A stretch of 64,000 nt of DNA from an uncultured Actinomycetes bacterium. GTDB lineage: Bacteria; Actinomycetota; UBA4738; HRBIN12. Position numbers and translations under genes: made by a program. Location of the stretch: NCBI GenBank assembly GCA_963704725.1, contig OY969934.1, positions 2,432,001 through 2,496,000 on the forward strand, written 5' to 3'. The notes below the pieces were generated by a model. That model saw only the letters and a list, made by a program, of their open reading frames with translations. It ran no database searches and had not been told where the DNA came from. How positions within the stretch are numbered: the stretch's first letter is position 1; each line of letters starts with the position of its first letter. Shown piece by piece: positions 1 through 64,000 of the stretch.

Positions 1-3
1 CGG

Positions 4-1380
4 TCACGCCGAGATCGCCGCGGCGAACTCCGCGAAGTTCTCCACGTAGCGGCGGGCGTCGTCCTCCGTGTGGAACACGGACGTCGTCCACGTCTCCTGC
101 TTCGACCAGGGCGACTTGAACACGCCGCGGTTCTGCTGGAACAGCCACGCCAGGTAGGTGATCCGCTCGTCGATCCCGATCGCGTCCCGGTACTCGCGCA
201 CGGGCGTGGCCGAGTAGATCACCGACCCCTTGGCGCCCATGCCGGCGACGTACGCCGGGAGGCGGTGCTCCTCGATCGCGGCGCCGCACCCCTCGGCCAG
301 CGCGCGATGCACGAGGTCGAGCTGCTCGTACACGTCCCTCGTCAGCACCTCGGTGAGGCAGGCGCGCGAGGCCGCCATCGTCAGCGGGTTCCCGTTGAAG
401 GTGCCGGCCATGTCGTACTCGTCGCGAAGGACCGGGCCGAACAGCTCCTCGGTCGCACCGATCGCTCCGCACGGCAGGCCGCCGCCGATCGCCTTGGCCA
501 GGCAGATCACGTCCGGCGTGACGCCGAAGGCCTCCACGGCCCCGCCGTACGCGATCGCCGCGCCGGTCTTCACCTCGTCGAACGCGAGGAACGCGCCGTG
601 GCGATGCAGAAGGTCCTTGAGGCCCTGGAGGTAGCCCGGGTCGGGAAGGATCACGCCGCAGTTCATCATGGCCGGCTCGACGAACATGCCCGCGACGCTG
701 CCCTCGAGCTCGGCGAGCGCGGCCTCGGCGGCGGCGAGGTCGTTGAACGGCACCACCCGAACCAGCTCGGCGAACGCCTCCGGGATCCCCAGGGCCTGCG
801 GGAGCGTCACGGGGTGCTCGCGGGGACCGATCCGCTCCGGGTCGGGGATCACCGAGAACATCAGCGAGTCGTGATGACCGTGGTACGTGCCCTCGATCTT
901 GATGAGGACGTCGCGGCCGGTCGCCGCCCGCATCAGGCGAGCGGCCTCCAGCGTCGACTCGGTGCCCGAGTTGCAGAACCGCCACAGCGGCAGGCCGAAC
1001 CGGTCCACGAGGTTCTCCCCCACCGCGTCGAGATCGCGCGTCGGCTGCGCGAAGTGCGTGCCGAGCCGGGCCCGGCGCTCGATCGCCTCGACGATCTTGG
1101 GGTGCGCGTGGCCCGCGACCATCGCCCCGTAGCCCAGGTGGTAATCGAGGTACTCGTTCCCGTCGATGTCCCACAGGCGGTTGCCCTGCCCCCGGTCGAC
1201 GTAGATCACGTGGGGCGGGGAGGCCTGCCATGACGATGCCACGCCGCCGGCCACGGTGCGCTCCGCGACCGCTCGGTAGGCGATCGAGGCCCGGTGCTTC
1301 GGCTCGAGCCTCGCCTCCTCCTCCGAGATCAGATGGTCGATCCGCTCGAGGTCGAGCTCGGTCGCCTGTCTGGTTGCCAC
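4..1380 (-). CDS. Class III PLP aminotransferase (glutamate-1-semialdehyde aminomutase-like, probably not HemL)
   Basis: Motifs NSGTE, YHGHHD, FDEVKTG, LAKAIGGG (PLP Lys), GTFNGNP; lacks the HemL GGVNSPVR signature. Confidence 0.85.
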   Translation of the reverse strand: MATRQATELDLERIDHLISEEEARLEPKHRASIAYRAVAERTVAGGVASSWQASPPHVIYVDRGQGNRLWDIDGNEYLDYHLGYGAMVAGHAHPKIVEAIERRARLGTHFAQPTRDLDAVGENLVDRFGLPLWRFCNSGTESTLEAARLMRAATGRDVLIKIEGTYHGHHDSLMFSVIPDPERIGPREHPVTLPQALGIPEAFAELVRVVPFNDLAAAEAALAELEGSVAGMFVEPAMMNCGVILPDPGYLQGLKDLLHRHGAFLAFDEVKTGAAIAYGGAVEAFGVTPDVICLAKAIGGGLPCGAIGATEELFGPVLRDEYDMAGTFNGNPLTMAASRACLTEVLTRDVYEQLDLVHRALAEGCGAAIEEHRLPAYVAGMGAKGSVIYSATPVREYRDAIGIDERITYLAWLFQQNRGVFKSPWSKQETWTTSVFHTEDDARRYVENFAEFAAAISA

Positions 1381-1423
1381 CTTTCGCCTCCCGCGGCACC
1401 GTCCCGGGCGTTCGCGCCCGGCC

Positions 1424-1439
1424 TTGAACGGCCGTTCAA
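1424..1439. promoter_or_regulatory. Perfect 16-bp palindrome TTGAACGGCCGTTCAA, candidate TetR-type operator of the aminotransferase gene
   Basis: Exact self-complementary sequence 44-59 bp upstream of the start at 1380, just downstream of a minus-strand CATACT -10-like hexamer. Confidence 0.6.
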
Positions 1440-1544
1440 TGAGTATGCCAGCGCTCGCGCGGTCGTCGCAAGGCCCGTCGCGCCGAGAGGATCCGGCTCA
1501 TGGCGCACGCCCCGAGTCCGCGTTGCTATCGTTGTGCCGAACGT

Positions 1545-1622
1545 GGTGGCCGTAGCTCAATCGGTTAGAGCACCAGGTTGTGGTCCTGGGGGTTGGGGGT
1601 TCAAGTCCCCTCGGTCACCCCA
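1545..1622 (+). tRNA. tRNA-His(GTG), with G-1 and encoded CCA
   Basis: Acceptor GTGGCCG/CGGTCAC, anticodon arm CCAGG-TTGTGGT-CCTGG, T-loop TTCAAGT. Confidence 0.97.
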
Positions 1623-1652
1623 AGCGCGCGTGGCCCGTTGCTAGACTCCACC

Positions 1653-1726
1653 GGGCCTCTAGCTCAATCTGGCAGAGCAACGGACTCTTAATCCGCAGGT
1701 TCGGGGTTCGAATCCCCGGGGGCCCA
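1653..1726 (+). tRNA. tRNA-Lys(CTT), CCA not encoded
   Basis: Acceptor GGGCCTC/GGGGCCC, anticodon loop CTCTTAA, T-arm CGGGG-TTCGAAT-CCCCG. Confidence 0.97.
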
Positions 1727-1746
1727 CGCACAGGCCCACGCACAGG
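1721..1746. repeat. 12-bp tandem duplication (GGCCCACGCACA x2 + GG) overlapping the tRNA-Lys 3' end
   Basis: Direct reading: ggcccacgcaca ggcccacgcaca gg. Confidence 0.85.
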
Positions 1747-2051
1747 TGTTTGGTTCCGCCTGACGCGTGACACATCGGCTCCGGCTGACGGGCAGGCCTA
1801 CCAACGAAGCCCCAGGTAGAGGTCCCGTTTTCCGTCTTCGTCACACTGATCGAATCGGGTGAATACGCTCCATCCCGATCGCGGGGGAAATGGCCTGCTG
1901 CCTTGAGATTGAGGACCAGAGTCTGCCTGCAGCGCGGGAGGGAATGCCCATGCTCGCGATCGACCGAGGTCTCTCTCGCATCGCGCGGGTCATCGCGTTG
2001 TGGACGCGTGAATCACGACCCCGGCGGACCGGGCTCTAGGCTGGTGCGGGG

Positions 2052-3098
2052 ATGACCGCGATCGCAGGAGTACCCCTGGGCGAAGAGGCTGCTGCCGTGG
2101 CCGCCGTTCGTGCCGGCGACCAGGTGGCCTTCGCCACGTTGGCTGACCGGTACCGGCGACAGCTCCAGGTCCACTGCTACCGGATGCTGGGGTCGGTCGA
2201 CGACGCCGAGGACATGGTCCAGGAGACCCTGCTCCGCGCCTGGAGGGCCCGCGCATCCTTCCAGGGCCGGTCCCTGTTCCGGACCTGGCTCTACCGCATC
2301 GCCACGAACGCATGTCTGAATGCGCTCGAGCGCCAGCCACGCCGCATCACGCCGCCGGACCTCGGTCCGCCTTCGGACGACCCGCAAGCTCAGCTGGTCG
2401 AGTCTCCCGAGCTCCCCTGGCTTCAGCCGTATCCGGATCACCTGCTGGAACCTGCGGCGCCGACCGAAACCGAGCCCGAAGCACAGGTCGTGACGCGGGA
2501 GACCATCGAGCTCACCTTCTTGGCAGCGATCCAACATCTCCCGCCCAGGCAGCGGGCGATCCTCATCCTTCGTGATGCGCTTGGATGGACCGCCCAACAG
2601 ACCGCCGCGCTGCTCGACACCAGCGTCGTCTCGGTCAAGAGCTCCCTGCAACGCGCCCGTGGGACGATGCGCGGACGGCTACCCGCCCGCCGCCTCGACT
2701 GGACGTCGGCAACAGCGCCGAGCGCCGAGGAGCGCGCTGTGCTGCGCCGCTACATGACCGTCTATGAGCGGCACGACGCCACCGCGCTCACCGCTCTCCT
2801 GCGTGAGGACGCGCGGCAGACGATGCCACCGGTCCCGGCGTGGTTCGACGGCCGCGAGACGATCGTCGCTGTCAAGGCCTGGTGGCTCGGCCCGGCCAGA
2901 GAGGGTGACTTCCGGGTCTTGCCAACGGTGGCCAACCGCCAACCGGCCACCGCCATCTATCTCCGCCGTCACGGAGATGCGCTGTGCCGCCGTGTGGCCA
3001 TGGAGGTCCTGTGCATCGAAGACGGCCTGATCGTCGAGATCACCTCGTTCCTCGACACGCTCCTCAAGGCCTTCGACCTGCCGGCCGTGCTCCGATGA
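2052..3098 (+). CDS. ECF RNA polymerase sigma-70 factor with C-terminal SnoaL-like domain (SigG-like)
   Basis: HCYRMLGS-DAED-VQET, WLYRIATN, region 4 LPPRQRA..LRD, C-terminal ANRQPA motif. Confidence 0.9.
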   Translation: MTAIAGVPLGEEAAAVAAVRAGDQVAFATLADRYRRQLQVHCYRMLGSVDDAEDMVQETLLRAWRARASFQGRSLFRTWLYRIATNACLNALERQPRRITPPDLGPPSDDPQAQLVESPELPWLQPYPDHLLEPAAPTETEPEAQVVTRETIELTFLAAIQHLPPRQRAILILRDALGWTAQQTAALLDTSVVSVKSSLQRARGTMRGRLPARRLDWTSATAPSAEERAVLRRYMTVYERHDATALTALLREDARQTMPPVPAWFDGRETIVAVKAWWLGPAREGDFRVLPTVANRQPATAIYLRRHGDALCRRVAMEVLCIEDGLIVEITSFLDTLLKAFDLPAVLR

Positions 3099-3381
3099 TG
3101 GACCGAAACGGCGGGCGGGTTCTCCCTCTTCGAGGGAGGGCTTGCGCCGGGCTTCGTCGTGCGCTTGATCACGCCGCTACCCGGCCGCGCTCATGCTGGA
3201 CCGCATGCCACCGCGGGTCCTGCGGAACCATGGCCGCCCGTGCTGCTCTCGGCCGTCTCGCGGTGTGCCCCGTCCGGGCTCGGCGCCTGGTTGGATCGAG
3301 CACGGCCGATCCCTTTTCCCGGAGCCTGGGTCTAAGCAGGTAACGACTCGCGAAGGGCGAGCACCGTCCGAAGGAGATCCG

Positions 3382-4173
3382 GTGAGCGCAGTCAGCAGCA
3401 CCCTCAACTCGAAGGACGGCACCACGATCGCTTTCGATCGGATCGGGGCCGGACCGCCCTTGATCCTCGTCGTCGGCGCCTTCAACGATCGGGCCACCGG
3501 CGCACCGCTCGCCGAGGTCTTGGCGACGGACTTCACCGCCGTCACGTACGACCGCCGCGGTCGAGGGGCGAGCGGGGACACGGCGCCCTACGCCGTCGAG
3601 CGCGAGATCCAGGACCTGGTCGCCCTGATCGACGTGGTCGGCGGTGAGGCATCGATCTTCGGCTACTCCTCGGGAGCGGCCCTGGCCCTGAAGGCCGCCG
3701 CGGCCGGCAGCGGCATCATCAAGCTGGCGCTGTACGACCTGCCTCCGGTGGTCGACGACGGTCGCCCCAGGGACGCGGTCGACCACGCCGCGCGGCTCGC
3801 CGAGCTGGTCGCCGAGGGACGCCGCGGAGATGCCGTCGAGTACTTCCAGTCCAAGCTCGTCGGCATCCCCGACGACGTCGTGGCGCAGCTGCGCCACGCG
3901 CCGTTCCGGCTCGCCCTCGAAGAGATGGCGCACACCCTCGTCTATGAGGCGCTGATCGTCGGCGAGCGATGGGAGCCGGCGGACCTCGCGTCCTCGATCA
4001 GCATCCCGACGCTCGCGGTGGCGGCCGGAGCCGGCTCGCCGTTGCTGCCCGCCGCGGCGGGGGCCTTTGCGGCTGCCGTTCCGAGTGCCCGCGCCGTCAC
4101 CCTCGACGGCCAGTCGCACGACATCGACCCGATGGTGCTGGCCCCCCTACTGAAGGACTTCCTCGCTGGGTGA
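3382..4173 (+). CDS. Alpha/beta hydrolase
   Basis: SKDGTTIAF, YDRRGRG, nucleophile elbow GYSSG, C-terminal His (QSH); GTG start after GAAGGAG RBS. Confidence 0.88.
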   Translation: MSAVSSTLNSKDGTTIAFDRIGAGPPLILVVGAFNDRATGAPLAEVLATDFTAVTYDRRGRGASGDTAPYAVEREIQDLVALIDVVGGEASIFGYSSGAALALKAAAAGSGIIKLALYDLPPVVDDGRPRDAVDHAARLAELVAEGRRGDAVEYFQSKLVGIPDDVVAQLRHAPFRLALEEMAHTLVYEALIVGERWEPADLASSISIPTLAVAAGAGSPLLPAAAGAFAAAVPSARAVTLDGQSHDIDPMVLAPLLKDFLAG

Positions 4174-4291
4174 GCGGACACCCTGCCAACGCTGGCCGGG
4201 TCGCTGCCATGCCCTGACGTGTCCCACTCTCGGTCGCAGGCACCCTCGGCGCGAGTCGGTGAGAGGCATCCGCCGGTGAGAGGCTTGGAAC

Positions 4292-5353
4292 ATGTTGGCC
4301 AACGCCCGTGTCGGCGAGCTCCTGTGGCTTGCCAGCCGCGAGGAGACCGACCACCGAAGGCGCGCGCTGGCACGGGCCTCACGCGCGTCATGGTTCTGGC
4401 CGCAGGAGGCCCACGACATGGTCGCCACCGGCCGGCCACTCACCGATCTTCGCGGGGTCGGTCCTTGGATCGCGGCTCAGATCGAGACCTGGCTCGAGAA
4501 CCCACCGCCCGTCCCGGAGCCCGACGAGACCCGGCGCGGATTCCTCACGTACGCGGAGGTGCGATCCGTGCTGGACGCGGATCCGGAGTGGGAGTCGCTT
4601 CCCTGTGCCGACCTTCAGATGCACACGACGCACAGCGACGGCTCGGTGGCCCTCGAGGGCATGATCGCGGCCGCGCGCACCCTCGGTCGGTCGTTCGTCG
4701 CCGTTACCGACCATTCCCAGTCGTTGAAGATCGCGAACGGCATGACACCGGAGCGGCTCGCCGTCCAGCGGCGCGAGATCGACGAGCTCGACGCGGCGTT
4801 CGCCGACGCAGGCGATGACTTCCGGATCCTCCGCTCGATGGAGGTCGACGTCTTCCCAGACGGGTCGATGGACATGGACGACGAGTCGTTGTCGACCCTG
4901 GATCTGGTGCTCGGCGCGTTCCACTCGAAGCTACGCTCCACCGCCGACGAGACCGAGCGGTACCTGACCGCCCTGGGACAGGCGCGTCTGCACGTGCTCG
5001 CGCACCCGAAGGCGCGGATGTACGGCAGACGCGTGGGACTGGTTGCGGACTGGCGACGGGTGTTCGCCGAGGCGGCGCGGCTGGGCAAGGCCGTCGAGCT
5101 GGACGCCACGGTGTGGCGCCAGGACCTGAACGTGGGGCTTGCGACGCTCGCCCGCGAGGAGGGCGTGCGGTGGTTCTCGATCGGAAGCGACGCACACAGC
5201 GAGCTCGAGCTCGAGTTCCTTCCGTTCGGCATGGCCACCGCCGTCCTCGCCGGCATCGAACGAGACCGCATCCTGAACTACCGATCGATCGACTTCGTGC
5301 GCTCGTGGGCGCGTGAGCTCGGCGAGGAGGCGAGGATCGAGCACGGGTCGTGA
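4292..5353 (+). CDS. PHP-domain protein with PolX-like N-terminal helix-hairpin-helix, no polymerase domain
   Basis: LRGVGP HhH; DLQMHT, TDHS, LAHP, GSDAH PHP motifs. Confidence 0.82.
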   Translation: MLANARVGELLWLASREETDHRRRALARASRASWFWPQEAHDMVATGRPLTDLRGVGPWIAAQIETWLENPPPVPEPDETRRGFLTYAEVRSVLDADPEWESLPCADLQMHTTHSDGSVALEGMIAAARTLGRSFVAVTDHSQSLKIANGMTPERLAVQRREIDELDAAFADAGDDFRILRSMEVDVFPDGSMDMDDESLSTLDLVLGAFHSKLRSTADETERYLTALGQARLHVLAHPKARMYGRRVGLVADWRRVFAEAARLGKAVELDATVWRQDLNVGLATLAREEGVRWFSIGSDAHSELELEFLPFGMATAVLAGIERDRILNYRSIDFVRSWARELGEEARIEHGS

Positions 5354-5380
5354 TGCGATCCGGGTGTGCCCGACGCGCGG

Positions 5381-5797
5381 TCAGCGACCCCGAGCTCGTG
5401 CCCGTGCGATGAAGTCGTTCGCAAGCTCCAGTGGTGCGCAGGCCAGCCATCCGTCGATGAGCGCTTCCCTCAGCGCTCGCCTGGTGACCTTCGTCAGCTG
5501 GATCAAGACGGCCGGATACCCGTCGAAATGGGGGATCGTGAAGAAGGCCACAGGCTCCCCCGCCAGCACCGCCTCCTTCTCCACGAGATCGTCGACGCGA
5601 ACCGCAAGGATGGAACCATCGGGGACGGGCGCCTCACCGAACCGTTGGATGTCGGCCTTGCTGAACGGCCGCTCCCAGGCAAAGGCCTTCCCCGCGACGC
5701 TCCACGTGCGATTGCCGTGCCGCTCACCCTCGGTGACCTCCCGGAGGTCGGATGCGATGCGGGCCACGTCGTCGAGCGTCACCAGACGAGGGCTCAC
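5381..5797 (-). CDS. MmcQ/YjbR family protein
   Basis: KAFAWERPFSKAD...FFTIPHFDGYPAVL...WLACAP. Confidence 0.8.
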   Translation of the reverse strand: MSPRLVTLDDVARIASDLREVTEGERHGNRTWSVAGKAFAWERPFSKADIQRFGEAPVPDGSILAVRVDDLVEKEAVLAGEPVAFFTIPHFDGYPAVLIQLTKVTRRALREALIDGWLACAPLELANDFIARARARGR

Positions 5798-5975
5798 GGC
5801 GTTCTCCTCTGTCGGCCTCGCACCCCCGAACGTTCGGTCGCCGATCACCCTACCGGCAGGGGTACCTCTCCGTTCCATCGGCCGACGGCGCCCTGGGCCG
5901 CTTGGAGCCTCGCCGGAACCGCGGCCGACGAGCCCCATGCATGGGATTCCGGCGAGCGGCTACGATCCGCTCTTC

Positions 5976-7181
5976 GTGGGCGGATCCTCACGTCACGACG
6001 TGGCCAGGACGGCGGGAGTCGAGCTCGACTATGTCGATCGGCTGGTCGAGCTCGGGATCCTGACGCCCGGCGCGGGAGGCGTCTTCTCGACCGGTGACGT
6101 GCGCCGGGCGCGCTGGGTGTGGGCACTGGACCGGTCCGGCGTGCCACTCGAAGGGATGGCCGCCGCCGTCCGGGACGGAGCTCTGTCCTTCTCGTACCTC
6201 GATGCGTCGGCATTCGACCGGTTCGCGGGCATGAGCGCGACGACGTTCTCCGAGCTCAGCAACCAGACCGGCGTTCCGCTGGCGCTCCTGAAGGTGATCC
6301 GCGAGGCCTTTGGCTACGCCGAGCCGGGGCCCGATGATCTGGTCCGCGAGGACGAACGGTTGGTCGTGCCGGTGATCGAACTCCAGCTCTCCCGGGGGTT
6401 CCGGCCCGTCGTGATCGAGCGGTGGCTTCGGGTCTACGCGGACAGCCTGCGCCGGATCGCCGAGACGGAGACGGATTGGTGGAGGAAAGAGGTCGAACAG
6501 CCTCTGCTCCGGGAGGGCATGACTGAGGGCCGGATGCTGCAGGCGCAAGCCGAGGTCGGCTCGGCGATGACCCCCCTGATAGATCAGGCAATCCTGGCCA
6601 TGTACCACGGCCAGCAGGAGCACGCCTGGACCAGGAGCGCCGTCGAGGACGTGGAGGCCGCGCTGGAGGGGGCGGGCCTGCACCGTCGGTTGCGTCGTCC
6701 GCCGGCGGTGTGCTTCCTCGATATCAGCGGCTACACCCGGCTGACCGAGGAGCGGGGCGACGAGGCCGCCGCGGATCTCGCGGCGAGGCTGGCCACGTTG
6801 GTCCGACGGTCCTCCCTGGAACACGGGGGACAGCCGGTGAAGTGGCTGGGAGACGGCGTGATGTTCGTCTTCCCGGACCCGGCACCCTGCGTCGTGGCAG
6901 CCCTCGAGATGGTGGAGGGCGTGGAGTCGCACGGACTTCCCCCCGCCCACGTCGGGGTCCACGCCGGGCCGATGGTCTTCCAGGAAGGTGACTATTTCGG
7001 CCGCACGGTGAACATCGCAGCCAGGATCGCGGAGTTCGCCAGGCCGGGCGAGGTCCTCGTGAGCCAGGAGGTCGTCGACGCGGCGAAGGAAGCTCCCGTG
7101 ACGTTCACGGACGTCGGTCCCGTCGAGCTCAAGGGGGTGTCGGGCACCATCCACCTCCACTCCGCCCGCGGAGCTGGCTGA
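5976..7181 (+). CDS. Class III adenylate/guanylate cyclase with N-terminal regulatory HTH-like repeats
   Basis: FLDISGYT, KWLGDG, DYFGRTVNIAARI, ELKG; TACGAT -10 just upstream of the GTG start. Confidence 0.9.
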   Translation: MGGSSRHDVARTAGVELDYVDRLVELGILTPGAGGVFSTGDVRRARWVWALDRSGVPLEGMAAAVRDGALSFSYLDASAFDRFAGMSATTFSELSNQTGVPLALLKVIREAFGYAEPGPDDLVREDERLVVPVIELQLSRGFRPVVIERWLRVYADSLRRIAETETDWWRKEVEQPLLREGMTEGRMLQAQAEVGSAMTPLIDQAILAMYHGQQEHAWTRSAVEDVEAALEGAGLHRRLRRPPAVCFLDISGYTRLTEERGDEAAADLAARLATLVRRSSLEHGGQPVKWLGDGVMFVFPDPAPCVVAALEMVEGVESHGLPPAHVGVHAGPMVFQEGDYFGRTVNIAARIAEFARPGEVLVSQEVVDAAKEAPVTFTDVGPVELKGVSGTIHLHSARGAG

Positions 7182-7259
7182 GCGCCATGGATCTACCTCA
7201 GGTTCCCTTTCTCGCTTGCTCGCTGCGCGGGGTCGATCCCGCCGCGCCGCGTCGAGAGC

Positions 7260-7583
7260 TCAGGCCGACCGGATCGCCCGGCGGAGCTGTTCGACCGTGG
7301 GTGACCCGGCGAGCCCGTCGGGCGTCGGGTAGACGCGACAGGACAGGCCGAAGCGTTCGCCGGCTGCGGCGAACGGATCCCGGCCGTCGAGCAGGATGGT
7401 TGGAGACCCCACGAAGCGCAGTCGCTCGGCGTCCTCCGCGGTCTCCACGCGTTCCAGGACGGGTTCGACGGACAGCCCCTCCTCGCGCATCACCCGGCGT
7501 AGTCGTTCGTACGCGGTCTGCCAGTTGGGACAGCCGTCGAAGTAGCGCAGGGTCACGTGGAAGGGTCGACCCGTCGCTTCCAT
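7260..7583 (-). CDS. Small thioredoxin-fold protein (YFDGCPN type, often associated with mercury/metal loci)
   Basis: YFDGCPNW, FVGSPTILLDGRDPF, LSCRVY. Confidence 0.75.
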   Translation of the reverse strand: MEATGRPFHVTLRYFDGCPNWQTAYERLRRVMREEGLSVEPVLERVETAEDAERLRFVGSPTILLDGRDPFAAAGERFGLSCRVYPTPDGLAGSPTVEQLRRAIRSA

Positions 7584-7765
7584 GCCTCGAGCTCCGGGTT
7601 GCGGTGGAACCGCGGGAAGACCCATCGGAACAGGCTCAGCCCGGGCTTGCGACACCAGCAGTCCGACGAACAGCTGCACGTGACGAGACCGGCGGCCTCC
7701 CTTGCCCGGCCCACCAGGGCGAGGACCAGGTAGCCCGCCGCGAGCGAGATGACGAATCGCCGCAC
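7553..7765 (-). CDS. Small Cys-rich hypothetical membrane-anchored protein
   Basis: N-terminal hydrophobic helix then CSCSSDCWC; overlaps the downstream gene start. Confidence 0.5.
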   Translation of the reverse strand: MRRFVISLAAGYLVLALVGRAREAAGLVTCSCSSDCWCRKPGLSLFRWVFPRFHRNPELEAWKRRVDPST

Positions 7766-7884
7766 GCTGCCAAGCTAGGTTCGCGATCGTCGAGGGTCAA
7801 GGGAGCGGCGAGTGACGACCGTCACCTTGACCGGGAGCGGACGGACTCGCACCATGGGGCCTCGTTCCCGGCCCAGGAGGCGTC

Positions 7885-8671
7885 ATGGAGTTCGATCCCG
7901 GTCCGCCGCCCTCGATCGCGGAGGTGTTGGCCCGCGTCCTCGACTACTCGGAGCACCGTGACGACTTCTGGCTCGACTGGGGACCGATCTTCTACCGGGG
8001 CCGGCTCGACGGGAGCGCCCGATTGCTGTGTGTGGCGTCGGATCCGGGCGCGACGGAGCGCATCGCGGGCCGGACCCTCGTGGGCGACGCCGGACAGCGA
8101 GTCCAGGGCTTCCTGACGAGGCTCGGTCTCACGCGCTCCTACCTGTGCCTGAACGCGTTCGTGTACGGCATGCACCCGAGCCACTTCTTCGAGGCGCCCG
8201 AGATCCTCAACGAGCAGGCGCAGACGGACTGGCGCAACGAGCTGTTCGACAAGTCGACCCACATCACCTCGACGCTGCAGGCCGTGGTGGCGTTCGGCGC
8301 GAACGCCAAGATCGCGGTCGACCTGTGGGACGGCAAGCGAGACATCCCCGTCTTCGACGTCCACCACCCGAGCTTCCCGGACGAGGACGTGCTGCTCTCG
8401 GACTGGCGGAGCCGTGATGACGCAGCTCCGCGAGATCGTCACGCCCGACGCCGACGGCGACAACTCGGGACCGAACTACGGCTCCTCCTTCGAGGAGGCG
8501 GATTACTCTCCGATCCCCCGGTGGGACCTGCCCTTCGGCGTCCCGTCGTTCCTCGGCGACGACTCCTGGCGCCGGACCGGCCACCCGCGACGCAATACGT
8601 CCGTCGAGCGGCCGGGCGACGATCTCGACCACACGCTGATCTGGCACGCCCCGGCCACCTCGGACGGCTGA
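7885..8671 (+). CDS. Uracil-DNA glycosylase superfamily protein, interrupted by a one-base frameshift near 8410
   Basis: SDPG..E...RTLVGDAG, LNAF, HHPS motifs; protein-like C-terminus continues in the 8414..8671 frame; removing one base at about 8410 gives ...DWRAVMTQLR... Confidence 0.72.
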
Positions 8672-8673
8672 CC

Positions 8674-10323
8674 GTGGCCGGACACCCGCCCGTCGATCCG
8701 CGGACCGAGGCCTACGGCCTCGAGGGCCACGTCGTGACGATGGACGAGCACTTCACCGAGCTCGAGCGGGGCGTCGTCTACCTGCGGGCCGGGGAGATCG
8801 GCGCCGTCGCGCCGACCGACGCCCCACCGCCGCCGGGGTTCGAGCAGGCGCCAGTCATCGCCACCGGAGGGACGATCTTCCCCGGGCTGATCGAGCTCCA
8901 CAACCACCTGACCTACGACGTCCTGCCGCTGTGGAACGTCCCGCAACGGTTCCCGAACCGAGACAAGTGGTCGGCGGGCGCGATGCAGGCGACGTACCGG
9001 AAGAACATCAGCGGTCCGATGACCGTGCTGGGTCGAACGCCGGGTCTGATCGAGGCCGTCGTGCGCTACGTGGAGGCCAAGTGCCTCCTCGGCGGCGTGA
9101 CCACCTCGCAGGGCATCGCCCTGTTCAGCAACCAGGGCGCGCAGGCGTTCTTCCACGGCGTCGTCCGCAACGTCGAGAGCAGCACGATCCCGGGGATGCC
9201 GCCGGCGCTCACGCGGATCGGCGACGTCGAGGCGACGGACGTGGCGGCGTTCCTCCACCGGCTCGAGTCGAGCACCTGCCTGCTCCTGCACCTTTCGGAA
9301 GGGACCGACGTGGCGGCGCACGAGCACTTCGAGGCCCTGCACATCGCGGACGACGAGTGGGCGATCACCCCCGCGCTCGCCGGGATCCACAGCGTGGCGC
9401 TGGAGGGAGCCGACTTCGACGTGGTGGCCGAGCGCGGCGGCTCGATGGTGTGGTCCCCCTTCAGCAACCTGCTGCTGTACGGGGACACGGCGAAGATCGG
9501 CCTGGCCAGGTCCGCGGGCGTCACGATCGGACTGGGGTCGGACTGGTCGCCGAGCGGGAGCAAGAACCTGCTCGGCGAGCTGAAGGTGGCCCGCCTGTTC
9601 GACGCCGGTCGGGACGTGTTCGCGCACGACCGGGACCTCGTGGCGACGGCGACGCGGGATGCAGCGCGGGTCCTTCATTGGGACACCAAGGCCGGATCGC
9701 TCGAGCCGGGGAAGCGGGCCGACCTGCTCGTCCTCACCGGCCGAGCGGGAGACGCGTACGAGCGGCTGCTCGGCGCCCGGGAGACCTCGATCCGGATGGT
9801 GGCGATCGACGGCGTGCCCCGGTGCGGCGCGGTCGAGCTCATGGGCGAGTTCGACCTCGGGCCGGGGACGGAGCGGATCACGGTGGGCGACTCCGAGCGG
9901 GTCCTCAACCTCGCCGACCCCCAGGCCAACCCGATCATCGAGGCGCTGTCGCTGGCGGAGGCGACCGACCGCCTGCAGGAGGCCATGTCCGAGCTGCCCG
10001 AGCTGGCGAAAGGGTTGGAGAGTCCCTCCGCGTCGCTGTCGGCGGCGCTCGCCTCGGGGAGCGAGACGAGGTGGATGCTGCTGCTCGACCACGAGGAGCC
10101 GGCCGGGCTCGATCAGCGACCGCACCTGCCGGGGCCGGACGGGCTGCCCACGGCCGAGCTGCCGCTCGACCTCGCGCTCGCCAGCACGCCCCTGTCCGAG
10201 CTCCTCGAGCCGATCGCCCTCGACCCGCTCACCGTGTCCGACGACGGCACCTTCCTCGGGCGCGTGGCCGAGGAGATGAACCTGCCCGACGGGATCAAGC
10301 AGGGGCTGCCGGCCCTGTACTGA
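8674..10323 (+). CDS. Metal-dependent amidohydrolase (deaminase-like)
   Basis: PGLIELHNH, LHLSEG, IHS, GSDW, LEPGKRADL; GTG start 2 bp after the upstream stop. Confidence 0.85.
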   Translation: MAGHPPVDPRTEAYGLEGHVVTMDEHFTELERGVVYLRAGEIGAVAPTDAPPPPGFEQAPVIATGGTIFPGLIELHNHLTYDVLPLWNVPQRFPNRDKWSAGAMQATYRKNISGPMTVLGRTPGLIEAVVRYVEAKCLLGGVTTSQGIALFSNQGAQAFFHGVVRNVESSTIPGMPPALTRIGDVEATDVAAFLHRLESSTCLLLHLSEGTDVAAHEHFEALHIADDEWAITPALAGIHSVALEGADFDVVAERGGSMVWSPFSNLLLYGDTAKIGLARSAGVTIGLGSDWSPSGSKNLLGELKVARLFDAGRDVFAHDRDLVATATRDAARVLHWDTKAGSLEPGKRADLLVLTGRAGDAYERLLGARETSIRMVAIDGVPRCGAVELMGEFDLGPGTERITVGDSERVLNLADPQANPIIEALSLAEATDRLQEAMSELPELAKGLESPSASLSAALASGSETRWMLLLDHEEPAGLDQRPHLPGPDGLPTAELPLDLALASTPLSELLEPIALDPLTVSDDGTFLGRVAEEMNLPDGIKQGLPALY

Positions 10324-10348
10324 ACCGGCGCCCCGAGGAGGGAGACGC

Positions 10349-11707
10349 GTGCCCAGGATCATCGACCAGGACCTCCAGGCCACCGGCGTCGCCTCGGTGA
10401 TCGTCGTCCTGCGACCACCGTCGGCGGCCGCGGCTGCGGCCACGAACGTGCGAGACCTCGAGCGACACTTCACGCGCTCCGAGCGGAGCCACGAGGCCGC
10501 GCTCGGCCGCGAGGCGCGGTCGCGAGCCGCGCGCCGGCGCCGGAGCGGGCGTTCGCGCGCGGACGCGGAGGCGGCCGCGGCCGAGCCGCTCCGGGCGGCG
10601 GCGGCCTTCGAGCTTCGGCCGGTCGTCGCCGACGTGGACGACCCTGAGACCGAACCACCTCCCCTCGTCCGGTACTTCCCGAACCTGGGCGTGGCCTTCG
10701 GCACCGTCACCCGCGAGGGACTCGACGGGCTGACCGCCGACCCGCAGGTCGGGACGGTCCTCGGGGCGCCCCAGCTCAGCCTGATCCGCCCGACGAAGGT
10801 CGCCGCCGGCAGCGACGAGCGATCGGTCACGTGGGGCATCGAGGCGCTCGGCGTCCCCGAGCTCTGGTCGCAGGGGCTGTCGGGCGAGGGCGTCGTGGTC
10901 GGACACCTCGACACGGGGGCCGACGGGACCCATCCCGGGCTCGTGGAGGCGATCGCGCACTTCGCCGAGTTCGACCTCTTCGGGCGCCAGGTCGTCCCGG
11001 ACCCGGATCCGCACGACACGGGCGAGCACGGCACCCACACCGCCGGCACGATCGCCGGGCGTTCCGTCGACGGGCGCTCGTTCGGCGTGGCCCCCGGCGC
11101 GACGCTGGCCAGCGCGATCGTCATCGAGGGCGGCGAGGTCGTCGCCCGCATCCTCGGCGGCATGGACTGGGTCGTCGGGCAGGGGGCGCGCGTGCTCAGC
11201 ATGTCGCTCGGACTGCGCGGGTTCGCCGAGGACTTCGAGCCTCTCACGGACATCCTGCGCGCGAACGGCGTCCTGCCCGTGTTCGCGGTGGGGAACGAGG
11301 GACCGGGGACGAGCCGGTCGCCCGGAAACTACTCGGCCGCGCTTTCGATCGGCGCGATGGGCCCGAGTCGAGCCATCGCGTCGTTCTCCTCGAGCCAGGA
11401 GTTCGACCGGCCGGACGACGCGATCGTCCCCGACCTGGTCGCCCCCGGCGTCGACGTGGAGTCGGCGATGCCGGGCGGCGGCTTCCAGATCATGGACGGG
11501 ACCTCGATGGCCACGCCGCACGTCGCCGGCCTGGCCGCGCTGCTGTTCCAGGCCAAGCCCGAGGCGACCGTCGTCGAGGTCGAGGCAGCGCTGTTCGGGT
11601 CCTGCGTGCTCGAGCCGGGGTGGGAGGCCGAGCGAGCCGGGCGCGGCATGCCGCACGGGCCGGCCGCGCTGCAGCTCCTCGATGGGGGGTCGGGCGTCCC
11701 GGCCTGA
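10349..11707 (+). CDS. S8 subtilisin-like serine peptidase, no signal peptide
   Basis: Catalytic triad HLDTG / HGTHTAG / GTSMATPH, oxyanion AVGNEG; RBS GAGGAGG. Confidence 0.92.
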   Translation: MPRIIDQDLQATGVASVIVVLRPPSAAAAAATNVRDLERHFTRSERSHEAALGREARSRAARRRRSGRSRADAEAAAAEPLRAAAAFELRPVVADVDDPETEPPPLVRYFPNLGVAFGTVTREGLDGLTADPQVGTVLGAPQLSLIRPTKVAAGSDERSVTWGIEALGVPELWSQGLSGEGVVVGHLDTGADGTHPGLVEAIAHFAEFDLFGRQVVPDPDPHDTGEHGTHTAGTIAGRSVDGRSFGVAPGATLASAIVIEGGEVVARILGGMDWVVGQGARVLSMSLGLRGFAEDFEPLTDILRANGVLPVFAVGNEGPGTSRSPGNYSAALSIGAMGPSRAIASFSSSQEFDRPDDAIVPDLVAPGVDVESAMPGGGFQIMDGTSMATPHVAGLAALLFQAKPEATVVEVEAALFGSCVLEPGWEAERAGRGMPHGPAALQLLDGGSGVPA

Positions 11708-11748
11708 GGCCTGGGTAGCATCGGGTCCGGACCGAGGAGGCCCGCCCG

Positions 11749-12084
11749 ATGAGCGCTGCCGAAGCTGAGTCGAAAGCCGACGGCGAGCTGCAGCGTCAGC
11801 TCCGCGAGGCCGGCGAGGACGAGCCGGTCGAGGCCGTGTTCGTGCTGCACCGCCCGGACCGGGACGCGCTCCCCCCCGACGTGGTCCAGGGGCTGGCCGA
11901 CCGGCTCATCGACGAGGTGCAGACCGAGACGGGCTCGGCGGTCCACGACCGGAACGTGTTCCGCCACATGGGCTCGTTCGTCGTGGCCGCGAAGCCCGCG
12001 GTCATCCGCCGCCTCCTCGAGCGCCCGGAGGTGGCGTCGGCGCTCGCCAACCGCCGCCCCGGCCGGACCGATGGTCCGAGCTGA
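11749..12084 (+). CDS. Hypothetical protein resembling a subtilase propeptide/I9-type inhibitor
   Basis: 111 aa acidic alpha/beta pattern (VEAVFVL...NVFRHMGSFVVAAKPAVIRRLLERPEV); GAGGAGG RBS; follows the S8 gene. Confidence 0.6.
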   Translation: MSAAEAESKADGELQRQLREAGEDEPVEAVFVLHRPDRDALPPDVVQGLADRLIDEVQTETGSAVHDRNVFRHMGSFVVAAKPAVIRRLLERPEVASALANRRPGRTDGPS

Positions 12085-12396
12085 GCCATCCCACGGGCCT
12101 TTGACCGTGTGCCCCGGGTGCCGGGCCGAGCTCCCGCCCACGGGCTGGGTCCTCGATCGCCCCATGAACGCCTCGGGCGAGTGCTGGCAGGTGCACGGCG
12201 AGGTGGTCGGCTTCGAGCTGAACCACCCCTCCCTCTCGTGGGGCGGTTCCATCAGCTCACGGTCGACGCGTACGGCGCACAGCACGCGGTCTGGGAGACG
12301 TGGGCGGCGGAGCACGACGCCGTCGCGGGGCTCGCGGTCCGCCTCGACCTCACGGAGGATCGCCGGGCGTCCCGGCGAGGTCGACCTCGAACATGA
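12071..12396 (+). pseudogene. DUF5946-like gene remnant (frameshift plus internal deletion)
   Basis: CPGC...NASGECW in one frame, FHQLTVDAYGAQHA jumping directly to VWETW in another. Confidence 0.6.
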
Positions 12397-12802
12397 CGTG
12401 ACGGTTGCCGTCCCAGATCCCGCCTGCCTTGCCGTACATGGCCATCGCCGCGGGGTTGCCCTCGTCGGTGAGGACCCAGATCAGCCGGCACCCGAGCTCG
12501 GTCCCCAGCCGCTTGAGCTCCTCGAGGAGGGCCGAGCCCGCGCCACGCCGCCGGTACCGCTCGATCACGCCGATCTCGTTCAGGAAGAGCTCGGGTCCGC
12601 GCTTGTCCGGATGCAGGAGCTCGGTGGCCGAGACGAAGCCGGCGGGCTCGCCGTCCACGTACGCGACCATGAGGTGGTGCCGCCGGTCGGCGAGGAACTC
12701 CCTCGTCGCCTCGAGATCGACGGGGTCGTCGAAGGCCTCCTCGAACCGAGCGACCTCGCCCTCGTCGCCGGGCTCCATGCGACGCGTCACGACTGCGCCC
12801 AC
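12350..12802 (-). CDS. GNAT N-acetyltransferase
   Basis: ELFLNEIGV..RYRRRGAG, WVLTDEGNPAAMAMY. Confidence 0.88.
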   Translation of the reverse strand: MGAVVTRRMEPGDEGEVARFEEAFDDPVDLEATREFLADRRHHLMVAYVDGEPAGFVSATELLHPDKRGPELFLNEIGVIERYRRRGAGSALLEELKRLGTELGCRLIWVLTDEGNPAAMAMYGKAGGIWDGNRHVMFEVDLAGTPGDPP

Positions 12803-12877
12803 GGTGGGATCACGCTCCTGTTGCCGGTCCGAGCCGGCACGACAGCCTAGAGGACCCGCCGCGCTCGGACCGGGGAG

Positions 12878-13336
12878 CTAGCCACCGAAGGCCGCGGCGG
12901 CCGCCCGGACGACCTCCTCCTTCGGGACCTCGCGGATGCGCTGTGCCAGCCCCCAGCGATGCCCGAACGGATCTCGCACCTGTCCGTAGCGATGCCCCAG
13001 ACGCCGAGTGGCTGCAGGGCCTCGGCCTCCGCCTCCGTCACCCGGCGCCATAACCCCTCGACGTCGTCCGTGGAGATGTGCAGCACCGTCGCCGTTCCGC
13101 CGAAGCTCAGGGGGGAGACCCCCATCTCGGGGAACTCGTCGGCCACCATGACGGCCGAGTCCCCGAACCACAGCTCCACGTACATCAGCTTGCCGCCGGG
13201 GACCGGGAGGCGGTCGCGCTCCCTCGCGCCCCGGGGCCGACGCGTACCACTCGGCGGCGCGAGCGGCCCGGACGACGATGTGCGGCGTGATCGTGTGCAG
13301 TCCCTCGGGAACGGGCTTCACCTCGGAAGTCGTCAC
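12878..13336 (-). pseudogene. VOC/PhnB-like glyoxalase gene with several small deletions/frameshifts
   Basis: VKPVPEGLHTITPHIVVR, VELWFGDSAVMVADEFP and RYGQVRDPFGHRW lie in different frames. Confidence 0.72.
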
Positions 13337-14595
13337 GGGCTCCTCCTCTCGACGACGCGCATCGTCCATCGTCCCCTCGGTCCACCGGCCGCCGCGAGGC
13401 CGACCGCCGCCACCGCCGCGACGGCGGCGCCGGCGACGCTGAGCGCGGGCATCCCCCCGACCCCCACGACCAGCCCGGCGGCGGGGGCTCCCACGGCCGC
13501 GGCGGCGCTCATCGCCACCTCGCCGATGCCCTCCACGCCGGCTCGGATCCGATCCGGAACCGACGCGGCCAGCAGCGCGCTCGCCCCGACCATCCCGGCG
13601 TTCCACGAGACGCCGATCAGGAGCAGGTAGACGGTCATGGCCGACGCGCCGTCGAGGTCGAGCACGGCGCCGGCCAAGCCCACGGCGACGAGCAGCGCCA
13701 TCCCGCACGCCGCGACGAACACGGGACCGGCGCGATCGACGAGCCGGCCCGTCGCGATCGAAGGTCCGAACATCCCGGCCACGTGGATGCTGACGATGAA
13801 GCCCACCGCGTTCAGGTCATGACCGTGATCGACGAGATGGACCGGCGCGACGGCCATCGTGGCCACCATGACGAGGTTCGTGGCGGCGAGCACGCCGAGC
13901 GCGAGCCGGGCGCGTGCCGAGCGCAGGCCTTCCAGGACGCCGGTCGCGATCCGGCCCGAGATCCCCGGCCCATGGAGCGACCCACCCGGGCGCGAGCCTC
14001 CTCGCACGACCGACGCGGCGACGGCGAACGCGGGTGCTGCGACGAGGTAGAGACCCGTCAGCTCGGGGAGCCCGGCCGCGGACGCCACCCGTCCGGCGGG
14101 ACCGAGGAGGTTCGGGCTCGCCACGGCTCCCACGGCCGCGGCGAATAGCACGGCACCGAGCCCTCGGCCCCGGGCCGCCGGGCCGGCCAGGTCGGCGGCC
14201 GCGTACCGGCTCAGGAACACCGAGGCGCTCGCGCCGCCGAGGAGGAAGCTCCCGGCCAGGACCCCGGCCAGGCTCCCGGCGATCCCGGCGGCCGTCACGA
14301 CGAGCGCGCCCACGCATCCCGCCGCGTAGCCGAGCGACAGGCCTGCGGCACGTCCGAGCCGGGCCGCCCGCCGGGCGATCGCGAGCGCACTCACCGCGGA
14401 ACCCGCGATGAGGAAGCCGAGCGGGATCCCGGCCGCCGCAGGCGAGTGGCGGATCTCCGCCGCGAGCAGCGGGCCCGCCGTCCCGCCCGCCGCCAGGCCG
14501 AGGCTGCCGATCGCCGTCGCAACGGCGAGGCACCGGAGCCGTCGCCGCGCGTCGTCGGGAGCCTGGAGCCGGAGCGAGGACGGCCGATCGAACAT
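13333..14595 (-). CDS. MFS transporter
   Basis: About 12 hydrophobic segments, RYAAAD, HVAGMFGPS..TGRLVDRAG motif. Confidence 0.85.
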   Translation of the reverse strand: MFDRPSSLRLQAPDDARRRLRCLAVATAIGSLGLAAGGTAGPLLAAEIRHSPAAAGIPLGFLIAGSAVSALAIARRAARLGRAAGLSLGYAAGCVGALVVTAAGIAGSLAGVLAGSFLLGGASASVFLSRYAAADLAGPAARGRGLGAVLFAAAVGAVASPNLLGPAGRVASAAGLPELTGLYLVAAPAFAVAASVVRGGSRPGGSLHGPGISGRIATGVLEGLRSARARLALGVLAATNLVMVATMAVAPVHLVDHGHDLNAVGFIVSIHVAGMFGPSIATGRLVDRAGPVFVAACGMALLVAVGLAGAVLDLDGASAMTVYLLLIGVSWNAGMVGASALLAASVPDRIRAGVEGIGEVAMSAAAAVGAPAAGLVVGVGGMPALSVAGAAVAAVAAVGLAAAGGPRGRWTMRVVERRSP

Positions 14596-14624
14596 GCTCC
14601 GACCCTAGGACGCGGTTCCCGCCG

Positions 14625-14644
14625 GGGTCTTGAACCGAACGGAC
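14625..14644 (-). promoter_or_regulatory. Conserved 20-bp motif copy 1 (minus strand GTCCGTTCGGTTCAAGACCC) upstream of the MFS gene
   Basis: 19/20 identical to 16037..16056. Confidence 0.6.
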
Positions 14645-14668
14645 GAACCGAGGCCGGTGGCCCGGCGA

Positions 14669-15529
14669 TCAGACGGGAGCCGTCGCCCGCAGCAGGGCGA
14701 GACCGGCGTGGGCGAACGACGCGCGGTGATCGTGCGTGGGCGAGCAGTTCATCGCGAGCTCGCGGACGAAGGCCCTCGGGGTGAGTCCGCTCAGGTTCGA
14801 GCACTCCCGGCTGAGGTGCGCCTGGTCCGCGTAGCCGGACCGCGCGGCGAGCTCGGCCAGCGGCCGGCGCGTTCCGCCGTCGGCGTTCACGAGCGCCAGG
14901 AATCCCTGGAACCGCAGGATCCGGTGCAGCGCCTTCGGGCCGAGTCCGACGGCGGTCACGCACCGCCGTCGGAGCTGACGCTCCGAGATGAACAGGGACG
15001 CCGCGGCCGCGCCCGCCCCGCGCCAGGGCTGGAGCCGGTCGACCACCTCGACGACCAACGGATCGGGCTCCGTCGCCGGGCTCGCCCGCTCCCCAACCAT
15101 GGTCTCCAGACGGGCCATCGCTTCATCGGACGTGGAGGCGTCCCCCAGCCGCTCCGCGAGCTCGAACGCCCGCCGCCCCCACAGGCGGTCGAGCTCGATC
15201 TCGCGATCGACGAGCTCGGGGGCGGGCACGCCGAGGATCGACGGCGCCGCCCCAGGCCGGAACCGGATCCCCACGACCGCGCTGCCGGGATCGAGCGTCC
15301 CCACCGCGTGGAACCGGCGAGGACCGATCACGAGGGGAACCTCCGAGCCGACCCGGCAGGCGATCTCCGCCACCCCGTTCGGGACGGTCCGGTGACGGTA
15401 CGGCTCGGAGCCGGCCGGCACGTGCTGGACCCACACGCACGACGCGTACGGCGCGAGCCGCGGGTGCACGGACCGCTCGCGATAGCTCTGCGCCTCTAAG
15501 CGGTCCCGGATCGCGGGGGCGCCCGTCAC
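14669..15529 (-). CDS. AraC family transcriptional regulator (DUF6597-type N-terminus)
   Basis: GIRFRPG, ISERQLRRR, GYADQAHLSRE HTH motifs; GTG start overlaps the VOC stop. Confidence 0.88.
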   Translation of the reverse strand: MTGAPAIRDRLEAQSYRERSVHPRLAPYASCVWVQHVPAGSEPYRHRTVPNGVAEIACRVGSEVPLVIGPRRFHAVGTLDPGSAVVGIRFRPGAAPSILGVPAPELVDREIELDRLWGRRAFELAERLGDASTSDEAMARLETMVGERASPATEPDPLVVEVVDRLQPWRGAGAAAASLFISERQLRRRCVTAVGLGPKALHRILRFQGFLALVNADGGTRRPLAELAARSGYADQAHLSRECSNLSGLTPRAFVRELAMNCSPTHDHRASFAHAGLALLRATAPV

Positions 15530-15945
15530 GCCACCTCGAACTCCGGGTTCCACGCGACCTCCCACACGTGATCGTCCGGATCCTGGAAGTACCCGGCGTA
15601 ACCGCCGTAGAACGTGTCACTCGGGGGTTTGACGACCCTCGCGCCCGCCTCCTCGGCCTGCCGCATGATCGCGTCCACCTCGTCCTTGCCGCCGACGTTG
15701 TGGGCGATCGTGAACTCGGTGGGGCTGCGGGGGCCCTCGGAGATGCCCGTGTCGTGCGCGATGTCTCGGCGAGGCCACACCGCGAGCTTCAGGCCCGCCT
15801 GCAGGTCGAAGAACGCCACCGCCCCGTGCTCGAACTCCGTGCCGACGATCCCCGCGGTCGGCAGCCTCAGGCCGTCCCGATAGAAGCGGACGGACGCCTC
15901 GAGGTCGTCCACCCCGAGCGTGAGGAGCGTGATCCGCGGGTGCAT
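15526..15945 (-). CDS. VOC family protein
   Basis: ITLLTLGVDDL, FYGGYAGYFQDPDDHVWEVAWNP. Confidence 0.9.
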   Translation of the reverse strand: MHPRITLLTLGVDDLEASVRFYRDGLRLPTAGIVGTEFEHGAVAFFDLQAGLKLAVWPRRDIAHDTGISEGPRSPTEFTIAHNVGGKDEVDAIMRQAEEAGARVVKPPSDTFYGGYAGYFQDPDDHVWEVAWNPEFEVA

Positions 15946-16036
15946 GGGTTCCCCTTCCGAGCGGGAGGCGCGTCTGACGATGGTGCCAACGTCCAGGCCG
16001 AGGGTCAAGACTGCATCCTGTCGCCGAGATCGCCCC

Positions 16037-16056
16037 GGGTCTTGAACGGAACGGAC
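16037..16056 (-). promoter_or_regulatory. Conserved 20-bp motif copy 2 (minus strand GTCCGTTCCGTTCAAGACCC) upstream of the VOC-AraC unit
   Basis: 19/20 identical to 14625..14644. Confidence 0.6.
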
Positions 16057-16094
16057 ACGCGACGCGTGCCCGAACGAGGTCCGGCGGGAGGCCG

Positions 16095-16304
16095 TCAGGC
16101 GGTCGGCGCGAGGTCCAGGAAGTACCTGACGGCGCGGACGTTGCGGATCGCGAGGGGGATCCGGTTTGCGCGCAGGCTGTCGCGGAGCTGGTAGATGACC
16201 CGGCAGACGTCGTACGCGGTCACGGCCACGCTCCCCGGCCAGATGCGGCGGGCGAGCTCGGCGGAGGCGACGGGCTCACCGGGCTCGTCCACGAGGGCGA
16301 GCAT
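16095..16304 (-). CDS. Small OmpR/PhoB-type winged-helix domain protein (possibly a fragment)
   Basis: ELARRIW...VIYQLRDSL...IRNVRAVRY resembles Trans_reg_C. Confidence 0.5.
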   Translation of the reverse strand: MLALVDEPGEPVASAELARRIWPGSVAVTAYDVCRVIYQLRDSLRANRIPLAIRNVRAVRYFLDLAPTA

Positions 16305-16320
16305 CGCGCCTCCCTCTGCC

Positions 16321-16755
16321 TCAGACGCCGGGGTCGAGATGGCCCAGCCAGTCGGCCAGAGCCTCGACGCCCTGGCGTTGCGTCTCGCCGCCGCCGAGTC
16401 GGCCGAGCACACCCGTCCCGTCCATCATCATCAGCTTGAGACGGTCGCCGCCCGTCGTGCGAAGGATCAGCGTGGCCGAGGTCGCGTTCACGATGGCCGA
16501 GGCCAGGTTCGTCCCGCCGGCGTCACCGGCGCGAGCGGACGCGACCTGTTCGGGCGCGATCGAGATGACGTCCCCACTCGGGCGGCCGCGGCGGTCGAGG
16601 GGCTGCACGAGGAGCCGACGGTCGGTGACGCCGATCGCGACGGCCCGCCCCTTGAACGTGCTGTGCTGGGTGGCGGCGCAGATGCCGCGCAGCTCCTCGC
16701 CCTCCTCCAGATGCGTTTCGAGGTGGGATCGGTGGGTGGAAGCGAAGTCGGCCAC
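16321..16755 (-). CDS. Hypothetical protein (bacterial PH-like fold possible)
   Basis: Coding-like GC3; LEEGEELRG...IGVTDRRLLV pattern. Confidence 0.65.
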   Translation of the reverse strand: MADFASTHRSHLETHLEEGEELRGICAATQHSTFKGRAVAIGVTDRRLLVQPLDRRGRPSGDVISIAPEQVASARAGDAGGTNLASAIVNATSATLILRTTGGDRLKLMMMDGTGVLGRLGGGETQRQGVEALADWLGHLDPGV

Positions 16756-16794
16756 GGGCGGACTGTAGCCGGAACGCGCCCAGGGTGTTCCTTG

Positions 16795-17580
16795 CTAGGC
16801 GCGGATCACGACGGGCGTGCCGAGCGGGACGTCCAGGAGCGCGCCGAGCTCGCCGTTGTAGACGCGGACGCAGCCGTGCGAGACGGCCCGACCGCGATCG
16901 CTCGGATTCGCGGTTCCGTGCACGGCCATCCGGCCCTCGCCCGGCCACTCCGACAGGACGGGCGAGAACCCCGAGAGCCCGAGCGCCGCCGCGCCGTACG
17001 GCCCGCCGGGATCGTCGTAGGCGACCTTCACCCAGACGTAGAAGCGACCGGTCCCCGTGGGCGTGGCCGGCGAGCCCACCGCGACGCTGAACCGGTCGAC
17101 GAGCCGTTCGCCGACGAAGTGCCACAGCAGCCGCCGGGACAGGTCGACGACGATGCGTTCGGTCCGCCGCCGCACCTCGACGTCGCCGGCGCGGACCCAC
17201 GCGCTCGTCCCGTTGGGGCGGACCGGCAGGAGGACCCGGTACCACGCCGACCCGTCGAGCGTTCCCGCCCGATCGACCAGCAACGGGGCGAGCTGTCCCT
17301 TCGGGTTCCGCGTGTCCAGGCGGAAGTCGGCCGGTCCGCCGAGCGACGGCTCGTGCCACATCGGGACGAGACGCTCGCGCGGCACGGCGACCGTGTCGCC
17401 CTCCAGCCGGAGCCGTTCGAAGCGGGGGGGCGGGAACGTCTCAGGGCTCTCTCGAGCGGGCGCGGCCGCCGACGACGTCGCCCCCGCGCGAACCGGATCG
17501 TGGTCCGCCGGCGAACAGGCCGCGAGGACGAGGACCGCGGCGAGGAAGGTGGGAAGGCGCCGCATCACGACGGCGATCAT
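16795..17580 (-). CDS. L,D-transpeptidase lipoprotein
   Basis: Lipobox LAAC; TPTGTG, AVHGT, catalytic SHGCVR. Confidence 0.9.
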   Translation of the reverse strand: MIAVVMRRLPTFLAAVLVLAACSPADHDPVRAGATSSAAAPARESPETFPPPRFERLRLEGDTVAVPRERLVPMWHEPSLGGPADFRLDTRNPKGQLAPLLVDRAGTLDGSAWYRVLLPVRPNGTSAWVRAGDVEVRRRTERIVVDLSRRLLWHFVGERLVDRFSVAVGSPATPTGTGRFYVWVKVAYDDPGGPYGAAALGLSGFSPVLSEWPGEGRMAVHGTANPSDRGRAVSHGCVRVYNGELGALLDVPLGTPVVIRA

Positions 17581-17606
17581 CCCACGCCGCCCGCGACCGC
17601 GGGGCG

Positions 17607-18152
17607 TCAGAACGACGTGAGGGCGATCTCGGCCTTAGTGTTGACCCGCCGGAGCTCGACCATCGCCTGGAGCCGGTCGAGCTTGGCCTGCTCCTCAGCG
17701 CCGAGCGCCGCACGGAGCTCGTTCAGGGCGCGCATCTGGTCGGCCGCCTCGGCCTCGCGGCCCGCGACCTCGCGCTCCCAGAGCACGGCGTCGCGCATCG
17801 GCGCGACGAGGATCACGATCGCCTCGTACACGTAGAACCTCGTGAGGAAGTTCCAGTAGGTGACGCCGCTGGCCCACGCCGTGATGTGCTGACCGAGCTC
17901 GACGCCCCCCCACGCCGTCGCGGCGGCGGCCGCCATCAGCGTGCCGACCCACCGCCCGCGGGCGTACGTCACGAGCCCGATCGGCACGAGGTAGAAGATG
18001 CCCACCGCGAAGGCTCCCGAGACGGCGTCGATCAGCCCGATCAGGGCCATCAGCAACAGCCCGAAGATCACGACGAACGGCGGCGAGAACGTGTCGAGGA
18101 ATCGCTCGAGGGCCGAGATCAACGTGTAACCGAGGTGGCTGTCGTCCACCAT
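17607..18152 (-). CDS. Hypothetical membrane protein (4 TM + coiled coil, sensor-like)
   Basis: FYLVPI, WNFLTR pattern typical of membrane sensor input domains; no output domain. Confidence 0.6.
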   Translation of the reverse strand: MVDDSHLGYTLISALERFLDTFSPPFVVIFGLLLMALIGLIDAVSGAFAVGIFYLVPIGLVTYARGRWVGTLMAAAAATAWGGVELGQHITAWASGVTYWNFLTRFYVYEAIVILVAPMRDAVLWEREVAGREAEAADQMRALNELRAALGAEEQAKLDRLQAMVELRRVNTKAEIALTSF

Positions 18153-18373
18153 CCGGCGGAGGCGGGACGGGGGTCGACGCAGGTTCCGAGACATGGGGCT
18201 CCTTCCGTCACCCGTCCGGTCGGCACGGCCCCCGATCGGTTCAGAACGCGGGCGCGGAAACGAGCGGAAACCCACCGCCCCTGCGGGTTCTCCGTACCGA
18301 GGACCGGGTGCTCCCCGGGCCGCGATGTCGTCCCGCCGTCCGCAGTGCAGTACCGTGCGGTCCGAAGCAGCCG

Positions 18374-18456
18374 GCGAGAGTGGCGGAACGGCAGACGCTC
18401 CGGATTTAGGATCCGGTGCCCGAAAGGGCGTGGGAGTTCGAGTCTCCCCTCTCGCA
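18374..18456 (+). tRNA. tRNA-Leu(TAG)
   Basis: Acceptor GCGAGAG/CTCTCGC, anticodon arm CCGGA-TTTAGGA-TCCGG, long variable arm GCCC-GAAA-GGGC, T-loop TTCGAGT. Confidence 0.97.
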
Positions 18457-18895
18457 CTATCTCTGACCTGCGGGGGTCCTCTTGTGGAGGGTGATCAAGC
18501 AGGGTCGAGAGGGGCCGTTCGCTGCCGCTCGAGCAGGTCTTCCCCGTCCGGATGGTCGTCCTCGGTCTCTCCGGCTACGTCTCGGCGACGACGTGGCTCG
18601 TCGACCTCGAGCTCAGGATGTTCGACGCGTACGACGCGTACCGAGTCCAGCGGGGATGGGTCGAGCGGGCGCCGATCAAGACGATGTCGCGATCGACACG
18701 CCGAGCCCTTCCCGAACGGCTCGACCGGCCGGCACACCCTCGCCGTCCGGGTCGCCTGAGCCGCCTCGATCGGCGCGAGAACGGCCGGAGGCACCCCGGT
18801 GCTGGGGGGCCGCTGGACCCTGTCCTCCACGCGGCGCACGCACGAGACTGAGCCTGGTCTGCCGGATCCGATGTGCCCTCCGCCCGAGGAGGTCG

Positions 18896-19945
18896 GTGAG
18901 GGTGCGAAGGACGATCGCGCTCGCCGTCACCGTCGTGATCCTCTCCGCCTGCACCGGCGGGACCGAACGCTCGGGCGGGCTGTCCCAACCGCGCGAACTC
19001 CAGGATGGCATCACGTTCACCAGCGGGTGGTGGTCCGAAGCGCTCCACGGACCGGACGCCGTGGAGGCGATGACGAACCTCGCGGACACCCGCGCCGGAT
19101 GGGTCGCCATCGTCATCAACTGGTTCCAGGGCCGGGTCGCCGCGACGGACATCCGCCCCCTGAAGAACATGACCCCACCCGACGTGGATGTCGCGCGCAT
19201 GATCCGGCTCGCCCACGAGCTCGGGCTGACGGTGATGCTGAAGCCGCATGTCGACCTCGTGCGCAAGTACTGGAACAAGCCGAAGATCGGGACGACCTGG
19301 GGGGACGACCCCGACGCCAGGGACGCCTGGTTCGCGAGCTACGAGGCGTTCATCTTCCACTACGCCGACATCGCCGAGGCCGAGGGCGTCGAGGAGTTCG
19401 CGGTCGGCACCGAGCTCGCCGGCACCACCGGGCAGACGGACCGCTGGCGCGAGGTCGTCCACGGCGTCCGGGATCGCTTCTCGGGGACGCTCACCTACGC
19501 CGCGTTGTTCACCGGCGAGGAATCCGCCATCCGTTGGTGGGACGCCGTGGACCTGATCGGCGTCGACGCGTACTGGCAGATGACCGACGAGGACGACCCG
19601 ACGGTGGAGGAGCTGAAGGATTCCTGGACGCCGGTCCTCCAGCAGATGGCCGAGCTCTCCGAACGATGGGACGACAAGCCCATCCTGTTCACGGAGATCG
19701 GATACCGGAGCCTCGACGGTGGCAACCAGAACCTCTGGGCGCCCTGGATGTTGGATCGACCGCTGGATCTACAGGAGCAGGCAGACTGCTACCTGGCCGC
19801 GTTCGAGTCGGTCTGGGACGAGCCGTGGTTCGCGGGGATGTACTGGTGGGACTGGAGCGCCGACCCGAAGGTGGGTGGCTCCCGGGATGGTGGCTTCACC
19901 CCCTTCGGGAAGCCGGCCGAGGAAGTGCTCCGCTCCTGGTACTGA
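18896..19945 (+). CDS. Glycoside hydrolase family 113-like lipoprotein
   Basis: Lipobox LSAC; VMLKPHV, VGTEL, IGVDAY, ILFTEIGYRS, GMYWW. Confidence 0.85.
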   Translation: MRVRRTIALAVTVVILSACTGGTERSGGLSQPRELQDGITFTSGWWSEALHGPDAVEAMTNLADTRAGWVAIVINWFQGRVAATDIRPLKNMTPPDVDVARMIRLAHELGLTVMLKPHVDLVRKYWNKPKIGTTWGDDPDARDAWFASYEAFIFHYADIAEAEGVEEFAVGTELAGTTGQTDRWREVVHGVRDRFSGTLTYAALFTGEESAIRWWDAVDLIGVDAYWQMTDEDDPTVEELKDSWTPVLQQMAELSERWDDKPILFTEIGYRSLDGGNQNLWAPWMLDRPLDLQEQADCYLAAFESVWDEPWFAGMYWWDWSADPKVGGSRDGGFTPFGKPAEEVLRSWY

Positions 19946-20119
19946 GCGGGCGCTAACCTTCGTTTGCCACCTCCCCTTGGGGCAGGACTCTACGGAGCAC
20001 GGACAGAGGAGCGCACCTCGCTCGGGAGCCACCACCGTTTGGACGAACGGCTGAAACGCGAGTCGTCCCCCGCGCTGCGTGCTGGCGGGACGCATCCGAG
20101 GCGTGCCACACTCCGCGCC

Positions 20120-22234
20120 ATGTCGATCCGCCGGGCCGCCGTCGCGCTGGTTCTGCTCGCCTCCGTGGTGACGCCCGTCTCCGTCCCCGGGGCGAGCGCG
20201 GCGCCACCCGAGACATCGGCCGCGCTCGCGGTGCCCGCCGGGTTCACGGACGCGCTCGTCGTGCCGGTGACGGCGCCGACGGCGTTCGCCTTCCATCCGG
20301 ACGGGCGGATGTTCGTCACGACACAGACCGGCCAGGTCCGCATCGTTCGGGACGGTGCGCTGGTGCCCACGCCGGCCCTGAACCTGAGCGGTGTCCTGTG
20401 CGGCGACTCCGAGCGCGGGCTGCTCGGCATCGCCCTAGACCCCGACGTGAGCACGAACGGGTTCGTCTACCTTTTCTACACGTTCAAGAAGTTCGGGACC
20501 TGCGTGACGAACTCGCCGAACTCCCCCGTCAACCGCGTCTCGCGCTTCACGCTCACCGGCGACACGATCGACCCGGCGAGCGAGCTCGTCCTCGTCGACG
20601 GGATGCCTTCGCCGAACGGCAACCACAACGCCGGCGACGTTCACGTCGGCAACGACGGCAATCTCTACATCTCGATCGGCGACGGCGGTTGCGACTACGC
20701 CGGCAACAGCGGGTGCGCCGGGGCCAACGACGCGGCGCGCGACCTGAACACGCTCACCGGCAAGATCGTGCGCGTCACCAGGACCGGCGGTATCCCCGCG
20801 GGCAACCCGTTCACCGGACCCGGCACCGCGCGGTGCAACACCGGCTCGACCACGCCGGGGACGACCTGCCAGGAGATCTTCGCCACCGGGCTCCGCAACC
20901 CGTTCCGCCTGGCGTTCGACCCGAACACGACGTCCACCGCGTTCCGCATCAACGACGTGGGACAGGGGACCTGGGAGGAGATCGACGCGGGAATCGCCGG
21001 CGCCGACTACGGGTGGAACGTTCGCGAGGGGCACTGCGCGAACGGCTCGACGACCAACTGCGGACCCCCGCCGGCCGGCATGACGAACCCGATCTTCGAC
21101 TACGACCACTCGGGCGGGTGCGCCTCGATCACCGGCGGCGCCTTCATCCCGGCCGGCGTGTGGCCGGCGAGCTACGGCGGCGACTACCTGTTCAGCGACT
21201 ACGTCTGCGGGACCATCTTCCGGCTCGAGCCCGACGGTGCCGGCGGCTTCGTCCGCACGACGTTCACCACCGCGCTCGGCGCGAACAGCGCCGTGGAGCT
21301 CGGCTTCGGTCCATTCGGCACCACGCAGGCGCTCTACTACACGAGCTACGCAGGCGGTGGCCAGGTTCGGCGCATCTCGTTCGGCGTGCCGGTCGCGTCG
21401 TTCACGGCGACGCCGTCGAGCGGGCCGGCGCCGCTCACCGTGACGTTCGATGGTTCGGCGAGCAACGACCCGGACGGCCAGCCGCTGACGTTCGAGTGGG
21501 CGTTCGGCGACGGCGGCACCTCGACGACGGGTCCCACCGTCCAGCACACCTACACCTCGGCGGGTTCCTTCACCGCCTCGCTCGTCGTGCGGGACGCCTC
21601 GAACAACGCGTCCCCGCCGGCCACCCGGACGATCGACGTCACCGCGACCGGCAACACGCCGCCGGTGCCCGTGATCCAGTCGCCCGCGGCCGGCTCGACG
21701 TTCGCCGTGGGCCAGCAGGTCACCCTCACCGGCAGGGCCACCGACGCACAGGACAAGAAGCTCCCCGCTTCCCGGCTGTCGTGGCAGGTCCTGCTCCACC
21801 ACGTGCCGGTCGGAGGAACGGAGCACACCCACCCGCTGGCCTCCGGGACCGGGGTGTCGCTCACGTTCGCCTTCCCGGCGCCCGAGGACCTCGACGCGAC
21901 GCAGGGCAGCTGGGTCGAGGCGATCCTGCAGGCCACGGACTCGGCGGGCGCCTCGGCGAGCGTGACGCGCCGGCTGGACCCCGTTCGCGTGGCCGTCACG
22001 CTGGCCACGACGCCGCCCGGCCTTCAGGTGACGCTCGCGACCCCGAGCGACCTCACCCGAACGCTGGTCGGCCCGGGCACGGTCACTTCATGGCAGGGCT
22101 GGGTGCTCACGATCGGCGCCCCTTCGCCCCAGGGCAACCGGCGCTTCCGGTCGTGGTCGGACGGCGGCGCGCAGACGCACACGGTCGTAACCCCGGCGTC
22201 GGCGACCACCTACACGGCGTCGTTCGGCAAGTGA
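20120..22234 (+). CDS. Secreted PQQ-dependent sugar dehydrogenase (GSDH beta-propeller) with PKD domain
   Basis: Signal peptide; ERGLLGIALDP, NHNAG, GLRNPFR, WEEI, DYGW; PKD FDGSASNDPDG..WAFGDG. Confidence 0.88.
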   Translation: MSIRRAAVALVLLASVVTPVSVPGASAAPPETSAALAVPAGFTDALVVPVTAPTAFAFHPDGRMFVTTQTGQVRIVRDGALVPTPALNLSGVLCGDSERGLLGIALDPDVSTNGFVYLFYTFKKFGTCVTNSPNSPVNRVSRFTLTGDTIDPASELVLVDGMPSPNGNHNAGDVHVGNDGNLYISIGDGGCDYAGNSGCAGANDAARDLNTLTGKIVRVTRTGGIPAGNPFTGPGTARCNTGSTTPGTTCQEIFATGLRNPFRLAFDPNTTSTAFRINDVGQGTWEEIDAGIAGADYGWNVREGHCANGSTTNCGPPPAGMTNPIFDYDHSGGCASITGGAFIPAGVWPASYGGDYLFSDYVCGTIFRLEPDGAGGFVRTTFTTALGANSAVELGFGPFGTTQALYYTSYAGGGQVRRISFGVPVASFTATPSSGPAPLTVTFDGSASNDPDGQPLTFEWAFGDGGTSTTGPTVQHTYTSAGSFTASLVVRDASNNASPPATRTIDVTATGNTPPVPVIQSPAAGSTFAVGQQVTLTGRATDAQDKKLPASRLSWQVLLHHVPVGGTEHTHPLASGTGVSLTFAFPAPEDLDATQGSWVEAILQATDSAGASASVTRRLDPVRVAVTLATTPPGLQVTLATPSDLTRTLVGPGTVTSWQGWVLTIGAPSPQGNRRFRSWSDGGAQTHTVVTPASATTYTASFGK

Positions 22235-22980
22235 GCCCCGCGACCTCCCGTGATCTCCCGTACTACCGGCGCGACCTCGCGCTCATCCATCACCTCGGCT
22301 TCGGCTTCCACGCCCACGCCTGCGCCCCGGGGATCCTGGCGGTGCTCGAGCCGGTGCGCGAGCGGGACGGGATCGTCCTCGAGCTCGGCTGCGGCAGCGG
22401 TCTGCTCACCCGGCACCTGCTCGACGCGGGGCACCGCGTCGTCGCCACCGACGCCTCGCCGGCCATGCTCGATCTCGCTCGCGACGTGGCCGGCGACGCC
22501 GAGGAGATCCGCGAGCTCGTGCTCCCCGACGACTCGATCCCGGAGGCGGACGCCATCGTCTCGGTCGGCCATGTGCTGAGCTACCTACCCGACGACGAGG
22601 CGGTCGACCGCGGGCTCGTGGCGATCGCGAACGCGCTCCGCCCCGGGGGGGTCCTCGCGCTGGATCTGTGCGATCTCGAGTGGGGCCAGGCTCGCCACGG
22701 CGCGCCGAGCGCGGGGTGGGTGGGCGACGGCTGGGCCATCGTCACCGAGTTCGACGTCCCCTCACCCGACCGGTCCGTTCGGCAGATGGCGACCTTCGTC
22801 CGTACCGACGATGGCTCGTGGCGGCGGGACGACGAACGACACGAGAACGTGCTGATCGACACGGCACGCGTTCCCGCCCTGCTGGCCAAGCACGGCGTCG
22901 AGGCCACCGTGCGGCGGTCGTTCGGGACCGAGGAGCTCCCGGCGGGGCTCCACGCGATCGTCGGGCGTCGACCCGCGTAG
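22231..22980 (+). CDS. Class I SAM-dependent methyltransferase
   Basis: VLELGCGSG, TDASPAML, LRPGGVL; GTGA overlap with the upstream stop. Confidence 0.88.
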   Translation: MSPATSRDLPYYRRDLALIHHLGFGFHAHACAPGILAVLEPVRERDGIVLELGCGSGLLTRHLLDAGHRVVATDASPAMLDLARDVAGDAEEIRELVLPDDSIPEADAIVSVGHVLSYLPDDEAVDRGLVAIANALRPGGVLALDLCDLEWGQARHGAPSAGWVGDGWAIVTEFDVPSPDRSVRQMATFVRTDDGSWRRDDERHENVLIDTARVPALLAKHGVEATVRRSFGTEELPAGLHAIVGRRPA

Positions 22981-23008
22981 GGGGCCGGCCCCGTTCGGGC
23001 CGGCCCCC
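22980..23008. terminator. Perfect 12-bp GC hairpin between convergent genes
   Basis: GGGGGCCGGCCC-CGTTC-GGGCCGGCCCCC. Confidence 0.75.
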
Positions 23009-23027
23009 GGATCGATCTCCCCGAGCC

Positions 23028-24950
23028 TCAGGGCGCGGAGAGCCGCGACACGCGCGTCGACCAGTTGGCGAGCGCGCTGCGGGTGCCGCCGCAGCTCGTG
23101 TCCGCCGCGTACTGCTCGAGGGTGCACGTCTGGCCGATCCACTCCGACGCGATCCAGATCGTGCCCCCGTCCGTGGTCGCCGCTCCATAGTCGCCCCAGC
23201 GAGGACGGCCACCCCCGATGAAGTACTCGGTGAAACCGTCCTGCGGGCCGACCCCGACACCGGCCACGTGGATGGCGCTGGTGCCGCCCTTGGCCGCGAT
23301 CTGCACGTACGCGGCGGTCGGGTAGAAGTCCTCGCCCGTGAGCGTGAACGCCATGTACCCACGGCCGTTCGGCGGCGTGGCGATCGCCGGGTAAGACACA
23401 CTGCCGTTCTCCACGGCGACGTATCCCTGGTTCGACAGCGGGGCCGACAGCGCTCCGCCCTTGCCGAACCTCGGCGCGAAGACGAACCAGGCGATCCCCG
23501 CCCGGGTCTCGCCGCCGACGTTCACGATCGTGTCGAGCGCCGCGAACAGCTTGCCGGCGGCGAACCACGTCTGCTGCATCCGGCTGTCGTTGCTGTTGAG
23601 GGGGCCCTCCACCTGCGGGGTGGGCGGCGGCCCGAACCCGAAGCAGTCCAGGTTCAGGCAGTCGGCGAGCGGGACGTCGCCCGCCTTCTGCACCGAGAGC
23701 GGAGGGATCCCGTACAGCTCGGTGCCCACCACCTTGTGCTGAAGGACGAGCGCCGGCGAGGCCGAGTCCAACGACGACGTGTTGGAGAGCGACCACACGG
23801 TCACCGAGGTCGCGAACCCGTCCGCGTCGTGGGACTCGTCTCTCGTCGACATCGAGGACGCGAAGAACTCGGTACCGCCCTGCAGATGGGAGTACAGGCC
23901 CGGAGCGTTGGCCGGCCACACGGTGAACCCAGGCTGCCCGGCCTCCGGGATCTCCAGGTTCTCGAGCAGCACGACCGTGATCGAGGCCGCACCGGCCACC
24001 AGCGCCGACTTGCTGATCGCGTAGAGCTGGGCCGCCGTGTACGGCTGTGAGTTCGACAGGAACGAGTACTCGTTCGTCGTGGCGTAGAAGCCGTTCCCGT
24101 CGATCCCGATGTGCGGGTAGTCCCCGATGCACGGTCCCTCACCGGTGTCGTCCGGCCCGAGGCAGTGGTGGTTGGGCGTTCCCTGGGTCCCGTCGTTCTG
24201 GACCGGGATCGTGTACAGGTTCCAGGCCCCGAGCGGATCGGCGGTCTGGCTAACGGCGAGGTCCAGGTGGTTCGGACCGAGGAAGGCCCCCGACACCGGA
24301 TCCACGTCGAGCGTGAGCACGAGGTGGAACCAGCGATCGGTCGTCAGGTCGAACAGGCAGCTCGGGTCGGTGAGGAACGGCCCCGAGATCCCGGTGGTCC
24401 GGTCGATCGACGGTGGGTAGCCGTAGAACGCGTTGAGCGCGACCGGCCCCGTCAGGGAGTTCCCGGACGTGTCGGTGACCTCGAGCACGTCGTTGACCGT
24501 GTTCAGCACGAAACCGTTGCCGGCACACAGCCCTTGGTCAGGCGGCTCGAGGCTGAACTGGTTCCCGTTGCTCGCGAACCGGTTCTGGAAGTGGTTGAGG
24601 CCCTCGAACGACGTGAGGAGCCCGGGCGCCGCCCCGTCGACCGGCGTCCCGGAGACGACCGGCGGCGACACCGGTGCCCGCGCAGGTCTCGAGCTCGACT
24701 CCAGCCGCGACAGATGGCGCAGGGCCTGGGCGCGGTCCGGTTCCCCGCCCGAGCCACCCGGGAACTCGGGGAGCTCGACCCCGCTGACCCGGATCGCGCC
24801 GGCGGCGGGCGTCGTGGTTCCGCGATTCACGATCGTGAGCGTCTGGGTGTCGGCGCCGGCCGTCGAGACGATCCCGACCGAGATGGCCGTCGGGATGCCG
24901 GCGACCAACGCCATGGCCGCGAGCGACGACAACAGCTTCCTTCGGTGCAT
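23028..24950 (-). CDS. Secreted hypothetical protein, 640 aa
   Basis: Signal peptide; EPPDQGLC, GDYPHIG, RWGDY, ANWST motifs; strong coding bias; GGGGGA RBS. Confidence 0.8.
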   Translation of the reverse strand: MHRRKLLSSLAAMALVAGIPTAISVGIVSTAGADTQTLTIVNRGTTTPAAGAIRVSGVELPEFPGGSGGEPDRAQALRHLSRLESSSRPARAPVSPPVVSGTPVDGAAPGLLTSFEGLNHFQNRFASNGNQFSLEPPDQGLCAGNGFVLNTVNDVLEVTDTSGNSLTGPVALNAFYGYPPSIDRTTGISGPFLTDPSCLFDLTTDRWFHLVLTLDVDPVSGAFLGPNHLDLAVSQTADPLGAWNLYTIPVQNDGTQGTPNHHCLGPDDTGEGPCIGDYPHIGIDGNGFYATTNEYSFLSNSQPYTAAQLYAISKSALVAGAASITVVLLENLEIPEAGQPGFTVWPANAPGLYSHLQGGTEFFASSMSTRDESHDADGFATSVTVWSLSNTSSLDSASPALVLQHKVVGTELYGIPPLSVQKAGDVPLADCLNLDCFGFGPPPTPQVEGPLNSNDSRMQQTWFAAGKLFAALDTIVNVGGETRAGIAWFVFAPRFGKGGALSAPLSNQGYVAVENGSVSYPAIATPPNGRGYMAFTLTGEDFYPTAAYVQIAAKGGTSAIHVAGVGVGPQDGFTEYFIGGGRPRWGDYGAATTDGGTIWIASEWIGQTCTLEQYAADTSCGGTRSALANWSTRVSRLSAP

Positions 24951-25165
24951 GAAGATCCCCCTTCTTCGACTGCGTTGGCACGAAGGCGTCCGCCACAGGC
25001 GCGGCCGTGCATCCCCCCTTCCTCACGCCTGGATCCCGAGCGGGATCCGTCCATCGCCGGCGGACCCGAAGGCACGGCACAGCCTATGCCAGCAAGGAGT
25101 ACGGGCGGCACGCGTCATCCGACGTAGAGGGGCCGCGGCTGAGGGAACCGAAGTCGACCGGCCGT

Positions 25166-26230
25166 TCAGTCGAGGACGGCGGGGTCGCGCCCCTCGAGGC
25201 CTCGGAGCCATTGCCGGACGTTCTCGCCGAGGTGATCCAGGAAGTACCCGCCTTCCTGCAGGACGACCACCCGCCTGCCGAGGGCCGCCACCCGGCGGCC
25301 CGCCTCCTGGTAGGCGGCCGTCGTGAGCGCGAGGTCGCAGATCGGGTCGAGCTCGTAGGTGTCGATCCCGAGGGACACGACCACGATCTCTCCGCCGAAC
25401 GCGGCGATCCGCTCCGATCCGCGATCGAGGTTCTCCAGGTAGGTCTCGTTCGTGCATCGGATCGGCAGTGGGAGATTGAGCGTCGCGCCCCGCCCCCGGC
25501 CGGCACCCGTCTCATCGGCGAACCCGGAGAAGTAGGGATACGCGCGATCGGGGTCGCCGTGGAGCGAGACGTACAGGACGTCGCCGCGCTCGTAGAAGAT
25601 CTGCTGGGTCCCATTGCCGTGGTGGTAGTCCACGTCGAGGATCGCCACGGGTTCGCCGGCTTGCCGCGCAAGCTCCTCGGCGACGATCGCGGCGTTGTTG
25701 AGGAAGCAGTACCCGCCGAACATCCCGCGCGCGGCGTGGTGTCCGGGCGGGCGGCACAGCCCGTAGGCGAACCGTTCGCCCGCAAGGACGAGGTCCGCCG
25801 CCGTGAGCGCCACGTCCACCGACGCGCGCGCGGCGGGGTACGTGCCCTCGACCATCGGGGTCGCGGTGTCGAAGCACCAGCGCCCGATGCCCGCCCTCGT
25901 CGTCTTCGGCTCGCGCCCTGGGCCCATGCCCTCGCGGTAGGCCGCGAGCGCGAAGGTGTCGGGGAAGATCTCGTCCGCCTCCTCGCCGGCCTCGCGCCAG
26001 TCCCGCCACGCCCCCTCCAGGAACTCGACCATGGCGGGATCGTGGACGGCCTTGATGGGTCCGGCGCCGTGCTCCATGGGCTCGGCCGTCTCGAACCCGC
26101 CGTCGGACTCCAGCGCGGACAGGATCGTCTCGGCGCGGTCGGGCGTCTCGAAGATGTCGATGGCCCGGCCGTCGGCGAGCTCATGCGCGGGGGCGTGGCG
26201 CCGGTGCTCGGGGCTGAACACGACGCGCAC
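25166..26230 (-). CDS. Histone deacetylase family protein (acetylpolyamine amidohydrolase-like)
   Basis: CRPPGHH, GYCFLNNAA, LDVDYHHGNGTQ, QEGGY. Confidence 0.9.
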   Translation of the reverse strand: MRVVFSPEHRRHAPAHELADGRAIDIFETPDRAETILSALESDGGFETAEPMEHGAGPIKAVHDPAMVEFLEGAWRDWREAGEEADEIFPDTFALAAYREGMGPGREPKTTRAGIGRWCFDTATPMVEGTYPAARASVDVALTAADLVLAGERFAYGLCRPPGHHAARGMFGGYCFLNNAAIVAEELARQAGEPVAILDVDYHHGNGTQQIFYERGDVLYVSLHGDPDRAYPYFSGFADETGAGRGRGATLNLPLPIRCTNETYLENLDRGSERIAAFGGEIVVVSLGIDTYELDPICDLALTTAAYQEAGRRVAALGRRVVVLQEGGYFLDHLGENVRQWLRGLEGRDPAVLD

Positions 26231-26232
26231 GG

Positions 26233-26832
26233 CTAGCCCTCCAACCGTTCTCGGAGGGCGCGGAACGCGCGTCCCCGATGGCTGACGGCGTCCTTCTCCG
26301 CGTCCGAGAGCTCGGCCATGGTGCGCTCGGAGCCGTCAGGGACGAACGCCGGGTCGTAGCCGAACCCGCCCGACCCTCGGGGCTCGGTGACCAGCCGCCC
26401 TTCGCACGTCCCCTCCGCCCACACCTCGGCGCCGTCCGGCCGGGCGAGCGCCGCGACGCACCGGTACCGGGCCGTGCGCTCCGCCGCCGGCACCTCCGAC
26501 ATCGTCCGCAGGAGCAGCTCGAGGTTGTCCCGGTCTGTGGCCTCCTCGCCTGCGTAGCGTGCGGACCGGGGGCCGGGCGCGCCGTCCAGCGCGTCGACCT
26601 CGAGTCCGGAGTCGTCGGCCACCGCGGGGACGCCGAGCGCCGCCGCGACCTCTCGCGCCTTGGCCAACGCGTTCTCCAGGTACGTGTCGTGCGGCTCCTC
26701 GACGTCGGGCCACGGCCCGTCGTGGTCGAGCGCGGTGATCCACGTGACCGGCCAGTCGGCGCAGATGCGCCCGATCTCCCGGAGCTTGTGCGCGTTCTGG
26801 GACGCGATGGCGAGCCGCTCGGGGAACGCCAT
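26233..26832 (-). CDS. rdgB: RdgB/HAM1 non-canonical purine NTP pyrophosphatase
   Basis: ASQNAHKLRE, ENALAKA, ADDSGL, GFGYDP, SHRGRA. Confidence 0.95.
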   Translation of the reverse strand: MAFPERLAIASQNAHKLREIGRICADWPVTWITALDHDGPWPDVEEPHDTYLENALAKAREVAAALGVPAVADDSGLEVDALDGAPGPRSARYAGEEATDRDNLELLLRTMSEVPAAERTARYRCVAALARPDGAEVWAEGTCEGRLVTEPRGSGGFGYDPAFVPDGSERTMAELSDAEKDAVSHRGRAFRALRERLEG

Positions 26833-26834
26833 CG

Positions 26835-27554
26835 CTACGCGAGGGCGTCGCGCTGCGCCTGCGTGAGCTGCTTGATGCCCGACTCCGCGAGGTTCAGGAG
26901 GGCGTCGAGCTCGGCCCGCGAGAACGGCTCCCCCTCGGCGGTGCCCTGGATCTCGACGAGGGCCCCCGAGCCCGTGGTCACGACGTTGCAGTCGACCTCG
27001 GCGCCGGCGTCCTCCTCGTACGACAGGTCGAGCACCGGCTCGCCGCCCACGACGCCCACGCTCACGGCGGCCACCGTGTCGACGAGCACGCCCGCCTTCA
27101 CCACCCCCGTCTCCTCGAGCTGCCGGACCGCCGTTGCCAGCGCCAGGTACCCGGCGGTGATCGAGGCGCACCGGGTGCCGGCATCGGCGAGCAGCACGTC
27201 GCAGTCGATCGTGATCGTCCGCTCCCCGAGCTTGGCGAGGTTCGTCACGGCACGGAGCGAACGGCCGATGAGGCGCTGGATCTCCTGCGTCCGGCCGCTG
27301 GGGCGGCCCTTGCTCACCTCGCGCTGCGTGCGCTCGGCCGTGGCGCGCGGGAGCATCGAGTACTCCGCCGTCACCCACCCGCGCCCGGTGCCGCGCATCC
27401 ACCGCGGCGAATCCTCGATCACCGACGCCGCGACGAGGACCCGGGTCCGCCCCTGGGAGAACAGGACCGACCCCTCGGCCCAGTCCTGGAAGCCGAACTC
27501 GATCGCGATCGGGCGCAGCTCGTCGGCCTGCCGGCCGTCGGGCCGGGGGCTCAT
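26835..27554 (-). CDS. rph: Ribonuclease PH
   Basis: [33 protein letters not shown]. Confidence 0.97.
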
Positions 27555-27570
27555 CGGGAGCCGGCGGCCC

Positions 27571-28323
27571 TCATCCGCCCACCTCGAACACGAGGCCCTC
27601 GGCCGCCGCCGCGATCGGACCGCCGTACTCCTCCGCCGCCTGCTCCCTGGACAGGTCGTGGTCGAGCGTCGGCCAGATGTGCGTGAGGACGAGCGCGGCG
27701 ACGCCGGCCTCTCGGGCGTGGATCGCCGCCTGGCGCGAGGACATGTGGAACGGCAGCAGGTCGTCGCGGTCCTGCCACGTCGCCTCCGCGAGCAGCAGGT
27801 CGGCGTTGCGCGCGAGATCCTCGACGTGGTGCGTGGGGCCTGTGTCGCCCGTGTACATGAGGACCGTGCCGTCGGCCGCGATCCGAAAGCCCAGGGCGGC
27901 CAGCCCGAGATGCGCCATGGGCTGCGTCTGCACCCGGAAGGGCCCGATCTCGAAGGCCTCGCCCGGCGTCACCTCGGAGAAGGAGAACGCCGTGCGCATC
28001 ACGACCTGCGAATCGATCGAGACGACGTCGGCGAGCTTCTGCGTGAAGTCCGTGGGCACGAACACCGGGAGGCCGGGCCGGCCCAGCTCGCCGTAGTGCC
28101 ACGCGTAGAAGCACGGGTAGAGGTCGACGAAATGGTCGGGATGCTCGTGGCTGATCACGATCGCGTCGATCTCGGACAGGTCGATGTGGTGCTGGAGGTT
28201 CGCGAGCGTCCCCGTCCCGGCGTCCATCCACAGGTTGAAGCCATCGTGCTGGACGAGGTAGCCGCTCGTCGCCGTGTCGGGGTTGGGCCAGGTTCCGCTC
28301 GCGCCGAGGACCGTCAGCCTCAT
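27571..28323 (-). CDS. MBL-fold metallo-hydrolase (Rv1339-like)
   Basis: SHEHPDH, YTGDT, LTHIWP; conserved position between murI and rph. Confidence 0.9.
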
Positions 28324-29141
28324 CGAACCACCTCGACCCGCGCCACGGTCACGGCGTCCACTCCGCCAAGCGCCGGCCCGAGGAAGCGGTGCGCGATCCG
28401 GCGGAACTGCGCGGGGTCGCCGGTGGTGAGGAACTCGTGCGAGGGCTCGGCCTCGTCCTCGCGGAGCAGGTCGCCGCGGCGGAGCGCGGAGTACACGTCC
28501 TTGGCCGTCTCCTCGGCCGACGAAACCAGCACCACGCCCTCCCCCATGACCAGCTGGATCAGCCCCGAGAGCATCGGATAGTGCGTACACCCCAGGATCA
28601 GGGTGTCGACGCCCTCGCGTTTCAGCGGCCCAAGATACCCGCGCGCGAGCCCGAACAACGTGTCGCTCGAGGTGTCGCCCCGCTCGACGAAGTCCACGAA
28701 GGCCGGGCAGGCGGTCGAGAACAGCCGGACCTCGCTCCCCGTGGCCGCGACGGCGCGGGAGTAGGCGCCGCTCTCCACCGTGGCCTCGGTGCCGATCATC
28801 CCGATCCGGCCGTTGCGCGTGGCCCGGACCGCGGCCCGGGCGCCGGGGTCGATCACCCCCACCACAGGGACGCCGTGCGCCTCGGCGACGTCGGCGATGG
28901 CCGCGACCTCGATCGAGTTGCACGCCACGACCAGCATCTTCACGTCGCGGCGGACGAGCTCGGCCGCGATCTCGAGCGCGAAGCCCCGGATCTCGGCGAG
29001 GGGACGCGGACCGTACGGGAACCGGCCGTTGTCGCCCACGTACCGGATCGGCTCGTTGGGCAGCAGGTCGACGATCGCTCGGACGACGGTCAGGCCGCCC
29101 ACGCCGGAGTCGAAGACGCCGATCGGCCGCGGGTCGCTCAA
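28320..29141 (-). CDS. murI: Glutamate racemase
   Basis: [20 protein letters not shown]. Confidence 0.97.
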
Positions 29142-29145
29142 GGGA

Positions 29146-30078
29146 CTACCACCACAGGGACTCCGAGACGTGCTTCTCGGCCCGCTCGATCTCGGGCGCC
29201 CACGCCTCGACCGAGAGGTACTTCCAGCCTCCGTCGGCGAGCAGGCACACGACCTCGCCGCGATCCAGCTCGGTGGCGATCCGGCGGGCCACGTGGAGCA
29301 CCGCGCCGGAGGAGATCCCGGCGAAGATCCCCTCGCGCTCGGTGAGCTCCCGCGTCGCCCGCAGCGCGTCCGAGGAGCTCACGAGGAACTTCCGGTCGAG
29401 CTCGCGCTCGTCCAGGATCGGGGGGACGAAGCCGTCGTCCAGCGACCGCAGCCCGTACACGAGCTCGCCGAGCTCGGGCTCGGCCGCGACCACCTTGATG
29501 TTCGGATCGTGGCGGTGCAGCCGCCGCCCGACACCGGTGAGCGTCCCGCCGGTGCCGAGCCCGGCCACGAAGTGCGTGACCTCGGGAAGGTCGCGCACAA
29601 TCTCCTCCCCCGTCCCCTCCTCGTGCGCGAGCGCGTTCGCCGGGTTCCCGTACTGGAACGGCATGAAGTAGCGGTCGTCCTGCGCCAGCCGGCGGGCGAT
29701 GTCGATCGACCCGTTGGTCCCCTTGTCGCCGGGCGAGAACACGATCTCGGCGCCGAACAGCTCGAGCAGCCGGATCCGCTCCTCGCTCGCGTTGTCGGGG
29801 ATGACCACCGTGAGCCTGTAGCCCTTGCGCCGCGCCACCAGCCCGAGCGCGATCCCCGTGTTTCCCGACGTCGGCTCGAGGATCGTCTTGCCCGGCACGA
29901 GCTGGCCTGAGGCCTCGGCCTCCTCGACCATGCGCCTGGCGATGCGGTCCTTCGTCGATCCCGTCGGGTTCTGCCCCTCGAGCTTGGCCCACAGGCGAAC
30001 GCCCGGGCTCGGGCTCATGTCGGCCAGGCCGACGAGCGGCGTGTTCCCGATCGCGTCGAGGACGTCCGCGTAGCGCAT
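29146..30078 (-). CDS. cysM: PLP-dependent cysteine synthase (CysO-dependent CysM type)
   Basis: [31 protein letters not shown]; syntenic with cysO/mec. Confidence 0.92.
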
Positions 30079-30155
30079 CAGGGGCGGCGGGAGCCAGGCA
30101 TCAGGCCGCGATTATCCCAGCCGCGCTCTCGGTTCCGCCCGAGCGCGCCGGACGC

Positions 30156-30187
30156 GGAGGGGGGCGGCCCGCCGGACCGCCCCCTCC
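30156..30187 (-). terminator. GC-rich hairpin downstream of the peptidase gene
   Basis: GGAGGGGGGCGG...CCGCCCCCTCC. Confidence 0.6.
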
Positions 30188-30214
30188 ACCGATGCCGTGG
30201 TGCCGCCGGAGCGC

Positions 30215-32401
30215 CTAGCCGCCCGGCTGCACGACCCCGTTCACGGTGAGCGTGTAGGGGGCCGTCTGGTTCACCGTCTCGGTCGGGTCGAGGTGCGTGA
30301 CGATCGCCGCGATCGTCGAGCCCGTCGTCCCGATCGCCGCCTCGAGGCCCGCCCCGGAGAGCGAGCCGTCGAAGTTGGCGTCGAGCGGGATCGAGGCGAG
30401 CCGCACCTGGTTGGTGGTCTGGTCCAGGACAACCAGGCGCACGAACCACCCGCGGACGTCGACGGGGTTGATCTGCGTGACGGACTTCCAGCCCCGCAGG
30501 CTGGCGCCGTCCGTCAGCAGATGACCGTCAACCTCGACGTTGTCGATCCAGAAGCCGTCGAACTGGACGCCGGGGTCCGTGACGTATCGGAACGAGAGCA
30601 GGACCCGCTGTCCGGAGTACCGGGAGAGGTCGCAGGCCTCGTGGACGAAGCCGTCCGAGCTGCCCTCGAACCCGGGTCCGAGCGGGGCGTCGATCGAGTC
30701 GTCACACGGCACGCTCCGGTATGACCGGCCGCCGTTCTTCGAGACCTGGACGTAGGCGTAGTCGTAGCCCTGCTCCGTGTCCCAGGCCGTATCGAACTCG
30801 AGGTCGCCGCTCCCGACGCGGACTCGGTGCACGACCGCGCGGTCCAGGTTGTCCCCCTTGCCCGAGTACAGCGCCCTGCCGTCGGCTCCCGATGGCGGGG
30901 TGCGGTCGACGGTCCACTCGACGGGGAGCTTCGCCAGCTCGCTGGCGCCGTCGAACTCGATGCTCTCGACCGCGCCCACGCCGAGGTACGCGCCGGTGTC
31001 GCCGCGCAGCCGCACGTAGTCGGAGCCGTTCGCCGGGACGCCCGGCCCGGCGTAGGCCTGGTCGTTGTCCCAGTTGATGCTGGCGTCGAGGGTGGACGTG
31101 CCGAACTCGGCGGGTGATCCACCCACGAGCGTCCAGCCGTCGTCGAGCGCCCCGTCGACCGCGACCATCGTGGCCCACGACTCGATCACGTCCATCGGCG
31201 TCGCGTCGGACCCCGCCGCCTGGAGCAGCAGCGCGAGCGAGTCGAGGCCGTTGTCCGTGTCGAGGTGCAGGTCGGTCAGGAAGCCGTTCCCGAACTGCCC
31301 CGCGAGGTACTCCATGAAGGCGTAGGCCGCGCCGTAGTCGCAGAGGATCTCCTGCTCGTAGTCGGTCTGGTCACCCCACAGCGTCAGGGAGTTCTCCGGA
31401 CCTCCCGGTCTCGGATTGAGGTTGGCGGACGTTGCGACGTTGCCCCAGCCCAGGAAGCACTGGACGTGGCTGTCGAACCCGATCTGCGTCACCGGGATCC
31501 GCGTGTTCACGTAGCCGGTCAGCGTTTGCGCGAAGTCGGACAGCCCTTCGTTCACCCAGCTCGTCTCGTCGAAGTCGACATAGTTCTCGAGCAGGTGCTG
31601 GTACTCGTGCGCGAACGTGCCCTCGTAGAGGAAGGGACGCGCCGTCGCGTTGAGACAGAGATCGGACGACGGCTGGTTCGGCGGGTTCGCGCCGGTCCGG
31701 TGGAGCCAGTCGAACGCGTCGATGTTCATGACGAGCCGGTTGAAGTAGAAGTCGTACGCCGACGAGTAGAACCCGGCGATGTACGTGAACCCGCTCGCGT
31801 TGTCCGTGTCGTAGAAGTTGCCGTCCCGGACGTTGTCGATCAGGACGACGACCCGGTCTCCCGGCCCCCGGTAGTAGTCCCTGGGGAGGTCGAGGATGCG
31901 CGCGAGGAACGCGTTGGCGCCGTTGCGAGGCGGCGCCACGCTGAACGCGGCCGACTCGATCGGATACATGTGACCGTCGAACTGATCGATCAGGTACTGG
32001 ACCTGAGCGTCGGTGATCACGTTGCGGACGCCGTCGTTGCGGCAGTCACCCGCGGGGAAGTCGAGCCCCGAGGAGACGCCGTCCGAGTCGGACGCCACCC
32101 ACACCTCGGCGTTCGTTCCGATCCCCCGGAGCGTGTAGAGCTTGGGGTAGTCCCCCTGCTGCTCGTCGTATCCGAGCCAGACCCGCTCGTCCCCGACCAC
32201 CGGTGCGACACGCGCCCCGGCCGCCGCCCGCAGCTCCCGGAGCTGGCGCGGCGTGACGGTCAGCGGGTGTGGCGCCTTCGGGTCGAGCTCGCGGACGTCG
32301 GATCCGCTCGATCGGACGTCGGTTCGTGGCGCGGCAGGCGAGATGGCCGGCACGAGAGCGATCGCCAAGGCAGCGGCGATCGCGAGCGCGGCTCTGCGCA
32401 T
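30215..32401 (-). CDS. Secreted zinc metallopeptidase (HEXXH, immune inhibitor A/M6-M30-like)
   Basis: Signal peptide; FAHEYQH...WVNEGLS; C-terminal WDTEQGYDYAYVQVS / FRYVTD domain. Confidence 0.82.
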   Translation of the reverse strand: MRRAALAIAAALAIALVPAISPAAPRTDVRSSGSDVRELDPKAPHPLTVTPRQLRELRAAAGARVAPVVGDERVWLGYDEQQGDYPKLYTLRGIGTNAEVWVASDSDGVSSGLDFPAGDCRNDGVRNVITDAQVQYLIDQFDGHMYPIESAAFSVAPPRNGANAFLARILDLPRDYYRGPGDRVVVLIDNVRDGNFYDTDNASGFTYIAGFYSSAYDFYFNRLVMNIDAFDWLHRTGANPPNQPSSDLCLNATARPFLYEGTFAHEYQHLLENYVDFDETSWVNEGLSDFAQTLTGYVNTRIPVTQIGFDSHVQCFLGWGNVATSANLNPRPGGPENSLTLWGDQTDYEQEILCDYGAAYAFMEYLAGQFGNGFLTDLHLDTDNGLDSLALLLQAAGSDATPMDVIESWATMVAVDGALDDGWTLVGGSPAEFGTSTLDASINWDNDQAYAGPGVPANGSDYVRLRGDTGAYLGVGAVESIEFDGASELAKLPVEWTVDRTPPSGADGRALYSGKGDNLDRAVVHRVRVGSGDLEFDTAWDTEQGYDYAYVQVSKNGGRSYRSVPCDDSIDAPLGPGFEGSSDGFVHEACDLSRYSGQRVLLSFRYVTDPGVQFDGFWIDNVEVDGHLLTDGASLRGWKSVTQINPVDVRGWFVRLVVLDQTTNQVRLASIPLDANFDGSLSGAGLEAAIGTTGSTIAAIVTHLDPTETVNQTAPYTLTVNGVVQPGG

Positions 32402-32566
32402 GCTGTTCCCCCTCTCAGCTGGAGCTGCTCCCGCCCCCGGGGGATTCCCGACCATCCGAGGGCGCGCGTCCGGCCGCCCCTGCGCGAGGACGCGTCGTGT
32501 TCGGCCGGAGCGTATCGCGAGCGAAGAACGGGCGCAGAGGGCCGGTCGGCCCGGGACGCGCGGTGA

Positions 32567-32842
32567 TCAGCCGCCGGCGACGGCCGGCAGGATCGAGACC
32601 GTGTCGCCCTCGCCGAGGGCGGTCTCTAGCGAGCCGAGATACCGGACGTCCTCGTCGTTGACGTAGACGTTCACGAACCGGTGGAGGCCGCCGTCGGGGG
32701 TCACGACGTTCTTCGTGATCCCAGGGAAGCGCTGCTCCAGGTCGGACAGGAGCTCACGGAGCGTGTCCCCCTGCGCGTCGACCAGGGGCTCGCCTCCGGC
32801 GTGCTTGCGCAGGATCGTGGGGAGCTTCACGCGGACGGCCAT
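32567..32842 (-). CDS. cysO: Ubiquitin-like sulfur carrier (CysO/MoaD family)
   Basis: RFVNVYVNDEDVR, C-terminal PAVAGG. Confidence 0.9.
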   Translation of the reverse strand: MAVRVKLPTILRKHAGGEPLVDAQGDTLRELLSDLEQRFPGITKNVVTPDGGLHRFVNVYVNDEDVRYLGSLETALGEGDTVSILPAVAGG

Positions 32843-32859
32843 CGCTTCGCCTTCTCCTC

Positions 32860-33717
32860 TCAGTTCGTGGACACGCCGTGCTCGGCCTCGGGGGGCGCCT
32901 GGTCGGGGGCCAGGCCGCAGAACGCGTCGTAGTCGATCAGCTCGGTGATCGTGGGCTCCTTGCCGCAGACCGGGCAGTCCGCGTCCCACCGGACCTTGAC
33001 GGTCTGGAAGTCCATCTGCAGGGCGTCGAAGATCAGCAGCCGGCCGATCAGCGGGTCGCCCTTGCCCGTGATGAGCTTGACCGCCTCGGTGGCCTGGATG
33101 CTCCCGACGATCCCGGGGAGCACCCCGAACACGCCGCCCTCGGCGCAGCTGGGCACCGTTCCGGGCGGCGGCGGCTGGGGGAACAGGCACCGGTAGCAGG
33201 GCGCCTCCTGGCCCGGCATGAACACCGTGGCCTGGCCGTCCCACTGGTAGATCGAGCCGTAGACGAGGGGCTTGCCCAGGAACTGCGTGGCGTCGTTGAC
33301 CAGGTACCGGACCGGGAAGTTGTCGGTCCCGTCGACGATCACGTCCCACGGCTCGAGGATCTCGAACGCGTTCTGCGACGTGAGGATCGTGTCGTAGGGC
33401 ACGACCTCGATCGTGGGGTTGATGGCCCGGAGCCGATCGGCCGCGCTCTGCACCTTGGGACGGCCCACGTCCGCGGTCGAGTGGATGATCTGCCGCTGCA
33501 GGTTCGACTCGTCCACCCGGTCGAAGTCGAGGATGCCCAGCGTTCCCACTCCGGCGGCGGCCAGGTACATGGCCACCGGCGAGCCGAGCCCGCCGGCGCC
33601 GATGCAGAGCACCTTCGCGTCCAGGAGCCGGCGCTGCCCCTCGCCCCCGATGCCGGGCAGGATGATGTGCCGCGCGTAGCGGCGGACCTGCTCCTCGGTG
33701 AAATGCGGGCTCCTCAC
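32860..33717 (-). CDS. moeB: MoeB/ThiF adenylyltransferase (no rhodanese domain)
   Basis: RYARH, GAGGLG, SNLQRQ, GTDNF, CYRC, CAEGG, CPVC. Confidence 0.92.
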   Translation of the reverse strand: MRSPHFTEEQVRRYARHIILPGIGGEGQRRLLDAKVLCIGAGGLGSPVAMYLAAAGVGTLGILDFDRVDESNLQRQIIHSTADVGRPKVQSAADRLRAINPTIEVVPYDTILTSQNAFEILEPWDVIVDGTDNFPVRYLVNDATQFLGKPLVYGSIYQWDGQATVFMPGQEAPCYRCLFPQPPPPGTVPSCAEGGVFGVLPGIVGSIQATEAVKLITGKGDPLIGRLLIFDALQMDFQTVKVRWDADCPVCGKEPTITELIDYDAFCGLAPDQAPPEAEHGVSTN

Positions 33718-34115
33718 GCGATCACCAGCTCCTCTTCGCTCGCTTCGTCGCCGTCCTCGATCCGGAAGGCGCGCAGGACCGGGTGCTTGCGATCGGACAG
33801 CGACATGATCAGGTACCGCGCCTCGGGGTAGAACGCCTGCTTGCGGTCCGTCTCCGAGGGGAACGCCTCGGAGTGCGTGTGCGTGTGGAAGATCGCGACG
33901 AGGTCCCACCCCTCCGCGTCGATCTCGTCGAACACCCTGAGCTGCTCCTTCGGGTCGAGGCGGTAGGTGACGGGGCTCGCGTCGCGGTTGGTCATCGGGA
34001 AGAACTTGACCGGGCGCCCCTCCTTGCCGGCCAGCAGCCCGCACGCCTCGTTGGGGAACCCGGCCAGGCCGTGCTCCACCATCTCGTCGAAGAAGCCGCG
34101 GTCGATCTCGAGCAT
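33714..34115 (-). CDS. mec: M67/JAMM metallopeptidase (CysO-cysteine peptidase)
   Basis: PNEACG, HTHTHSEAFPSETD JAMM motif. Confidence 0.92.
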   Translation of the reverse strand: MLEIDRGFFDEMVEHGLAGFPNEACGLLAGKEGRPVKFFPMTNRDASPVTYRLDPKEQLRVFDEIDAEGWDLVAIFHTHTHSEAFPSETDRKQAFYPEARYLIMSLSDRKHPVLRAFRIEDGDEASEEELVIA

Positions 34116-34126
34116 TGCAGTTGCAA
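34115..34126. promoter_or_regulatory. AT-rich palindrome TTGCA-GT-TGCAA at the mec start, candidate operator
   Basis: Inverted repeat between a minus-strand TAGAGT hexamer and the ATG. Confidence 0.4.
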
Positions 34127-34145
34127 GAACTCTATCAGCGGGGTG

Positions 34146-35195
34146 CTATTCCCCGACCCGGCCGGTGATCCGCAGCCGCCCCGGGGGGCCGGCCTCCACG
34201 GCGCCGATCTCGGCCGCGGGCACCTGCCGAGCGGCGAGCTCGGCGGCGAGCCGGTCGCCATCTTCCGCGGCGATCAGCAGGCCTCCCGAGGTCTGAGCGT
34301 CGGCCAGGACGAGCTGCTCGGGGCCCGTCAGGTCGCCCCAGTCGGTCTGCGGAGCCACGAACGCGTGGTTGCGCTTGGTCCCCCCCGGCACCACGTCCGA
34401 GCGGGCGAGGCCGAGCGCGCCGTCCAACACGGGGACGGCTCCGGCGTCGACCCGCGCCGCGACCCCGGACGCGACCAGCATCCGCTGCAGGTGTCCGAGC
34501 AGCCCGAACCCCGTCACGTCGGTCGCCGCCTCGGCCCCGGCGTCCCGCATGGCGAGCGATGCGTCCTCGTTCAGGGTGGTCATGAGGTCCACGGCGGCCG
34601 CCACCAGTCCCGGCTCGGCGACGCCGCGCTTCACGGCGGTCGAGACGATCCCCAGGCCGAGCGGCTTCGTCAGGAACAGGCGGGCCCCCACCGGGGCGGT
34701 CGAGTTCCGGACGATCCGCTCCGGCTCGGCCAGGCCGAGCGCCACCATCCCGAACTTCGGCTCGGGGTCGGTGATCGAATGCCCGCCGAGCACCGCCGCC
34801 CCCGCCTTCGTGGCGACGTCGATCCCGCCCTGGAGCACGCGGCCGAGCATCTCGAGCGGCAGGTCGTCGACCGGCCAGCTCACGACGTTGAGGGCCAGGA
34901 ACGGACGCCCTCCCATGGCGTAGACGTCGGAGAGCGCGTTCGTGGCGGCGATCCTCCCCCAGTCGTACGGGTCGTCGACGATCGGGGTGAAGAAGTCGAG
35001 CGTGGCGATGAGGGCTTCGCCCCCCGGCAGCCGCACCACGGCGGCGTCGTCCCCGGTGTCGGCAGCCACCAGGACCTCGTCCCCCAGCTCGGGCAGCGAG
35101 AGCGTCCCGAGCAGGGTGGCCAGGTCGGCCGGTCCGAGCTTGCACCCGCATCCGGCGCCGTGGCTGAAGCTCGTCAGGCGACGCTCCTGCAGCAC
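34146..35195 (-). CDS. selD: Selenide, water dikinase (Cys-type)
   Basis: SHGAGCGCKL, DDAAV, DFFTPIVDDP, TDVTGFGLLGH, DAQTSGGLL. Confidence 0.96.
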   Translation of the reverse strand: MLQERRLTSFSHGAGCGCKLGPADLATLLGTLSLPELGDEVLVAADTGDDAAVVRLPGGEALIATLDFFTPIVDDPYDWGRIAATNALSDVYAMGGRPFLALNVVSWPVDDLPLEMLGRVLQGGIDVATKAGAAVLGGHSITDPEPKFGMVALGLAEPERIVRNSTAPVGARLFLTKPLGLGIVSTAVKRGVAEPGLVAAAVDLMTTLNEDASLAMRDAGAEAATDVTGFGLLGHLQRMLVASGVAARVDAGAVPVLDGALGLARSDVVPGGTKRNHAFVAPQTDWGDLTGPEQLVLADAQTSGGLLIAAEDGDRLAAELAARQVPAAEIGAVEAGPPGRLRITGRVGE

Positions 35196-35218
35196 AAGGG
35201 TCAGGATACGGTGGGGCC
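35196..35218. promoter_or_regulatory. Overlapping divergent -10 boxes (TATCCT minus, TACGGT plus) for leaderless selD and pfkB-family transcripts
   Basis: 23-bp intergenic region; each TANNNT lies 6-7 nt before a start codon, no RBS. Confidence 0.55.
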
Positions 35219-36049
35219 ATGCGAACGGCGGTCGTTGGACACACCGAGTGGATCGAGTTCGGACACGTCGACCACGTCCCGCGGCCGGGCGACATCGTGC
35301 ACGCCACGGACGGATGGGAGGAGCCGGGCGGGGGCGGGGCGGTCTCGGCGGCGCAGCTCGCCAGGCTCGCCGGCTCGTGCACCTTCTTCACCGCCCTCGG
35401 CGACGACGACCGGGCCCTGTGGACCCAGCGCGACCTCTCCGGGCTGGGGGTCCGGGTCCGGGCCATGGTCCGCGCCGAGCCGTGCCGCCGCGCCATCGTG
35501 TTCGTGGACCCGAACGGCGAGCGGACGATCACCACGGTCGGTCGCCGGTTGGAGCCCGCGGCCAGGGACCGGCTCCCCTGGGAGGAGATGGCCGAGACCG
35601 ACGCCGTCTACTTCACCGCCGGCGACGTCGAGGCGCTCCGCGAGGCCCGCAAGGCCCGCATCCTCGTGGCCACGAGCCGGGCCATGGTCCGCCTGGCCGA
35701 GGCCGACGTGCCGCTCGACGCGGTCGTGGGCAGCGGCCGCGACCCGGCCGAGCGGTACGTGGAGGGCGCGCTCTCGAACCCTCCCCGGCTGGTCGTGCAG
35801 ACCAACAGCGTCCACGGCGGCCGTTTCGAGACCGCCGACGGCTTCTCGGGCACGTACGAGGCGGTGCCGCCGCCCGGGGACGTCGTCGACACGTACGGCG
35901 CGGGCGACTGCTTCGCCGCCGGCCTGACGTTCGCGCTCGGAGCGGGGATGGCCGCCCGGGACGCGCTCGCGCTCGCCGCCCGGTGCGGGGCGTGGAACGT
36001 CGCGGGGCGCGGCCCCTTCGACCACCAGCTCACCGCAGCCGAGCTCTGA
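35219..36049 (+). CDS. PfkB family carbohydrate kinase
   Basis: PGGGGAV, GERTI, DTYGAGDCF. Confidence 0.9.
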   Translation: MRTAVVGHTEWIEFGHVDHVPRPGDIVHATDGWEEPGGGGAVSAAQLARLAGSCTFFTALGDDDRALWTQRDLSGLGVRVRAMVRAEPCRRAIVFVDPNGERTITTVGRRLEPAARDRLPWEEMAETDAVYFTAGDVEALREARKARILVATSRAMVRLAEADVPLDAVVGSGRDPAERYVEGALSNPPRLVVQTNSVHGGRFETADGFSGTYEAVPPPGDVVDTYGAGDCFAAGLTFALGAGMAARDALALAARCGAWNVAGRGPFDHQLTAAEL

Positions 36050-36054
36050 GTCGC

Positions 36055-37551
36055 TCAGGCGGTCGTCGAGACCTCCATCCGGTGGTGCTCGCGCACGTCC
36101 GCCGACTCGGCCATCGACGTCGGGCCGAGCACCCGGTCGCCGTCGCGGAGCTCCTCGCGGATCCGCGCGAGCTCGCGCCGCGTGAAGTCGCATCGCGGGG
36201 GGACGGGCGGGATGCGGTACAGGCGGACGGCGTTGAGACCGAGGATCTTCGCCTTCAGCTCCTTCGAGAGCGCCGGATACCCGTAGCGCTCCTGGAACTG
36301 CTCGGAGATGCCGAAGGCCCGGAGCGCCTGGATCTGCGGCTGCGGCGAGCCGTAGAACAGGCAATCGGTCCCCCACAGCACGTTGTCCTCGCCCACGTGC
36401 TTCAGCAGCTTCCCCAGGACGTGCGCGGCCTGGACGGGCGTGCGCATGAGGTTCCACCACGTCGAGCCGAGCTCCGCGTACACGTTCTCGTTGGGCCCGA
36501 TGCCGGCTCGCCCCATCGAGGAGATCAGCCGGTTGACGCCCACGTCCGCCGTCGCCGCCGTGTACGGCCCCTCGAAGCCGCCCGACTCGTAGCCCGAGTG
36601 GTACACGACGAAGTTCGCGTCGCGGTGGCGGCGCGCGGCCGGCCCCACGTCGACGGGCGAGGCGAAGCGGCTTCCCCCGCTGAACCCCTTGTGCACGCAG
36701 ATCGTGTCGATCCCGAGGTCGAGGCTGCCCCGGATGAACGGCTCGCCCACCGCGGGGAGCCCGGCCTCGTGGTCGTCGAGCCACCACGCGCCGCCGCCCG
36801 GATCGAAGAAGTCCGGGAAGTGGGTGAACGTCTTCCACGCCACGATCGGGTACCGGTGGGCGCTGTCCTGCATCCCCCGGAGCACCGAGTCCAGCGAGCC
36901 GAGGTTGGGCATCACCTGCCCGTGGAGCAGGATGCGCTCGTCCCGACACAGGCCCTCCACGACGCGTCGCGTCTCGAACATGATCTCGGGGGACAGCGGC
37001 GACCCCTCCGGGTAGATCGGCAGCGCCGAGAGCACCACGACGTTCGTGTCGCTGCGGATGAAGAACGACTCGAGGAAGTGCTCGATCGAGAAGCACACGC
37101 GCGGGTCGTCCTCGCCGCAGTACTGCTGCGGGAAGCTGGCGTAGAAGCCCTGGCCGTGCAGGACCGGGTTGAGGTCGTACTCGAGCAGGTGTCCCTGGAT
37201 GTCCATGACGAGCTCGTCGCCGCCGACGGCCTCCTCGGCGGCCTCGGGCTCGGTGGCCGCCTCCGGTGGGATCTCGTACCGGCCGCCCGGCTCCGAAGTC
37301 GGGCTCGCCGACCGGAGCGCCCGGTGGGCCTCCCGCGTGCACGCGTCCAGCGACAGGAGCGTGATCGAGGCGGCGCAGAGCGTTCGCAGGAACCGCCGCC
37401 TCGGCATGGCCAGGCGGTCCGCCGTGCCCAGGCACTCCTCGCGGGCGCGCCGAACCGCCTCGCGGGCCACCGCGGCGAGCGGGAGCGGGTCGTACTCGCC
37501 GTTCGAGACCGGGCGGAGGTCGATCGGCAGCCGGAGGTCGTCGTCGCTCAC
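36055..37551 (-). CDS. Amidohydrolase-2 family protein with internal twin-arginine-like segment
   Basis: PVSNGEY leader, RRRFL, DIQGH, CVHKG, VYHSG, WGTD. Confidence 0.85.
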   Translation of the reverse strand: MSDDDLRLPIDLRPVSNGEYDPLPLAAVAREAVRRAREECLGTADRLAMPRRRFLRTLCAASITLLSLDACTREAHRALRSASPTSEPGGRYEIPPEAATEPEAAEEAVGGDELVMDIQGHLLEYDLNPVLHGQGFYASFPQQYCGEDDPRVCFSIEHFLESFFIRSDTNVVVLSALPIYPEGSPLSPEIMFETRRVVEGLCRDERILLHGQVMPNLGSLDSVLRGMQDSAHRYPIVAWKTFTHFPDFFDPGGGAWWLDDHEAGLPAVGEPFIRGSLDLGIDTICVHKGFSGGSRFASPVDVGPAARRHRDANFVVYHSGYESGGFEGPYTAATADVGVNRLISSMGRAGIGPNENVYAELGSTWWNLMRTPVQAAHVLGKLLKHVGEDNVLWGTDCLFYGSPQPQIQALRAFGISEQFQERYGYPALSKELKAKILGLNAVRLYRIPPVPPRCDFTRRELARIREELRDGDRVLGPTSMAESADVREHHRMEVSTTA

Positions 37552-37614
37552 GGGATCGGAGGGAAGGACCGGCGCCGGGCCCTCTCGGTTCCCGTCGGCG
37601 TACGCTCCGCCCGG

Positions 37615-39444
37615 ATGGACGTCGCGACGTTCCTGGCGCAGCATCCGCCGTTCGACACGCTCGACGCCGAGCGATTGGCGCGGGTGGTCTCGGCCGTCGA
37701 GATCGAGCACTTCGCGCCGGGGACGGTGATCCTGCAGCAGGCGGGAGCCCCCGCCACCCACCTGTACGTCCTACGCAAGGGTGCCGTCGAGATCGTGGAC
37801 GACGGCCGGGTGATCGACCAGGTCGGCGAGGGCGAGGTCTTCGGGATGTGGTCGCTCCTCGGCCACGTGGCGCCGGCCGCCACCGTCCGGGCCACGGAGG
37901 ACACCCTGTGCTACCTCGTCGCCGCCGAGGTGGCGAGCGAGGTGCTCGAGAGCGGGGCGGGAGTGGCGTTCGTGGCCCGGCGGGTCGGGCGCCGGATCTC
38001 GGCCGCCGAGCGGGCGCGTGCGGCCGAGGTCGACCCGGGTCGCTACCGGGCCGTCGCCGACCTCGTGCGCCGCCCCCCAGTGACCTGCGAGCCCGACCTC
38101 CCCGTGGCGGAGGCGGCCGAGCTGATGGCCCGGGAGCGCGTCTCGAGCCTCCTGATCCCCTCGCCCGGCGGGGAGACCGGGATCATCACCGACCGCGACC
38201 TCCGCTCCCGCGTCGTGGCGGCCAGGCGGAGCGGCGACACACCGGTGCGCGAGGTCATGACCCCGCGTGCCGAGACCGTGCCCGCCGATGCCATGGCCGG
38301 CGAGGTCCTCCTTCGGATGCTGGAGCGCGGGTTCCACCACCTCCCCGTGACCGGCCCGGACGGGAGGGTGATGGGCATCGTGACCGACACCGATCTCATG
38401 GGCATCGGCCGCGACACGCCCTTCGCGCTGAAGAGCGCGATCGAGCGCGCGACCGATCCCGGGGCGGTCGCCACCGCGCTGCGGGGGCTTCCCGGAGTGG
38501 TGGCTGCCCTCGTCGACTCGACCACCGACCCCGTCGACGTGGGCCACGTTGTCGGGTTCTCGATCGACGCTGCGACGCGCCGCCTGCTCGAGCTCGGGGC
38601 GGCCGAGCTGGGGGAGGCGCCGGCGGCGTGGGCGTGGCTGGCGCTCGGCAGCGCCGCCCGGCAGGAGCAGGCCATCCGGACCGACCAGGACCACGCCCTC
38701 GCGTTCGAGGGCCCGGCGGCCGCGGCGCCGTACCTGGCGAAGCTGGCCGAGATCGTCACGGCCGGCCTCGAGGCCGGCGGCATCGCCCGGTGCAAGGCGG
38801 ACGTCATGGCGACGAACCCGGCGCTGCGGCTTCCCCTCGAGGCCTGGGTCCACCGGTTCGAGGCCTGGATGCGCGAGGACGGACCCATGGGCAGCGAGCA
38901 GCTCTCGATCGTCTTCGACTTCCGCCAGGTGACCGGTGCGCTCGAGGCCGAGCCCGCGCTGGACGAGGCGATGCGCCGGGCGGTCGAGCGGCCCGCGTTC
39001 CTGCGCCACCTCACCCGGCGAGCCCTCGACGATCGGCCACCCACCGGCTTCGTCCGCGACCTCGTCGTGGAGCCGCGGGGCGAGCACGCCGGGACCGTCG
39101 ACGTGAAGCGCCGGGGCATCACGATCGTGTCCAACCTCGCCCGGGCTCACGCGATCGGCCACGGCGTCGTAGCCAAGCGCACGATCGCCCGACTCCGTGG
39201 CGCCGAGGCCGCCGGCGCCGTCGACGCCGAGACGCGCCAGGGCCTCGAGGAGGCGTTCCGCTTCCTGTGGGAGGTGCGCCTGCGCCACCACGTCGAGCGG
39301 TACCGGGCCGGCCTCGAGCTCGACGACTTCGTCGACCCCCATGAGCTGGGATCGGTTGCGCGGCAGGGGTTGAAGGAGGCGTTCCGGATCGTGGCGCGGG
39401 CCCAGAAGCAGCTCGCGCTGGAGCGCGGCCTGCCGCTGCGTTAG
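37615..39444 (+). CDS. cNMP-binding/CBS/DUF294 nucleotidyltransferase-like signalling protein
   Basis: cNMP domain GEVFG, two CBS (GIITDRDLR, HHLPV), NTase GSAARQEQ..TDQD. Confidence 0.9.
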   Translation: MDVATFLAQHPPFDTLDAERLARVVSAVEIEHFAPGTVILQQAGAPATHLYVLRKGAVEIVDDGRVIDQVGEGEVFGMWSLLGHVAPAATVRATEDTLCYLVAAEVASEVLESGAGVAFVARRVGRRISAAERARAAEVDPGRYRAVADLVRRPPVTCEPDLPVAEAAELMARERVSSLLIPSPGGETGIITDRDLRSRVVAARRSGDTPVREVMTPRAETVPADAMAGEVLLRMLERGFHHLPVTGPDGRVMGIVTDTDLMGIGRDTPFALKSAIERATDPGAVATALRGLPGVVAALVDSTTDPVDVGHVVGFSIDAATRRLLELGAAELGEAPAAWAWLALGSAARQEQAIRTDQDHALAFEGPAAAAPYLAKLAEIVTAGLEAGGIARCKADVMATNPALRLPLEAWVHRFEAWMREDGPMGSEQLSIVFDFRQVTGALEAEPALDEAMRRAVERPAFLRHLTRRALDDRPPTGFVRDLVVEPRGEHAGTVDVKRRGITIVSNLARAHAIGHGVVAKRTIARLRGAEAAGAVDAETRQGLEEAFRFLWEVRLRHHVERYRAGLELDDFVDPHELGSVARQGLKEAFRIVARAQKQLALERGLPLR

Positions 39445-40244
39445 CCCTCGGGCTCCCCGGCCTCGGCCCCGGCCAGGGCCGATCCCATGGCGTGGTAGCC
39501 GCCGTCGACGTGCACCAGCTCGCCGGTGATCCCGCGCGCGAGGTCGGACAGGAGGAACGCGATCGCGTCGCCGACGGGTGAGGCGTCGGTGGGATCCCAT
39601 CCGAGCGGCGCGCGGCCGCTCCATCCGTCGGCGAGCTCCTGGAAGCCCGGGATGCCCTTGCCGGCGATCGTCCGAAGCGGCCCCGCCGAGACCGTGTTCA
39701 CGCGGATCCGGTGCGGCCCGAGGTCACGAGCCAGGTACCTCGTGATGGACTCGAGCGACGCCTTCGCCACGCCCATCCAGTCGTAGACCGGCCAGGCCAC
39801 CCGGGCGTCGAAGCCGAGCGCCACGATGGCGCCGCCGGACTCCCGCATGAGCGGGAGCATCCCGGTGGCGATCGCCTTGAGCGAGTAGGCGCTGGTCTGG
39901 ATCGCCGTCGCCACGCTCTCCCAGGGCGTCTGGAGGAAGTTGCCGCCCAGCGCGTCCTGCGGAGCGAACGCGATCGCGTGCAGGAAGCCGTCGATGCGGC
40001 CCCACCGGGAGGACAGCGCGTCCGCGACGGCCTGGATCTGCGCCGGCTCGTTGGCGTCCATCTCCAGGACGTCGGTCGGAGCCGGCAGTCGCCTCGACAC
40101 CCTCTCGGTGAGGCTCATCGCCCGGCCGAACGACGTGAGGATGATCTCGGCGCCCTGCTCCTGCACCGCCTGGGCGGCCGCGTACGCGATCGACTCCCGC
40201 GTGAGGACGCCCGTGACCAGCAGCCTCTTGCCCTCGAGCAACAT
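39441..40244 (-). CDS. fabI: Enoyl-ACP reductase (InhA-type FabI)
   Basis: SIA, HAIAFAP, YDWMGVAKA, AGPLRT, HVDGG. Confidence 0.95.
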   Translation of the reverse strand: MLLEGKRLLVTGVLTRESIAYAAAQAVQEQGAEIILTSFGRAMSLTERVSRRLPAPTDVLEMDANEPAQIQAVADALSSRWGRIDGFLHAIAFAPQDALGGNFLQTPWESVATAIQTSAYSLKAIATGMLPLMRESGGAIVALGFDARVAWPVYDWMGVAKASLESITRYLARDLGPHRIRVNTVSAGPLRTIAGKGIPGFQELADGWSGRAPLGWDPTDASPVGDAIAFLLSDLARGITGELVHVDGGYHAMGSALAGAEAGEPEG

Positions 40245-40297
40245 CCCACTCCCTCTCGCGACAGGACGATCCCGGGCATGCTATCCGTATCGGGGAC

Positions 40298-41302
40298 ATG
40301 GACCTGCGAGCCGCGCCGAAGGTCGACCTGCATCGGCACCTGGAGGGGGCGATCCGCCTCCAGACCCTCATCGACCTCGCCCGCGAGGCCGGCGAGCCCC
40401 TGCCGGAGACCTCGCCCCAGGAGCTCGCCCCGCGAGCGCAGGTGCTCGGCCCGATGACGAGCCTCGAGGCGGTGCTCGCGTTCTTCGGCATCGCCCAGCA
40501 GGCTTTCCGCGACCCGGAGGCCGCCGAGCGGATCGCCTTCGAGGCGGTCGAGGACCTCGCGATCGACGGGGTTCGCCTGGCGGAGCTGCGGTTCTCGCCC
40601 GACTTCCTGTGCCGGCCGCACGGGCTCGATTGGGACGAGGCGTTCGGGGCGATCGTGCGGGGCGTCGAGCGCGCCTGTAGCCAGCACGACGTGACGATCG
40701 GCCTGATCCCGATCGTCTCCAGGAACTACGGGATGGAAAGCGCCGAGCGGACGGTGGCGTTCGCGCTGCGACACCGGGACCAGCTCGTGGGGTTCGACCT
40801 CGCCGACGAGGAGCGCTCGTTCCCGCCGTCGATGTTCGTCGACGTGCTGGCCCCGTTGGCCGACGCGAACCTTCCGCTCACGGCGCACTACGGGGAGGCC
40901 GGCGGCGCCCAGTACCCGCGCGAGGCGATCGAGGCGCTCGGCGTCCGGCGGCTCGGTCACGGCGTCAGCGTCGCGGAGGACCCGGAGGTCACGGCGCTGG
41001 CCCGAGATCGCGGCGTGACCCTGGAGATGTGTCCGACCTCGAACTATCGAACACACACCGTCGAACGGCTGGCCGACCATCCCGCCCGACGGCTGCTCGA
41101 TCAGGGTGTGCTCGTCACCATCAACACGGACGACCCCGGGTTGTTCGGGATCACGCTGTCGCACGAGCTCGAGGTGTGCCGCAACGACCTCGGCTTCACC
41201 GACGACGAGCTGCGCCGCGTGACCCAGATCGCGATCGACGCGAGCTTCGTCGACGAGGCCACCAAAGCCGTTGTCCGCAGGCGCCATTTCGATCGCGCCT
41301 AG
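40298..41302 (+). CDS. add: Adenosine deaminase
   Basis: DLHRHLEG, HYGE, RLGHG, CPTSN, NTDDP. Confidence 0.93.
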   Translation: MDLRAAPKVDLHRHLEGAIRLQTLIDLAREAGEPLPETSPQELAPRAQVLGPMTSLEAVLAFFGIAQQAFRDPEAAERIAFEAVEDLAIDGVRLAELRFSPDFLCRPHGLDWDEAFGAIVRGVERACSQHDVTIGLIPIVSRNYGMESAERTVAFALRHRDQLVGFDLADEERSFPPSMFVDVLAPLADANLPLTAHYGEAGGAQYPREAIEALGVRRLGHGVSVAEDPEVTALARDRGVTLEMCPTSNYRTHTVERLADHPARRLLDQGVLVTINTDDPGLFGITLSHELEVCRNDLGFTDDELRRVTQIAIDASFVDEATKAVVRRRHFDRA

Positions 41303-41351
41303 CTGGCCGATTCGTCCATCTACCTGCGGGTTCACCTAGCCCTGCGTCCCT

Positions 41352-41389
41352 GGGGCGTTCGCCCCTGTAGATGACGGGACACTTGGGCG
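41352..41389. promoter_or_regulatory. Paired DosR/DevR-like boxes upstream of hdrC
   Basis: Palindrome GGGGC-GTTC-GCCCC (41352-65) and GGGAC-ACTT-GGGCG 24 bp downstream. Confidence 0.4.
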
Positions 41390-41439
41390 ATGGTGCGGGG
41401 GTAGCGCAGTGTTCGTGACGCAGGAGGGCAGCCATCGCT

Positions 41440-42072
41440 ATGCGGACGAACGGAACGCTGACGGAGGCGCCGCGCGAGACCGACGCCCGGAAGAAGTGGC
41501 GACCGGTCAAGGACCAGTCGAAGTTCGAGGCCCAGCTCGACCCGGGGTTCGCCGCGGAGATCGCTCGAGAGGTTCCCGGCGGAGAGCTCTTGCACCAGTG
41601 CATCCAGTGCGGCACCTGCAGCTCGGTGTGCCCGCTGAGCGCGTACATGGACTTCACGCCCCGGCGGCTGATCGCGATGACCAGAGCCGGCGACCGGGCT
41701 GACGTCCTGCACAGCATGACGCCTTGGGTGTGCGCTTCGTGCTACGCGTGCACGGTCGAGTGCCCCAAGCGGATCCCGATCACCGAGATCATGCACGCGT
41801 TGCGGCGGATCTCGTTGCGGGAGAAGACGTACCCGCGACGGTTCACCACACCGGTCATGACCCGGGAGTTCGTCGACATGATCCGTGCTCGCGGACGAAG
41901 CACCGAGGCCTGGATCTCGTTGAAGCTCTACCTGAGGACCAACCCGGCCCTGCTGATCAAGAACGCGAAGCTCGGGGCGCGGCTGTTCCGCCAGGGGCGC
42001 CTGAGCGCGAGGCGTGAATCCATCCGGGCCCGGCGGGATCTGCAGACGCTGCTCAAGGCGGCGGCGTCATGA
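41440..42072 (+). CDS. hdrC: Heterodisulfide reductase subunit C
   Basis: CIQCGTCSSVCP and WVCASCYACTVECP; first gene of the hdr-mvh operon. Confidence 0.93.
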   Translation: MRTNGTLTEAPRETDARKKWRPVKDQSKFEAQLDPGFAAEIAREVPGGELLHQCIQCGTCSSVCPLSAYMDFTPRRLIAMTRAGDRADVLHSMTPWVCASCYACTVECPKRIPITEIMHALRRISLREKTYPRRFTTPVMTREFVDMIRARGRSTEAWISLKLYLRTNPALLIKNAKLGARLFRQGRLSARRESIRARRDLQTLLKAAAS

Positions 42073-43007
42073 GGTACGCCTACTACCCCGGCTGCTCGGC
42101 GAAGGGTGTCGGCCGCGCATTCAGCGAGTCGCTGGACGCGGTCTTCGAGCACCTCGGCTCGGGCCTGGACGAGCTGGACGACTGGAACTGCTGCGGCGCC
42201 ACGGCATGGCCCTCCGTGGACCAGAACCAGGCGTACGCGCTCTCCGCTCGGAACCTGGCGCTCGCGGAGGACGCCGCCGAGGGCGACCGCCCGGTCGACC
42301 TCCTTGCGTCGTGCACCGGCTGCTACCGCGCGCTGCTCAAGGCGGAGGAGGCGCTCGGCGAGGGAGGCGCCGCCGGCCGCAAGATCGGGGGGGCGCTCGC
42401 CGCCATCGGCCTGGACTTCGAGGGCCGCGCCCGGACGCGTCATCCCGTCGACATCCTTCTGAACGACATCGGTATCGAGGCGATCTCGAAGGCGGTCGTC
42501 CGACCCCTCACGGGCGTGAGGGTGGTGAGCTACTACGGGTGCCAGCTCGTCCGGCCGTTCGCGGCGTTCGACGACCAGTGGAATCCGACGTCGATGGATC
42601 GACTCATCGCGGCCATCGGCGCCGAGCCGGTGGATTGGCCGCTCAAGTCGCGGTGCTGCGGCGGGTCCTGCTACTGCGGCGGGCCCGTCATCGGCACGAT
42701 GCCCGAGGCCACGATGCAGCTCAGCCACGCGCTGCTCCGGGAGGCGACGAAGCGCGGCGCGGACGTCATCGCGACGATCTGCCCGCTCTGCCATTTCAAC
42801 CTGGAGGGCTTCCAGGACCGCATGACGCGTCGATTCGGGCACCCCCACGACATGTCGGTCGCGTTCATCTCGCAGTTGATCGGGATCGCGCTCGGGATCG
42901 ACGAGCGGAGCCTCGGGATCCACCGGCTGTTGCGCTGGCGACTGCCCGAGCACGAGGCGGCCCCCGAGGCCACGTCGACGGAGGGAGGCGTCCATGCTCG
43001 AGCCTGA
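42069..43007 (+). CDS. hdrB: Heterodisulfide reductase subunit B (two CCG domains)
   Basis: YYPGC, WNCCGA, CTGC, YYGCQ, CCGG, CPLC. Confidence 0.93.
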   Translation: MRYAYYPGCSAKGVGRAFSESLDAVFEHLGSGLDELDDWNCCGATAWPSVDQNQAYALSARNLALAEDAAEGDRPVDLLASCTGCYRALLKAEEALGEGGAAGRKIGGALAAIGLDFEGRARTRHPVDILLNDIGIEAISKAVVRPLTGVRVVSYYGCQLVRPFAAFDDQWNPTSMDRLIAAIGAEPVDWPLKSRCCGGSCYCGGPVIGTMPEATMQLSHALLREATKRGADVIATICPLCHFNLEGFQDRMTRRFGHPHDMSVAFISQLIGIALGIDERSLGIHRLLRWRLPEHEAAPEATSTEGGVHARA

Positions 43008-45018
43008 GGGCGCCCTCGCTTCCGCGCCCGTCTCCGCGAACGGCGGCCCCAAGATCGGCGTCTACGTCTGCCACTGCGGCCTCAACATCGCCGGCAAGGT
43101 CGACGTGCCGGCCGTGGTCGGGTTCGCCTCGGGCCTGCCCGACGTCGCCGTAGCGCGCGAGTACAAGTTCATGTGCTCGGACCCGGGCCAGGAGATGATC
43201 GAGAAGGACCTGCGCGACGGCCTCGTCAACCGCGTCGTCGTCGCGTCGTGCTCTCCGTTGATGCACGAGGCCACGTTCCGCCGCGCCACGGCCAAGGGGG
43301 GGCAGAGCCCCTTCTACTTCCAGATGGCGAGCATCCGGGAGCACGTCTCGTGGGTGACCGCCGACGGGGACCGGGCCACCGAGAAGGCCAAGGCCCTGGT
43401 GGCGGCCGCGGTCCGCCGCGTGGCGCTGCACGAGTACCTCGAACCCCGCAAGGCCGAGGTCCGGCCGGACGTGTTGATCGTCGGCGCCGGCATCGCCGGG
43501 ATCCACGCCGCCCTGACGCTCGCGGAGGCCGGCAAGCACGTCTACCTCGTCGAGCGCGAGACCACGATCGGCGGCCACATGGCCAAGTTCGACAAGACGT
43601 TCCCGACGCTGGACTGCGCGGCCTGCATCCTCACGCCGAAGATGTCCTCGGTGCGCTCGCACCCGAACATCACGCTGTGGACGTACTCGGACGTCGTCGG
43701 CGTCGAGGGCTTCACGGGCGACTTCACCGTCAGGGTCCGCCACCGTCCGCGGTACGTGCGCGAGGACCTCTGCACGGGGTGCCTCGAATGCATCGAGAAG
43801 TGCATCCACAAGCAGGGCAAGTTCGAGGACGAGTGGAACGAGGGACTCTCCAAGCGCAAGCCGATCTACATCCCGTTCCCGCAGGCGACGCCCCCGGTGG
43901 TCGTCGTGGATCCGGACACGTGCATCTGGTTCAAGACCGGCAAGTGCCCCCAGACGTGCATCGAGGCCTGCGAGCGCGACGCGTTCGACTTCGAGCAGAC
44001 CGAGACGTTCGACGAGGTGAAGGTGGGCGCGATCGTCCTCGCGACCGGGTTCAAGACCTTCGACGCCTCGAAGATGCCCGAGTACGGATACGGCCTCTAC
44101 CCGAGGGTCTACACGAGCCTGGAGGTGGAGCGGCTGCTGAACGCGGCCGGGCCGACGAACGGCGAAGTGGTGCTCAGGGACGGCTCGACGCCCAAGGTGG
44201 TCGGGATCATCCACTGCGTGGGCTCTCGGGACGCCAAGCACAACCTGTGGTGCTCGAAGGTGTGCTGCATGTACTCGCTGAAGCTCGCGCACATGGTGAA
44301 GGAGCGCACCGGCGCCGAAGTCTACAACTTCTACATCGACATGCGCACCCCGGGGAAGGGATACGAGGAGTTCTACGACAAGATCCTCAAAGAAGGCGTG
44401 CACATGGTGCGGGGCCGGGTCGCGGGCGTGAGCGACGAGGCCGCGTCACCCGAGGAAGAGGGGCACCTGGTCATCCGGGCCGAGGACACCCTGATCGGAT
44501 CGGTGCGAAGGATCCCGGTCGACATGGTGATCCTCGCGGTCGGCATCGAGCCGCGGCCCGACGCGCAGGACGTGCGACGGCTCTTCAACATCTCCTGCGG
44601 CGGCGAGGGGTTCTTCACGGAGCGCCACCCCAAGCTCGCGCCGGTGTCGACGTTCACCGACGGCGTGTTCCTCGCCGGCGCGTGCCAGGGCCCCAAGGAC
44701 ATCCCCGACACCGTCGCCCAGGCCGGCGCCGCGGCGGCCGAAGCGCTAGCGATGATCGACCGCGGCTTCGTGATGCTCGAGGCGAACACGGCACACATCG
44801 ACGAGGACGCCTGCTCGGGCTGCAAGACGTGCGTCGGCCTGTGTCCCTTCGGCGCGATCTCCTTCGACGAGGAACGCAAGAAGGCGTCCGTGAACGAGGT
44901 GGTGTGCAAGGGCTGCGGCGTGTGCGTCGGGGCCTGCCCGTCGGGCGCCGCGCAGCAACACCTGTTCACCGACGCGGAGATCCTCTCCGAGATCGAGGGG
45001 GTGCTGGCGTATGTCTGA
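42994..45018 (+). CDS. hdrA: Heterodisulfide reductase subunit A (FAD, Fe-S)
   Basis: VCHCGLNI, GAGIAG, KTFPTLDC, LEVERL, HCVGSRD, CSKVCCMYSLK, GACQGPKDI, C-terminal 2x[4Fe-4S]. Confidence 0.96.
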   Translation: MLEPEGALASAPVSANGGPKIGVYVCHCGLNIAGKVDVPAVVGFASGLPDVAVAREYKFMCSDPGQEMIEKDLRDGLVNRVVVASCSPLMHEATFRRATAKGGQSPFYFQMASIREHVSWVTADGDRATEKAKALVAAAVRRVALHEYLEPRKAEVRPDVLIVGAGIAGIHAALTLAEAGKHVYLVERETTIGGHMAKFDKTFPTLDCAACILTPKMSSVRSHPNITLWTYSDVVGVEGFTGDFTVRVRHRPRYVREDLCTGCLECIEKCIHKQGKFEDEWNEGLSKRKPIYIPFPQATPPVVVVDPDTCIWFKTGKCPQTCIEACERDAFDFEQTETFDEVKVGAIVLATGFKTFDASKMPEYGYGLYPRVYTSLEVERLLNAAGPTNGEVVLRDGSTPKVVGIIHCVGSRDAKHNLWCSKVCCMYSLKLAHMVKERTGAEVYNFYIDMRTPGKGYEEFYDKILKEGVHMVRGRVAGVSDEAASPEEEGHLVIRAEDTLIGSVRRIPVDMVILAVGIEPRPDAQDVRRLFNISCGGEGFFTERHPKLAPVSTFTDGVFLAGACQGPKDIPDTVAQAGAAAAEALAMIDRGFVMLEANTAHIDEDACSGCKTCVGLCPFGAISFDEERKKASVNEVVCKGCGVCVGACPSGAAQQHLFTDAEILSEIEGVLAYV

Positions 45019-45493
45019 GACGATGCCCGAGCCCTTCGAGCCGCGGATCGTGGCGTTCTTCTGCAACTGGTGCACCTACACCGCCGCCGACCTCGCCGGC
45101 ATCTCGAGGATGACGTACGCGCCGAACGTGCGGGCGATCCGGCTGATGTGCTCCGGTCGGGTGGACCCGCAGTTCGTGCTGGCGGCCTTCCGGGGCGGCG
45201 CCGACGGCGTGCTGATCGGCGGATGCCACCCGGGCGACTGCCACTACCAAGAGGGCAACTACAACGCCCTGCGAAGGTTCGAGCTCCTTCGCTCGATGCT
45301 CGAGCAGATGGGCATCGAGCGGGAGCGGATCCGCCTCGAGTGGATCTCGGCGTCAGAGGGCGATCGCGTCCAGCGGGTCTGCAACGAGATGACCGAGCAG
45401 GTCCGGGCCCTCGGCCCCCTGCAGCTCGCGATCCCCCAGCGCGTTGGGGCACCGGCCCCGGCGGTGGAGCTCGTGCTGGAGGCGTCGTCATGA
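45011..45493 (+). CDS. mvhD: MvhD [2Fe-2S] subunit
   Basis: FCNWC, MCSGRV, GCHPGDCHY, WISASEG. Confidence 0.95.
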   Translation: MSETMPEPFEPRIVAFFCNWCTYTAADLAGISRMTYAPNVRAIRLMCSGRVDPQFVLAAFRGGADGVLIGGCHPGDCHYQEGNYNALRRFELLRSMLEQMGIERERIRLEWISASEGDRVQRVCNEMTEQVRALGPLQLAIPQRVGAPAPAVELVLEASS

Positions 45494-46482
45494 CCAAGCC
45501 GAAGGTCGCCTTCTACTGGTGCGCCTCGTGCGGCGGCTGCGAGGAGGCCGTCGTCGACCTCGCCGAGGTGGTGCTCGACGTGGTCGAGGCGGTCGACATC
45601 GTCTTCTGGCCGGTGGCGCTGGACTTCAAGGTCTCCGATGTCGAGGCCATGGCGGACGGCGAGCTCGCCGCGACGTTCGTCAACGGCGCGATCCGCACCT
45701 CCGAGCAGCGCGAGATGGCCGAGCTGCTGCGGCGCAAGTCCGGCGCCATCGTGGCGTTCGGGGCGTGCGCGTGGCTCGGCGGCATCCCCGGACTGGCGAA
45801 CCTGTCGAGCCGCGAGTCGATCCTCGAGTTCGTCTACCACGCCTCGCCCAGCGTCCAGGACGGAGCCGGCGTGGCGCCGCAGGAGCTCACCGAGGTGCCC
45901 GAGGGCAGCCTCACGCTCCCCCACTTCGAAGAGACCGTTCGCACGCTCGACCAGGTGATCGACGTCGACTACTACCTTCCCGGCTGCCCGCCGCCGTCGA
46001 GTCTCATCGCCCAGGCGGTGATGGCGCTCGTCGAGGGCCGGCTGCCCGAGAAGGGCTCGGTCCTCGCACCCGACGTGGCCCTGTGTGCCGAGTGCCCACG
46101 CGCCGACTCCAAGCCCCAGGATCTGAAGATCGGCGCATTCAAACGGCCGTACGAGATCGTCGCGGATCCCGAGACCTGCCTGCTCGCGCAGGGGCTGGTG
46201 TGCCTGGGACCGGCCACGCGCTCGGGGTGCGGCGCCGTGTGCGTCGGCGCGAACATGCCGTGCACCGGATGCATGGGCCCCACGAGCCGCGTGATCGATC
46301 ACGGCGCCAAGGCTCTGGCAGCCATCGCGTCGCTCATCGACGCGAGCGAGGAGCCCGAGGTCGCCGCCATCGCTGACGGGATCGTCGACCCGGTCGGAAC
46401 GTTCTACCGATACAGCTTGCCGGCCTCCCTCCTGCACCGTCGGGTGGAGAAGGCGTCCGCATCGAGGGGGTCCTCGTCATGA
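45490..46482 (+). CDS. mvhG: Group 3c [NiFe]-hydrogenase small subunit
   Basis: WCASCGGC, FGAC, LPGCPP, CAECP, CLGPATRSGC, PCTGC. Confidence 0.93.
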   Translation: MTKPKVAFYWCASCGGCEEAVVDLAEVVLDVVEAVDIVFWPVALDFKVSDVEAMADGELAATFVNGAIRTSEQREMAELLRRKSGAIVAFGACAWLGGIPGLANLSSRESILEFVYHASPSVQDGAGVAPQELTEVPEGSLTLPHFEETVRTLDQVIDVDYYLPGCPPPSSLIAQAVMALVEGRLPEKGSVLAPDVALCAECPRADSKPQDLKIGAFKRPYEIVADPETCLLAQGLVCLGPATRSGCGAVCVGANMPCTGCMGPTSRVIDHGAKALAAIASLIDASEEPEVAAIADGIVDPVGTFYRYSLPASLLHRRVEKASASRGSSS

Positions 46483-47939
46483 CCGAGATCCTGATCGATC
46501 CCATCACCCGGCTCGAGGGTCACGGGCGGATCCACATCTTCCTCGGCGAGGGCGGCGAGGTGGACCACGCCTACCTGCAGATCCCCGAGCTCCGCGGCTT
46601 CGAGAAGTTCGCACAGGGCCGCCGGGCCGAGGACATGCCCCAGATCACCTCCCGCATCTGCGGCGTCTGCCCGATGGCGCACCACATGGCCGGGACGAAG
46701 ACGCTCGACGACCTCTACCACGTGGACCCGCCGGTCGCCGCGAAGATGGTCCGGGAGCTCGTCTACGACGCGTTCATGGTCGAGGACCACGCCCTGCACT
46801 TCTTCTTCCTCGGCGGGCCCGACTTCGTCGTGGGCCCGACCGCGCCGAAGGCCGAGCGCAACATCCTCGGCGTGATCGGCAAGGTGGGTCTGGAGGTCGG
46901 CAAGGAGGTCATCGGCCTGCGCAAGGAGCTCCGAGACCTCATCAGCGCGGCGTCGGGCAAGGTGATCCACCCCGTCTTCGGGTTGCCGGGCGGCGTCTCC
47001 CAGCCCATCTCCGCCGAGCTGCGTGAGCGGTTCGTGGCCGGTGCCGCGCACGCGGTCGAGTTCGGCAAGTTCTCCCTCCAGGTGTTCCGCGACCTCGTCC
47101 TGTCCAACGCCGAGTACGTGGACATGATCACGTCCGAGGCCTACACGCATCGCACCTACTACATGGGTCTGGTCGACGAGGCCGACCGCGTCAACTTCTA
47201 CGACGGCCGGCTGCGCGTCGTGGACCCCGACGGCAAGGAGTTCCTCACGTTCGGCGCGAGGGAGTACCTGGACCACATCACCGAGCACGTCGAGCCGTGG
47301 AGCTTCATCAAGTTCTCCTACCTGAAGGACGTCGGCTGGAACGGGTTCACGGACGGCGCCGACAGCGGCGTGTTCGCGGTGGCGCCGCTGGCGCGACTGA
47401 ACGCGTCGGAGGCCATGTCGACGCCGGTCGCGCAGGAGGCCCGCGAGGAGCTCTTCTCGACGCTGGGCGGCCGGCCCGTCCACCACACGCTGGCCACCCA
47501 CTGGGCCCGGCTGGTGGAGCTGGTGAACGCGGCCGAGCGGATGGGCGAGCTGGCGGCCGATCCCGAGATCACGAGCCCCGAGGTCCGGACGATTCCGACC
47601 GAGACGCCGACGGAGGGCATAGGCGTCGTCGAGGCGCCGCGCGGAACGCTCCTGCACCACTACCGGACGGACGAGCGGGGGCTCATCACCTCGGCGAACC
47701 TCATCGTGGCGACGCAGAACAACGCGGCCCGGATCGCGCTGTCCGTGGACAAGGCGGCGAAGGCGATGATCCACGGCCCCGAGGTCGACGAGGGTCTGCT
47801 GAACAAGGTCGAGATGGCCTTCCGCGCCTACGACCCGTGCTTCGGCTGCGCCACCCACAGCCTGCCGGGCGAGATGCCGCTCATCGTGCAGATCCGCGAT
47901 CACCAGGGCGACCTCGTCCGGGAGATCCGCCGGGACTAG
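46479..47939 (+). CDS. mvhA: Group 3c [NiFe]-hydrogenase large subunit
   Basis: ITRLEGH, L1 RICGVC, EAPRG, L2 RAYDPCFGCATH plus cleavable C-terminal tail. Confidence 0.95.
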   Translation: MTEILIDPITRLEGHGRIHIFLGEGGEVDHAYLQIPELRGFEKFAQGRRAEDMPQITSRICGVCPMAHHMAGTKTLDDLYHVDPPVAAKMVRELVYDAFMVEDHALHFFFLGGPDFVVGPTAPKAERNILGVIGKVGLEVGKEVIGLRKELRDLISAASGKVIHPVFGLPGGVSQPISAELRERFVAGAAHAVEFGKFSLQVFRDLVLSNAEYVDMITSEAYTHRTYYMGLVDEADRVNFYDGRLRVVDPDGKEFLTFGAREYLDHITEHVEPWSFIKFSYLKDVGWNGFTDGADSGVFAVAPLARLNASEAMSTPVAQEAREELFSTLGGRPVHHTLATHWARLVELVNAAERMGELAADPEITSPEVRTIPTETPTEGIGVVEAPRGTLLHHYRTDERGLITSANLIVATQNNAARIALSVDKAAKAMIHGPEVDEGLLNKVEMAFRAYDPCFGCATHSLPGEMPLIVQIRDHQGDLVREIRRD

Positions 47940-47944
47940 CGATC

Positions 47945-48469
47945 GTGCGCACGCTGGTCCTCGGGCTGGGCAACGAGCTCGCCGGCGACGACGCGGTCGG
48001 TCTCATGGTCGCGAGGGCCCTGCGGGAGCCGCTCGCCGGGGTGGCCGACGTCGTGGAGAGCTCGTCGTCCGGTCTGGCCCTGATCGAGGTCCTCGCGGGC
48101 TACGACCGCGCCGTGGTCGTCGATGCGATCTGCACGGGACGCACGCCGCCAGGCACCATCACGGAGATGACGCTCGCCCAGGTGGGCCGGGTCGTCGCGC
48201 CGAGCCTTCACCAGGCCGGCCTGCCCGAGCTCGCCGCCGTGGCCGAGCGCCTCGGCCTGCGATTCCCGAGCAGGACCCGCGTGTTCGCGGTGGAGGTGCT
48301 GGATCCGTACACGCTCGGGGCCGACATGAGCCCGCCGGTGGCCGGCGCGGTCCCCGAGCTCGTGCGTCGGGTGCGGGATCGGGTCGAGCGATGGACCAGG
48401 GACCGGGACGACCAGGGAGGCACCGGATGCACGACTACTACGCCGTCGAGACGCTCGTCGAACAGCTGA
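47945..48469 (+). CDS. Hydrogenase maturation protease
   Basis: GLGNELAGDDAVG, VVDAI, SLH. Confidence 0.9.
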   Translation: MRTLVLGLGNELAGDDAVGLMVARALREPLAGVADVVESSSSGLALIEVLAGYDRAVVVDAICTGRTPPGTITEMTLAQVGRVVAPSLHQAGLPELAAVAERLGLRFPSRTRVFAVEVLDPYTLGADMSPPVAGAVPELVRRVRDRVERWTRDRDDQGGTGCTTTTPSRRSSNS

Positions 48470-48801
48470 CGAAGGAGCTCGGAGGCCTCGGCGATCCCGG
48501 GGCGGAGCGGGTCCAACAGGTTCGGGTGCGAGCGGACGTGACCCTGTCGCCTGAGTCCCTCGAGCAGGCCTACGAGATGCTGACGCAGGACACGCCGCTC
48601 GAGGGATCCCGGCTCGTCTTCGCCGGGCCGCCCGACGAGCGGTGGTGCGAGACGTGCGGACACCGGTGGGCGGCGACCCACGACGACGTCGCCGGGCACC
48701 TCCTGATCTGCCCCTCGTGCGGCACGCTCATCCCGATCGAGTCGAAGGTCACGATCGAGGTGCTCGAGATCACGAGCGCACCCGCCGCCGGCGCTCGCTG
48801 A
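48427..48801 (+). CDS. hypA: HypA/HybF nickel metallochaperone-like protein
   Basis: N-terminal MHD, CETC and CPSC Zn motifs; GGAGG RBS. Confidence 0.8.
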   Translation: MHDYYAVETLVEQLTKELGGLGDPGAERVQQVRVRADVTLSPESLEQAYEMLTQDTPLEGSRLVFAGPPDERWCETCGHRWAATHDDVAGHLLICPSCGTLIPIESKVTIEVLEITSAPAAGAR

Positions 48802-48983
48802 CCTCCCCTGGGGTCAGCGGACCGCCCCGAGCACGGCTGAGGTTGGAGCTCTGCAGGTAGGCCATGGCCACGCCGTGGGCCCTCATCGCGCGCTCGGGGT
48901 GCTCCCAGACCTTGTCGTCGTAGATGGGCACCTCGTACCGAGGGCCCGCCGATAGGATTTGGCCGCCACGACCTGGAGGGACG

Positions 48984-50639
48984 ATGACCGACGCATCCGA
49001 GGCCGCCCGAACGCTCATCGATCGCTACTGGGAACGGCTCCTCGAGCACGAGCCGATCCTGGGCACCCTGATCGGCGACGAGCGCTACGACGATCGGCTC
49101 CCCGATCCGAGCGAGGCCGGCCGGGCCGCCGGCTTGGCGCTGCACCGGTCGGCGCTCGAGGAGCTCGCCCTGCTCGAGCGCGACCTCGACGACGAGGACC
49201 TGCGCACCTCGCTCGACGTCCTGGAGGCGATCGCCTCCCGCGAGATCGCGGCGCTCGAGCATCGCCTCGACCGGCTCTCGGCCGTGAGCCACCTGTGGGG
49301 GCCGGGCGGGCTGGTCGGCGAGCTCGCCTCGATGCAGCGGGCGGACACGCCGGAGCGGCTCGACCGGTACGTGGCCCGGCTCTCGGCCACCCCGGCCTAC
49401 TACGACGCGATCCTGGACGTGATGCGGGACGGGATCGCCGCCCGGGTCACCGGCCCGAAGGTGGTGGTGGAGCGCGCGATCGCCCAGGTCAACCGGCTGC
49501 TCGAGACGCCGGTCGAGGACTCCCCCGCCCTCCTTCCCGTGGCCGCGGAGGATGCCGCCGGCCGGGAGCGCGTGACCGGCGCGCTGCGCGACCGCCTGCA
49601 CCCGGCGCTCGCCCGGTACCTGGACGCGCTCGAGGAGTACCTGCCGCACGCGACCGACACGATCGGCCTGTACGCGCTGCCGGACGGCGAGGAGATCTAC
49701 GACGCACAGATCCTGTCGTGGACCACCCTCCCCCTGCGGGCCAGGAAGGTGCACGAGCTGGGCGTCGAGGACCTGGCCGGGATCCAGGACGAGCGGCGGC
49801 TGTGCGCGGAGCGGATCGGGGCGCCCACCGCGGCGGCCGCGGTCGAGCTCCTGGACGAGCGAGGCAACCGCGCCGAGTCACGGGAGCAGCTCCTGGCGCT
49901 GGCCGAGCGACAGGTGGCCAAGGGGTGGGACGCGGCGCCCGCGTGGTTCGGGCGGATGCCCTCGGAGAGCTGCCACGTCAAGGCGGTCGAGGAGTTCCGC
50001 GAGGCCGACATGCCGTTCGCCTTCTACCAGCCTCCGTCGGCGGACGGGTCGCGCAAGGGCGTGTACTACGTGAACGCGGGCGACCTGGGCGACAAGCCCC
50101 TGCACCACCTGGCCACCACCACGTACCACGAGGCCAACCCCGGTCATCACTTCCAGATCGCGCTCGAGCAGGAGGCCGGCGAGCGCCCGACGCTCCGGCG
50201 GTTCGGCGGGCTCATGGCCGGCTCGGCGTTCGCCGAGGGGTGGGGCCTGTACAGCGAGCGGTTGGCGGACGAGATGGGCCTGTTCGCCGACGAGCCGGAG
50301 CGGATGGGGATGCTGGACATGCAGGGCATGCGGGCGGCGCGCCTCGTCGTCGACACCGGGATCCACGCGTTCGGCTGGACGCGCGAGCAGGCGATCGCCG
50401 AGCTCGAGGGAGCCGGGGTCCCCTCCCTCGACGCGGCGATCGAGACCGACCGCTACATCACGATGCCCGGCCAGGCGCTCTCGTACAAGATCGGGCAGTT
50501 CGAGATCGAGCAGCAGCGGGCGGACTCCGCCGAGCACGAGGGGGCGGCGTTCTCCATCGCCGCCTTCCACGACCGCCTGTTGGCGCTCGGATCGCTCCCG
50601 CTCTCGGCGCTCCGCCGCGAGCTGGCCCGTTCGGCCTAA
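48984..50639 (+). CDS. DUF885 family protein (HEXXH-like metallopeptidase fold)
   Basis: HEANPGHH, EGWGLY, RAARLVVDTGIH, PGQALSYKIG. Confidence 0.9.
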   Translation: MTDASEAARTLIDRYWERLLEHEPILGTLIGDERYDDRLPDPSEAGRAAGLALHRSALEELALLERDLDDEDLRTSLDVLEAIASREIAALEHRLDRLSAVSHLWGPGGLVGELASMQRADTPERLDRYVARLSATPAYYDAILDVMRDGIAARVTGPKVVVERAIAQVNRLLETPVEDSPALLPVAAEDAAGRERVTGALRDRLHPALARYLDALEEYLPHATDTIGLYALPDGEEIYDAQILSWTTLPLRARKVHELGVEDLAGIQDERRLCAERIGAPTAAAAVELLDERGNRAESREQLLALAERQVAKGWDAAPAWFGRMPSESCHVKAVEEFREADMPFAFYQPPSADGSRKGVYYVNAGDLGDKPLHHLATTTYHEANPGHHFQIALEQEAGERPTLRRFGGLMAGSAFAEGWGLYSERLADEMGLFADEPERMGMLDMQGMRAARLVVDTGIHAFGWTREQAIAELEGAGVPSLDAAIETDRYITMPGQALSYKIGQFEIEQQRADSAEHEGAAFSIAAFHDRLLALGSLPLSALRRELARSA

Positions 50640-50670
50640 CGATCCCGGGCCCTCACGCCGCCCCGTCACG

Positions 50671-50708
50671 GGGCCGGTGGACCCGCGGTCCACAGGTCAC
50701 CTCGCCCT
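50671..50708. promoter_or_regulatory. Paired DosR-like boxes upstream of pntA
   Basis: GGGCC-GGTG-GACCC (50671-84) and degenerate GGTCA-CCTC-GCCCT 24 bp downstream. Confidence 0.3.
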
Positions 50709-50742
50709 AAGGAGGCACGCCTCCCGGTGCGAGCGTGTGGTC

Positions 50743-51918
50743 ATGGACACCGAACGGCTCGTCGTGGGCGTCCCTCGGGAGACCTTCCCGGGAGAGGCCC
50801 GGGTGGCGCTCGTCCCCGCGGTGCTGCCGCAACTCTCCAAGGCGGGGCTGGACGTGCTCGTCGAGGCCCATGCCGGTGAGATGGCGGGGTACCCCGACGA
50901 CGCCTACGTGGCACACGGCGCGCGGATCGGATCGCGCGATGACGTGTTCGCGGCGGACATCGTCGTGCAGGTGCGCACCTGCGGCATGAACCCGGAGAAG
51001 GGCCGGGACGACGTCGATCGATTCCGCCCAGACCAGGTCATCGCCGGGATGGCCGATCCCCTCGTCTGCCCCGCCGGCGTCCAGCAGGCGGCCGATCGCA
51101 AGGTGATCGGCTTCGCGCTCGACTTCATGCCGCGCATCACGCGCGCGCAGAGCATGGACGTGCTCTCGTCCCAGGCCACCGCCATCGGCTACAAGGCCGT
51201 GCTCCTGGCGGCCGAACGGATGCCGAAGATGTTCCCGATGCTGACCACGGCTGCGGGCACGATCCCGCCGGCGCAGATCTTCGTCATCGGGGCCGGGGTC
51301 GCGGGGCTCCAGGCCATCGCGACGGCTCGCCGACTCGGAGGAGTGGTCCAGGGCTACGACGTGCGACCAGCCGCGCAGGAGGACATCGAGAGCCTGGGCG
51401 CGCGATGCGTGCTGCTTCCGCTGGCCCCCGGCGATGCCGAAGACCAGAGCGGCTATGCCAAGGAGCTCGGCGAGGCCTTCTACAAGCGGCAGCAGGAGCT
51501 CATGGCCCAGGTGGTCGCGGGCGCGGACGCCGTCATCACGACGGCGCTGATCCCCGGCAAGAAGGCACCCATGCTGATCACGGCGGAGGCCGTCGCCGGG
51601 ATGCAGCCGGGATCGGTCATCATCGACTGCGCCGCGGAGCGGGGCGGCAACTGCGAGCTCACGCGTGCCAACAAGCGGGTCGTCACCGAGAACCGCGTGA
51701 TGATCCTCGGTCCCACGAACCTGGCCTCGACCGTGCCCTTCGAGACGAGCCACATGTACGCGAAGAACGTCACGGCGTTCCTCCTCCTCCTGGTCAAGGA
51801 CGGGAAGCTCGAGATCGACTACGAGGACGAGATCGTCAAGGGCACGCTCGTCACGCGCGAGGGCGAGATCGTGAACAAGAGGGTGCGAGAGGCGCTCGCG
51901 GAGGTGCAGGATGTCTGA
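50743..51918 (+). CDS. pntA: NAD(P) transhydrogenase subunit alpha, part 1 (dI)
   Basis: PRITRAQSMDVLSSQ, GAGVAGLQA, TALIPG, GGNCE. Confidence 0.95.
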   Translation: MDTERLVVGVPRETFPGEARVALVPAVLPQLSKAGLDVLVEAHAGEMAGYPDDAYVAHGARIGSRDDVFAADIVVQVRTCGMNPEKGRDDVDRFRPDQVIAGMADPLVCPAGVQQAADRKVIGFALDFMPRITRAQSMDVLSSQATAIGYKAVLLAAERMPKMFPMLTTAAGTIPPAQIFVIGAGVAGLQAIATARRLGGVVQGYDVRPAAQEDIESLGARCVLLPLAPGDAEDQSGYAKELGEAFYKRQQELMAQVVAGADAVITTALIPGKKAPMLITAEAVAGMQPGSVIIDCAAERGGNCELTRANKRVVTENRVMILGPTNLASTVPFETSHMYAKNVTAFLLLLVKDGKLEIDYEDEIVKGTLVTREGEIVNKRVREALAEVQDV

Positions 51919-52246
51919 CACCCTCGAGGTCAGCCTGTTCATCTTCGTCTTGTCGTCGTTCCTCGGCTACGCGGTCATCACGCGCGTGTCCAACCTGCTC
52001 CACACGCCGCTGATGTCGCTCACGAACGCGCTGTCGGCCATCTCGATCGTCGGCTCCCTGATCCTGGCCGGGGCCGGCGAGAAGGGATTCGCCACGGTGC
52101 TGGGCGCCATCGCGGTGTTCGCGTCGACCACGAACATCGTCTCCGGGTTCCTCATCACCGACCGGATGCTGAAGATGTTCCGCCGTCGTGAGGATCCCAA
52201 GAAGACGGCACCGGAAGCGGCACCGAAGGAGGTGCCGGCAGCATGA
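51911..52246 (+). CDS. pntA: NAD(P) transhydrogenase subunit alpha, part 2 (membrane)
   Basis: LHTPLMSLTNALS, GFLITDRMLKMF. Confidence 0.93.
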   Translation: MSDTLEVSLFIFVLSSFLGYAVITRVSNLLHTPLMSLTNALSAISIVGSLILAGAGEKGFATVLGAIAVFASTTNIVSGFLITDRMLKMFRRREDPKKTAPEAAPKEVPAA

Positions 52247-53655
52247 GCGACTTCATGAACGACACCTTCATGCCGCTCGCGTACCTGTTCGCCGCGGCCT
52301 GCTTCATCCTGTCGCTGAAGTGGCTCTCGCACCCGACGACCGCACGCAGGGGCGTGCGGACGGGCGAGGTCGGGATGCTCGTGGCCGTCGCCGCGACCCT
52401 GTTCCACTTCCAGATCGTCGAGTTCCAGTGGATCGTCATCGCCATCGTGGCCGGCGTCGCGCTGGGGGTGCCGCTCGGCCTGCTGGTCCCGATGACGGCC
52501 GTCCCCCAGCGGACGGCGCTGTCGCATGCGTTCGGCGCCGCGGCGGCGGGCCTGGTGGGGACCGCGGAGTTCTACCTCCACGGCCAGACGGCGGACAAGT
52601 CGACGCTCGTCGCCATCGGCCTCGAGGTCATCCTGGGGTTCCTGACCTTCACGGGCTCGCTGATCGCGGCCGGGAAGCTCCAGGGCATCGTCCGGGACCG
52701 CCCGTGGGTCTACAAGGGCCAGAACATCGTGAACCTGGCGATCCTGGGATCCGCCCTGGTGATGGTGGGGTTCCTGGTCGCCAAGCCGAGCCTCACGGTG
52801 CTGTTCCCCATCGTGATCGTGGTCTCGCTGGTGTTCGGCTTCATGCTCGTGATCCGCATCGGCGGCGCGGACATGCCGACCGTGATCTCGCTGCTGAACA
52901 GCTACGCAGGCCTGTCGGCCGCGATGATGGGGTTCGTCCTCGACAGCAAGCTGCTGATCATCGCCGGCGCCCTCGACGGCTCCAGCGGTCTGATCCTGTC
53001 GATCATCATGTGCAAGGCGATGAACCGGTCGTTCGCGAACGTCCTGTTCGGGGGGTTCGGCGCCGAGGACACCACGGGCGGTGGGGCGATCGAGCAGCGG
53101 CCGGTTCGCAGCGTCGACCCCGAGGAGACCGCCTACCTCCTCGACACGGCGCGCTCCGTCGTCATCGTCCCGGGGTACGGGATGGCTGCGGCGCAAGCCC
53201 AGCACAAGGTCCGCGAGCTCTCCGACGCGCTGCTGAAGCGCGGCGTCGACGTCAAGTTCGCCATCCACCCGGTGGCCGGGCGCATGCCGGGGCACATGAA
53301 CGTGCTCCTGGCGGAGGCCAACGTGCCGTACGACCAGCTGTACGACCTCGACACGATCAACAGCGACTTCCCGCAGACGGACATCGTGCTCGTGGTCGGG
53401 GCGAACGACGTGGTCAACCCGTCGGCGCGCACCGACACGGCGAGCCCGATCTACGGGATGCCGATCCTCGACGTCGACAACGCGGCGTCGATCATCGTGG
53501 TCAAGCGATCCATGCGCTCCGGCTTCGCCGGGGTGGACAACGAGCTCTTCTACCTGCAGAAGACCCAGATGCTCTTCGGCGACGCCAAGACCGTCATCGG
53601 CGGCGTCGTCGACGAGCTGTCACGACTGCCCGCCAGGGAGGTGTCCTCGGTATGA
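52243..53655 (+). CDS. pntB: NAD(P) transhydrogenase subunit beta
   Basis: IGGADMP, LNSYAG, PGYGMA, HPVAGRMPGHMNV, GANDVVNP. Confidence 0.96.
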   Translation: MSDFMNDTFMPLAYLFAAACFILSLKWLSHPTTARRGVRTGEVGMLVAVAATLFHFQIVEFQWIVIAIVAGVALGVPLGLLVPMTAVPQRTALSHAFGAAAAGLVGTAEFYLHGQTADKSTLVAIGLEVILGFLTFTGSLIAAGKLQGIVRDRPWVYKGQNIVNLAILGSALVMVGFLVAKPSLTVLFPIVIVVSLVFGFMLVIRIGGADMPTVISLLNSYAGLSAAMMGFVLDSKLLIIAGALDGSSGLILSIIMCKAMNRSFANVLFGGFGAEDTTGGGAIEQRPVRSVDPEETAYLLDTARSVVIVPGYGMAAAQAQHKVRELSDALLKRGVDVKFAIHPVAGRMPGHMNVLLAEANVPYDQLYDLDTINSDFPQTDIVLVVGANDVVNPSARTDTASPIYGMPILDVDNAASIIVVKRSMRSGFAGVDNELFYLQKTQMLFGDAKTVIGGVVDELSRLPAREVSSV

Positions 53656-55397
53656 GCATGACCCTCGAGCCCGAGCGACTCGCAGAGCACGCATGGTGTG
53701 AGCGGCTCAGGGCCGGCGCCGGGCCGGTCCCGGTCCCCTGTCGCGGCCTCGCGCTCCTCGAGCAACCCCTGCTCAACAAGGACACGGCCTTCACGGAGGA
53801 GGAGCGAGACGTCCTCGGGCTCCGCGGCCTCCTCCCGACCCGCATCCGGACGATCGAGGAGCAGGTCAAGCTCGAGATCGAGAAGAACCGGCGCAAGGGC
53901 GACGACCTCGAGCGGTTCATCGGGATCGCGGCGCTGCAGGACCGCAACGAGACGCTCTTCTACCGGCTGCTGCTCGAGTACCTCGAGGAGCTGATGCCGA
54001 TCGTCTACACGCCGGTCGTCGGCAGGGCCTGTCAGGAGTACAGCCACATCATGCGCCGGGCCCGTGGCCTGTGGCTCACGCCCGACGACATCGACCGCAT
54101 CCCCGAGCTGCTGGCCAACGCCCGGCACGAGGACGTCCGGCTCATCGTGGTGACCGACAACGAACGGATCCTGGGGCTCGGCGACCAGGGCGCGGGCGGG
54201 ATGGGGATCCCGGTCGGCAAGCTCTCCCTGTACACGGCGGGAGCGGGGATCTACCCGGCGCTGACGCTGCCGGTGTCGCTCGACGTGGGGACGGACAACC
54301 AGGCCCTGCTCGACGACCCCGACTACTTCGGCTATCGCCACCCCCGGCTGCGGGGACCCGACTACGACGCGTTCATCGAGGCCTTCGTGGAAGGCGTGCT
54401 CTCGGTGTTCCCCCACGCGGTCCTGCAGTGGGAGGACTTCAAGCAGCACAACGCGATCCGCCTGCTCGACCGCTACCGCCACCGCATCACGAGCTTCAAC
54501 GACGACATCCAGGGCACGGCGGCCGTGGTCATGGGCGGCGTCTACGGTGCGCTGCGGGTCCTCGACGAGCCCCTGAGCGACCAGCGACTCGTGTTCCTCG
54601 GCGCCGGAGCGGCGGGCATCGGCATCGCCCGTCTCGTTCGAGCGCAGATGGTCCGCGAGGGCGTTTCCGAGGAGCGGATCCGCCGGGCGATCGTGCAGCT
54701 CGACTCGCGAGGGCTGACCTACCTGGGACGCGAGCCGCTCGACGCGGACAAGGAGGAGCTCGCCCTCGGGGCGGAGGAGATGGCCGCGTACGGCTTCGAG
54801 CCGGGACAGATGTACGGGCTCGAGGAGGTCGTCAAGCGCGTGCACCCCACCTTCCTCATCGGAACGAGCGGCACGCCCGGGACGTTCACGGAGGTCGCCA
54901 TCCGAGAGATGGCGGCCCACGCGCGGATCCCGGTCGTCCTCCCGTTGTCCAACCCGACCTCGAAGACCGAGGCCCAGCCGGAGGACATCATGGAGTGGAC
55001 GCGCGGCCGCGCCATCGTCGCGACCGGCAGCCCCTTCCCTCCGGTCGTCCGCGGGGAACGGACCCACGTGATCGGGCAGGCCAACAACGCGTTCGTGTTC
55101 CCCGGCATCGGGCTCGGGGCGGTGGTCGCGGAGGCCCGCGAGGTGACCGACGAGATGTTCCTCGTCGCCGCCGAGGCCATGGCCGCCGTCGTCTCGGAGG
55201 AACGCCTGGCCGAGGGCGTGGTCTACCCCTCCCCGTCCGAGCTCCGCGTGGCCTCAAGGGCCGTCGCCGTCGCCGTGGTCAGAGCGGCCCGGGACGGCGG
55301 GGTCGGCCGCCATCTCTCCGACGAGGAGATCGAGGCGGCGGTCGACGAGATGATGTGGTTCCCGCAGTACCTGCCGTACGAACCGGCCCTTGCCTGA
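53652..55397 (+). CDS. maeA: NAD(P)-dependent malic enzyme (large, SfcA/MaeA type)
   Basis: NKDTAF, VYTPVVG, TDNERILGLGD, QWEDF, FNDDIQGT, GAGAAG, LSNPT, NNAFVFPG; ATGA overlap with pntB. Confidence 0.93.
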   Translation: MSMTLEPERLAEHAWCERLRAGAGPVPVPCRGLALLEQPLLNKDTAFTEEERDVLGLRGLLPTRIRTIEEQVKLEIEKNRRKGDDLERFIGIAALQDRNETLFYRLLLEYLEELMPIVYTPVVGRACQEYSHIMRRARGLWLTPDDIDRIPELLANARHEDVRLIVVTDNERILGLGDQGAGGMGIPVGKLSLYTAGAGIYPALTLPVSLDVGTDNQALLDDPDYFGYRHPRLRGPDYDAFIEAFVEGVLSVFPHAVLQWEDFKQHNAIRLLDRYRHRITSFNDDIQGTAAVVMGGVYGALRVLDEPLSDQRLVFLGAGAAGIGIARLVRAQMVREGVSEERIRRAIVQLDSRGLTYLGREPLDADKEELALGAEEMAAYGFEPGQMYGLEEVVKRVHPTFLIGTSGTPGTFTEVAIREMAAHARIPVVLPLSNPTSKTEAQPEDIMEWTRGRAIVATGSPFPPVVRGERTHVIGQANNAFVFPGIGLGAVVAEAREVTDEMFLVAAEAMAAVVSEERLAEGVVYPSPSELRVASRAVAVAVVRAARDGGVGRHLSDEEIEAAVDEMMWFPQYLPYEPALA

Positions 55398-55398
55398 A

Positions 55399-55435
55399 GG
55401 GTGACCGGTCCCGGAGGTTCCGGGCCCTCCCGCCC
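55399..55435. promoter_or_regulatory. Paired DosR-like boxes upstream of the second maturation protease
   Basis: GGGTG-ACCG-GTCCC (55399-412) and GGGCC-CTCC-CGCCC 23 bp downstream. Confidence 0.3.
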
Positions 55436-55598
55436 TGTGCCGCAGCCACTCGCGTCGGTCACGCTCACTCTGGTGACGCGTGACCGGACAACCGGAGCGC
55501 GTCCGCGGAGGGACGATGTCGGCGACGATGTCCGTTGCCACTCCGCCGGCCGCCGAGCGCCATGATCCCGGCCGGCCGGATGCGGCGTCCGCTCCTCC

Positions 55599-56141
55599 AT
55601 GACCGCCACGGTCACCGCCTCCGAGGTCCTGGTTCTCGGGATCGGCGACGGCCGGCTCGGTGACGAGAGCGTGGGGGTCCACGCGGCCGAGGCCGCCCGC
55701 CGGTGGCTCCCCGCAGAGGTTCGGGTGCTCGCCCTCGACGACATCGGCCCGGCGACGATCGCCGAGCTCGACGGGGCGACCCACATCCTGGTCCTCGACA
55801 GCATCGATGTGGGTCGGGAGCCGGGCACGATCGTCTGGTTCAACGCCGACGACCTGTCGCCATGCGCCACCCGGTCCGTGTATCGATTCGGCGTCGCCGA
55901 TCTGTTGGTCCGCGTGGGCCAGACGACCTCCGCGCCCGCGGAGGCCATCGTCCTGGGTGTCCAACCGTCGTGCGATGGGGGCTGCGACGACCTGTCCCCG
56001 GACGTCGAGGCGGCGGTGCCCCGGCTCGTCGATCAGGCGACGTGGATCGTGCGGGCGTGGCTCGACGGGATCCCGGCTCGCGAGGGATCTCACTCGGCCA
56101 AGCAGCCGTGCGGGGACGGGGCGAGCATCCGGATGGTGTGA
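55599..56141 (+). CDS. HyaD/HybD-like hydrogenase maturation protease homolog, degenerate
   Basis: VLVLGIGD..LGDESVG, LDSID, LGVQP; conserved His appears replaced (SVY). Confidence 0.75.
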   Translation: MTATVTASEVLVLGIGDGRLGDESVGVHAAEAARRWLPAEVRVLALDDIGPATIAELDGATHILVLDSIDVGREPGTIVWFNADDLSPCATRSVYRFGVADLLVRVGQTTSAPAEAIVLGVQPSCDGGCDDLSPDVEAAVPRLVDQATWIVRAWLDGIPAREGSHSAKQPCGDGASIRMV

Positions 56142-56162
56142 GAGGGCGGAGCCGAGGAGGTC

Positions 56163-56633
56163 CTAGCCGAGGAGGTCCTTCTCGAGACCGCGAACGCGCG
56201 CGGCGAGCCCCGACATGATCCGGAAGGCCACGTCGGGCTCGCGCCGAAGGACCTCCCGGAACGCCGATCGCTTCAGACGGATGACGTCGAGCGTGGTCTC
56301 GGCGACGACGCTCGCCGAGCGGGCCGTGCCGTCGATCAACGACATCTCGCCGAAGTGGTCGCCCGGACCGAGGTGCCGCAGGAGCCGCTGGGACGCTCCG
56401 CGCGTGACCCGCGCCCGGCCGTCGAGGATCACGTAGAACGCGAGCGCGGGCTTGCCCTCGTCGATGACGTGTTCCCCCACCGGGATCCAGAGCTCCTCGG
56501 CGAGCGACCCGATCCGTCGCAGATCGCGCTGCGACAGCCCCGAGAACAGCGGCACGCCGCCGAGCACTCGCCATCCGGGGGCCGTGATGCGCTGGACCGT
56601 CCCGACCGTGGGCGCCTTCATCCGTGCCGGCAT
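56163..56633 (-). CDS. Stand-alone cyclic nucleotide-binding domain protein
   Basis: VPLFSGL, GDHFGEMSLI, RSASV; no HTH. Confidence 0.9.
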   Translation of the reverse strand: MPARMKAPTVGTVQRITAPGWRVLGGVPLFSGLSQRDLRRIGSLAEELWIPVGEHVIDEGKPALAFYVILDGRARVTRGASQRLLRHLGPGDHFGEMSLIDGTARSASVVAETTLDVIRLKRSAFREVLRREPDVAFRIMSGLAARVRGLEKDLLG

Positions 56634-56661
56634 GGCATCGCCTCCTCGGATCGGCGTGAGC

Positions 56662-57534
56662 CTATCCTCCCGGCGGCTTCGTCGCCCGAAGGAGCAGGTA
56701 GTCGATCACGCCGCGCCGCCACAGGAGCTCGGCCTGCGCCAGCATGGCGCGACACGCCAGCCGCATCGCGAGCGGCGCGTCGGCCTCGCCGGACTCGAGC
56801 CGGCGGCGCACGAACCGCAGGGCGGGCTCGATCACGCTGCCGCCGACCACCTGGATCCGGACGTCGACGAACCCGGCGCGCACCGCGGCCGCGGCGATCC
56901 GGCCGGCCGAGGCCGCCGCGCTCGAGCGCAGTCCCCACACGCGGAGCTGCGTCAGGCCGGCCACGACCTCCCAGACGCCCCGGGGCATCCGGACCGTCGG
57001 GACGTCGGACATCGAGAGCACGCCGCCCGGTCGCAGGACGCGGAAGGCCTCGCGGAAGAACCGCTCCCGCGACGGGAAGTGGAACGCGGCCTCGACGCTG
57101 ATCACCCCGTCGAAGCTCGCCTCCCGCAGCGGCATCTTGGTGGCGTCGCCGTTCACCGCGGCGGCCGCCGCCTCGACCAGCCGCTCGCGCCCCGCGACGA
57201 GCTGGGAGCGCGTGACGTTCAGCGCCACGAGCCGAGCCGGCTCGGCGACCTGCGCGATGAGCGGATCCTGCGCCCCGAGCCCGTTGCCCACGTCGAGGAT
57301 CGCGCCGTCCCTCGGCAGCTCGGCGGCGAGCGTGGCGACCAGGCGACGGACGGCGGCCGGCGCTTCGGCGGGGTCCCGGCCGTCCCCCTCCCACAGCCCG
57401 AGGTTCAGCCAGCCCTCGTCGAGCGCCAGGAAGAAGTCCGGGCCGATCGAGTCGTAGACCGCCGCGGCGGGGTTCCGCCCCTGCCGCAGGAACGTCGCCG
57501 CGTGCCGGAGGTGGGCCGTCGTCCACGTCGTCAC
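56662..57534 (-). CDS. Class I SAM-dependent methyltransferase
   Basis: LNLGLW, LDVGNGLG, EAAFHF, LRPGG. Confidence 0.88.
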   Translation of the reverse strand: MTTWTTAHLRHAATFLRQGRNPAAAVYDSIGPDFFLALDEGWLNLGLWEGDGRDPAEAPAAVRRLVATLAAELPRDGAILDVGNGLGAQDPLIAQVAEPARLVALNVTRSQLVAGRERLVEAAAAAVNGDATKMPLREASFDGVISVEAAFHFPSRERFFREAFRVLRPGGVLSMSDVPTVRMPRGVWEVVAGLTQLRVWGLRSSAAASAGRIAAAAVRAGFVDVRIQVVGGSVIEPALRFVRRRLESGEADAPLAMRLACRAMLAQAELLWRRGVIDYLLLRATKPPGG

Positions 57535-57649
57535 CGGCTCACCCTAGGGCCTCGCGACGGCGGACCATCTGGACCGACCGCCCGTCGGGCCCCCGCGCTA
57601 GGCTTCGCCGAACCCTGCGGCCGCCGGCACACGGGAGGAGGACGGGTCG

Positions 57650-59008
57650 ATGGGGACGACGATCGACCGCGCCCGGCTGGGCGAGCTCACGGCCCGCGAG
57701 ACCGCGCGGTTCGAGGAGGAGCACCCGGCGTCGCGCGACCTGTTCGAGCGCGGAGCGCGCAACCTGCTCGCCGGCGTCCCCATGCCGTGGATGACGGAGT
57801 GGGCCGGCCCCTTCCCGCTCTTCGTGGCCGAGGCCGAGGGCGCCCGGTTCCGCGACGTCGACGGGCGCGAGTACGTCGATCTCTGCCTCGGCGACACCGG
57901 TGGGATGACGGGCCATGCCCCGAAGGTCGTCGTCGAGGTGATCGCCGAGCAGGCGGCCCGAGGCATCACGCTCATGCTGCCGACGGAGGACGCGATCTGG
58001 GTCGGCGCCGAGATGGAGCGGCGGTTCGGCCTGCCCTTCTGGCAGTTCTGCCTGACGGCCACCGACGCCAACCGCTTCGCGCTCCGGCTGGCGAGGGCGA
58101 TCACCGGCCGGCCGAAGATCCTCGTCTTCAACTACTGCTACCACGGCTCCGTCGACGAGACGATCGTCTCGATCGAGGACGGCGTGCCGGGCCCCCGGCC
58201 CGGGACGATCGGCCCGCCGGTCGATCCCACGGTCACCACGCGGGTGGTCGAGTTCAACGACGTCGACGCGCTCGAGGCGGCGCTGGCCAACGAGGACGTG
58301 GCGTGCGTCCTGGCCGAGCCGGCGCTCACGAACATCGGCATCGTGCTCCCCGACCCCGGCTACCACGACGCCCTGCGCGAGCTCACCCGGCGCCACGGCA
58401 CCTACCTGGTGATCGACGAGACGCACTGCATCTGCGCCGGCCCGGGCGGCGCGACGCGGGCCTGGGACCTCGAGCCGGACTTCCTGACGATCGGCAAGCC
58501 GCTCGCCAGCGGCGTCCCGGCCGCGTGCTACGGCATGAGCGCGGAGGTCGCCGAGCGCTCGCAGGCGTTCATGGACGCGCTCCCCACCACCGACGTCGGC
58601 GGGATCGGCGGGACGCTCGCGGGCAACGCGCTCTCGCTCGCGGCGATGCGGGCCACGCTCGAGCACGTGCTCACCGACGAGGCCTTCGAGCGGATGCTCC
58701 GGCTCGGCGAGCGGTGGGAGGCCGGCGTGCGCGACGCGATCGAGCGGCACGGGCTGCCGTGGGACGTCCAACGTCTCGGCTGCCGCGCCGAGTACTGGTT
58801 CACGCCCTCGCCGCCGCGCAACGGGGGGCAGGCGGCGGCCGCCGACGACCACGAGCTGGCCGGGTTCACGCACCTGTACGCGCTCAACCGCGGGATCCTC
58901 CTCACGCCGTTCCACAACATGGCGTTGATGTCTCCGGCGACCACCGAACAGGACGTGGACGCACATTCGCGCGTGTTCGAGGAGATGTGCGGGGAGCTCA
59001 CGGCATGA
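57650..59008 (+). CDS. Class III PLP aminotransferase (GSA-like family)
   Basis: GVPMPWM, LGDTG, YHGSVDE, IDETH, GKPLASG, GGTLAGN. Confidence 0.88.
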   Translation: MGTTIDRARLGELTARETARFEEEHPASRDLFERGARNLLAGVPMPWMTEWAGPFPLFVAEAEGARFRDVDGREYVDLCLGDTGGMTGHAPKVVVEVIAEQAARGITLMLPTEDAIWVGAEMERRFGLPFWQFCLTATDANRFALRLARAITGRPKILVFNYCYHGSVDETIVSIEDGVPGPRPGTIGPPVDPTVTTRVVEFNDVDALEAALANEDVACVLAEPALTNIGIVLPDPGYHDALRELTRRHGTYLVIDETHCICAGPGGATRAWDLEPDFLTIGKPLASGVPAACYGMSAEVAERSQAFMDALPTTDVGGIGGTLAGNALSLAAMRATLEHVLTDEAFERMLRLGERWEAGVRDAIERHGLPWDVQRLGCRAEYWFTPSPPRNGGQAAAADDHELAGFTHLYALNRGILLTPFHNMALMSPATTEQDVDAHSRVFEEMCGELTA

Positions 59009-59367
59009 CCGGCCCGAAGATCTCCCACGTCATGATCGACGCGCGCGACCCCGAGGGGCTCGCGCGCTTCTGGACCGCGCTCCTCGAGACCGAGGTCGTG
59101 TCCCGCTTCGACGAGGGGCGGTTCGTATTCCTCGCCTCCGCCGATCAGGGCGTCGCCATCGGGATCCAGCGCGTGCCCGAAGCCAAGGTCACGAAGAACC
59201 GCGTGCACGTCGACATCGAGGTGGACGACCTCGAGGCGTGGACCCGATGGGTGCGTCAGCACGGCGGCGCACGCGTCGCCGACCACCAAGCTGCCGGCAT
59301 CCACTGGCGGATCATGGCCGACCCCGAGGGCAACGAGTTCTGCCTGGTGCCGCGTCCCACCGACTGA
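59005..59367 (+). CDS. VOC family protein
   Basis: LARFW, KNRVHVD, MADPEGNEFC; ATGA overlap. Confidence 0.9.
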   Translation: MTGPKISHVMIDARDPEGLARFWTALLETEVVSRFDEGRFVFLASADQGVAIGIQRVPEAKVTKNRVHVDIEVDDLEAWTRWVRQHGGARVADHQAAGIHWRIMADPEGNEFCLVPRPTD

Positions 59368-59431
59368 GGTTGCGGAGCCCCAAGGATGGGCTCCGATGAT
59401 GCAAAGCGAGGGACGACGTGGGAGTGAAGTG

Positions 59432-59866
59432 ATGGATGAGAGCAGCCTGCCCGTAGTTCGGTTCCTGGAAGCCTTGGATCATGTCCACACGCGTCTTGCT
59501 GAGATCGCGAACACCGTCCGCCTTTGGCCAGAGGTTGTGATGGCCCGGGCCGCACCGGCCCAGCTTGCGAGCTCTCCTTTCCGAGTCGGGATCGAGGCAT
59601 TCGACGGCGCCATCTCCTTGGGGATGGGAGTCAAATGGAAGGACGGGAGGTCGGTCGAATGGGATATCCAGCTTTGCTGGACTACAGAGGATTGGACCGT
59701 GCGCGGTGACGTTGGTCTCGACAGTGATAGCGGTCGCGTCGTACTTCAGGAGCTTGGGCGCTGGGCGTCGTCGGACGTGGACCGATGCATGCGGACCCTC
59801 GACAAGCTGGTCGACCGCCTGGAGGCAGGACTCCCGGAGATTCACGCGTCGATCGATCCTGAATGA
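59432..59866 (+). CDS. Hypothetical protein with atypical (lower-GC) codon usage
   Basis: Open frame with many A/T-ending codons; no recognised motif; start uncertain (59396 possible). Confidence 0.5.
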   Translation: MDESSLPVVRFLEALDHVHTRLAEIANTVRLWPEVVMARAAPAQLASSPFRVGIEAFDGAISLGMGVKWKDGRSVEWDIQLCWTTEDWTVRGDVGLDSDSGRVVLQELGRWASSDVDRCMRTLDKLVDRLEAGLPEIHASIDPE

Positions 59867-60101
59867 CGTTGGCGTCTCGGCCCTGCGAGAGGGTGTCCCG
59901 ATCTTGGACACATCAGGCCTCAACCATGGGTTGGGTTCGGCGGCGCATGGCCATCGGGGTGAGGACCCGATCGCTTCGTGTGGCCGGATCTCGTTGAGAT
60001 CCCGCGGAACTGCTCCACCTCCTCGGGGTTTGGGCGTCGGGTATTCCCTCCCAGAGCCGGACCTGTGCTTCGGCTCTCGTTGAAACCGCTCCACGACGGG
60101 C

Positions 60102-61289
60102 TCAGGCGCGATCGGCGCGGAGCACCTGGCGGAGGCGGACACGCCCGCTCTGGAGCACCGCTCGCGAGTAGATCTTCGTGGCGATCGGCACGAGCGCGAT
60201 CGTCGCGCCGATCGAGATCGCGGCCGACAGCGCCGCGCCCAGCACGCCGCCCTCCCCGAGCACGACGCGCGACGGCATGACGAGCGGCGCCGAGAACGGC
60301 AGCAGCGAGGCGACCGTCGCGAGCGTCGAGGAGGGATTGCCGTTCGCGCTGATGCCGATGAAGAAGGACGCGACGATGAGGATCGTGAGCGGCGTCATCG
60401 TGCTCTGCAGGTCCTCCTGCCGCGTGACGATCGAGCCGGCGACGGCGAAGAGCCCCGCGTAGAAGAAGTAGCCGAGGACGAACCACACGAGCACGATGCC
60501 GATCGTGGCGATCGCGCCCGACGGGAAGTCGAGCGAACCCACCGCCTGCGCGGTGCCGAGCCCCACGAGCGCGATCAGCAGGAGCTGGGCCAGCCCGAGC
60601 AGCCCGATCCCGACGATCTTGCCCCGCAGCAGCTGCGAGGGCCGCACCGTCGCCAGCAGGACCTCGACGACGCGCGTGGACTTCTCCTCGACGACGCCCG
60701 ACGCGACCCAGTAGCCGTACGCGAACAGCTGCCCGTACAGCGCGAGCACGCCGACGAACGCCACCGCGGAGTTCTCGTGCCGCCGCCGGTTCACGGGCTC
60801 CAGCGCCCGCACGGGCAGCGGCGCCTGGTTCAGCGCCGACCCGACCTGCTCCGACGTGAGCCCGGCCGCCTCGAGGGCCGCCTCCGAGCGAAGGCGCAGC
60901 GACACCGTCTGGATCACGCCCACCAGGGTCGCGGGAGGCTCGCCCTTCACGACGATGCGCTCGCCGCCCAGGAGCGCGGCGTCGGCGGTGCCGTCGCGGA
61001 CGGCCGCGGTCGCGGCCGCGTCGTCCGGGAGCGTTCGCACCTTCACGTCGACGTCGAGCAGGTCCGCGGCCGCAGCCACCAGGCGGCCCACCGGCGCCGA
61101 TCCCTCGCCGACGACCACCAGGTCGAAGCTCGAGCCGCGCCCGAACAACGAGCTCGCCACGATCACGCCGGCCAGGATGAGCAGGGTGATCGCGGTGGAG
61201 ATGGCGAACCCCCGGTCGCGACCGCGCTCGACGAACTCCCGCCGGGCCACGATCGCCCACACGCGTCTCGGAGCTCCGCCTTCGCTCAC
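60102..61289 (-). CDS. ABC-2 type transporter permease
   Basis: VARREF, GVVEEKSTRVVEVLL, LLRGK, LPFSAPLVMP. Confidence 0.9.
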   Translation of the reverse strand: MSEGGAPRRVWAIVARREFVERGRDRGFAISTAITLLILAGVIVASSLFGRGSSFDLVVVGEGSAPVGRLVAAAADLLDVDVKVRTLPDDAAATAAVRDGTADAALLGGERIVVKGEPPATLVGVIQTVSLRLRSEAALEAAGLTSEQVGSALNQAPLPVRALEPVNRRRHENSAVAFVGVLALYGQLFAYGYWVASGVVEEKSTRVVEVLLATVRPSQLLRGKIVGIGLLGLAQLLLIALVGLGTAQAVGSLDFPSGAIATIGIVLVWFVLGYFFYAGLFAVAGSIVTRQEDLQSTMTPLTILIVASFFIGISANGNPSSTLATVASLLPFSAPLVMPSRVVLGEGGVLGAALSAAISIGATIALVPIATKIYSRAVLQSGRVRLRQVLRADRA

Positions 61290-62176
61290 GCCTGCACCGC
61301 CTGACGGAAGAGGTCGGTCAGGCTCGGCTGGACGACGCTGAAGTGGCGGACCTCGCCGGCCGCCCGCGCCGCGTCGAGCACGTCCCGTTCGCGCGCATGA
61401 TCCGTGACCTCGAGGATCGCCCCGTTCGGCAGCGGCTCGAGGACCCGGACCCCGGCGATCCCCTCGAGCCATCCCGGCGCCGCCCCCTCGACCTCCACCC
61501 GCAGCAGCCGCCGGGCGTCGGCGGCCCGGAGCTCGGCGATGCGCCCGGCCGCCACGATGCGGCCCTTGTGGATCAGCACGACCTTCTCGCACAGGCGCTC
61601 CACGAGCTCGAGCTGGTGGCTCGAGAACACGACCGGCACCCCGGATGCCGCCTGCTCCCGCAACACGCCGGAGAGCACGTCGACGCCGACGGGGTCGAGT
61701 CCGCTGAACGGCTCGTCGAGGACGAGCGCCTCCGGCCGGTGCACCAGCGCCGCCGCGAGCTGGACGCGCTGCTGGTTCCCGAGCGAGAGCGCCTCGGTCC
61801 GGTCCCGGCCACGGTCGCCCACGCCGAGGATCCCCGCCGTGCGCTCGGCCTGCGCGCGGGCGTCGACGGGCTCCAACCCGTGGAGGCGGGCCAGGTACAC
61901 GAGCTGGTCGAGGACCCGCATCTTCGGGTACAGGCCGCGCTCCTCCGGCATGTAGCCGAAGCGCCGGCGGACCTCGGCGTCCACCGGCCGGTCCCTCCAC
62001 CGGACCTCGCCGGCGTCGGCCCGGAGCACGCCGAGAGCGATCCGCATCGCGGTCGTCTTGCCGGCCCCGTTCGGGCCGACGAAGCCGACCATCTCGCCCT
62101 CGCCCACCGAGAACGTCACGTCGTCGAGCGCCACGACGTCGCCGAACCGCCGGGAGAGGTGGCTGAGCTCGAGCAC
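61286..62176 (-). CDS. ABC transporter ATP-binding protein
   Basis: Walker A GPNGAGKT, LSLGNQQ, LDEPFSGLDP, SSH. Confidence 0.95.
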   Translation of the reverse strand: MLELSHLSRRFGDVVALDDVTFSVGEGEMVGFVGPNGAGKTTAMRIALGVLRADAGEVRWRDRPVDAEVRRRFGYMPEERGLYPKMRVLDQLVYLARLHGLEPVDARAQAERTAGILGVGDRGRDRTEALSLGNQQRVQLAAALVHRPEALVLDEPFSGLDPVGVDVLSGVLREQAASGVPVVFSSHQLELVERLCEKVVLIHKGRIVAAGRIAELRAADARRLLRVEVEGAAPGWLEGIAGVRVLEPLPNGAILEVTDHARERDVLDAARAAGEVRHFSVVQPSLTDLFRQAVQA

Positions 62177-62219
62177 GGGCCTAGGGTACGGGAGGACCCG
62201 CGTGCGCACCGTCGAACGG

Positions 62220-63146
62220 TCAGGAAGCGACGGTCAGGACGGCCTTGCCGTTCACGCGCCGCTGCATGAGGGCATCGATCGCACTCGCGGCCTCGGTCCA
62301 CGGAACCTGCAGGTCGACATGCGACGCCAGCCGTCCCTCCGCGACCAACTGGGCCAGCGCCGCGAGGCGGCTCGTCCCGATCCGGCCGTGGAGCAGCTCG
62401 TGGGTCACGAAGTACCCGACGATGCTCGGCCCGCCCTTGCGGTACAGGGTCCGGGGGTCGAACGTGACGGGCTCGTTCGACGAGTTACCGAACGTCACGA
62501 CGATCCCCTGCGAGGCCACGCGGGCGATCGCCGCGCCGAGCGAGGCGCCCCCCACCGATTCGACCACGAGGTCGAAGGGATCTCCCTGCGGCTCGAGGCC
62601 GACGACGATCTCGTCGGCGCCGAGCTCCTTGAGCCCCTCGCCCCGTTCCGGGCGGCCCACCACGGCGGTGACGTGCGCGCCGGCCATGTGGGCGAGTTGG
62701 ATCGCGAACCGACCGACGCCGCCGGCGGCGCCCGTGACGGCGACGCGCCCGCCGAGGAGCGTGCCGGGGATCGCCAGGACGCCCGCCGCCGTCAGCCCGG
62801 CGACGGGGATCGTCGAGGCGATCTCGAACGACAGATCCTCGGGGATCGCCGCGAGATGGTCCGTGCGGACCGCCGCCCGCTCGGCCCACGCCCCCCCGTT
62901 CACCCAACCGACCACCCGGGCACCCGGGGGCGGCCCGCCCGCGGCGGATGAGCGCTCGACGACCCCGGCGAGGTCCCATCCGGGACGCCACCCGTCCTCG
63001 GCGCTGCGAAGCGCACCGCACTCGCCTCGGTTCAGCGAGACGGCCCGGACGACGACGACGGCCTGGTCGGGGGCCGGGTCCGGTTCCGGGACGTCGCGGA
63101 TCTCGATCCCCCCGGCCGCGGCGGGGGCCGCGACGAGGGCTCTCAC
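62220..63146 (-). CDS. Zinc-binding (MDR) dehydrogenase / quinone reductase-like
   Basis: SLNRGE, PGWDLAG, PVAGLTA, TGAAGGVG, GKAVL. Confidence 0.9.
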   Translation of the reverse strand: MRALVAAPAAAGGIEIRDVPEPDPAPDQAVVVVRAVSLNRGECGALRSAEDGWRPGWDLAGVVERSSAAGGPPPGARVVGWVNGGAWAERAAVRTDHLAAIPEDLSFEIASTIPVAGLTAAGVLAIPGTLLGGRVAVTGAAGGVGRFAIQLAHMAGAHVTAVVGRPERGEGLKELGADEIVVGLEPQGDPFDLVVESVGGASLGAAIARVASQGIVVTFGNSSNEPVTFDPRTLYRKGGPSIVGYFVTHELLHGRIGTSRLAALAQLVAEGRLASHVDLQVPWTEAASAIDALMQRRVNGKAVLTVAS

Positions 63147-63222
63147 CGGATTCCCGCCGCTCGTCGCATCCTCTGATCGTAGCCGGACCGAGGCCGCGGC
63201 CGGCGTCTCGCGACGGCGGGCA

Positions 63223-63831
63223 TCAATCGGTCGCCGGTGCCGACACGCCCACGACGTGCCCGATCCACTCGTCGCGTTCGAGGGCGTCGAGGGTGAAGGT
63301 GGCGAAGTCGCCGGCGCTGATCCGGCGGGTCGGCGCCTTCGCATCCAGCACGAACTGGTAGGAGCCGGCCGCCTCGTCGTCGGTGACCCATCCGGCCGCG
63401 CCGATCGTCCAGTCGAGCCCACTCGATTCCGCGGCCGCCCGGTTCCGCCGGTGCTCGCGGCCCATCGCCGCGAACTCGCCCGTGAGCTCGCCCTCGGTCA
63501 GGACGTCGTTGTTCGCCGTGATCACCACTCGCCGGACGCCTGCCCGCGCGGTCGCCTCGAGGACCATCCGCGTCGCCTCCGAATGCTCCCCCTCGCGTTC
63601 GGGGGACATGAGCGCGAGCACCGAGACCACGGCACCCGACCCGGCGACCGCCCGCTCCGCCGACCGCGGGTCCCGCGCGTCGCCCTCGACGACCACGAGG
63701 CCGGCCGCGTCTCGACCCCCGAACCTCGATGCGTCGCGGACGAACGCCACGACCTCGTGTCCCCGGGCGAGACCCTGGCGGACCACCTCCCGCCCGGTTC
63801 GACCCGACGCGCCGAACACGACAAGCCTCAT
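63223..63831 (-). CDS. NAD(P)H-binding atypical SDR (flavin reductase-like)
   Basis: FGASGRTG, GHEVVAFVRD, SGLDWT. Confidence 0.88.
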   Translation of the reverse strand: MRLVVFGASGRTGREVVRQGLARGHEVVAFVRDASRFGGRDAAGLVVVEGDARDPRSAERAVAGSGAVVSVLALMSPEREGEHSEATRMVLEATARAGVRRVVITANNDVLTEGELTGEFAAMGREHRRNRAAAESSGLDWTIGAAGWVTDDEAAGSYQFVLDAKAPTRRISAGDFATFTLDALERDEWIGHVVGVSAPATD

Positions 63832-63855
63832 CCGTCGGAGCCTAGCGCGCTCGCC

Positions 63856-64000
63856 TCACCTGGGCAGGAGCTCCACGGCGAGGAGTAGCCACGACATGAT
63901 CTGCGGCGTCCCCGAGTCGTCGACGAACGTGGCGGCCACGTTCGTCGTCGGCGACCTGGACCAGAAGGTGGCGATCTGGTAGCTGCTGGGACTGGACTCC
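63856..64000 (-). CDS. 3' end of an unidentified gene running off the window, possibly frameshifted
   Basis: Coding-like YQIATFWSRS..VAATFVDDS, then another frame IMSWLLLAVELLPR-stop. Confidence 0.35.
   Translation of the reverse strand, partial: ESSPSSYQIATFWSRSPTTNVAATFVDDSGTPQIMSWLLLAVELLPR

Follow-up and report, generated by a model that had tools for sequence, protein, structure and literature searches.

A hydrogenase-linked hdrCBA-mvhDGA operon in an Actinomycetota genome that encodes oxygen reductases

Gene content and chromosomal setting

Positions 41440–48801 of the window (the whole stretch of DNA analysed, 64,000 nucleotides) hold hdrC, hdrB, hdrA, mvhD, mvhG, and mvhA in this order, followed by a hydrogenase maturation protease gene and hypA, all in uninterrupted frames (Table 1). 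An earlier note on this DNA had claimed a complete six-gene hdrCBA-mvhDGA operon with a protease and hypA, and Pfam and NCBIfam searches found all eight genes intact and in the places it gave them. The overlap of the six genes, which the same note took as translational coupling, is likewise borne out at the five junctions, which share 4 (hdrC/hdrB), 14 (hdrB/hdrA), 8 (hdrA/mvhD), 4 (mvhD/mvhG), and 4 nt (mvhG/mvhA). The protease most likely starts at the GTG at 47945, 5 nt past the mvhA stop, and thus shares no bases with mvhA. For hypA, the ATG at 48427 is the probable start, given that within the longer ORF the Pfam match sets in at residue 13. Please note that our ad hoc gene calling, based on GC3, also takes up antisense ORFs and was used solely for choosing the frames for Pfam. 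An ORF at 45444–46376 was considered as mvhG and rejected since it has no Pfam or NCBIfam match; mvhG is the frame ending at 46482.

Table 1 Features of the locus and its flanks
Feature	Positions	Strand	Description
Adenosine deaminase (add)	40298..41302	+	Pfam A_deaminase 282 bits; left flank of the variable site
hdrC	41440..42072	+	210 aa; two [4Fe-4S] motifs; Pfam Fer4_8 (Fer4 dicluster); CoB_CoM_SS_C 69 bits, cut-off 160
hdrB	42069..43007	+	312 aa; Pfam CCG x2; CoB_CoM_SS_B 173 bits, cut-off 345
HdrB insertion CYCGGP	42669..42686	+	Residues 201–206, immediately C-terminal of the second CCG motif
hdrA	42994..45018	+	674 aa FAD flavoprotein, 28 Cys; HdrA2 model 788 bits, cut-off 1100
mvhD	45011..45493	+	160 aa; Pfam FlpD 188.7 bits
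mvhG	45490..46482	+	330 aa hydrogenase small subunit, 13 Cys; Pfam Oxidored_q6 79.5 bits
mvhA	46479..47939	+	486 aa [NiFe] large subunit, group 3c type motifs; Pfam NiFeSe_Hases; VhuA 386 bits, cut-off 800
Hydrogenase maturation endopeptidase	47945..48469	+	TIGR00072 94.8 bits, cut-off 47.45; longer ORF 47297–48469
hypA nickel metallochaperone	48427..48801	+	Pfam HypA 50.9 bits; longer ORF starts at 48391
DUF885, pntAA, pntAB, pntB, malic enzyme	48924..55397	+	Pfam; malic enzyme NF010052 743 bits; resident block right of the operon
Second HycI-type maturation protease (prot2)	55599..56141	+	TIGR00072 81.8 bits; 6.8 kb downstream of hypA

A scan of 40900–56400 for promoters and terminators returned no promoter-like site and three terminator-like ones where 2.7 are expected by chance, and an Rfam search of 38000–58000 gave no family match. 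Upstream of hdrC, the host genome (G000) and the genome G007 align no further than the ribosome-binding area. Of the RNA sequencing runs searched for 40300–49300, none is listed as containing the locus, which we count against the explanation preferred below.

The flanking genes named in the earlier note were all recovered, i.e., an enoyl-ACP reductase gene (39441–40244, minus strand) and genes for JAB/mec, ThiS-family cysO, PALP cysM, Asp/Glu racemase, and RNase PH. The host genome is a single 3.45-Mb contig, in which the locus is a genuine chromosomal operon rather than an assembly artefact. Within the host genus the operon is accessory and varies in presence at a single site: four same-genus genomes lack it there, and in one of these, G009, prot2 is missing as well and add and DUF885 are 16 bp apart. 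In two further loci (L019 and L022) prot2 directly follows hypA. The resident block from DUF885 to malic enzyme has 80–82% DNA identity in G009 and G007. The dN/dS values of the six structural genes are 0.08–0.36 against two relatives, similar to the 0.16–0.22 of flanking genes; judged by these ratios, the operon is under purifying selection.

Cofactor ligands, model scores, and the HdrB insertion

Every Cys expected as an Fe-S or NiFe ligand is found in the translations, as the earlier note had it. MvhA has exactly four Cys, in RICGVCPMAHH (Cys61/64) and AYDPCFGCATH (Cys454/457), the latter being followed by a 26-residue C-terminal tail. HdrC has eight (54, 57, 60, 64, 98, 101, 104, and 108), and the four Cys of HypA form two CxxC pairs. 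HdrB aligns with 5odc_B at 144 bits with all ten ligand Cys matched and holds two Cys more. All operon ORFs are free of in-frame stops, therefore no selenocysteine is encoded. HdrA matches the methanogen HdrA 8rvu_a at 666 bits over residues 18–671, so that it is a full-length subunit with FAD and Fe-S domains. The Glu and Lys positions that the note had pointed out in it are kept, LEVERL and CCMYSLK aligning with LELERM and CCMYIMK of 8rvu_a; we take these two residues to serve the bifurcating flavin.

In the passages seen of PMC6085437, the L1 and L2 motifs of the group 3c large subunit are given as ICGxCxxxH and AYDPCxxCATH, and the minimum set of a bifurcating Mvh includes a genome-encoded HdrABC. 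MvhA carries both motifs, the small subunit MvhG and the FlpD-domain MvhD are encoded next to it with 4-nt overlaps, hdrCBA lies directly upstream of mvhDGA in the same operon, and HdrB has two CCG domains with the ten Cys that two noncubane [4Fe-4S] clusters require. The best NCBIfam model for MvhA is VhuA (386 bits), ahead of a sulfhydrogenase model (159) and FrhA (130). MvhA and the Hdr subunits all score far under the equivalog cut-offs of NCBIfam (Table 1), and these models therefore do not support functional equivalence to the methanogen enzymes; by its score, MvhA is no equivalog of methanococcal Vhu. The runner-up among the NCBIfam models for HdrB, at 144 bits, describes a fumarate-reductase anchor, SdhE. 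CCG-domain proteins act on non-disulfide substrates too.

Across the 51 aligned HdrB rows, each of the ten ligand Cys is conserved in 50 or all 51. The two additional Cys (Cys201 and Cys203) lie in CYCGGP, an insertion present in 14/14 actinobacterial rows and in 0/37 rows of other phyla, and seen in three of the 150 best-matching cluster representatives at 50% identity; two clade members keep just one of the two Cys. Within this alignment, the six inserted residues with their Cys are specific to this Actinomycetota clade. The position of the insertion next to the second CCG motif suggests a substrate pocket particular to the clade and points to residues worth probing.

Relatives, host respiration, and maturation

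Species genomes contain at least 538 relatives of this MvhA, and the identical colinear hdrCBA-mvhDGA order occurs in 44 of 80 retrieved loci from many bacterial phyla, 22 of the other 36 ending at a contig edge. In the MvhA tree, 16 rows form a single clade with 100/100 support, 15 labelled Actinomycetota and one a 5.4-kb contig labelled Planctomycetaceae. The careful version of this tree excludes L043, whose row is a 3b large subunit and not MvhA, and the long branches L076 and L079; L042, L048, and L067, with short or interrupted matches, were left out of the MvhA trees. The term methanogen-type, as far as it implied rarity or transfer from archaea, was hence overstated: this MvhA belongs to a large bacterial radiation and sits inside an Actinomycetota clade. 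The enzyme type is common among environmental bacteria and already widely annotated in metagenomes, which, together with the uncultured state of the host, a soil actinobacterium, limits the practical value of the finding. MvhA of the bacterial hdrCBA-mvhDGA operons (Verrucomicrobiota, Planctomycetota, Chloroflexota, Omnitrophota, Zixibacteria, etc.) is 59–75% identical to ours, and a protease follows mvhA in 54/80 loci as it does here. Unlike these, our clade stands separate with its HdrB insertion and its hosts with a haem-copper oxidase; hypA after the protease is also a feature of the clade (14/80 bacterial loci).

A Mycobacterium-like host is not what we have. The class-level group to which the host belongs comprises only 294 species genomes, mostly multi-contig and, where titled, MAGs; the operon is present in 12/293 class relatives. 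The host genome encodes one haem-copper oxidase (COX1) and two cytochrome bd oxidases (two subunit I genes). COX1 is present in 11/12 operon-bearing class relatives, and in 0/15 genomes of the phylum whose MvhA-like match has merely 42–59% identity. Acetyl-CoA synthase CdhC, McrA, ComA, and DsrC were searched for and not found in the host genome, which is 95% complete. The search for terminal oxidases and Wood-Ljungdahl genes, which the earlier note had proposed, thus describes an Actinomycetota host with aerobic respiratory genes and without a Wood-Ljungdahl marker. Two POR_N genes (pyruvate:ferredoxin oxidoreductase, PFOR) are present. A NifJ-type PFOR occurs in 12/12 operon-bearing relatives versus 9/14 high-quality relatives without the operon, a weak association, given that the 14 operon-free genomes were hand-picked and the genomes are related and hence not independent.

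The large subunits found in the host genome are one of 3b type and one of 3c type, besides NuoD; a second uptake-type one was not found there. The group 3b hydrogenase is accompanied by its own protease and the hyp genes. In related genera, the group 3b genes come directly upstream of the operon and the hyp genes directly after it. The host genes hypC, hypD, and hypE are at C1:281–284 kb, and hypA is in the operon. A one-base frameshift interrupts hypF in the host assembly, while hypF is intact in L019. The best match to the HypB model in the host is MeaB (37 bits), and 0/12 operon-bearing relatives have a match over the cut-off. The host assembly accordingly lacks a complete intact HypABCDEF set, and the absence of hypBCDEF, which the earlier note had named as a result that would refute its reading, holds in part: hypC, hypD, and hypE were located, hypF is there with its frameshift, and hypB was not found. 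HypF is needed for the CN ligands of any [NiFe] site. Taken literally, the frameshift would leave neither host hydrogenase able to mature, which, like the failure to find hypB, speaks against our preferred explanation.

Substrate, direction, and alternative readings

Neither the literature passages seen nor the present genome analysis identifies a substrate of the bacterial complex, in line with the earlier note. The note also held that HdrB must act on something other than the methanogen heterodisulfide, in agreement with the failure to find ComA and McrA in the 95%-complete host genome; CoM-S-S-CoB is very unlikely as a substrate. Mycothiol disulfide, one of its candidates, is unlikely because no MshC match exceeds the cut-off, the sole match to the model being a CysS-like gene at 225 bits (cut-off 485). 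DsrC trisulfide is likewise an unlikely substrate, judged from gene content.

The locus encodes a group 3c-type cytoplasmic [NiFe] hydrogenase, MvhAGD, joined to HdrABC, with its endopeptidase and HypA. We consider this complex to work in the manner of the methanogen enzyme, and we put the probability of this reading at roughly 0.55. MvhA would split H2, and MvhG and MvhD would relay the electrons to the HdrA-bound FAD, where the pair would be divided: one electron would go uphill to ferredoxin and the other downhill, by way of HdrC, to HdrB, whose two noncubane clusters would reduce a disulfide. The direction of the reaction and the identity of the acceptor are what we infer, and it is not our intention to claim more. 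The complex would be active only under oxygen limitation, as part of a redox-balancing set for hypoxia that links H2, ferredoxin, and the thiol pool. This is expected because the methanogen complex is extremely oxygen-sensitive and because the host has two bd oxidases, PFOR, and a group 3b hydrogenase; passages of PMC5861303 describe the methanogen Mvh–Hdr complex as inactivated almost at once by traces of O2.

The same complex might run in reverse, i.e., by confurcation, with electrons from PFOR-reduced ferredoxin and from a thiol maintained by NAD(P)H released as H2 during hypoxia, a fermentative vent beside the group 3b enzyme. We regard this as possible but doubtful. The location of the operon directly between group 3b and hyp genes in related genera would fit, as would the presence of PFOR and two bd oxidases with no second uptake-type large subunit found in the genome, the adjoining transhydrogenase pntAB and malic enzyme genes in the host genus, and the listing of group 3b enzymes in HydDB as NADPH-oxidising H2 evolvers (PMC5037454, seen in part). 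Neighbouring genes by themselves, however, say nothing on direction, thiol oxidation with proton reduction would be uphill unless H2 is very low, as we infer from potentials in passages of PMC5861303, and no bacterial Hdr–Mvh is demonstrated to do so in the literature passages seen. A different question is whether the HdrB-type subunit reduces a disulfide at all. It may instead target a persulfide or polysulfide, a protein-bound dithiol, or a non-sulfur acceptor, with the Cys pair of the clade as an internal relay. CYCGGP adds one or two Cys beside the ligands of the C-terminal noncubane cluster in this clade only, HdrB (144 bits) has moved much further from its methanogen counterpart than HdrA (666 bits) has and also matches the fumarate-reductase SdhE model, and DsrC, MshC, and ComA were not found in the host genome. 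This reading is nonetheless unlikely, as all ten cluster ligands are retained, two clade members have just one of the extra Cys, and no TusA, DsrE, or lipoate-binding protein gene is among the conserved neighbours in the 18 loci compared.

The two remaining explanations concern the locus itself. The system may have lost its function in this strain: for want of a working hypF the hydrogenases would stay immature, and the operon would be an intact-looking relic heading for loss, in keeping with the frameshift, the empty site in four same-genus genomes, and the small number of class relatives with the block. This we find improbable, since the eight operon ORFs are all intact, dN/dS is well under 1 (reflecting past selection, though), and hypF is the sole break in about 40 kb inspected, possibly a single-base consensus error, and is intact in L019. 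Harder still to credit is a chimeric assembly or the recent acquisition of the locus from an anaerobe. Its support is that no independent contig bridges the add/hdrC junction, where a single identical read-derived piece of 151 nt covers 41347–41497 only, and that the upstream region is unconserved in G007. Five DNA runs (soil, wetland, sediment) contain 5–9% of the sampled words of 40300–49300, and the contigs built from four of these runs are short and low-depth, none spanning add/hdrC or hypA/DUF885; the junctions reported in the read assembly had 20–27-letter sides and were uninformative. Against it, the region from hdrC past prot2 is colinear in contig C51 of G007 over >15 kb, with DNA identity of 79% in the block and 81% in the flanks; block and flanks have the same synonymous divergence; GC is even across the region, and GC and third-position GC match the genome; MvhA lies within the well-supported Actinomycetota clade; and neither reads breaking at 41.3 kb, in data of low coverage, nor codon usage or phylogeny outside the phylum was seen.

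Compared with methanogen MvhADG–HdrABC (5odc, 8rvu, 7bkb, 9sfi), the complex encoded here has all six subunit types in common and keeps the ten HdrB, eight HdrC, and four MvhA Cys and the FAD-site motifs. In contrast, its host is a bacterium with oxygen reductases in which McrA and ComA were not found, its HdrB is the diverged form with the insertion, its subunits fall under the equivalog cut-offs, and its six genes form one overlapping operon with the protease and hypA. That operon has no MvhB-type polyferredoxin gene, because the eight genes are consecutive with gaps of ≤5 nt and leave no space for one. MetFV–HdrABC–MvhD of Moorella (PMC5861303) and the hdrA-mvhD-metVF-hdrCB cluster of Wood-Ljungdahl Actinobacteria (PMC7325909) both belong to acetogen-type anaerobes and are without MvhAG, according to the passages seen. 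Like our locus, they combine HdrABC with MvhD in a bacterium, in the latter case also of Actinomycetota, but ours is tied to a hydrogenase and CdhC was not found in its host.

What is notable is the host with oxygen reductases and not the operon itself. A 2018 survey of complete genomes places Mvh–Hdr in obligate anaerobes only and has bifurcating enzymes nearly absent from aerobic cells, in the passages seen of PMC6085437. Here, a whole Mvh–Hdr clade is found in genomes encoding haem-copper and bd oxidases and has been maintained there by purifying selection. Our full-text literature search returned no paper on an Hdr–Mvh operon in aerobic Actinomycetota; tables of soil MAG surveys (e.g., PMC8141241) may list group 3c hydrogenases there. 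New here are the clade-specific HdrB insertion, the location of the operon between group 3b and hyp genes in related genera, and the hyp set in which HypB was not found and hypF is frameshifted. The question of the bacterial HdrB is now posed in a lineage where CoM-S-S-CoB, DsrC, and mycothiol are unlikely from the genome. It is a speculative proposal, and unlikely to hold, that O2-respiring Actinomycetota keep their own Hdr–Mvh lineage in which an HdrB remodelled with Cys-X-Cys reduces a disulfide or polysulfide new to Hdr, as a hypoxia module with group 3b in soil aerobes (ferredoxin from H2, or H2 venting); if true, such a lineage would overturn the confinement of Mvh-type bifurcation to strict anaerobes.

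Precedent for Hdr-like proteins in O2-respiring bacteria comes from the sHdr-type complexes of aerobic sulfur oxidisers. The HdrA-like chain 6tjr_A (349 residues), presumably from a sulfur oxidiser, matches residues 345–587 of our HdrA at 164 bits; unlike sHdr, our HdrA is full length and hydrogenase-linked, and its neighbourhood showed neither lipoate-binding nor sulfur-carrier genes. Group 3b hydrogenase is hypoxia-induced in mycobacteria. The NADP-coupled group 3b enzyme (sulfhydrogenase type) of our host, in the same genome as the operon, has a large subunit ~35% identical to MvhA and an NAD(P)-binding gamma subunit where the window enzyme has Hdr.

Operon genes, metal ligands, and maturation

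The eight genes of the hydrogenase operon lie on the plus strand within 41440-48801 of the window and were all assigned by family models. The contig is a single piece of 3,450,992 bp (71.3% GC), from a host genome (G000) with an estimated completeness of 95% and contamination of 0.75%. Consecutive genes from hdrC to mvhA overlap at all five junctions, by 4, 14, 8, 4, and 4 nt. An alternative ORF for mvhG at 45444-46376 was ruled out, being without a family match; mvhG is the frame ending at 46482.

Genes of the Hdr-Mvh operon in the window
Gene	Position	Strand	Assignment
hdrC	41440-42072	+	Pfam/NCBIfam
hdrB	42069-43007	+	Pfam/NCBIfam
hdrA	42994-45018	+	Pfam/NCBIfam
mvhD	45011-45493	+	Pfam/NCBIfam
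mvhG	45490-46482	+	Pfam/NCBIfam
mvhA	46479-47939	+	Pfam/NCBIfam
HycI/HybD-type endopeptidase	most likely 47945-48469	+	Pfam/NCBIfam
hypA	most likely 48427-48801	+	Pfam/NCBIfam

MvhA has exactly four cysteines, contained in RICGVCPMAHH and AYDPCFGCATH, i.e., the L1 and L2 motifs printed for Mvh by Poudel et al. (PMC6085437). HdrC has eight cysteines, and ten cysteines of HdrB have aligned counterparts in 5odc_B, the methanogen subunit of known structure. Family matches, overlaps, and ligand cysteines together confirm the Hdr-Mvh operon proposed in the earlier note from the sequence alone. HdrA aligns over its full length with methanogen HdrA (666 bits), including LEVERL and CCMYSLK, two stretches singled out in the note, whose residues we take to have a catalytic role.

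Besides MvhA and NuoD, G000 encodes one further [NiFe] large subunit, of the sulfhydrogenase type (group 3b), at 275-279 kb of contig C1, beside an NAD(P)-binding gamma subunit, its own protease, hypF, hypC, hypD, and hypE. The hypBCDEF set, for which a search had been suggested, was thus recovered in part: hypC, hypD, and hypE are present, hypF is frameshifted, and hypB was not found. In hypF, a single additional base within C1:280808-280819 splits the HypF_C_2 domain over two frames (domain positions 1-96 and 97-241), with hypC following in the first frame; hypF is intact in L019, a homologous locus from another genus, and the break in G000 would make it a pseudogene unless it is a consensus error. 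No G000 protein exceeded the TIGR00073 cut-off for HypB, the best match being MeaB, nor did any protein in the 12 operon-bearing relatives of the class (0/12). The lineage seems to mature its [NiFe] hydrogenases with HypA, without a canonical HypB.

Genomic setting and the empty site

Five genomes of the host genus were searched with 20 kb of DNA (window 38500-58499) as the query. From hdrC to beyond a second protease gene (window 55599-56141), G007 and the window are colinear, with a DNA identity of 79% in the block and 81% in the flanks, and synonymous divergence is alike in the two parts (0.50-0.73 and 0.56-0.72). An assembly chimera or a recent foreign origin of the block is therefore disfavored. 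The dN/dS values of the six structural genes (0.08-0.36) show past purifying selection on the block. G009 has an adenosine deaminase gene, 16 bp, then DUF885, pntAB, malic enzyme, 15 bp, and a cNMP-binding gene, without the 7.65-kb hdrC-to-hypA block and without the 0.78-kb segment of the second protease; both are also absent from G010, G005, and G004. The second protease is gone together with the operon in G009, and a conserved block is thus bordered by two related indels.

The second protease, on the plus strand, is the third HycI-type protease gene, and near its N-terminus has GDGRLGDE where the first protease has GNELAGDD. It directly follows hypA in two other loci (L019 and L022); in the window, DUF885, pntAB, and malic enzyme intervene.

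Other genera of the family have one hydrogenase supercluster, in which Hdr-Mvh is located between the 3b cluster and hypF-hypD-hypE-arginase. Three loci (L021, L043, and L051) run from group 3b hydrogenase genes through a protease to hdrCBA-mvhDGA-protease, L043 ending within mvhA; L021 and L051 go on with hypA, hypF, hypD, and arginase, L051 also with hypE. L019 begins at the protease and continues with hypA, the second protease, hypF, hypD, hypE, and arginase. In G000, the 3b-protease-hypFCDE-arginase part stands by itself at 275-285 kb, and the Hdr-Mvh part has moved.

Synonymous divergence over window 41440-47939 (five of the six genes, mvhD being the exception) is lower to L019, of another genus (0.40-0.56), than to L020, of the same genus (0.50-0.73), and the window MvhA pairs with L019 in a quick tree (support 85), a hint that the block has been exchanged within the family. 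Elsewhere in the window, an M6 'immune inhibitor A'-like metallopeptidase gene (30215-32566, minus strand; InhA-like_MAM domain), with no relation to the enoyl reductase InhA, separates cysM from cysO in an otherwise Mycobacterium-like neighborhood (mec-cysO-cysM-murI-rph).

Distribution, tree position, and the HdrB insertion

Among the matches listed, more than 120 clusters (90% identity level) hold relatives that are 75-91% identical to MvhA, mostly from metagenomes (JGI, ENA); the names of some are 'F420-non-reducing hydrogenase large subunit' or, from 'Actinomycetota bacterium' or 'Solirubrobacteraceae bacterium', 'Ni/Fe hydrogenase subunit alpha'. When each prokaryotic species was scanned through one genome, at least 598 stretches matched, at least 538 of them encoding a relative. 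The best 80 of these loci (59-89% identity) carry titles of Actinomycetota, Planctomycetota, Verrucomicrobiota, Chloroflexota, Omnitrophota, Zixibacteria, Marinimicrobia, and others, plus two archaea. All six hdr/mvh genes are present in 47 of the 80 and the gene order of the window in 44; in 22 of the remaining 33 the DNA upstream of mvhA is shorter than 5.6 kb, and the other 11 are without a recognizable hdrC or hdrB. On these counts the operon is an ordinary bacterial Hdr-Mvh operon rather than a methanogen import, and the 'methanogen-type' label of the earlier note is not retained, the same order occurring across many bacterial phyla.

The tree that the note had called for places the window copy in a nearly all-Actinomycetota clade. 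In the maximum likelihood analysis (LG+G4, ultrafast bootstrap and SH-aLRT; 75 rows plus outgroup, three rows left out), this 16-row clade has a support of 100/100, and it recurs in the quick tree. Fifteen rows are titled Actinomycetota, including Gaiellales, Solirubrobacteraceae, Acidimicrobiales, and Streptosporangiaceae; the one exception is a contig of 5.4 kb with a Planctomycetaceae title.

The HdrB of the window has six additional residues, CYCGGP, directly behind its second CCG motif (CCGGS-CYCGGP). This insertion was seen in 14/14 actinobacterial rows (CYGADP in two) vs 0/37 rows from other phyla, and in three (ranks 1, 3, and 24) of the best 150 50%-identity cluster representatives from a 1.84-billion-protein library. 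In the alignment with 5odc_B the insertion adjoins the residues that ligate the C-terminal noncubane cluster, and it may line the substrate pocket.

A second actinobacterial subclade (L026, L030, L033, L039, and L085; about 4.9-8.6 kb per locus) has an hdrA region of about 3.4-3.6 kb or two HdrA-like ORFs, which suggests an enlarged or duplicated HdrA. Further hdrC-, hdrB-, and hdrA-like ORFs were also noted downstream of the first operon in an actinobacterial MAG (L048:12777-18958).

Oxidase-bearing hosts and possible function

Terminal oxidases, another search proposed beforehand, are present in G000: it has a single gene for subunit I of a haem-copper oxidase and two for subunit I of cytochrome bd. 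The class-level set comprised 294 genomes of eight families, mostly assembled in many contigs, and MvhA orthologues (≥76% identity) were found in 12 of the other 293, scattered over seven genera, as well as in 3/40 nearest relatives and 3/400 genomes drawn evenly from the phylum. COX1 is present in 11 of those 12 class genomes. Another 18 phylum genomes with an MvhA-like match were sorted by identity: COX1 occurs in the one at 75% and in both at 39-40%, and in none of the 15 at 42-59% (genome sizes of about 1.2 to 2.8 Mb). Because of this distribution, the MvhA clade of the window is tied to oxidase-bearing Actinomycetota. More distantly related 3c-like enzymes in the phylum belong to genomes without COX1.

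According to Poudel et al. (PMC6085437), Mvh occurs among complete genomes in obligate anaerobes only. Merino et al. (PMC7325909) described anaerobic Wood-Ljungdahl Actinobacteria with group 3c hydrogenases and hdr-mvhD clusters, and a floodplain-soil study (PMC8141241) tallied group 3c as 'bidirectional', leaving the hosts without comment. We found no paper on an Hdr-Mvh operon in oxidase-bearing Actinomycetota among the main texts searched. The operon is real, intact, and selected, and belongs to a known, widespread type; it is of interest because its clade has oxygen-respiring hosts and a change of its own at the active site of HdrB, and because the usual substrates are excluded.

MvhADG-HdrABC of methanogens, which is extremely oxygen-sensitive, couples oxidation of 2 H2 to ferredoxin and heterodisulfide reduction via the FAD of HdrA, and disulfide reduction takes place between the noncubane clusters, two in number, that HdrB carries (PMC5861303). 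All parts needed for this chemistry are kept in the window operon, and for this reason the complex is most likely wired in the same way, and would be active when oxygen is limiting. The acceptor is not CoM-S-S-CoB; a search of the 95% complete G000 genome for CdhC/AcsB, RuBisCO, DsrC, ComA, and McrA found none, so the suggested searches for dsrC and the Wood-Ljungdahl pathway came back empty. DsrC is an unlikely acceptor, and so is mycothiol disulfide, a candidate of the earlier note: the sole match to the MshC model in G000 is CysS-like (225 bits vs a cut-off of 485). The reaction may run either as H2 uptake with ferredoxin reduction or as confurcating H2 evolution.

G000 has two 2-oxoacid:ferredoxin oxidoreductase genes, one a long NifJ-type PFOR. 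This type is found in 12/12 operon-bearing relatives vs 9/14 hand-picked relatives without the operon, which may fit a lineage whose metabolism has an anaerobic side linked to ferredoxin.

Two NifJ-type PFOR genes look degraded, both in operon-less genomes of the host genus: the one at G005:C1:10717-12529 (47-48% identity) has four in-frame TGA codons, and that at G010:C6:106075-108400 is split over two frames.
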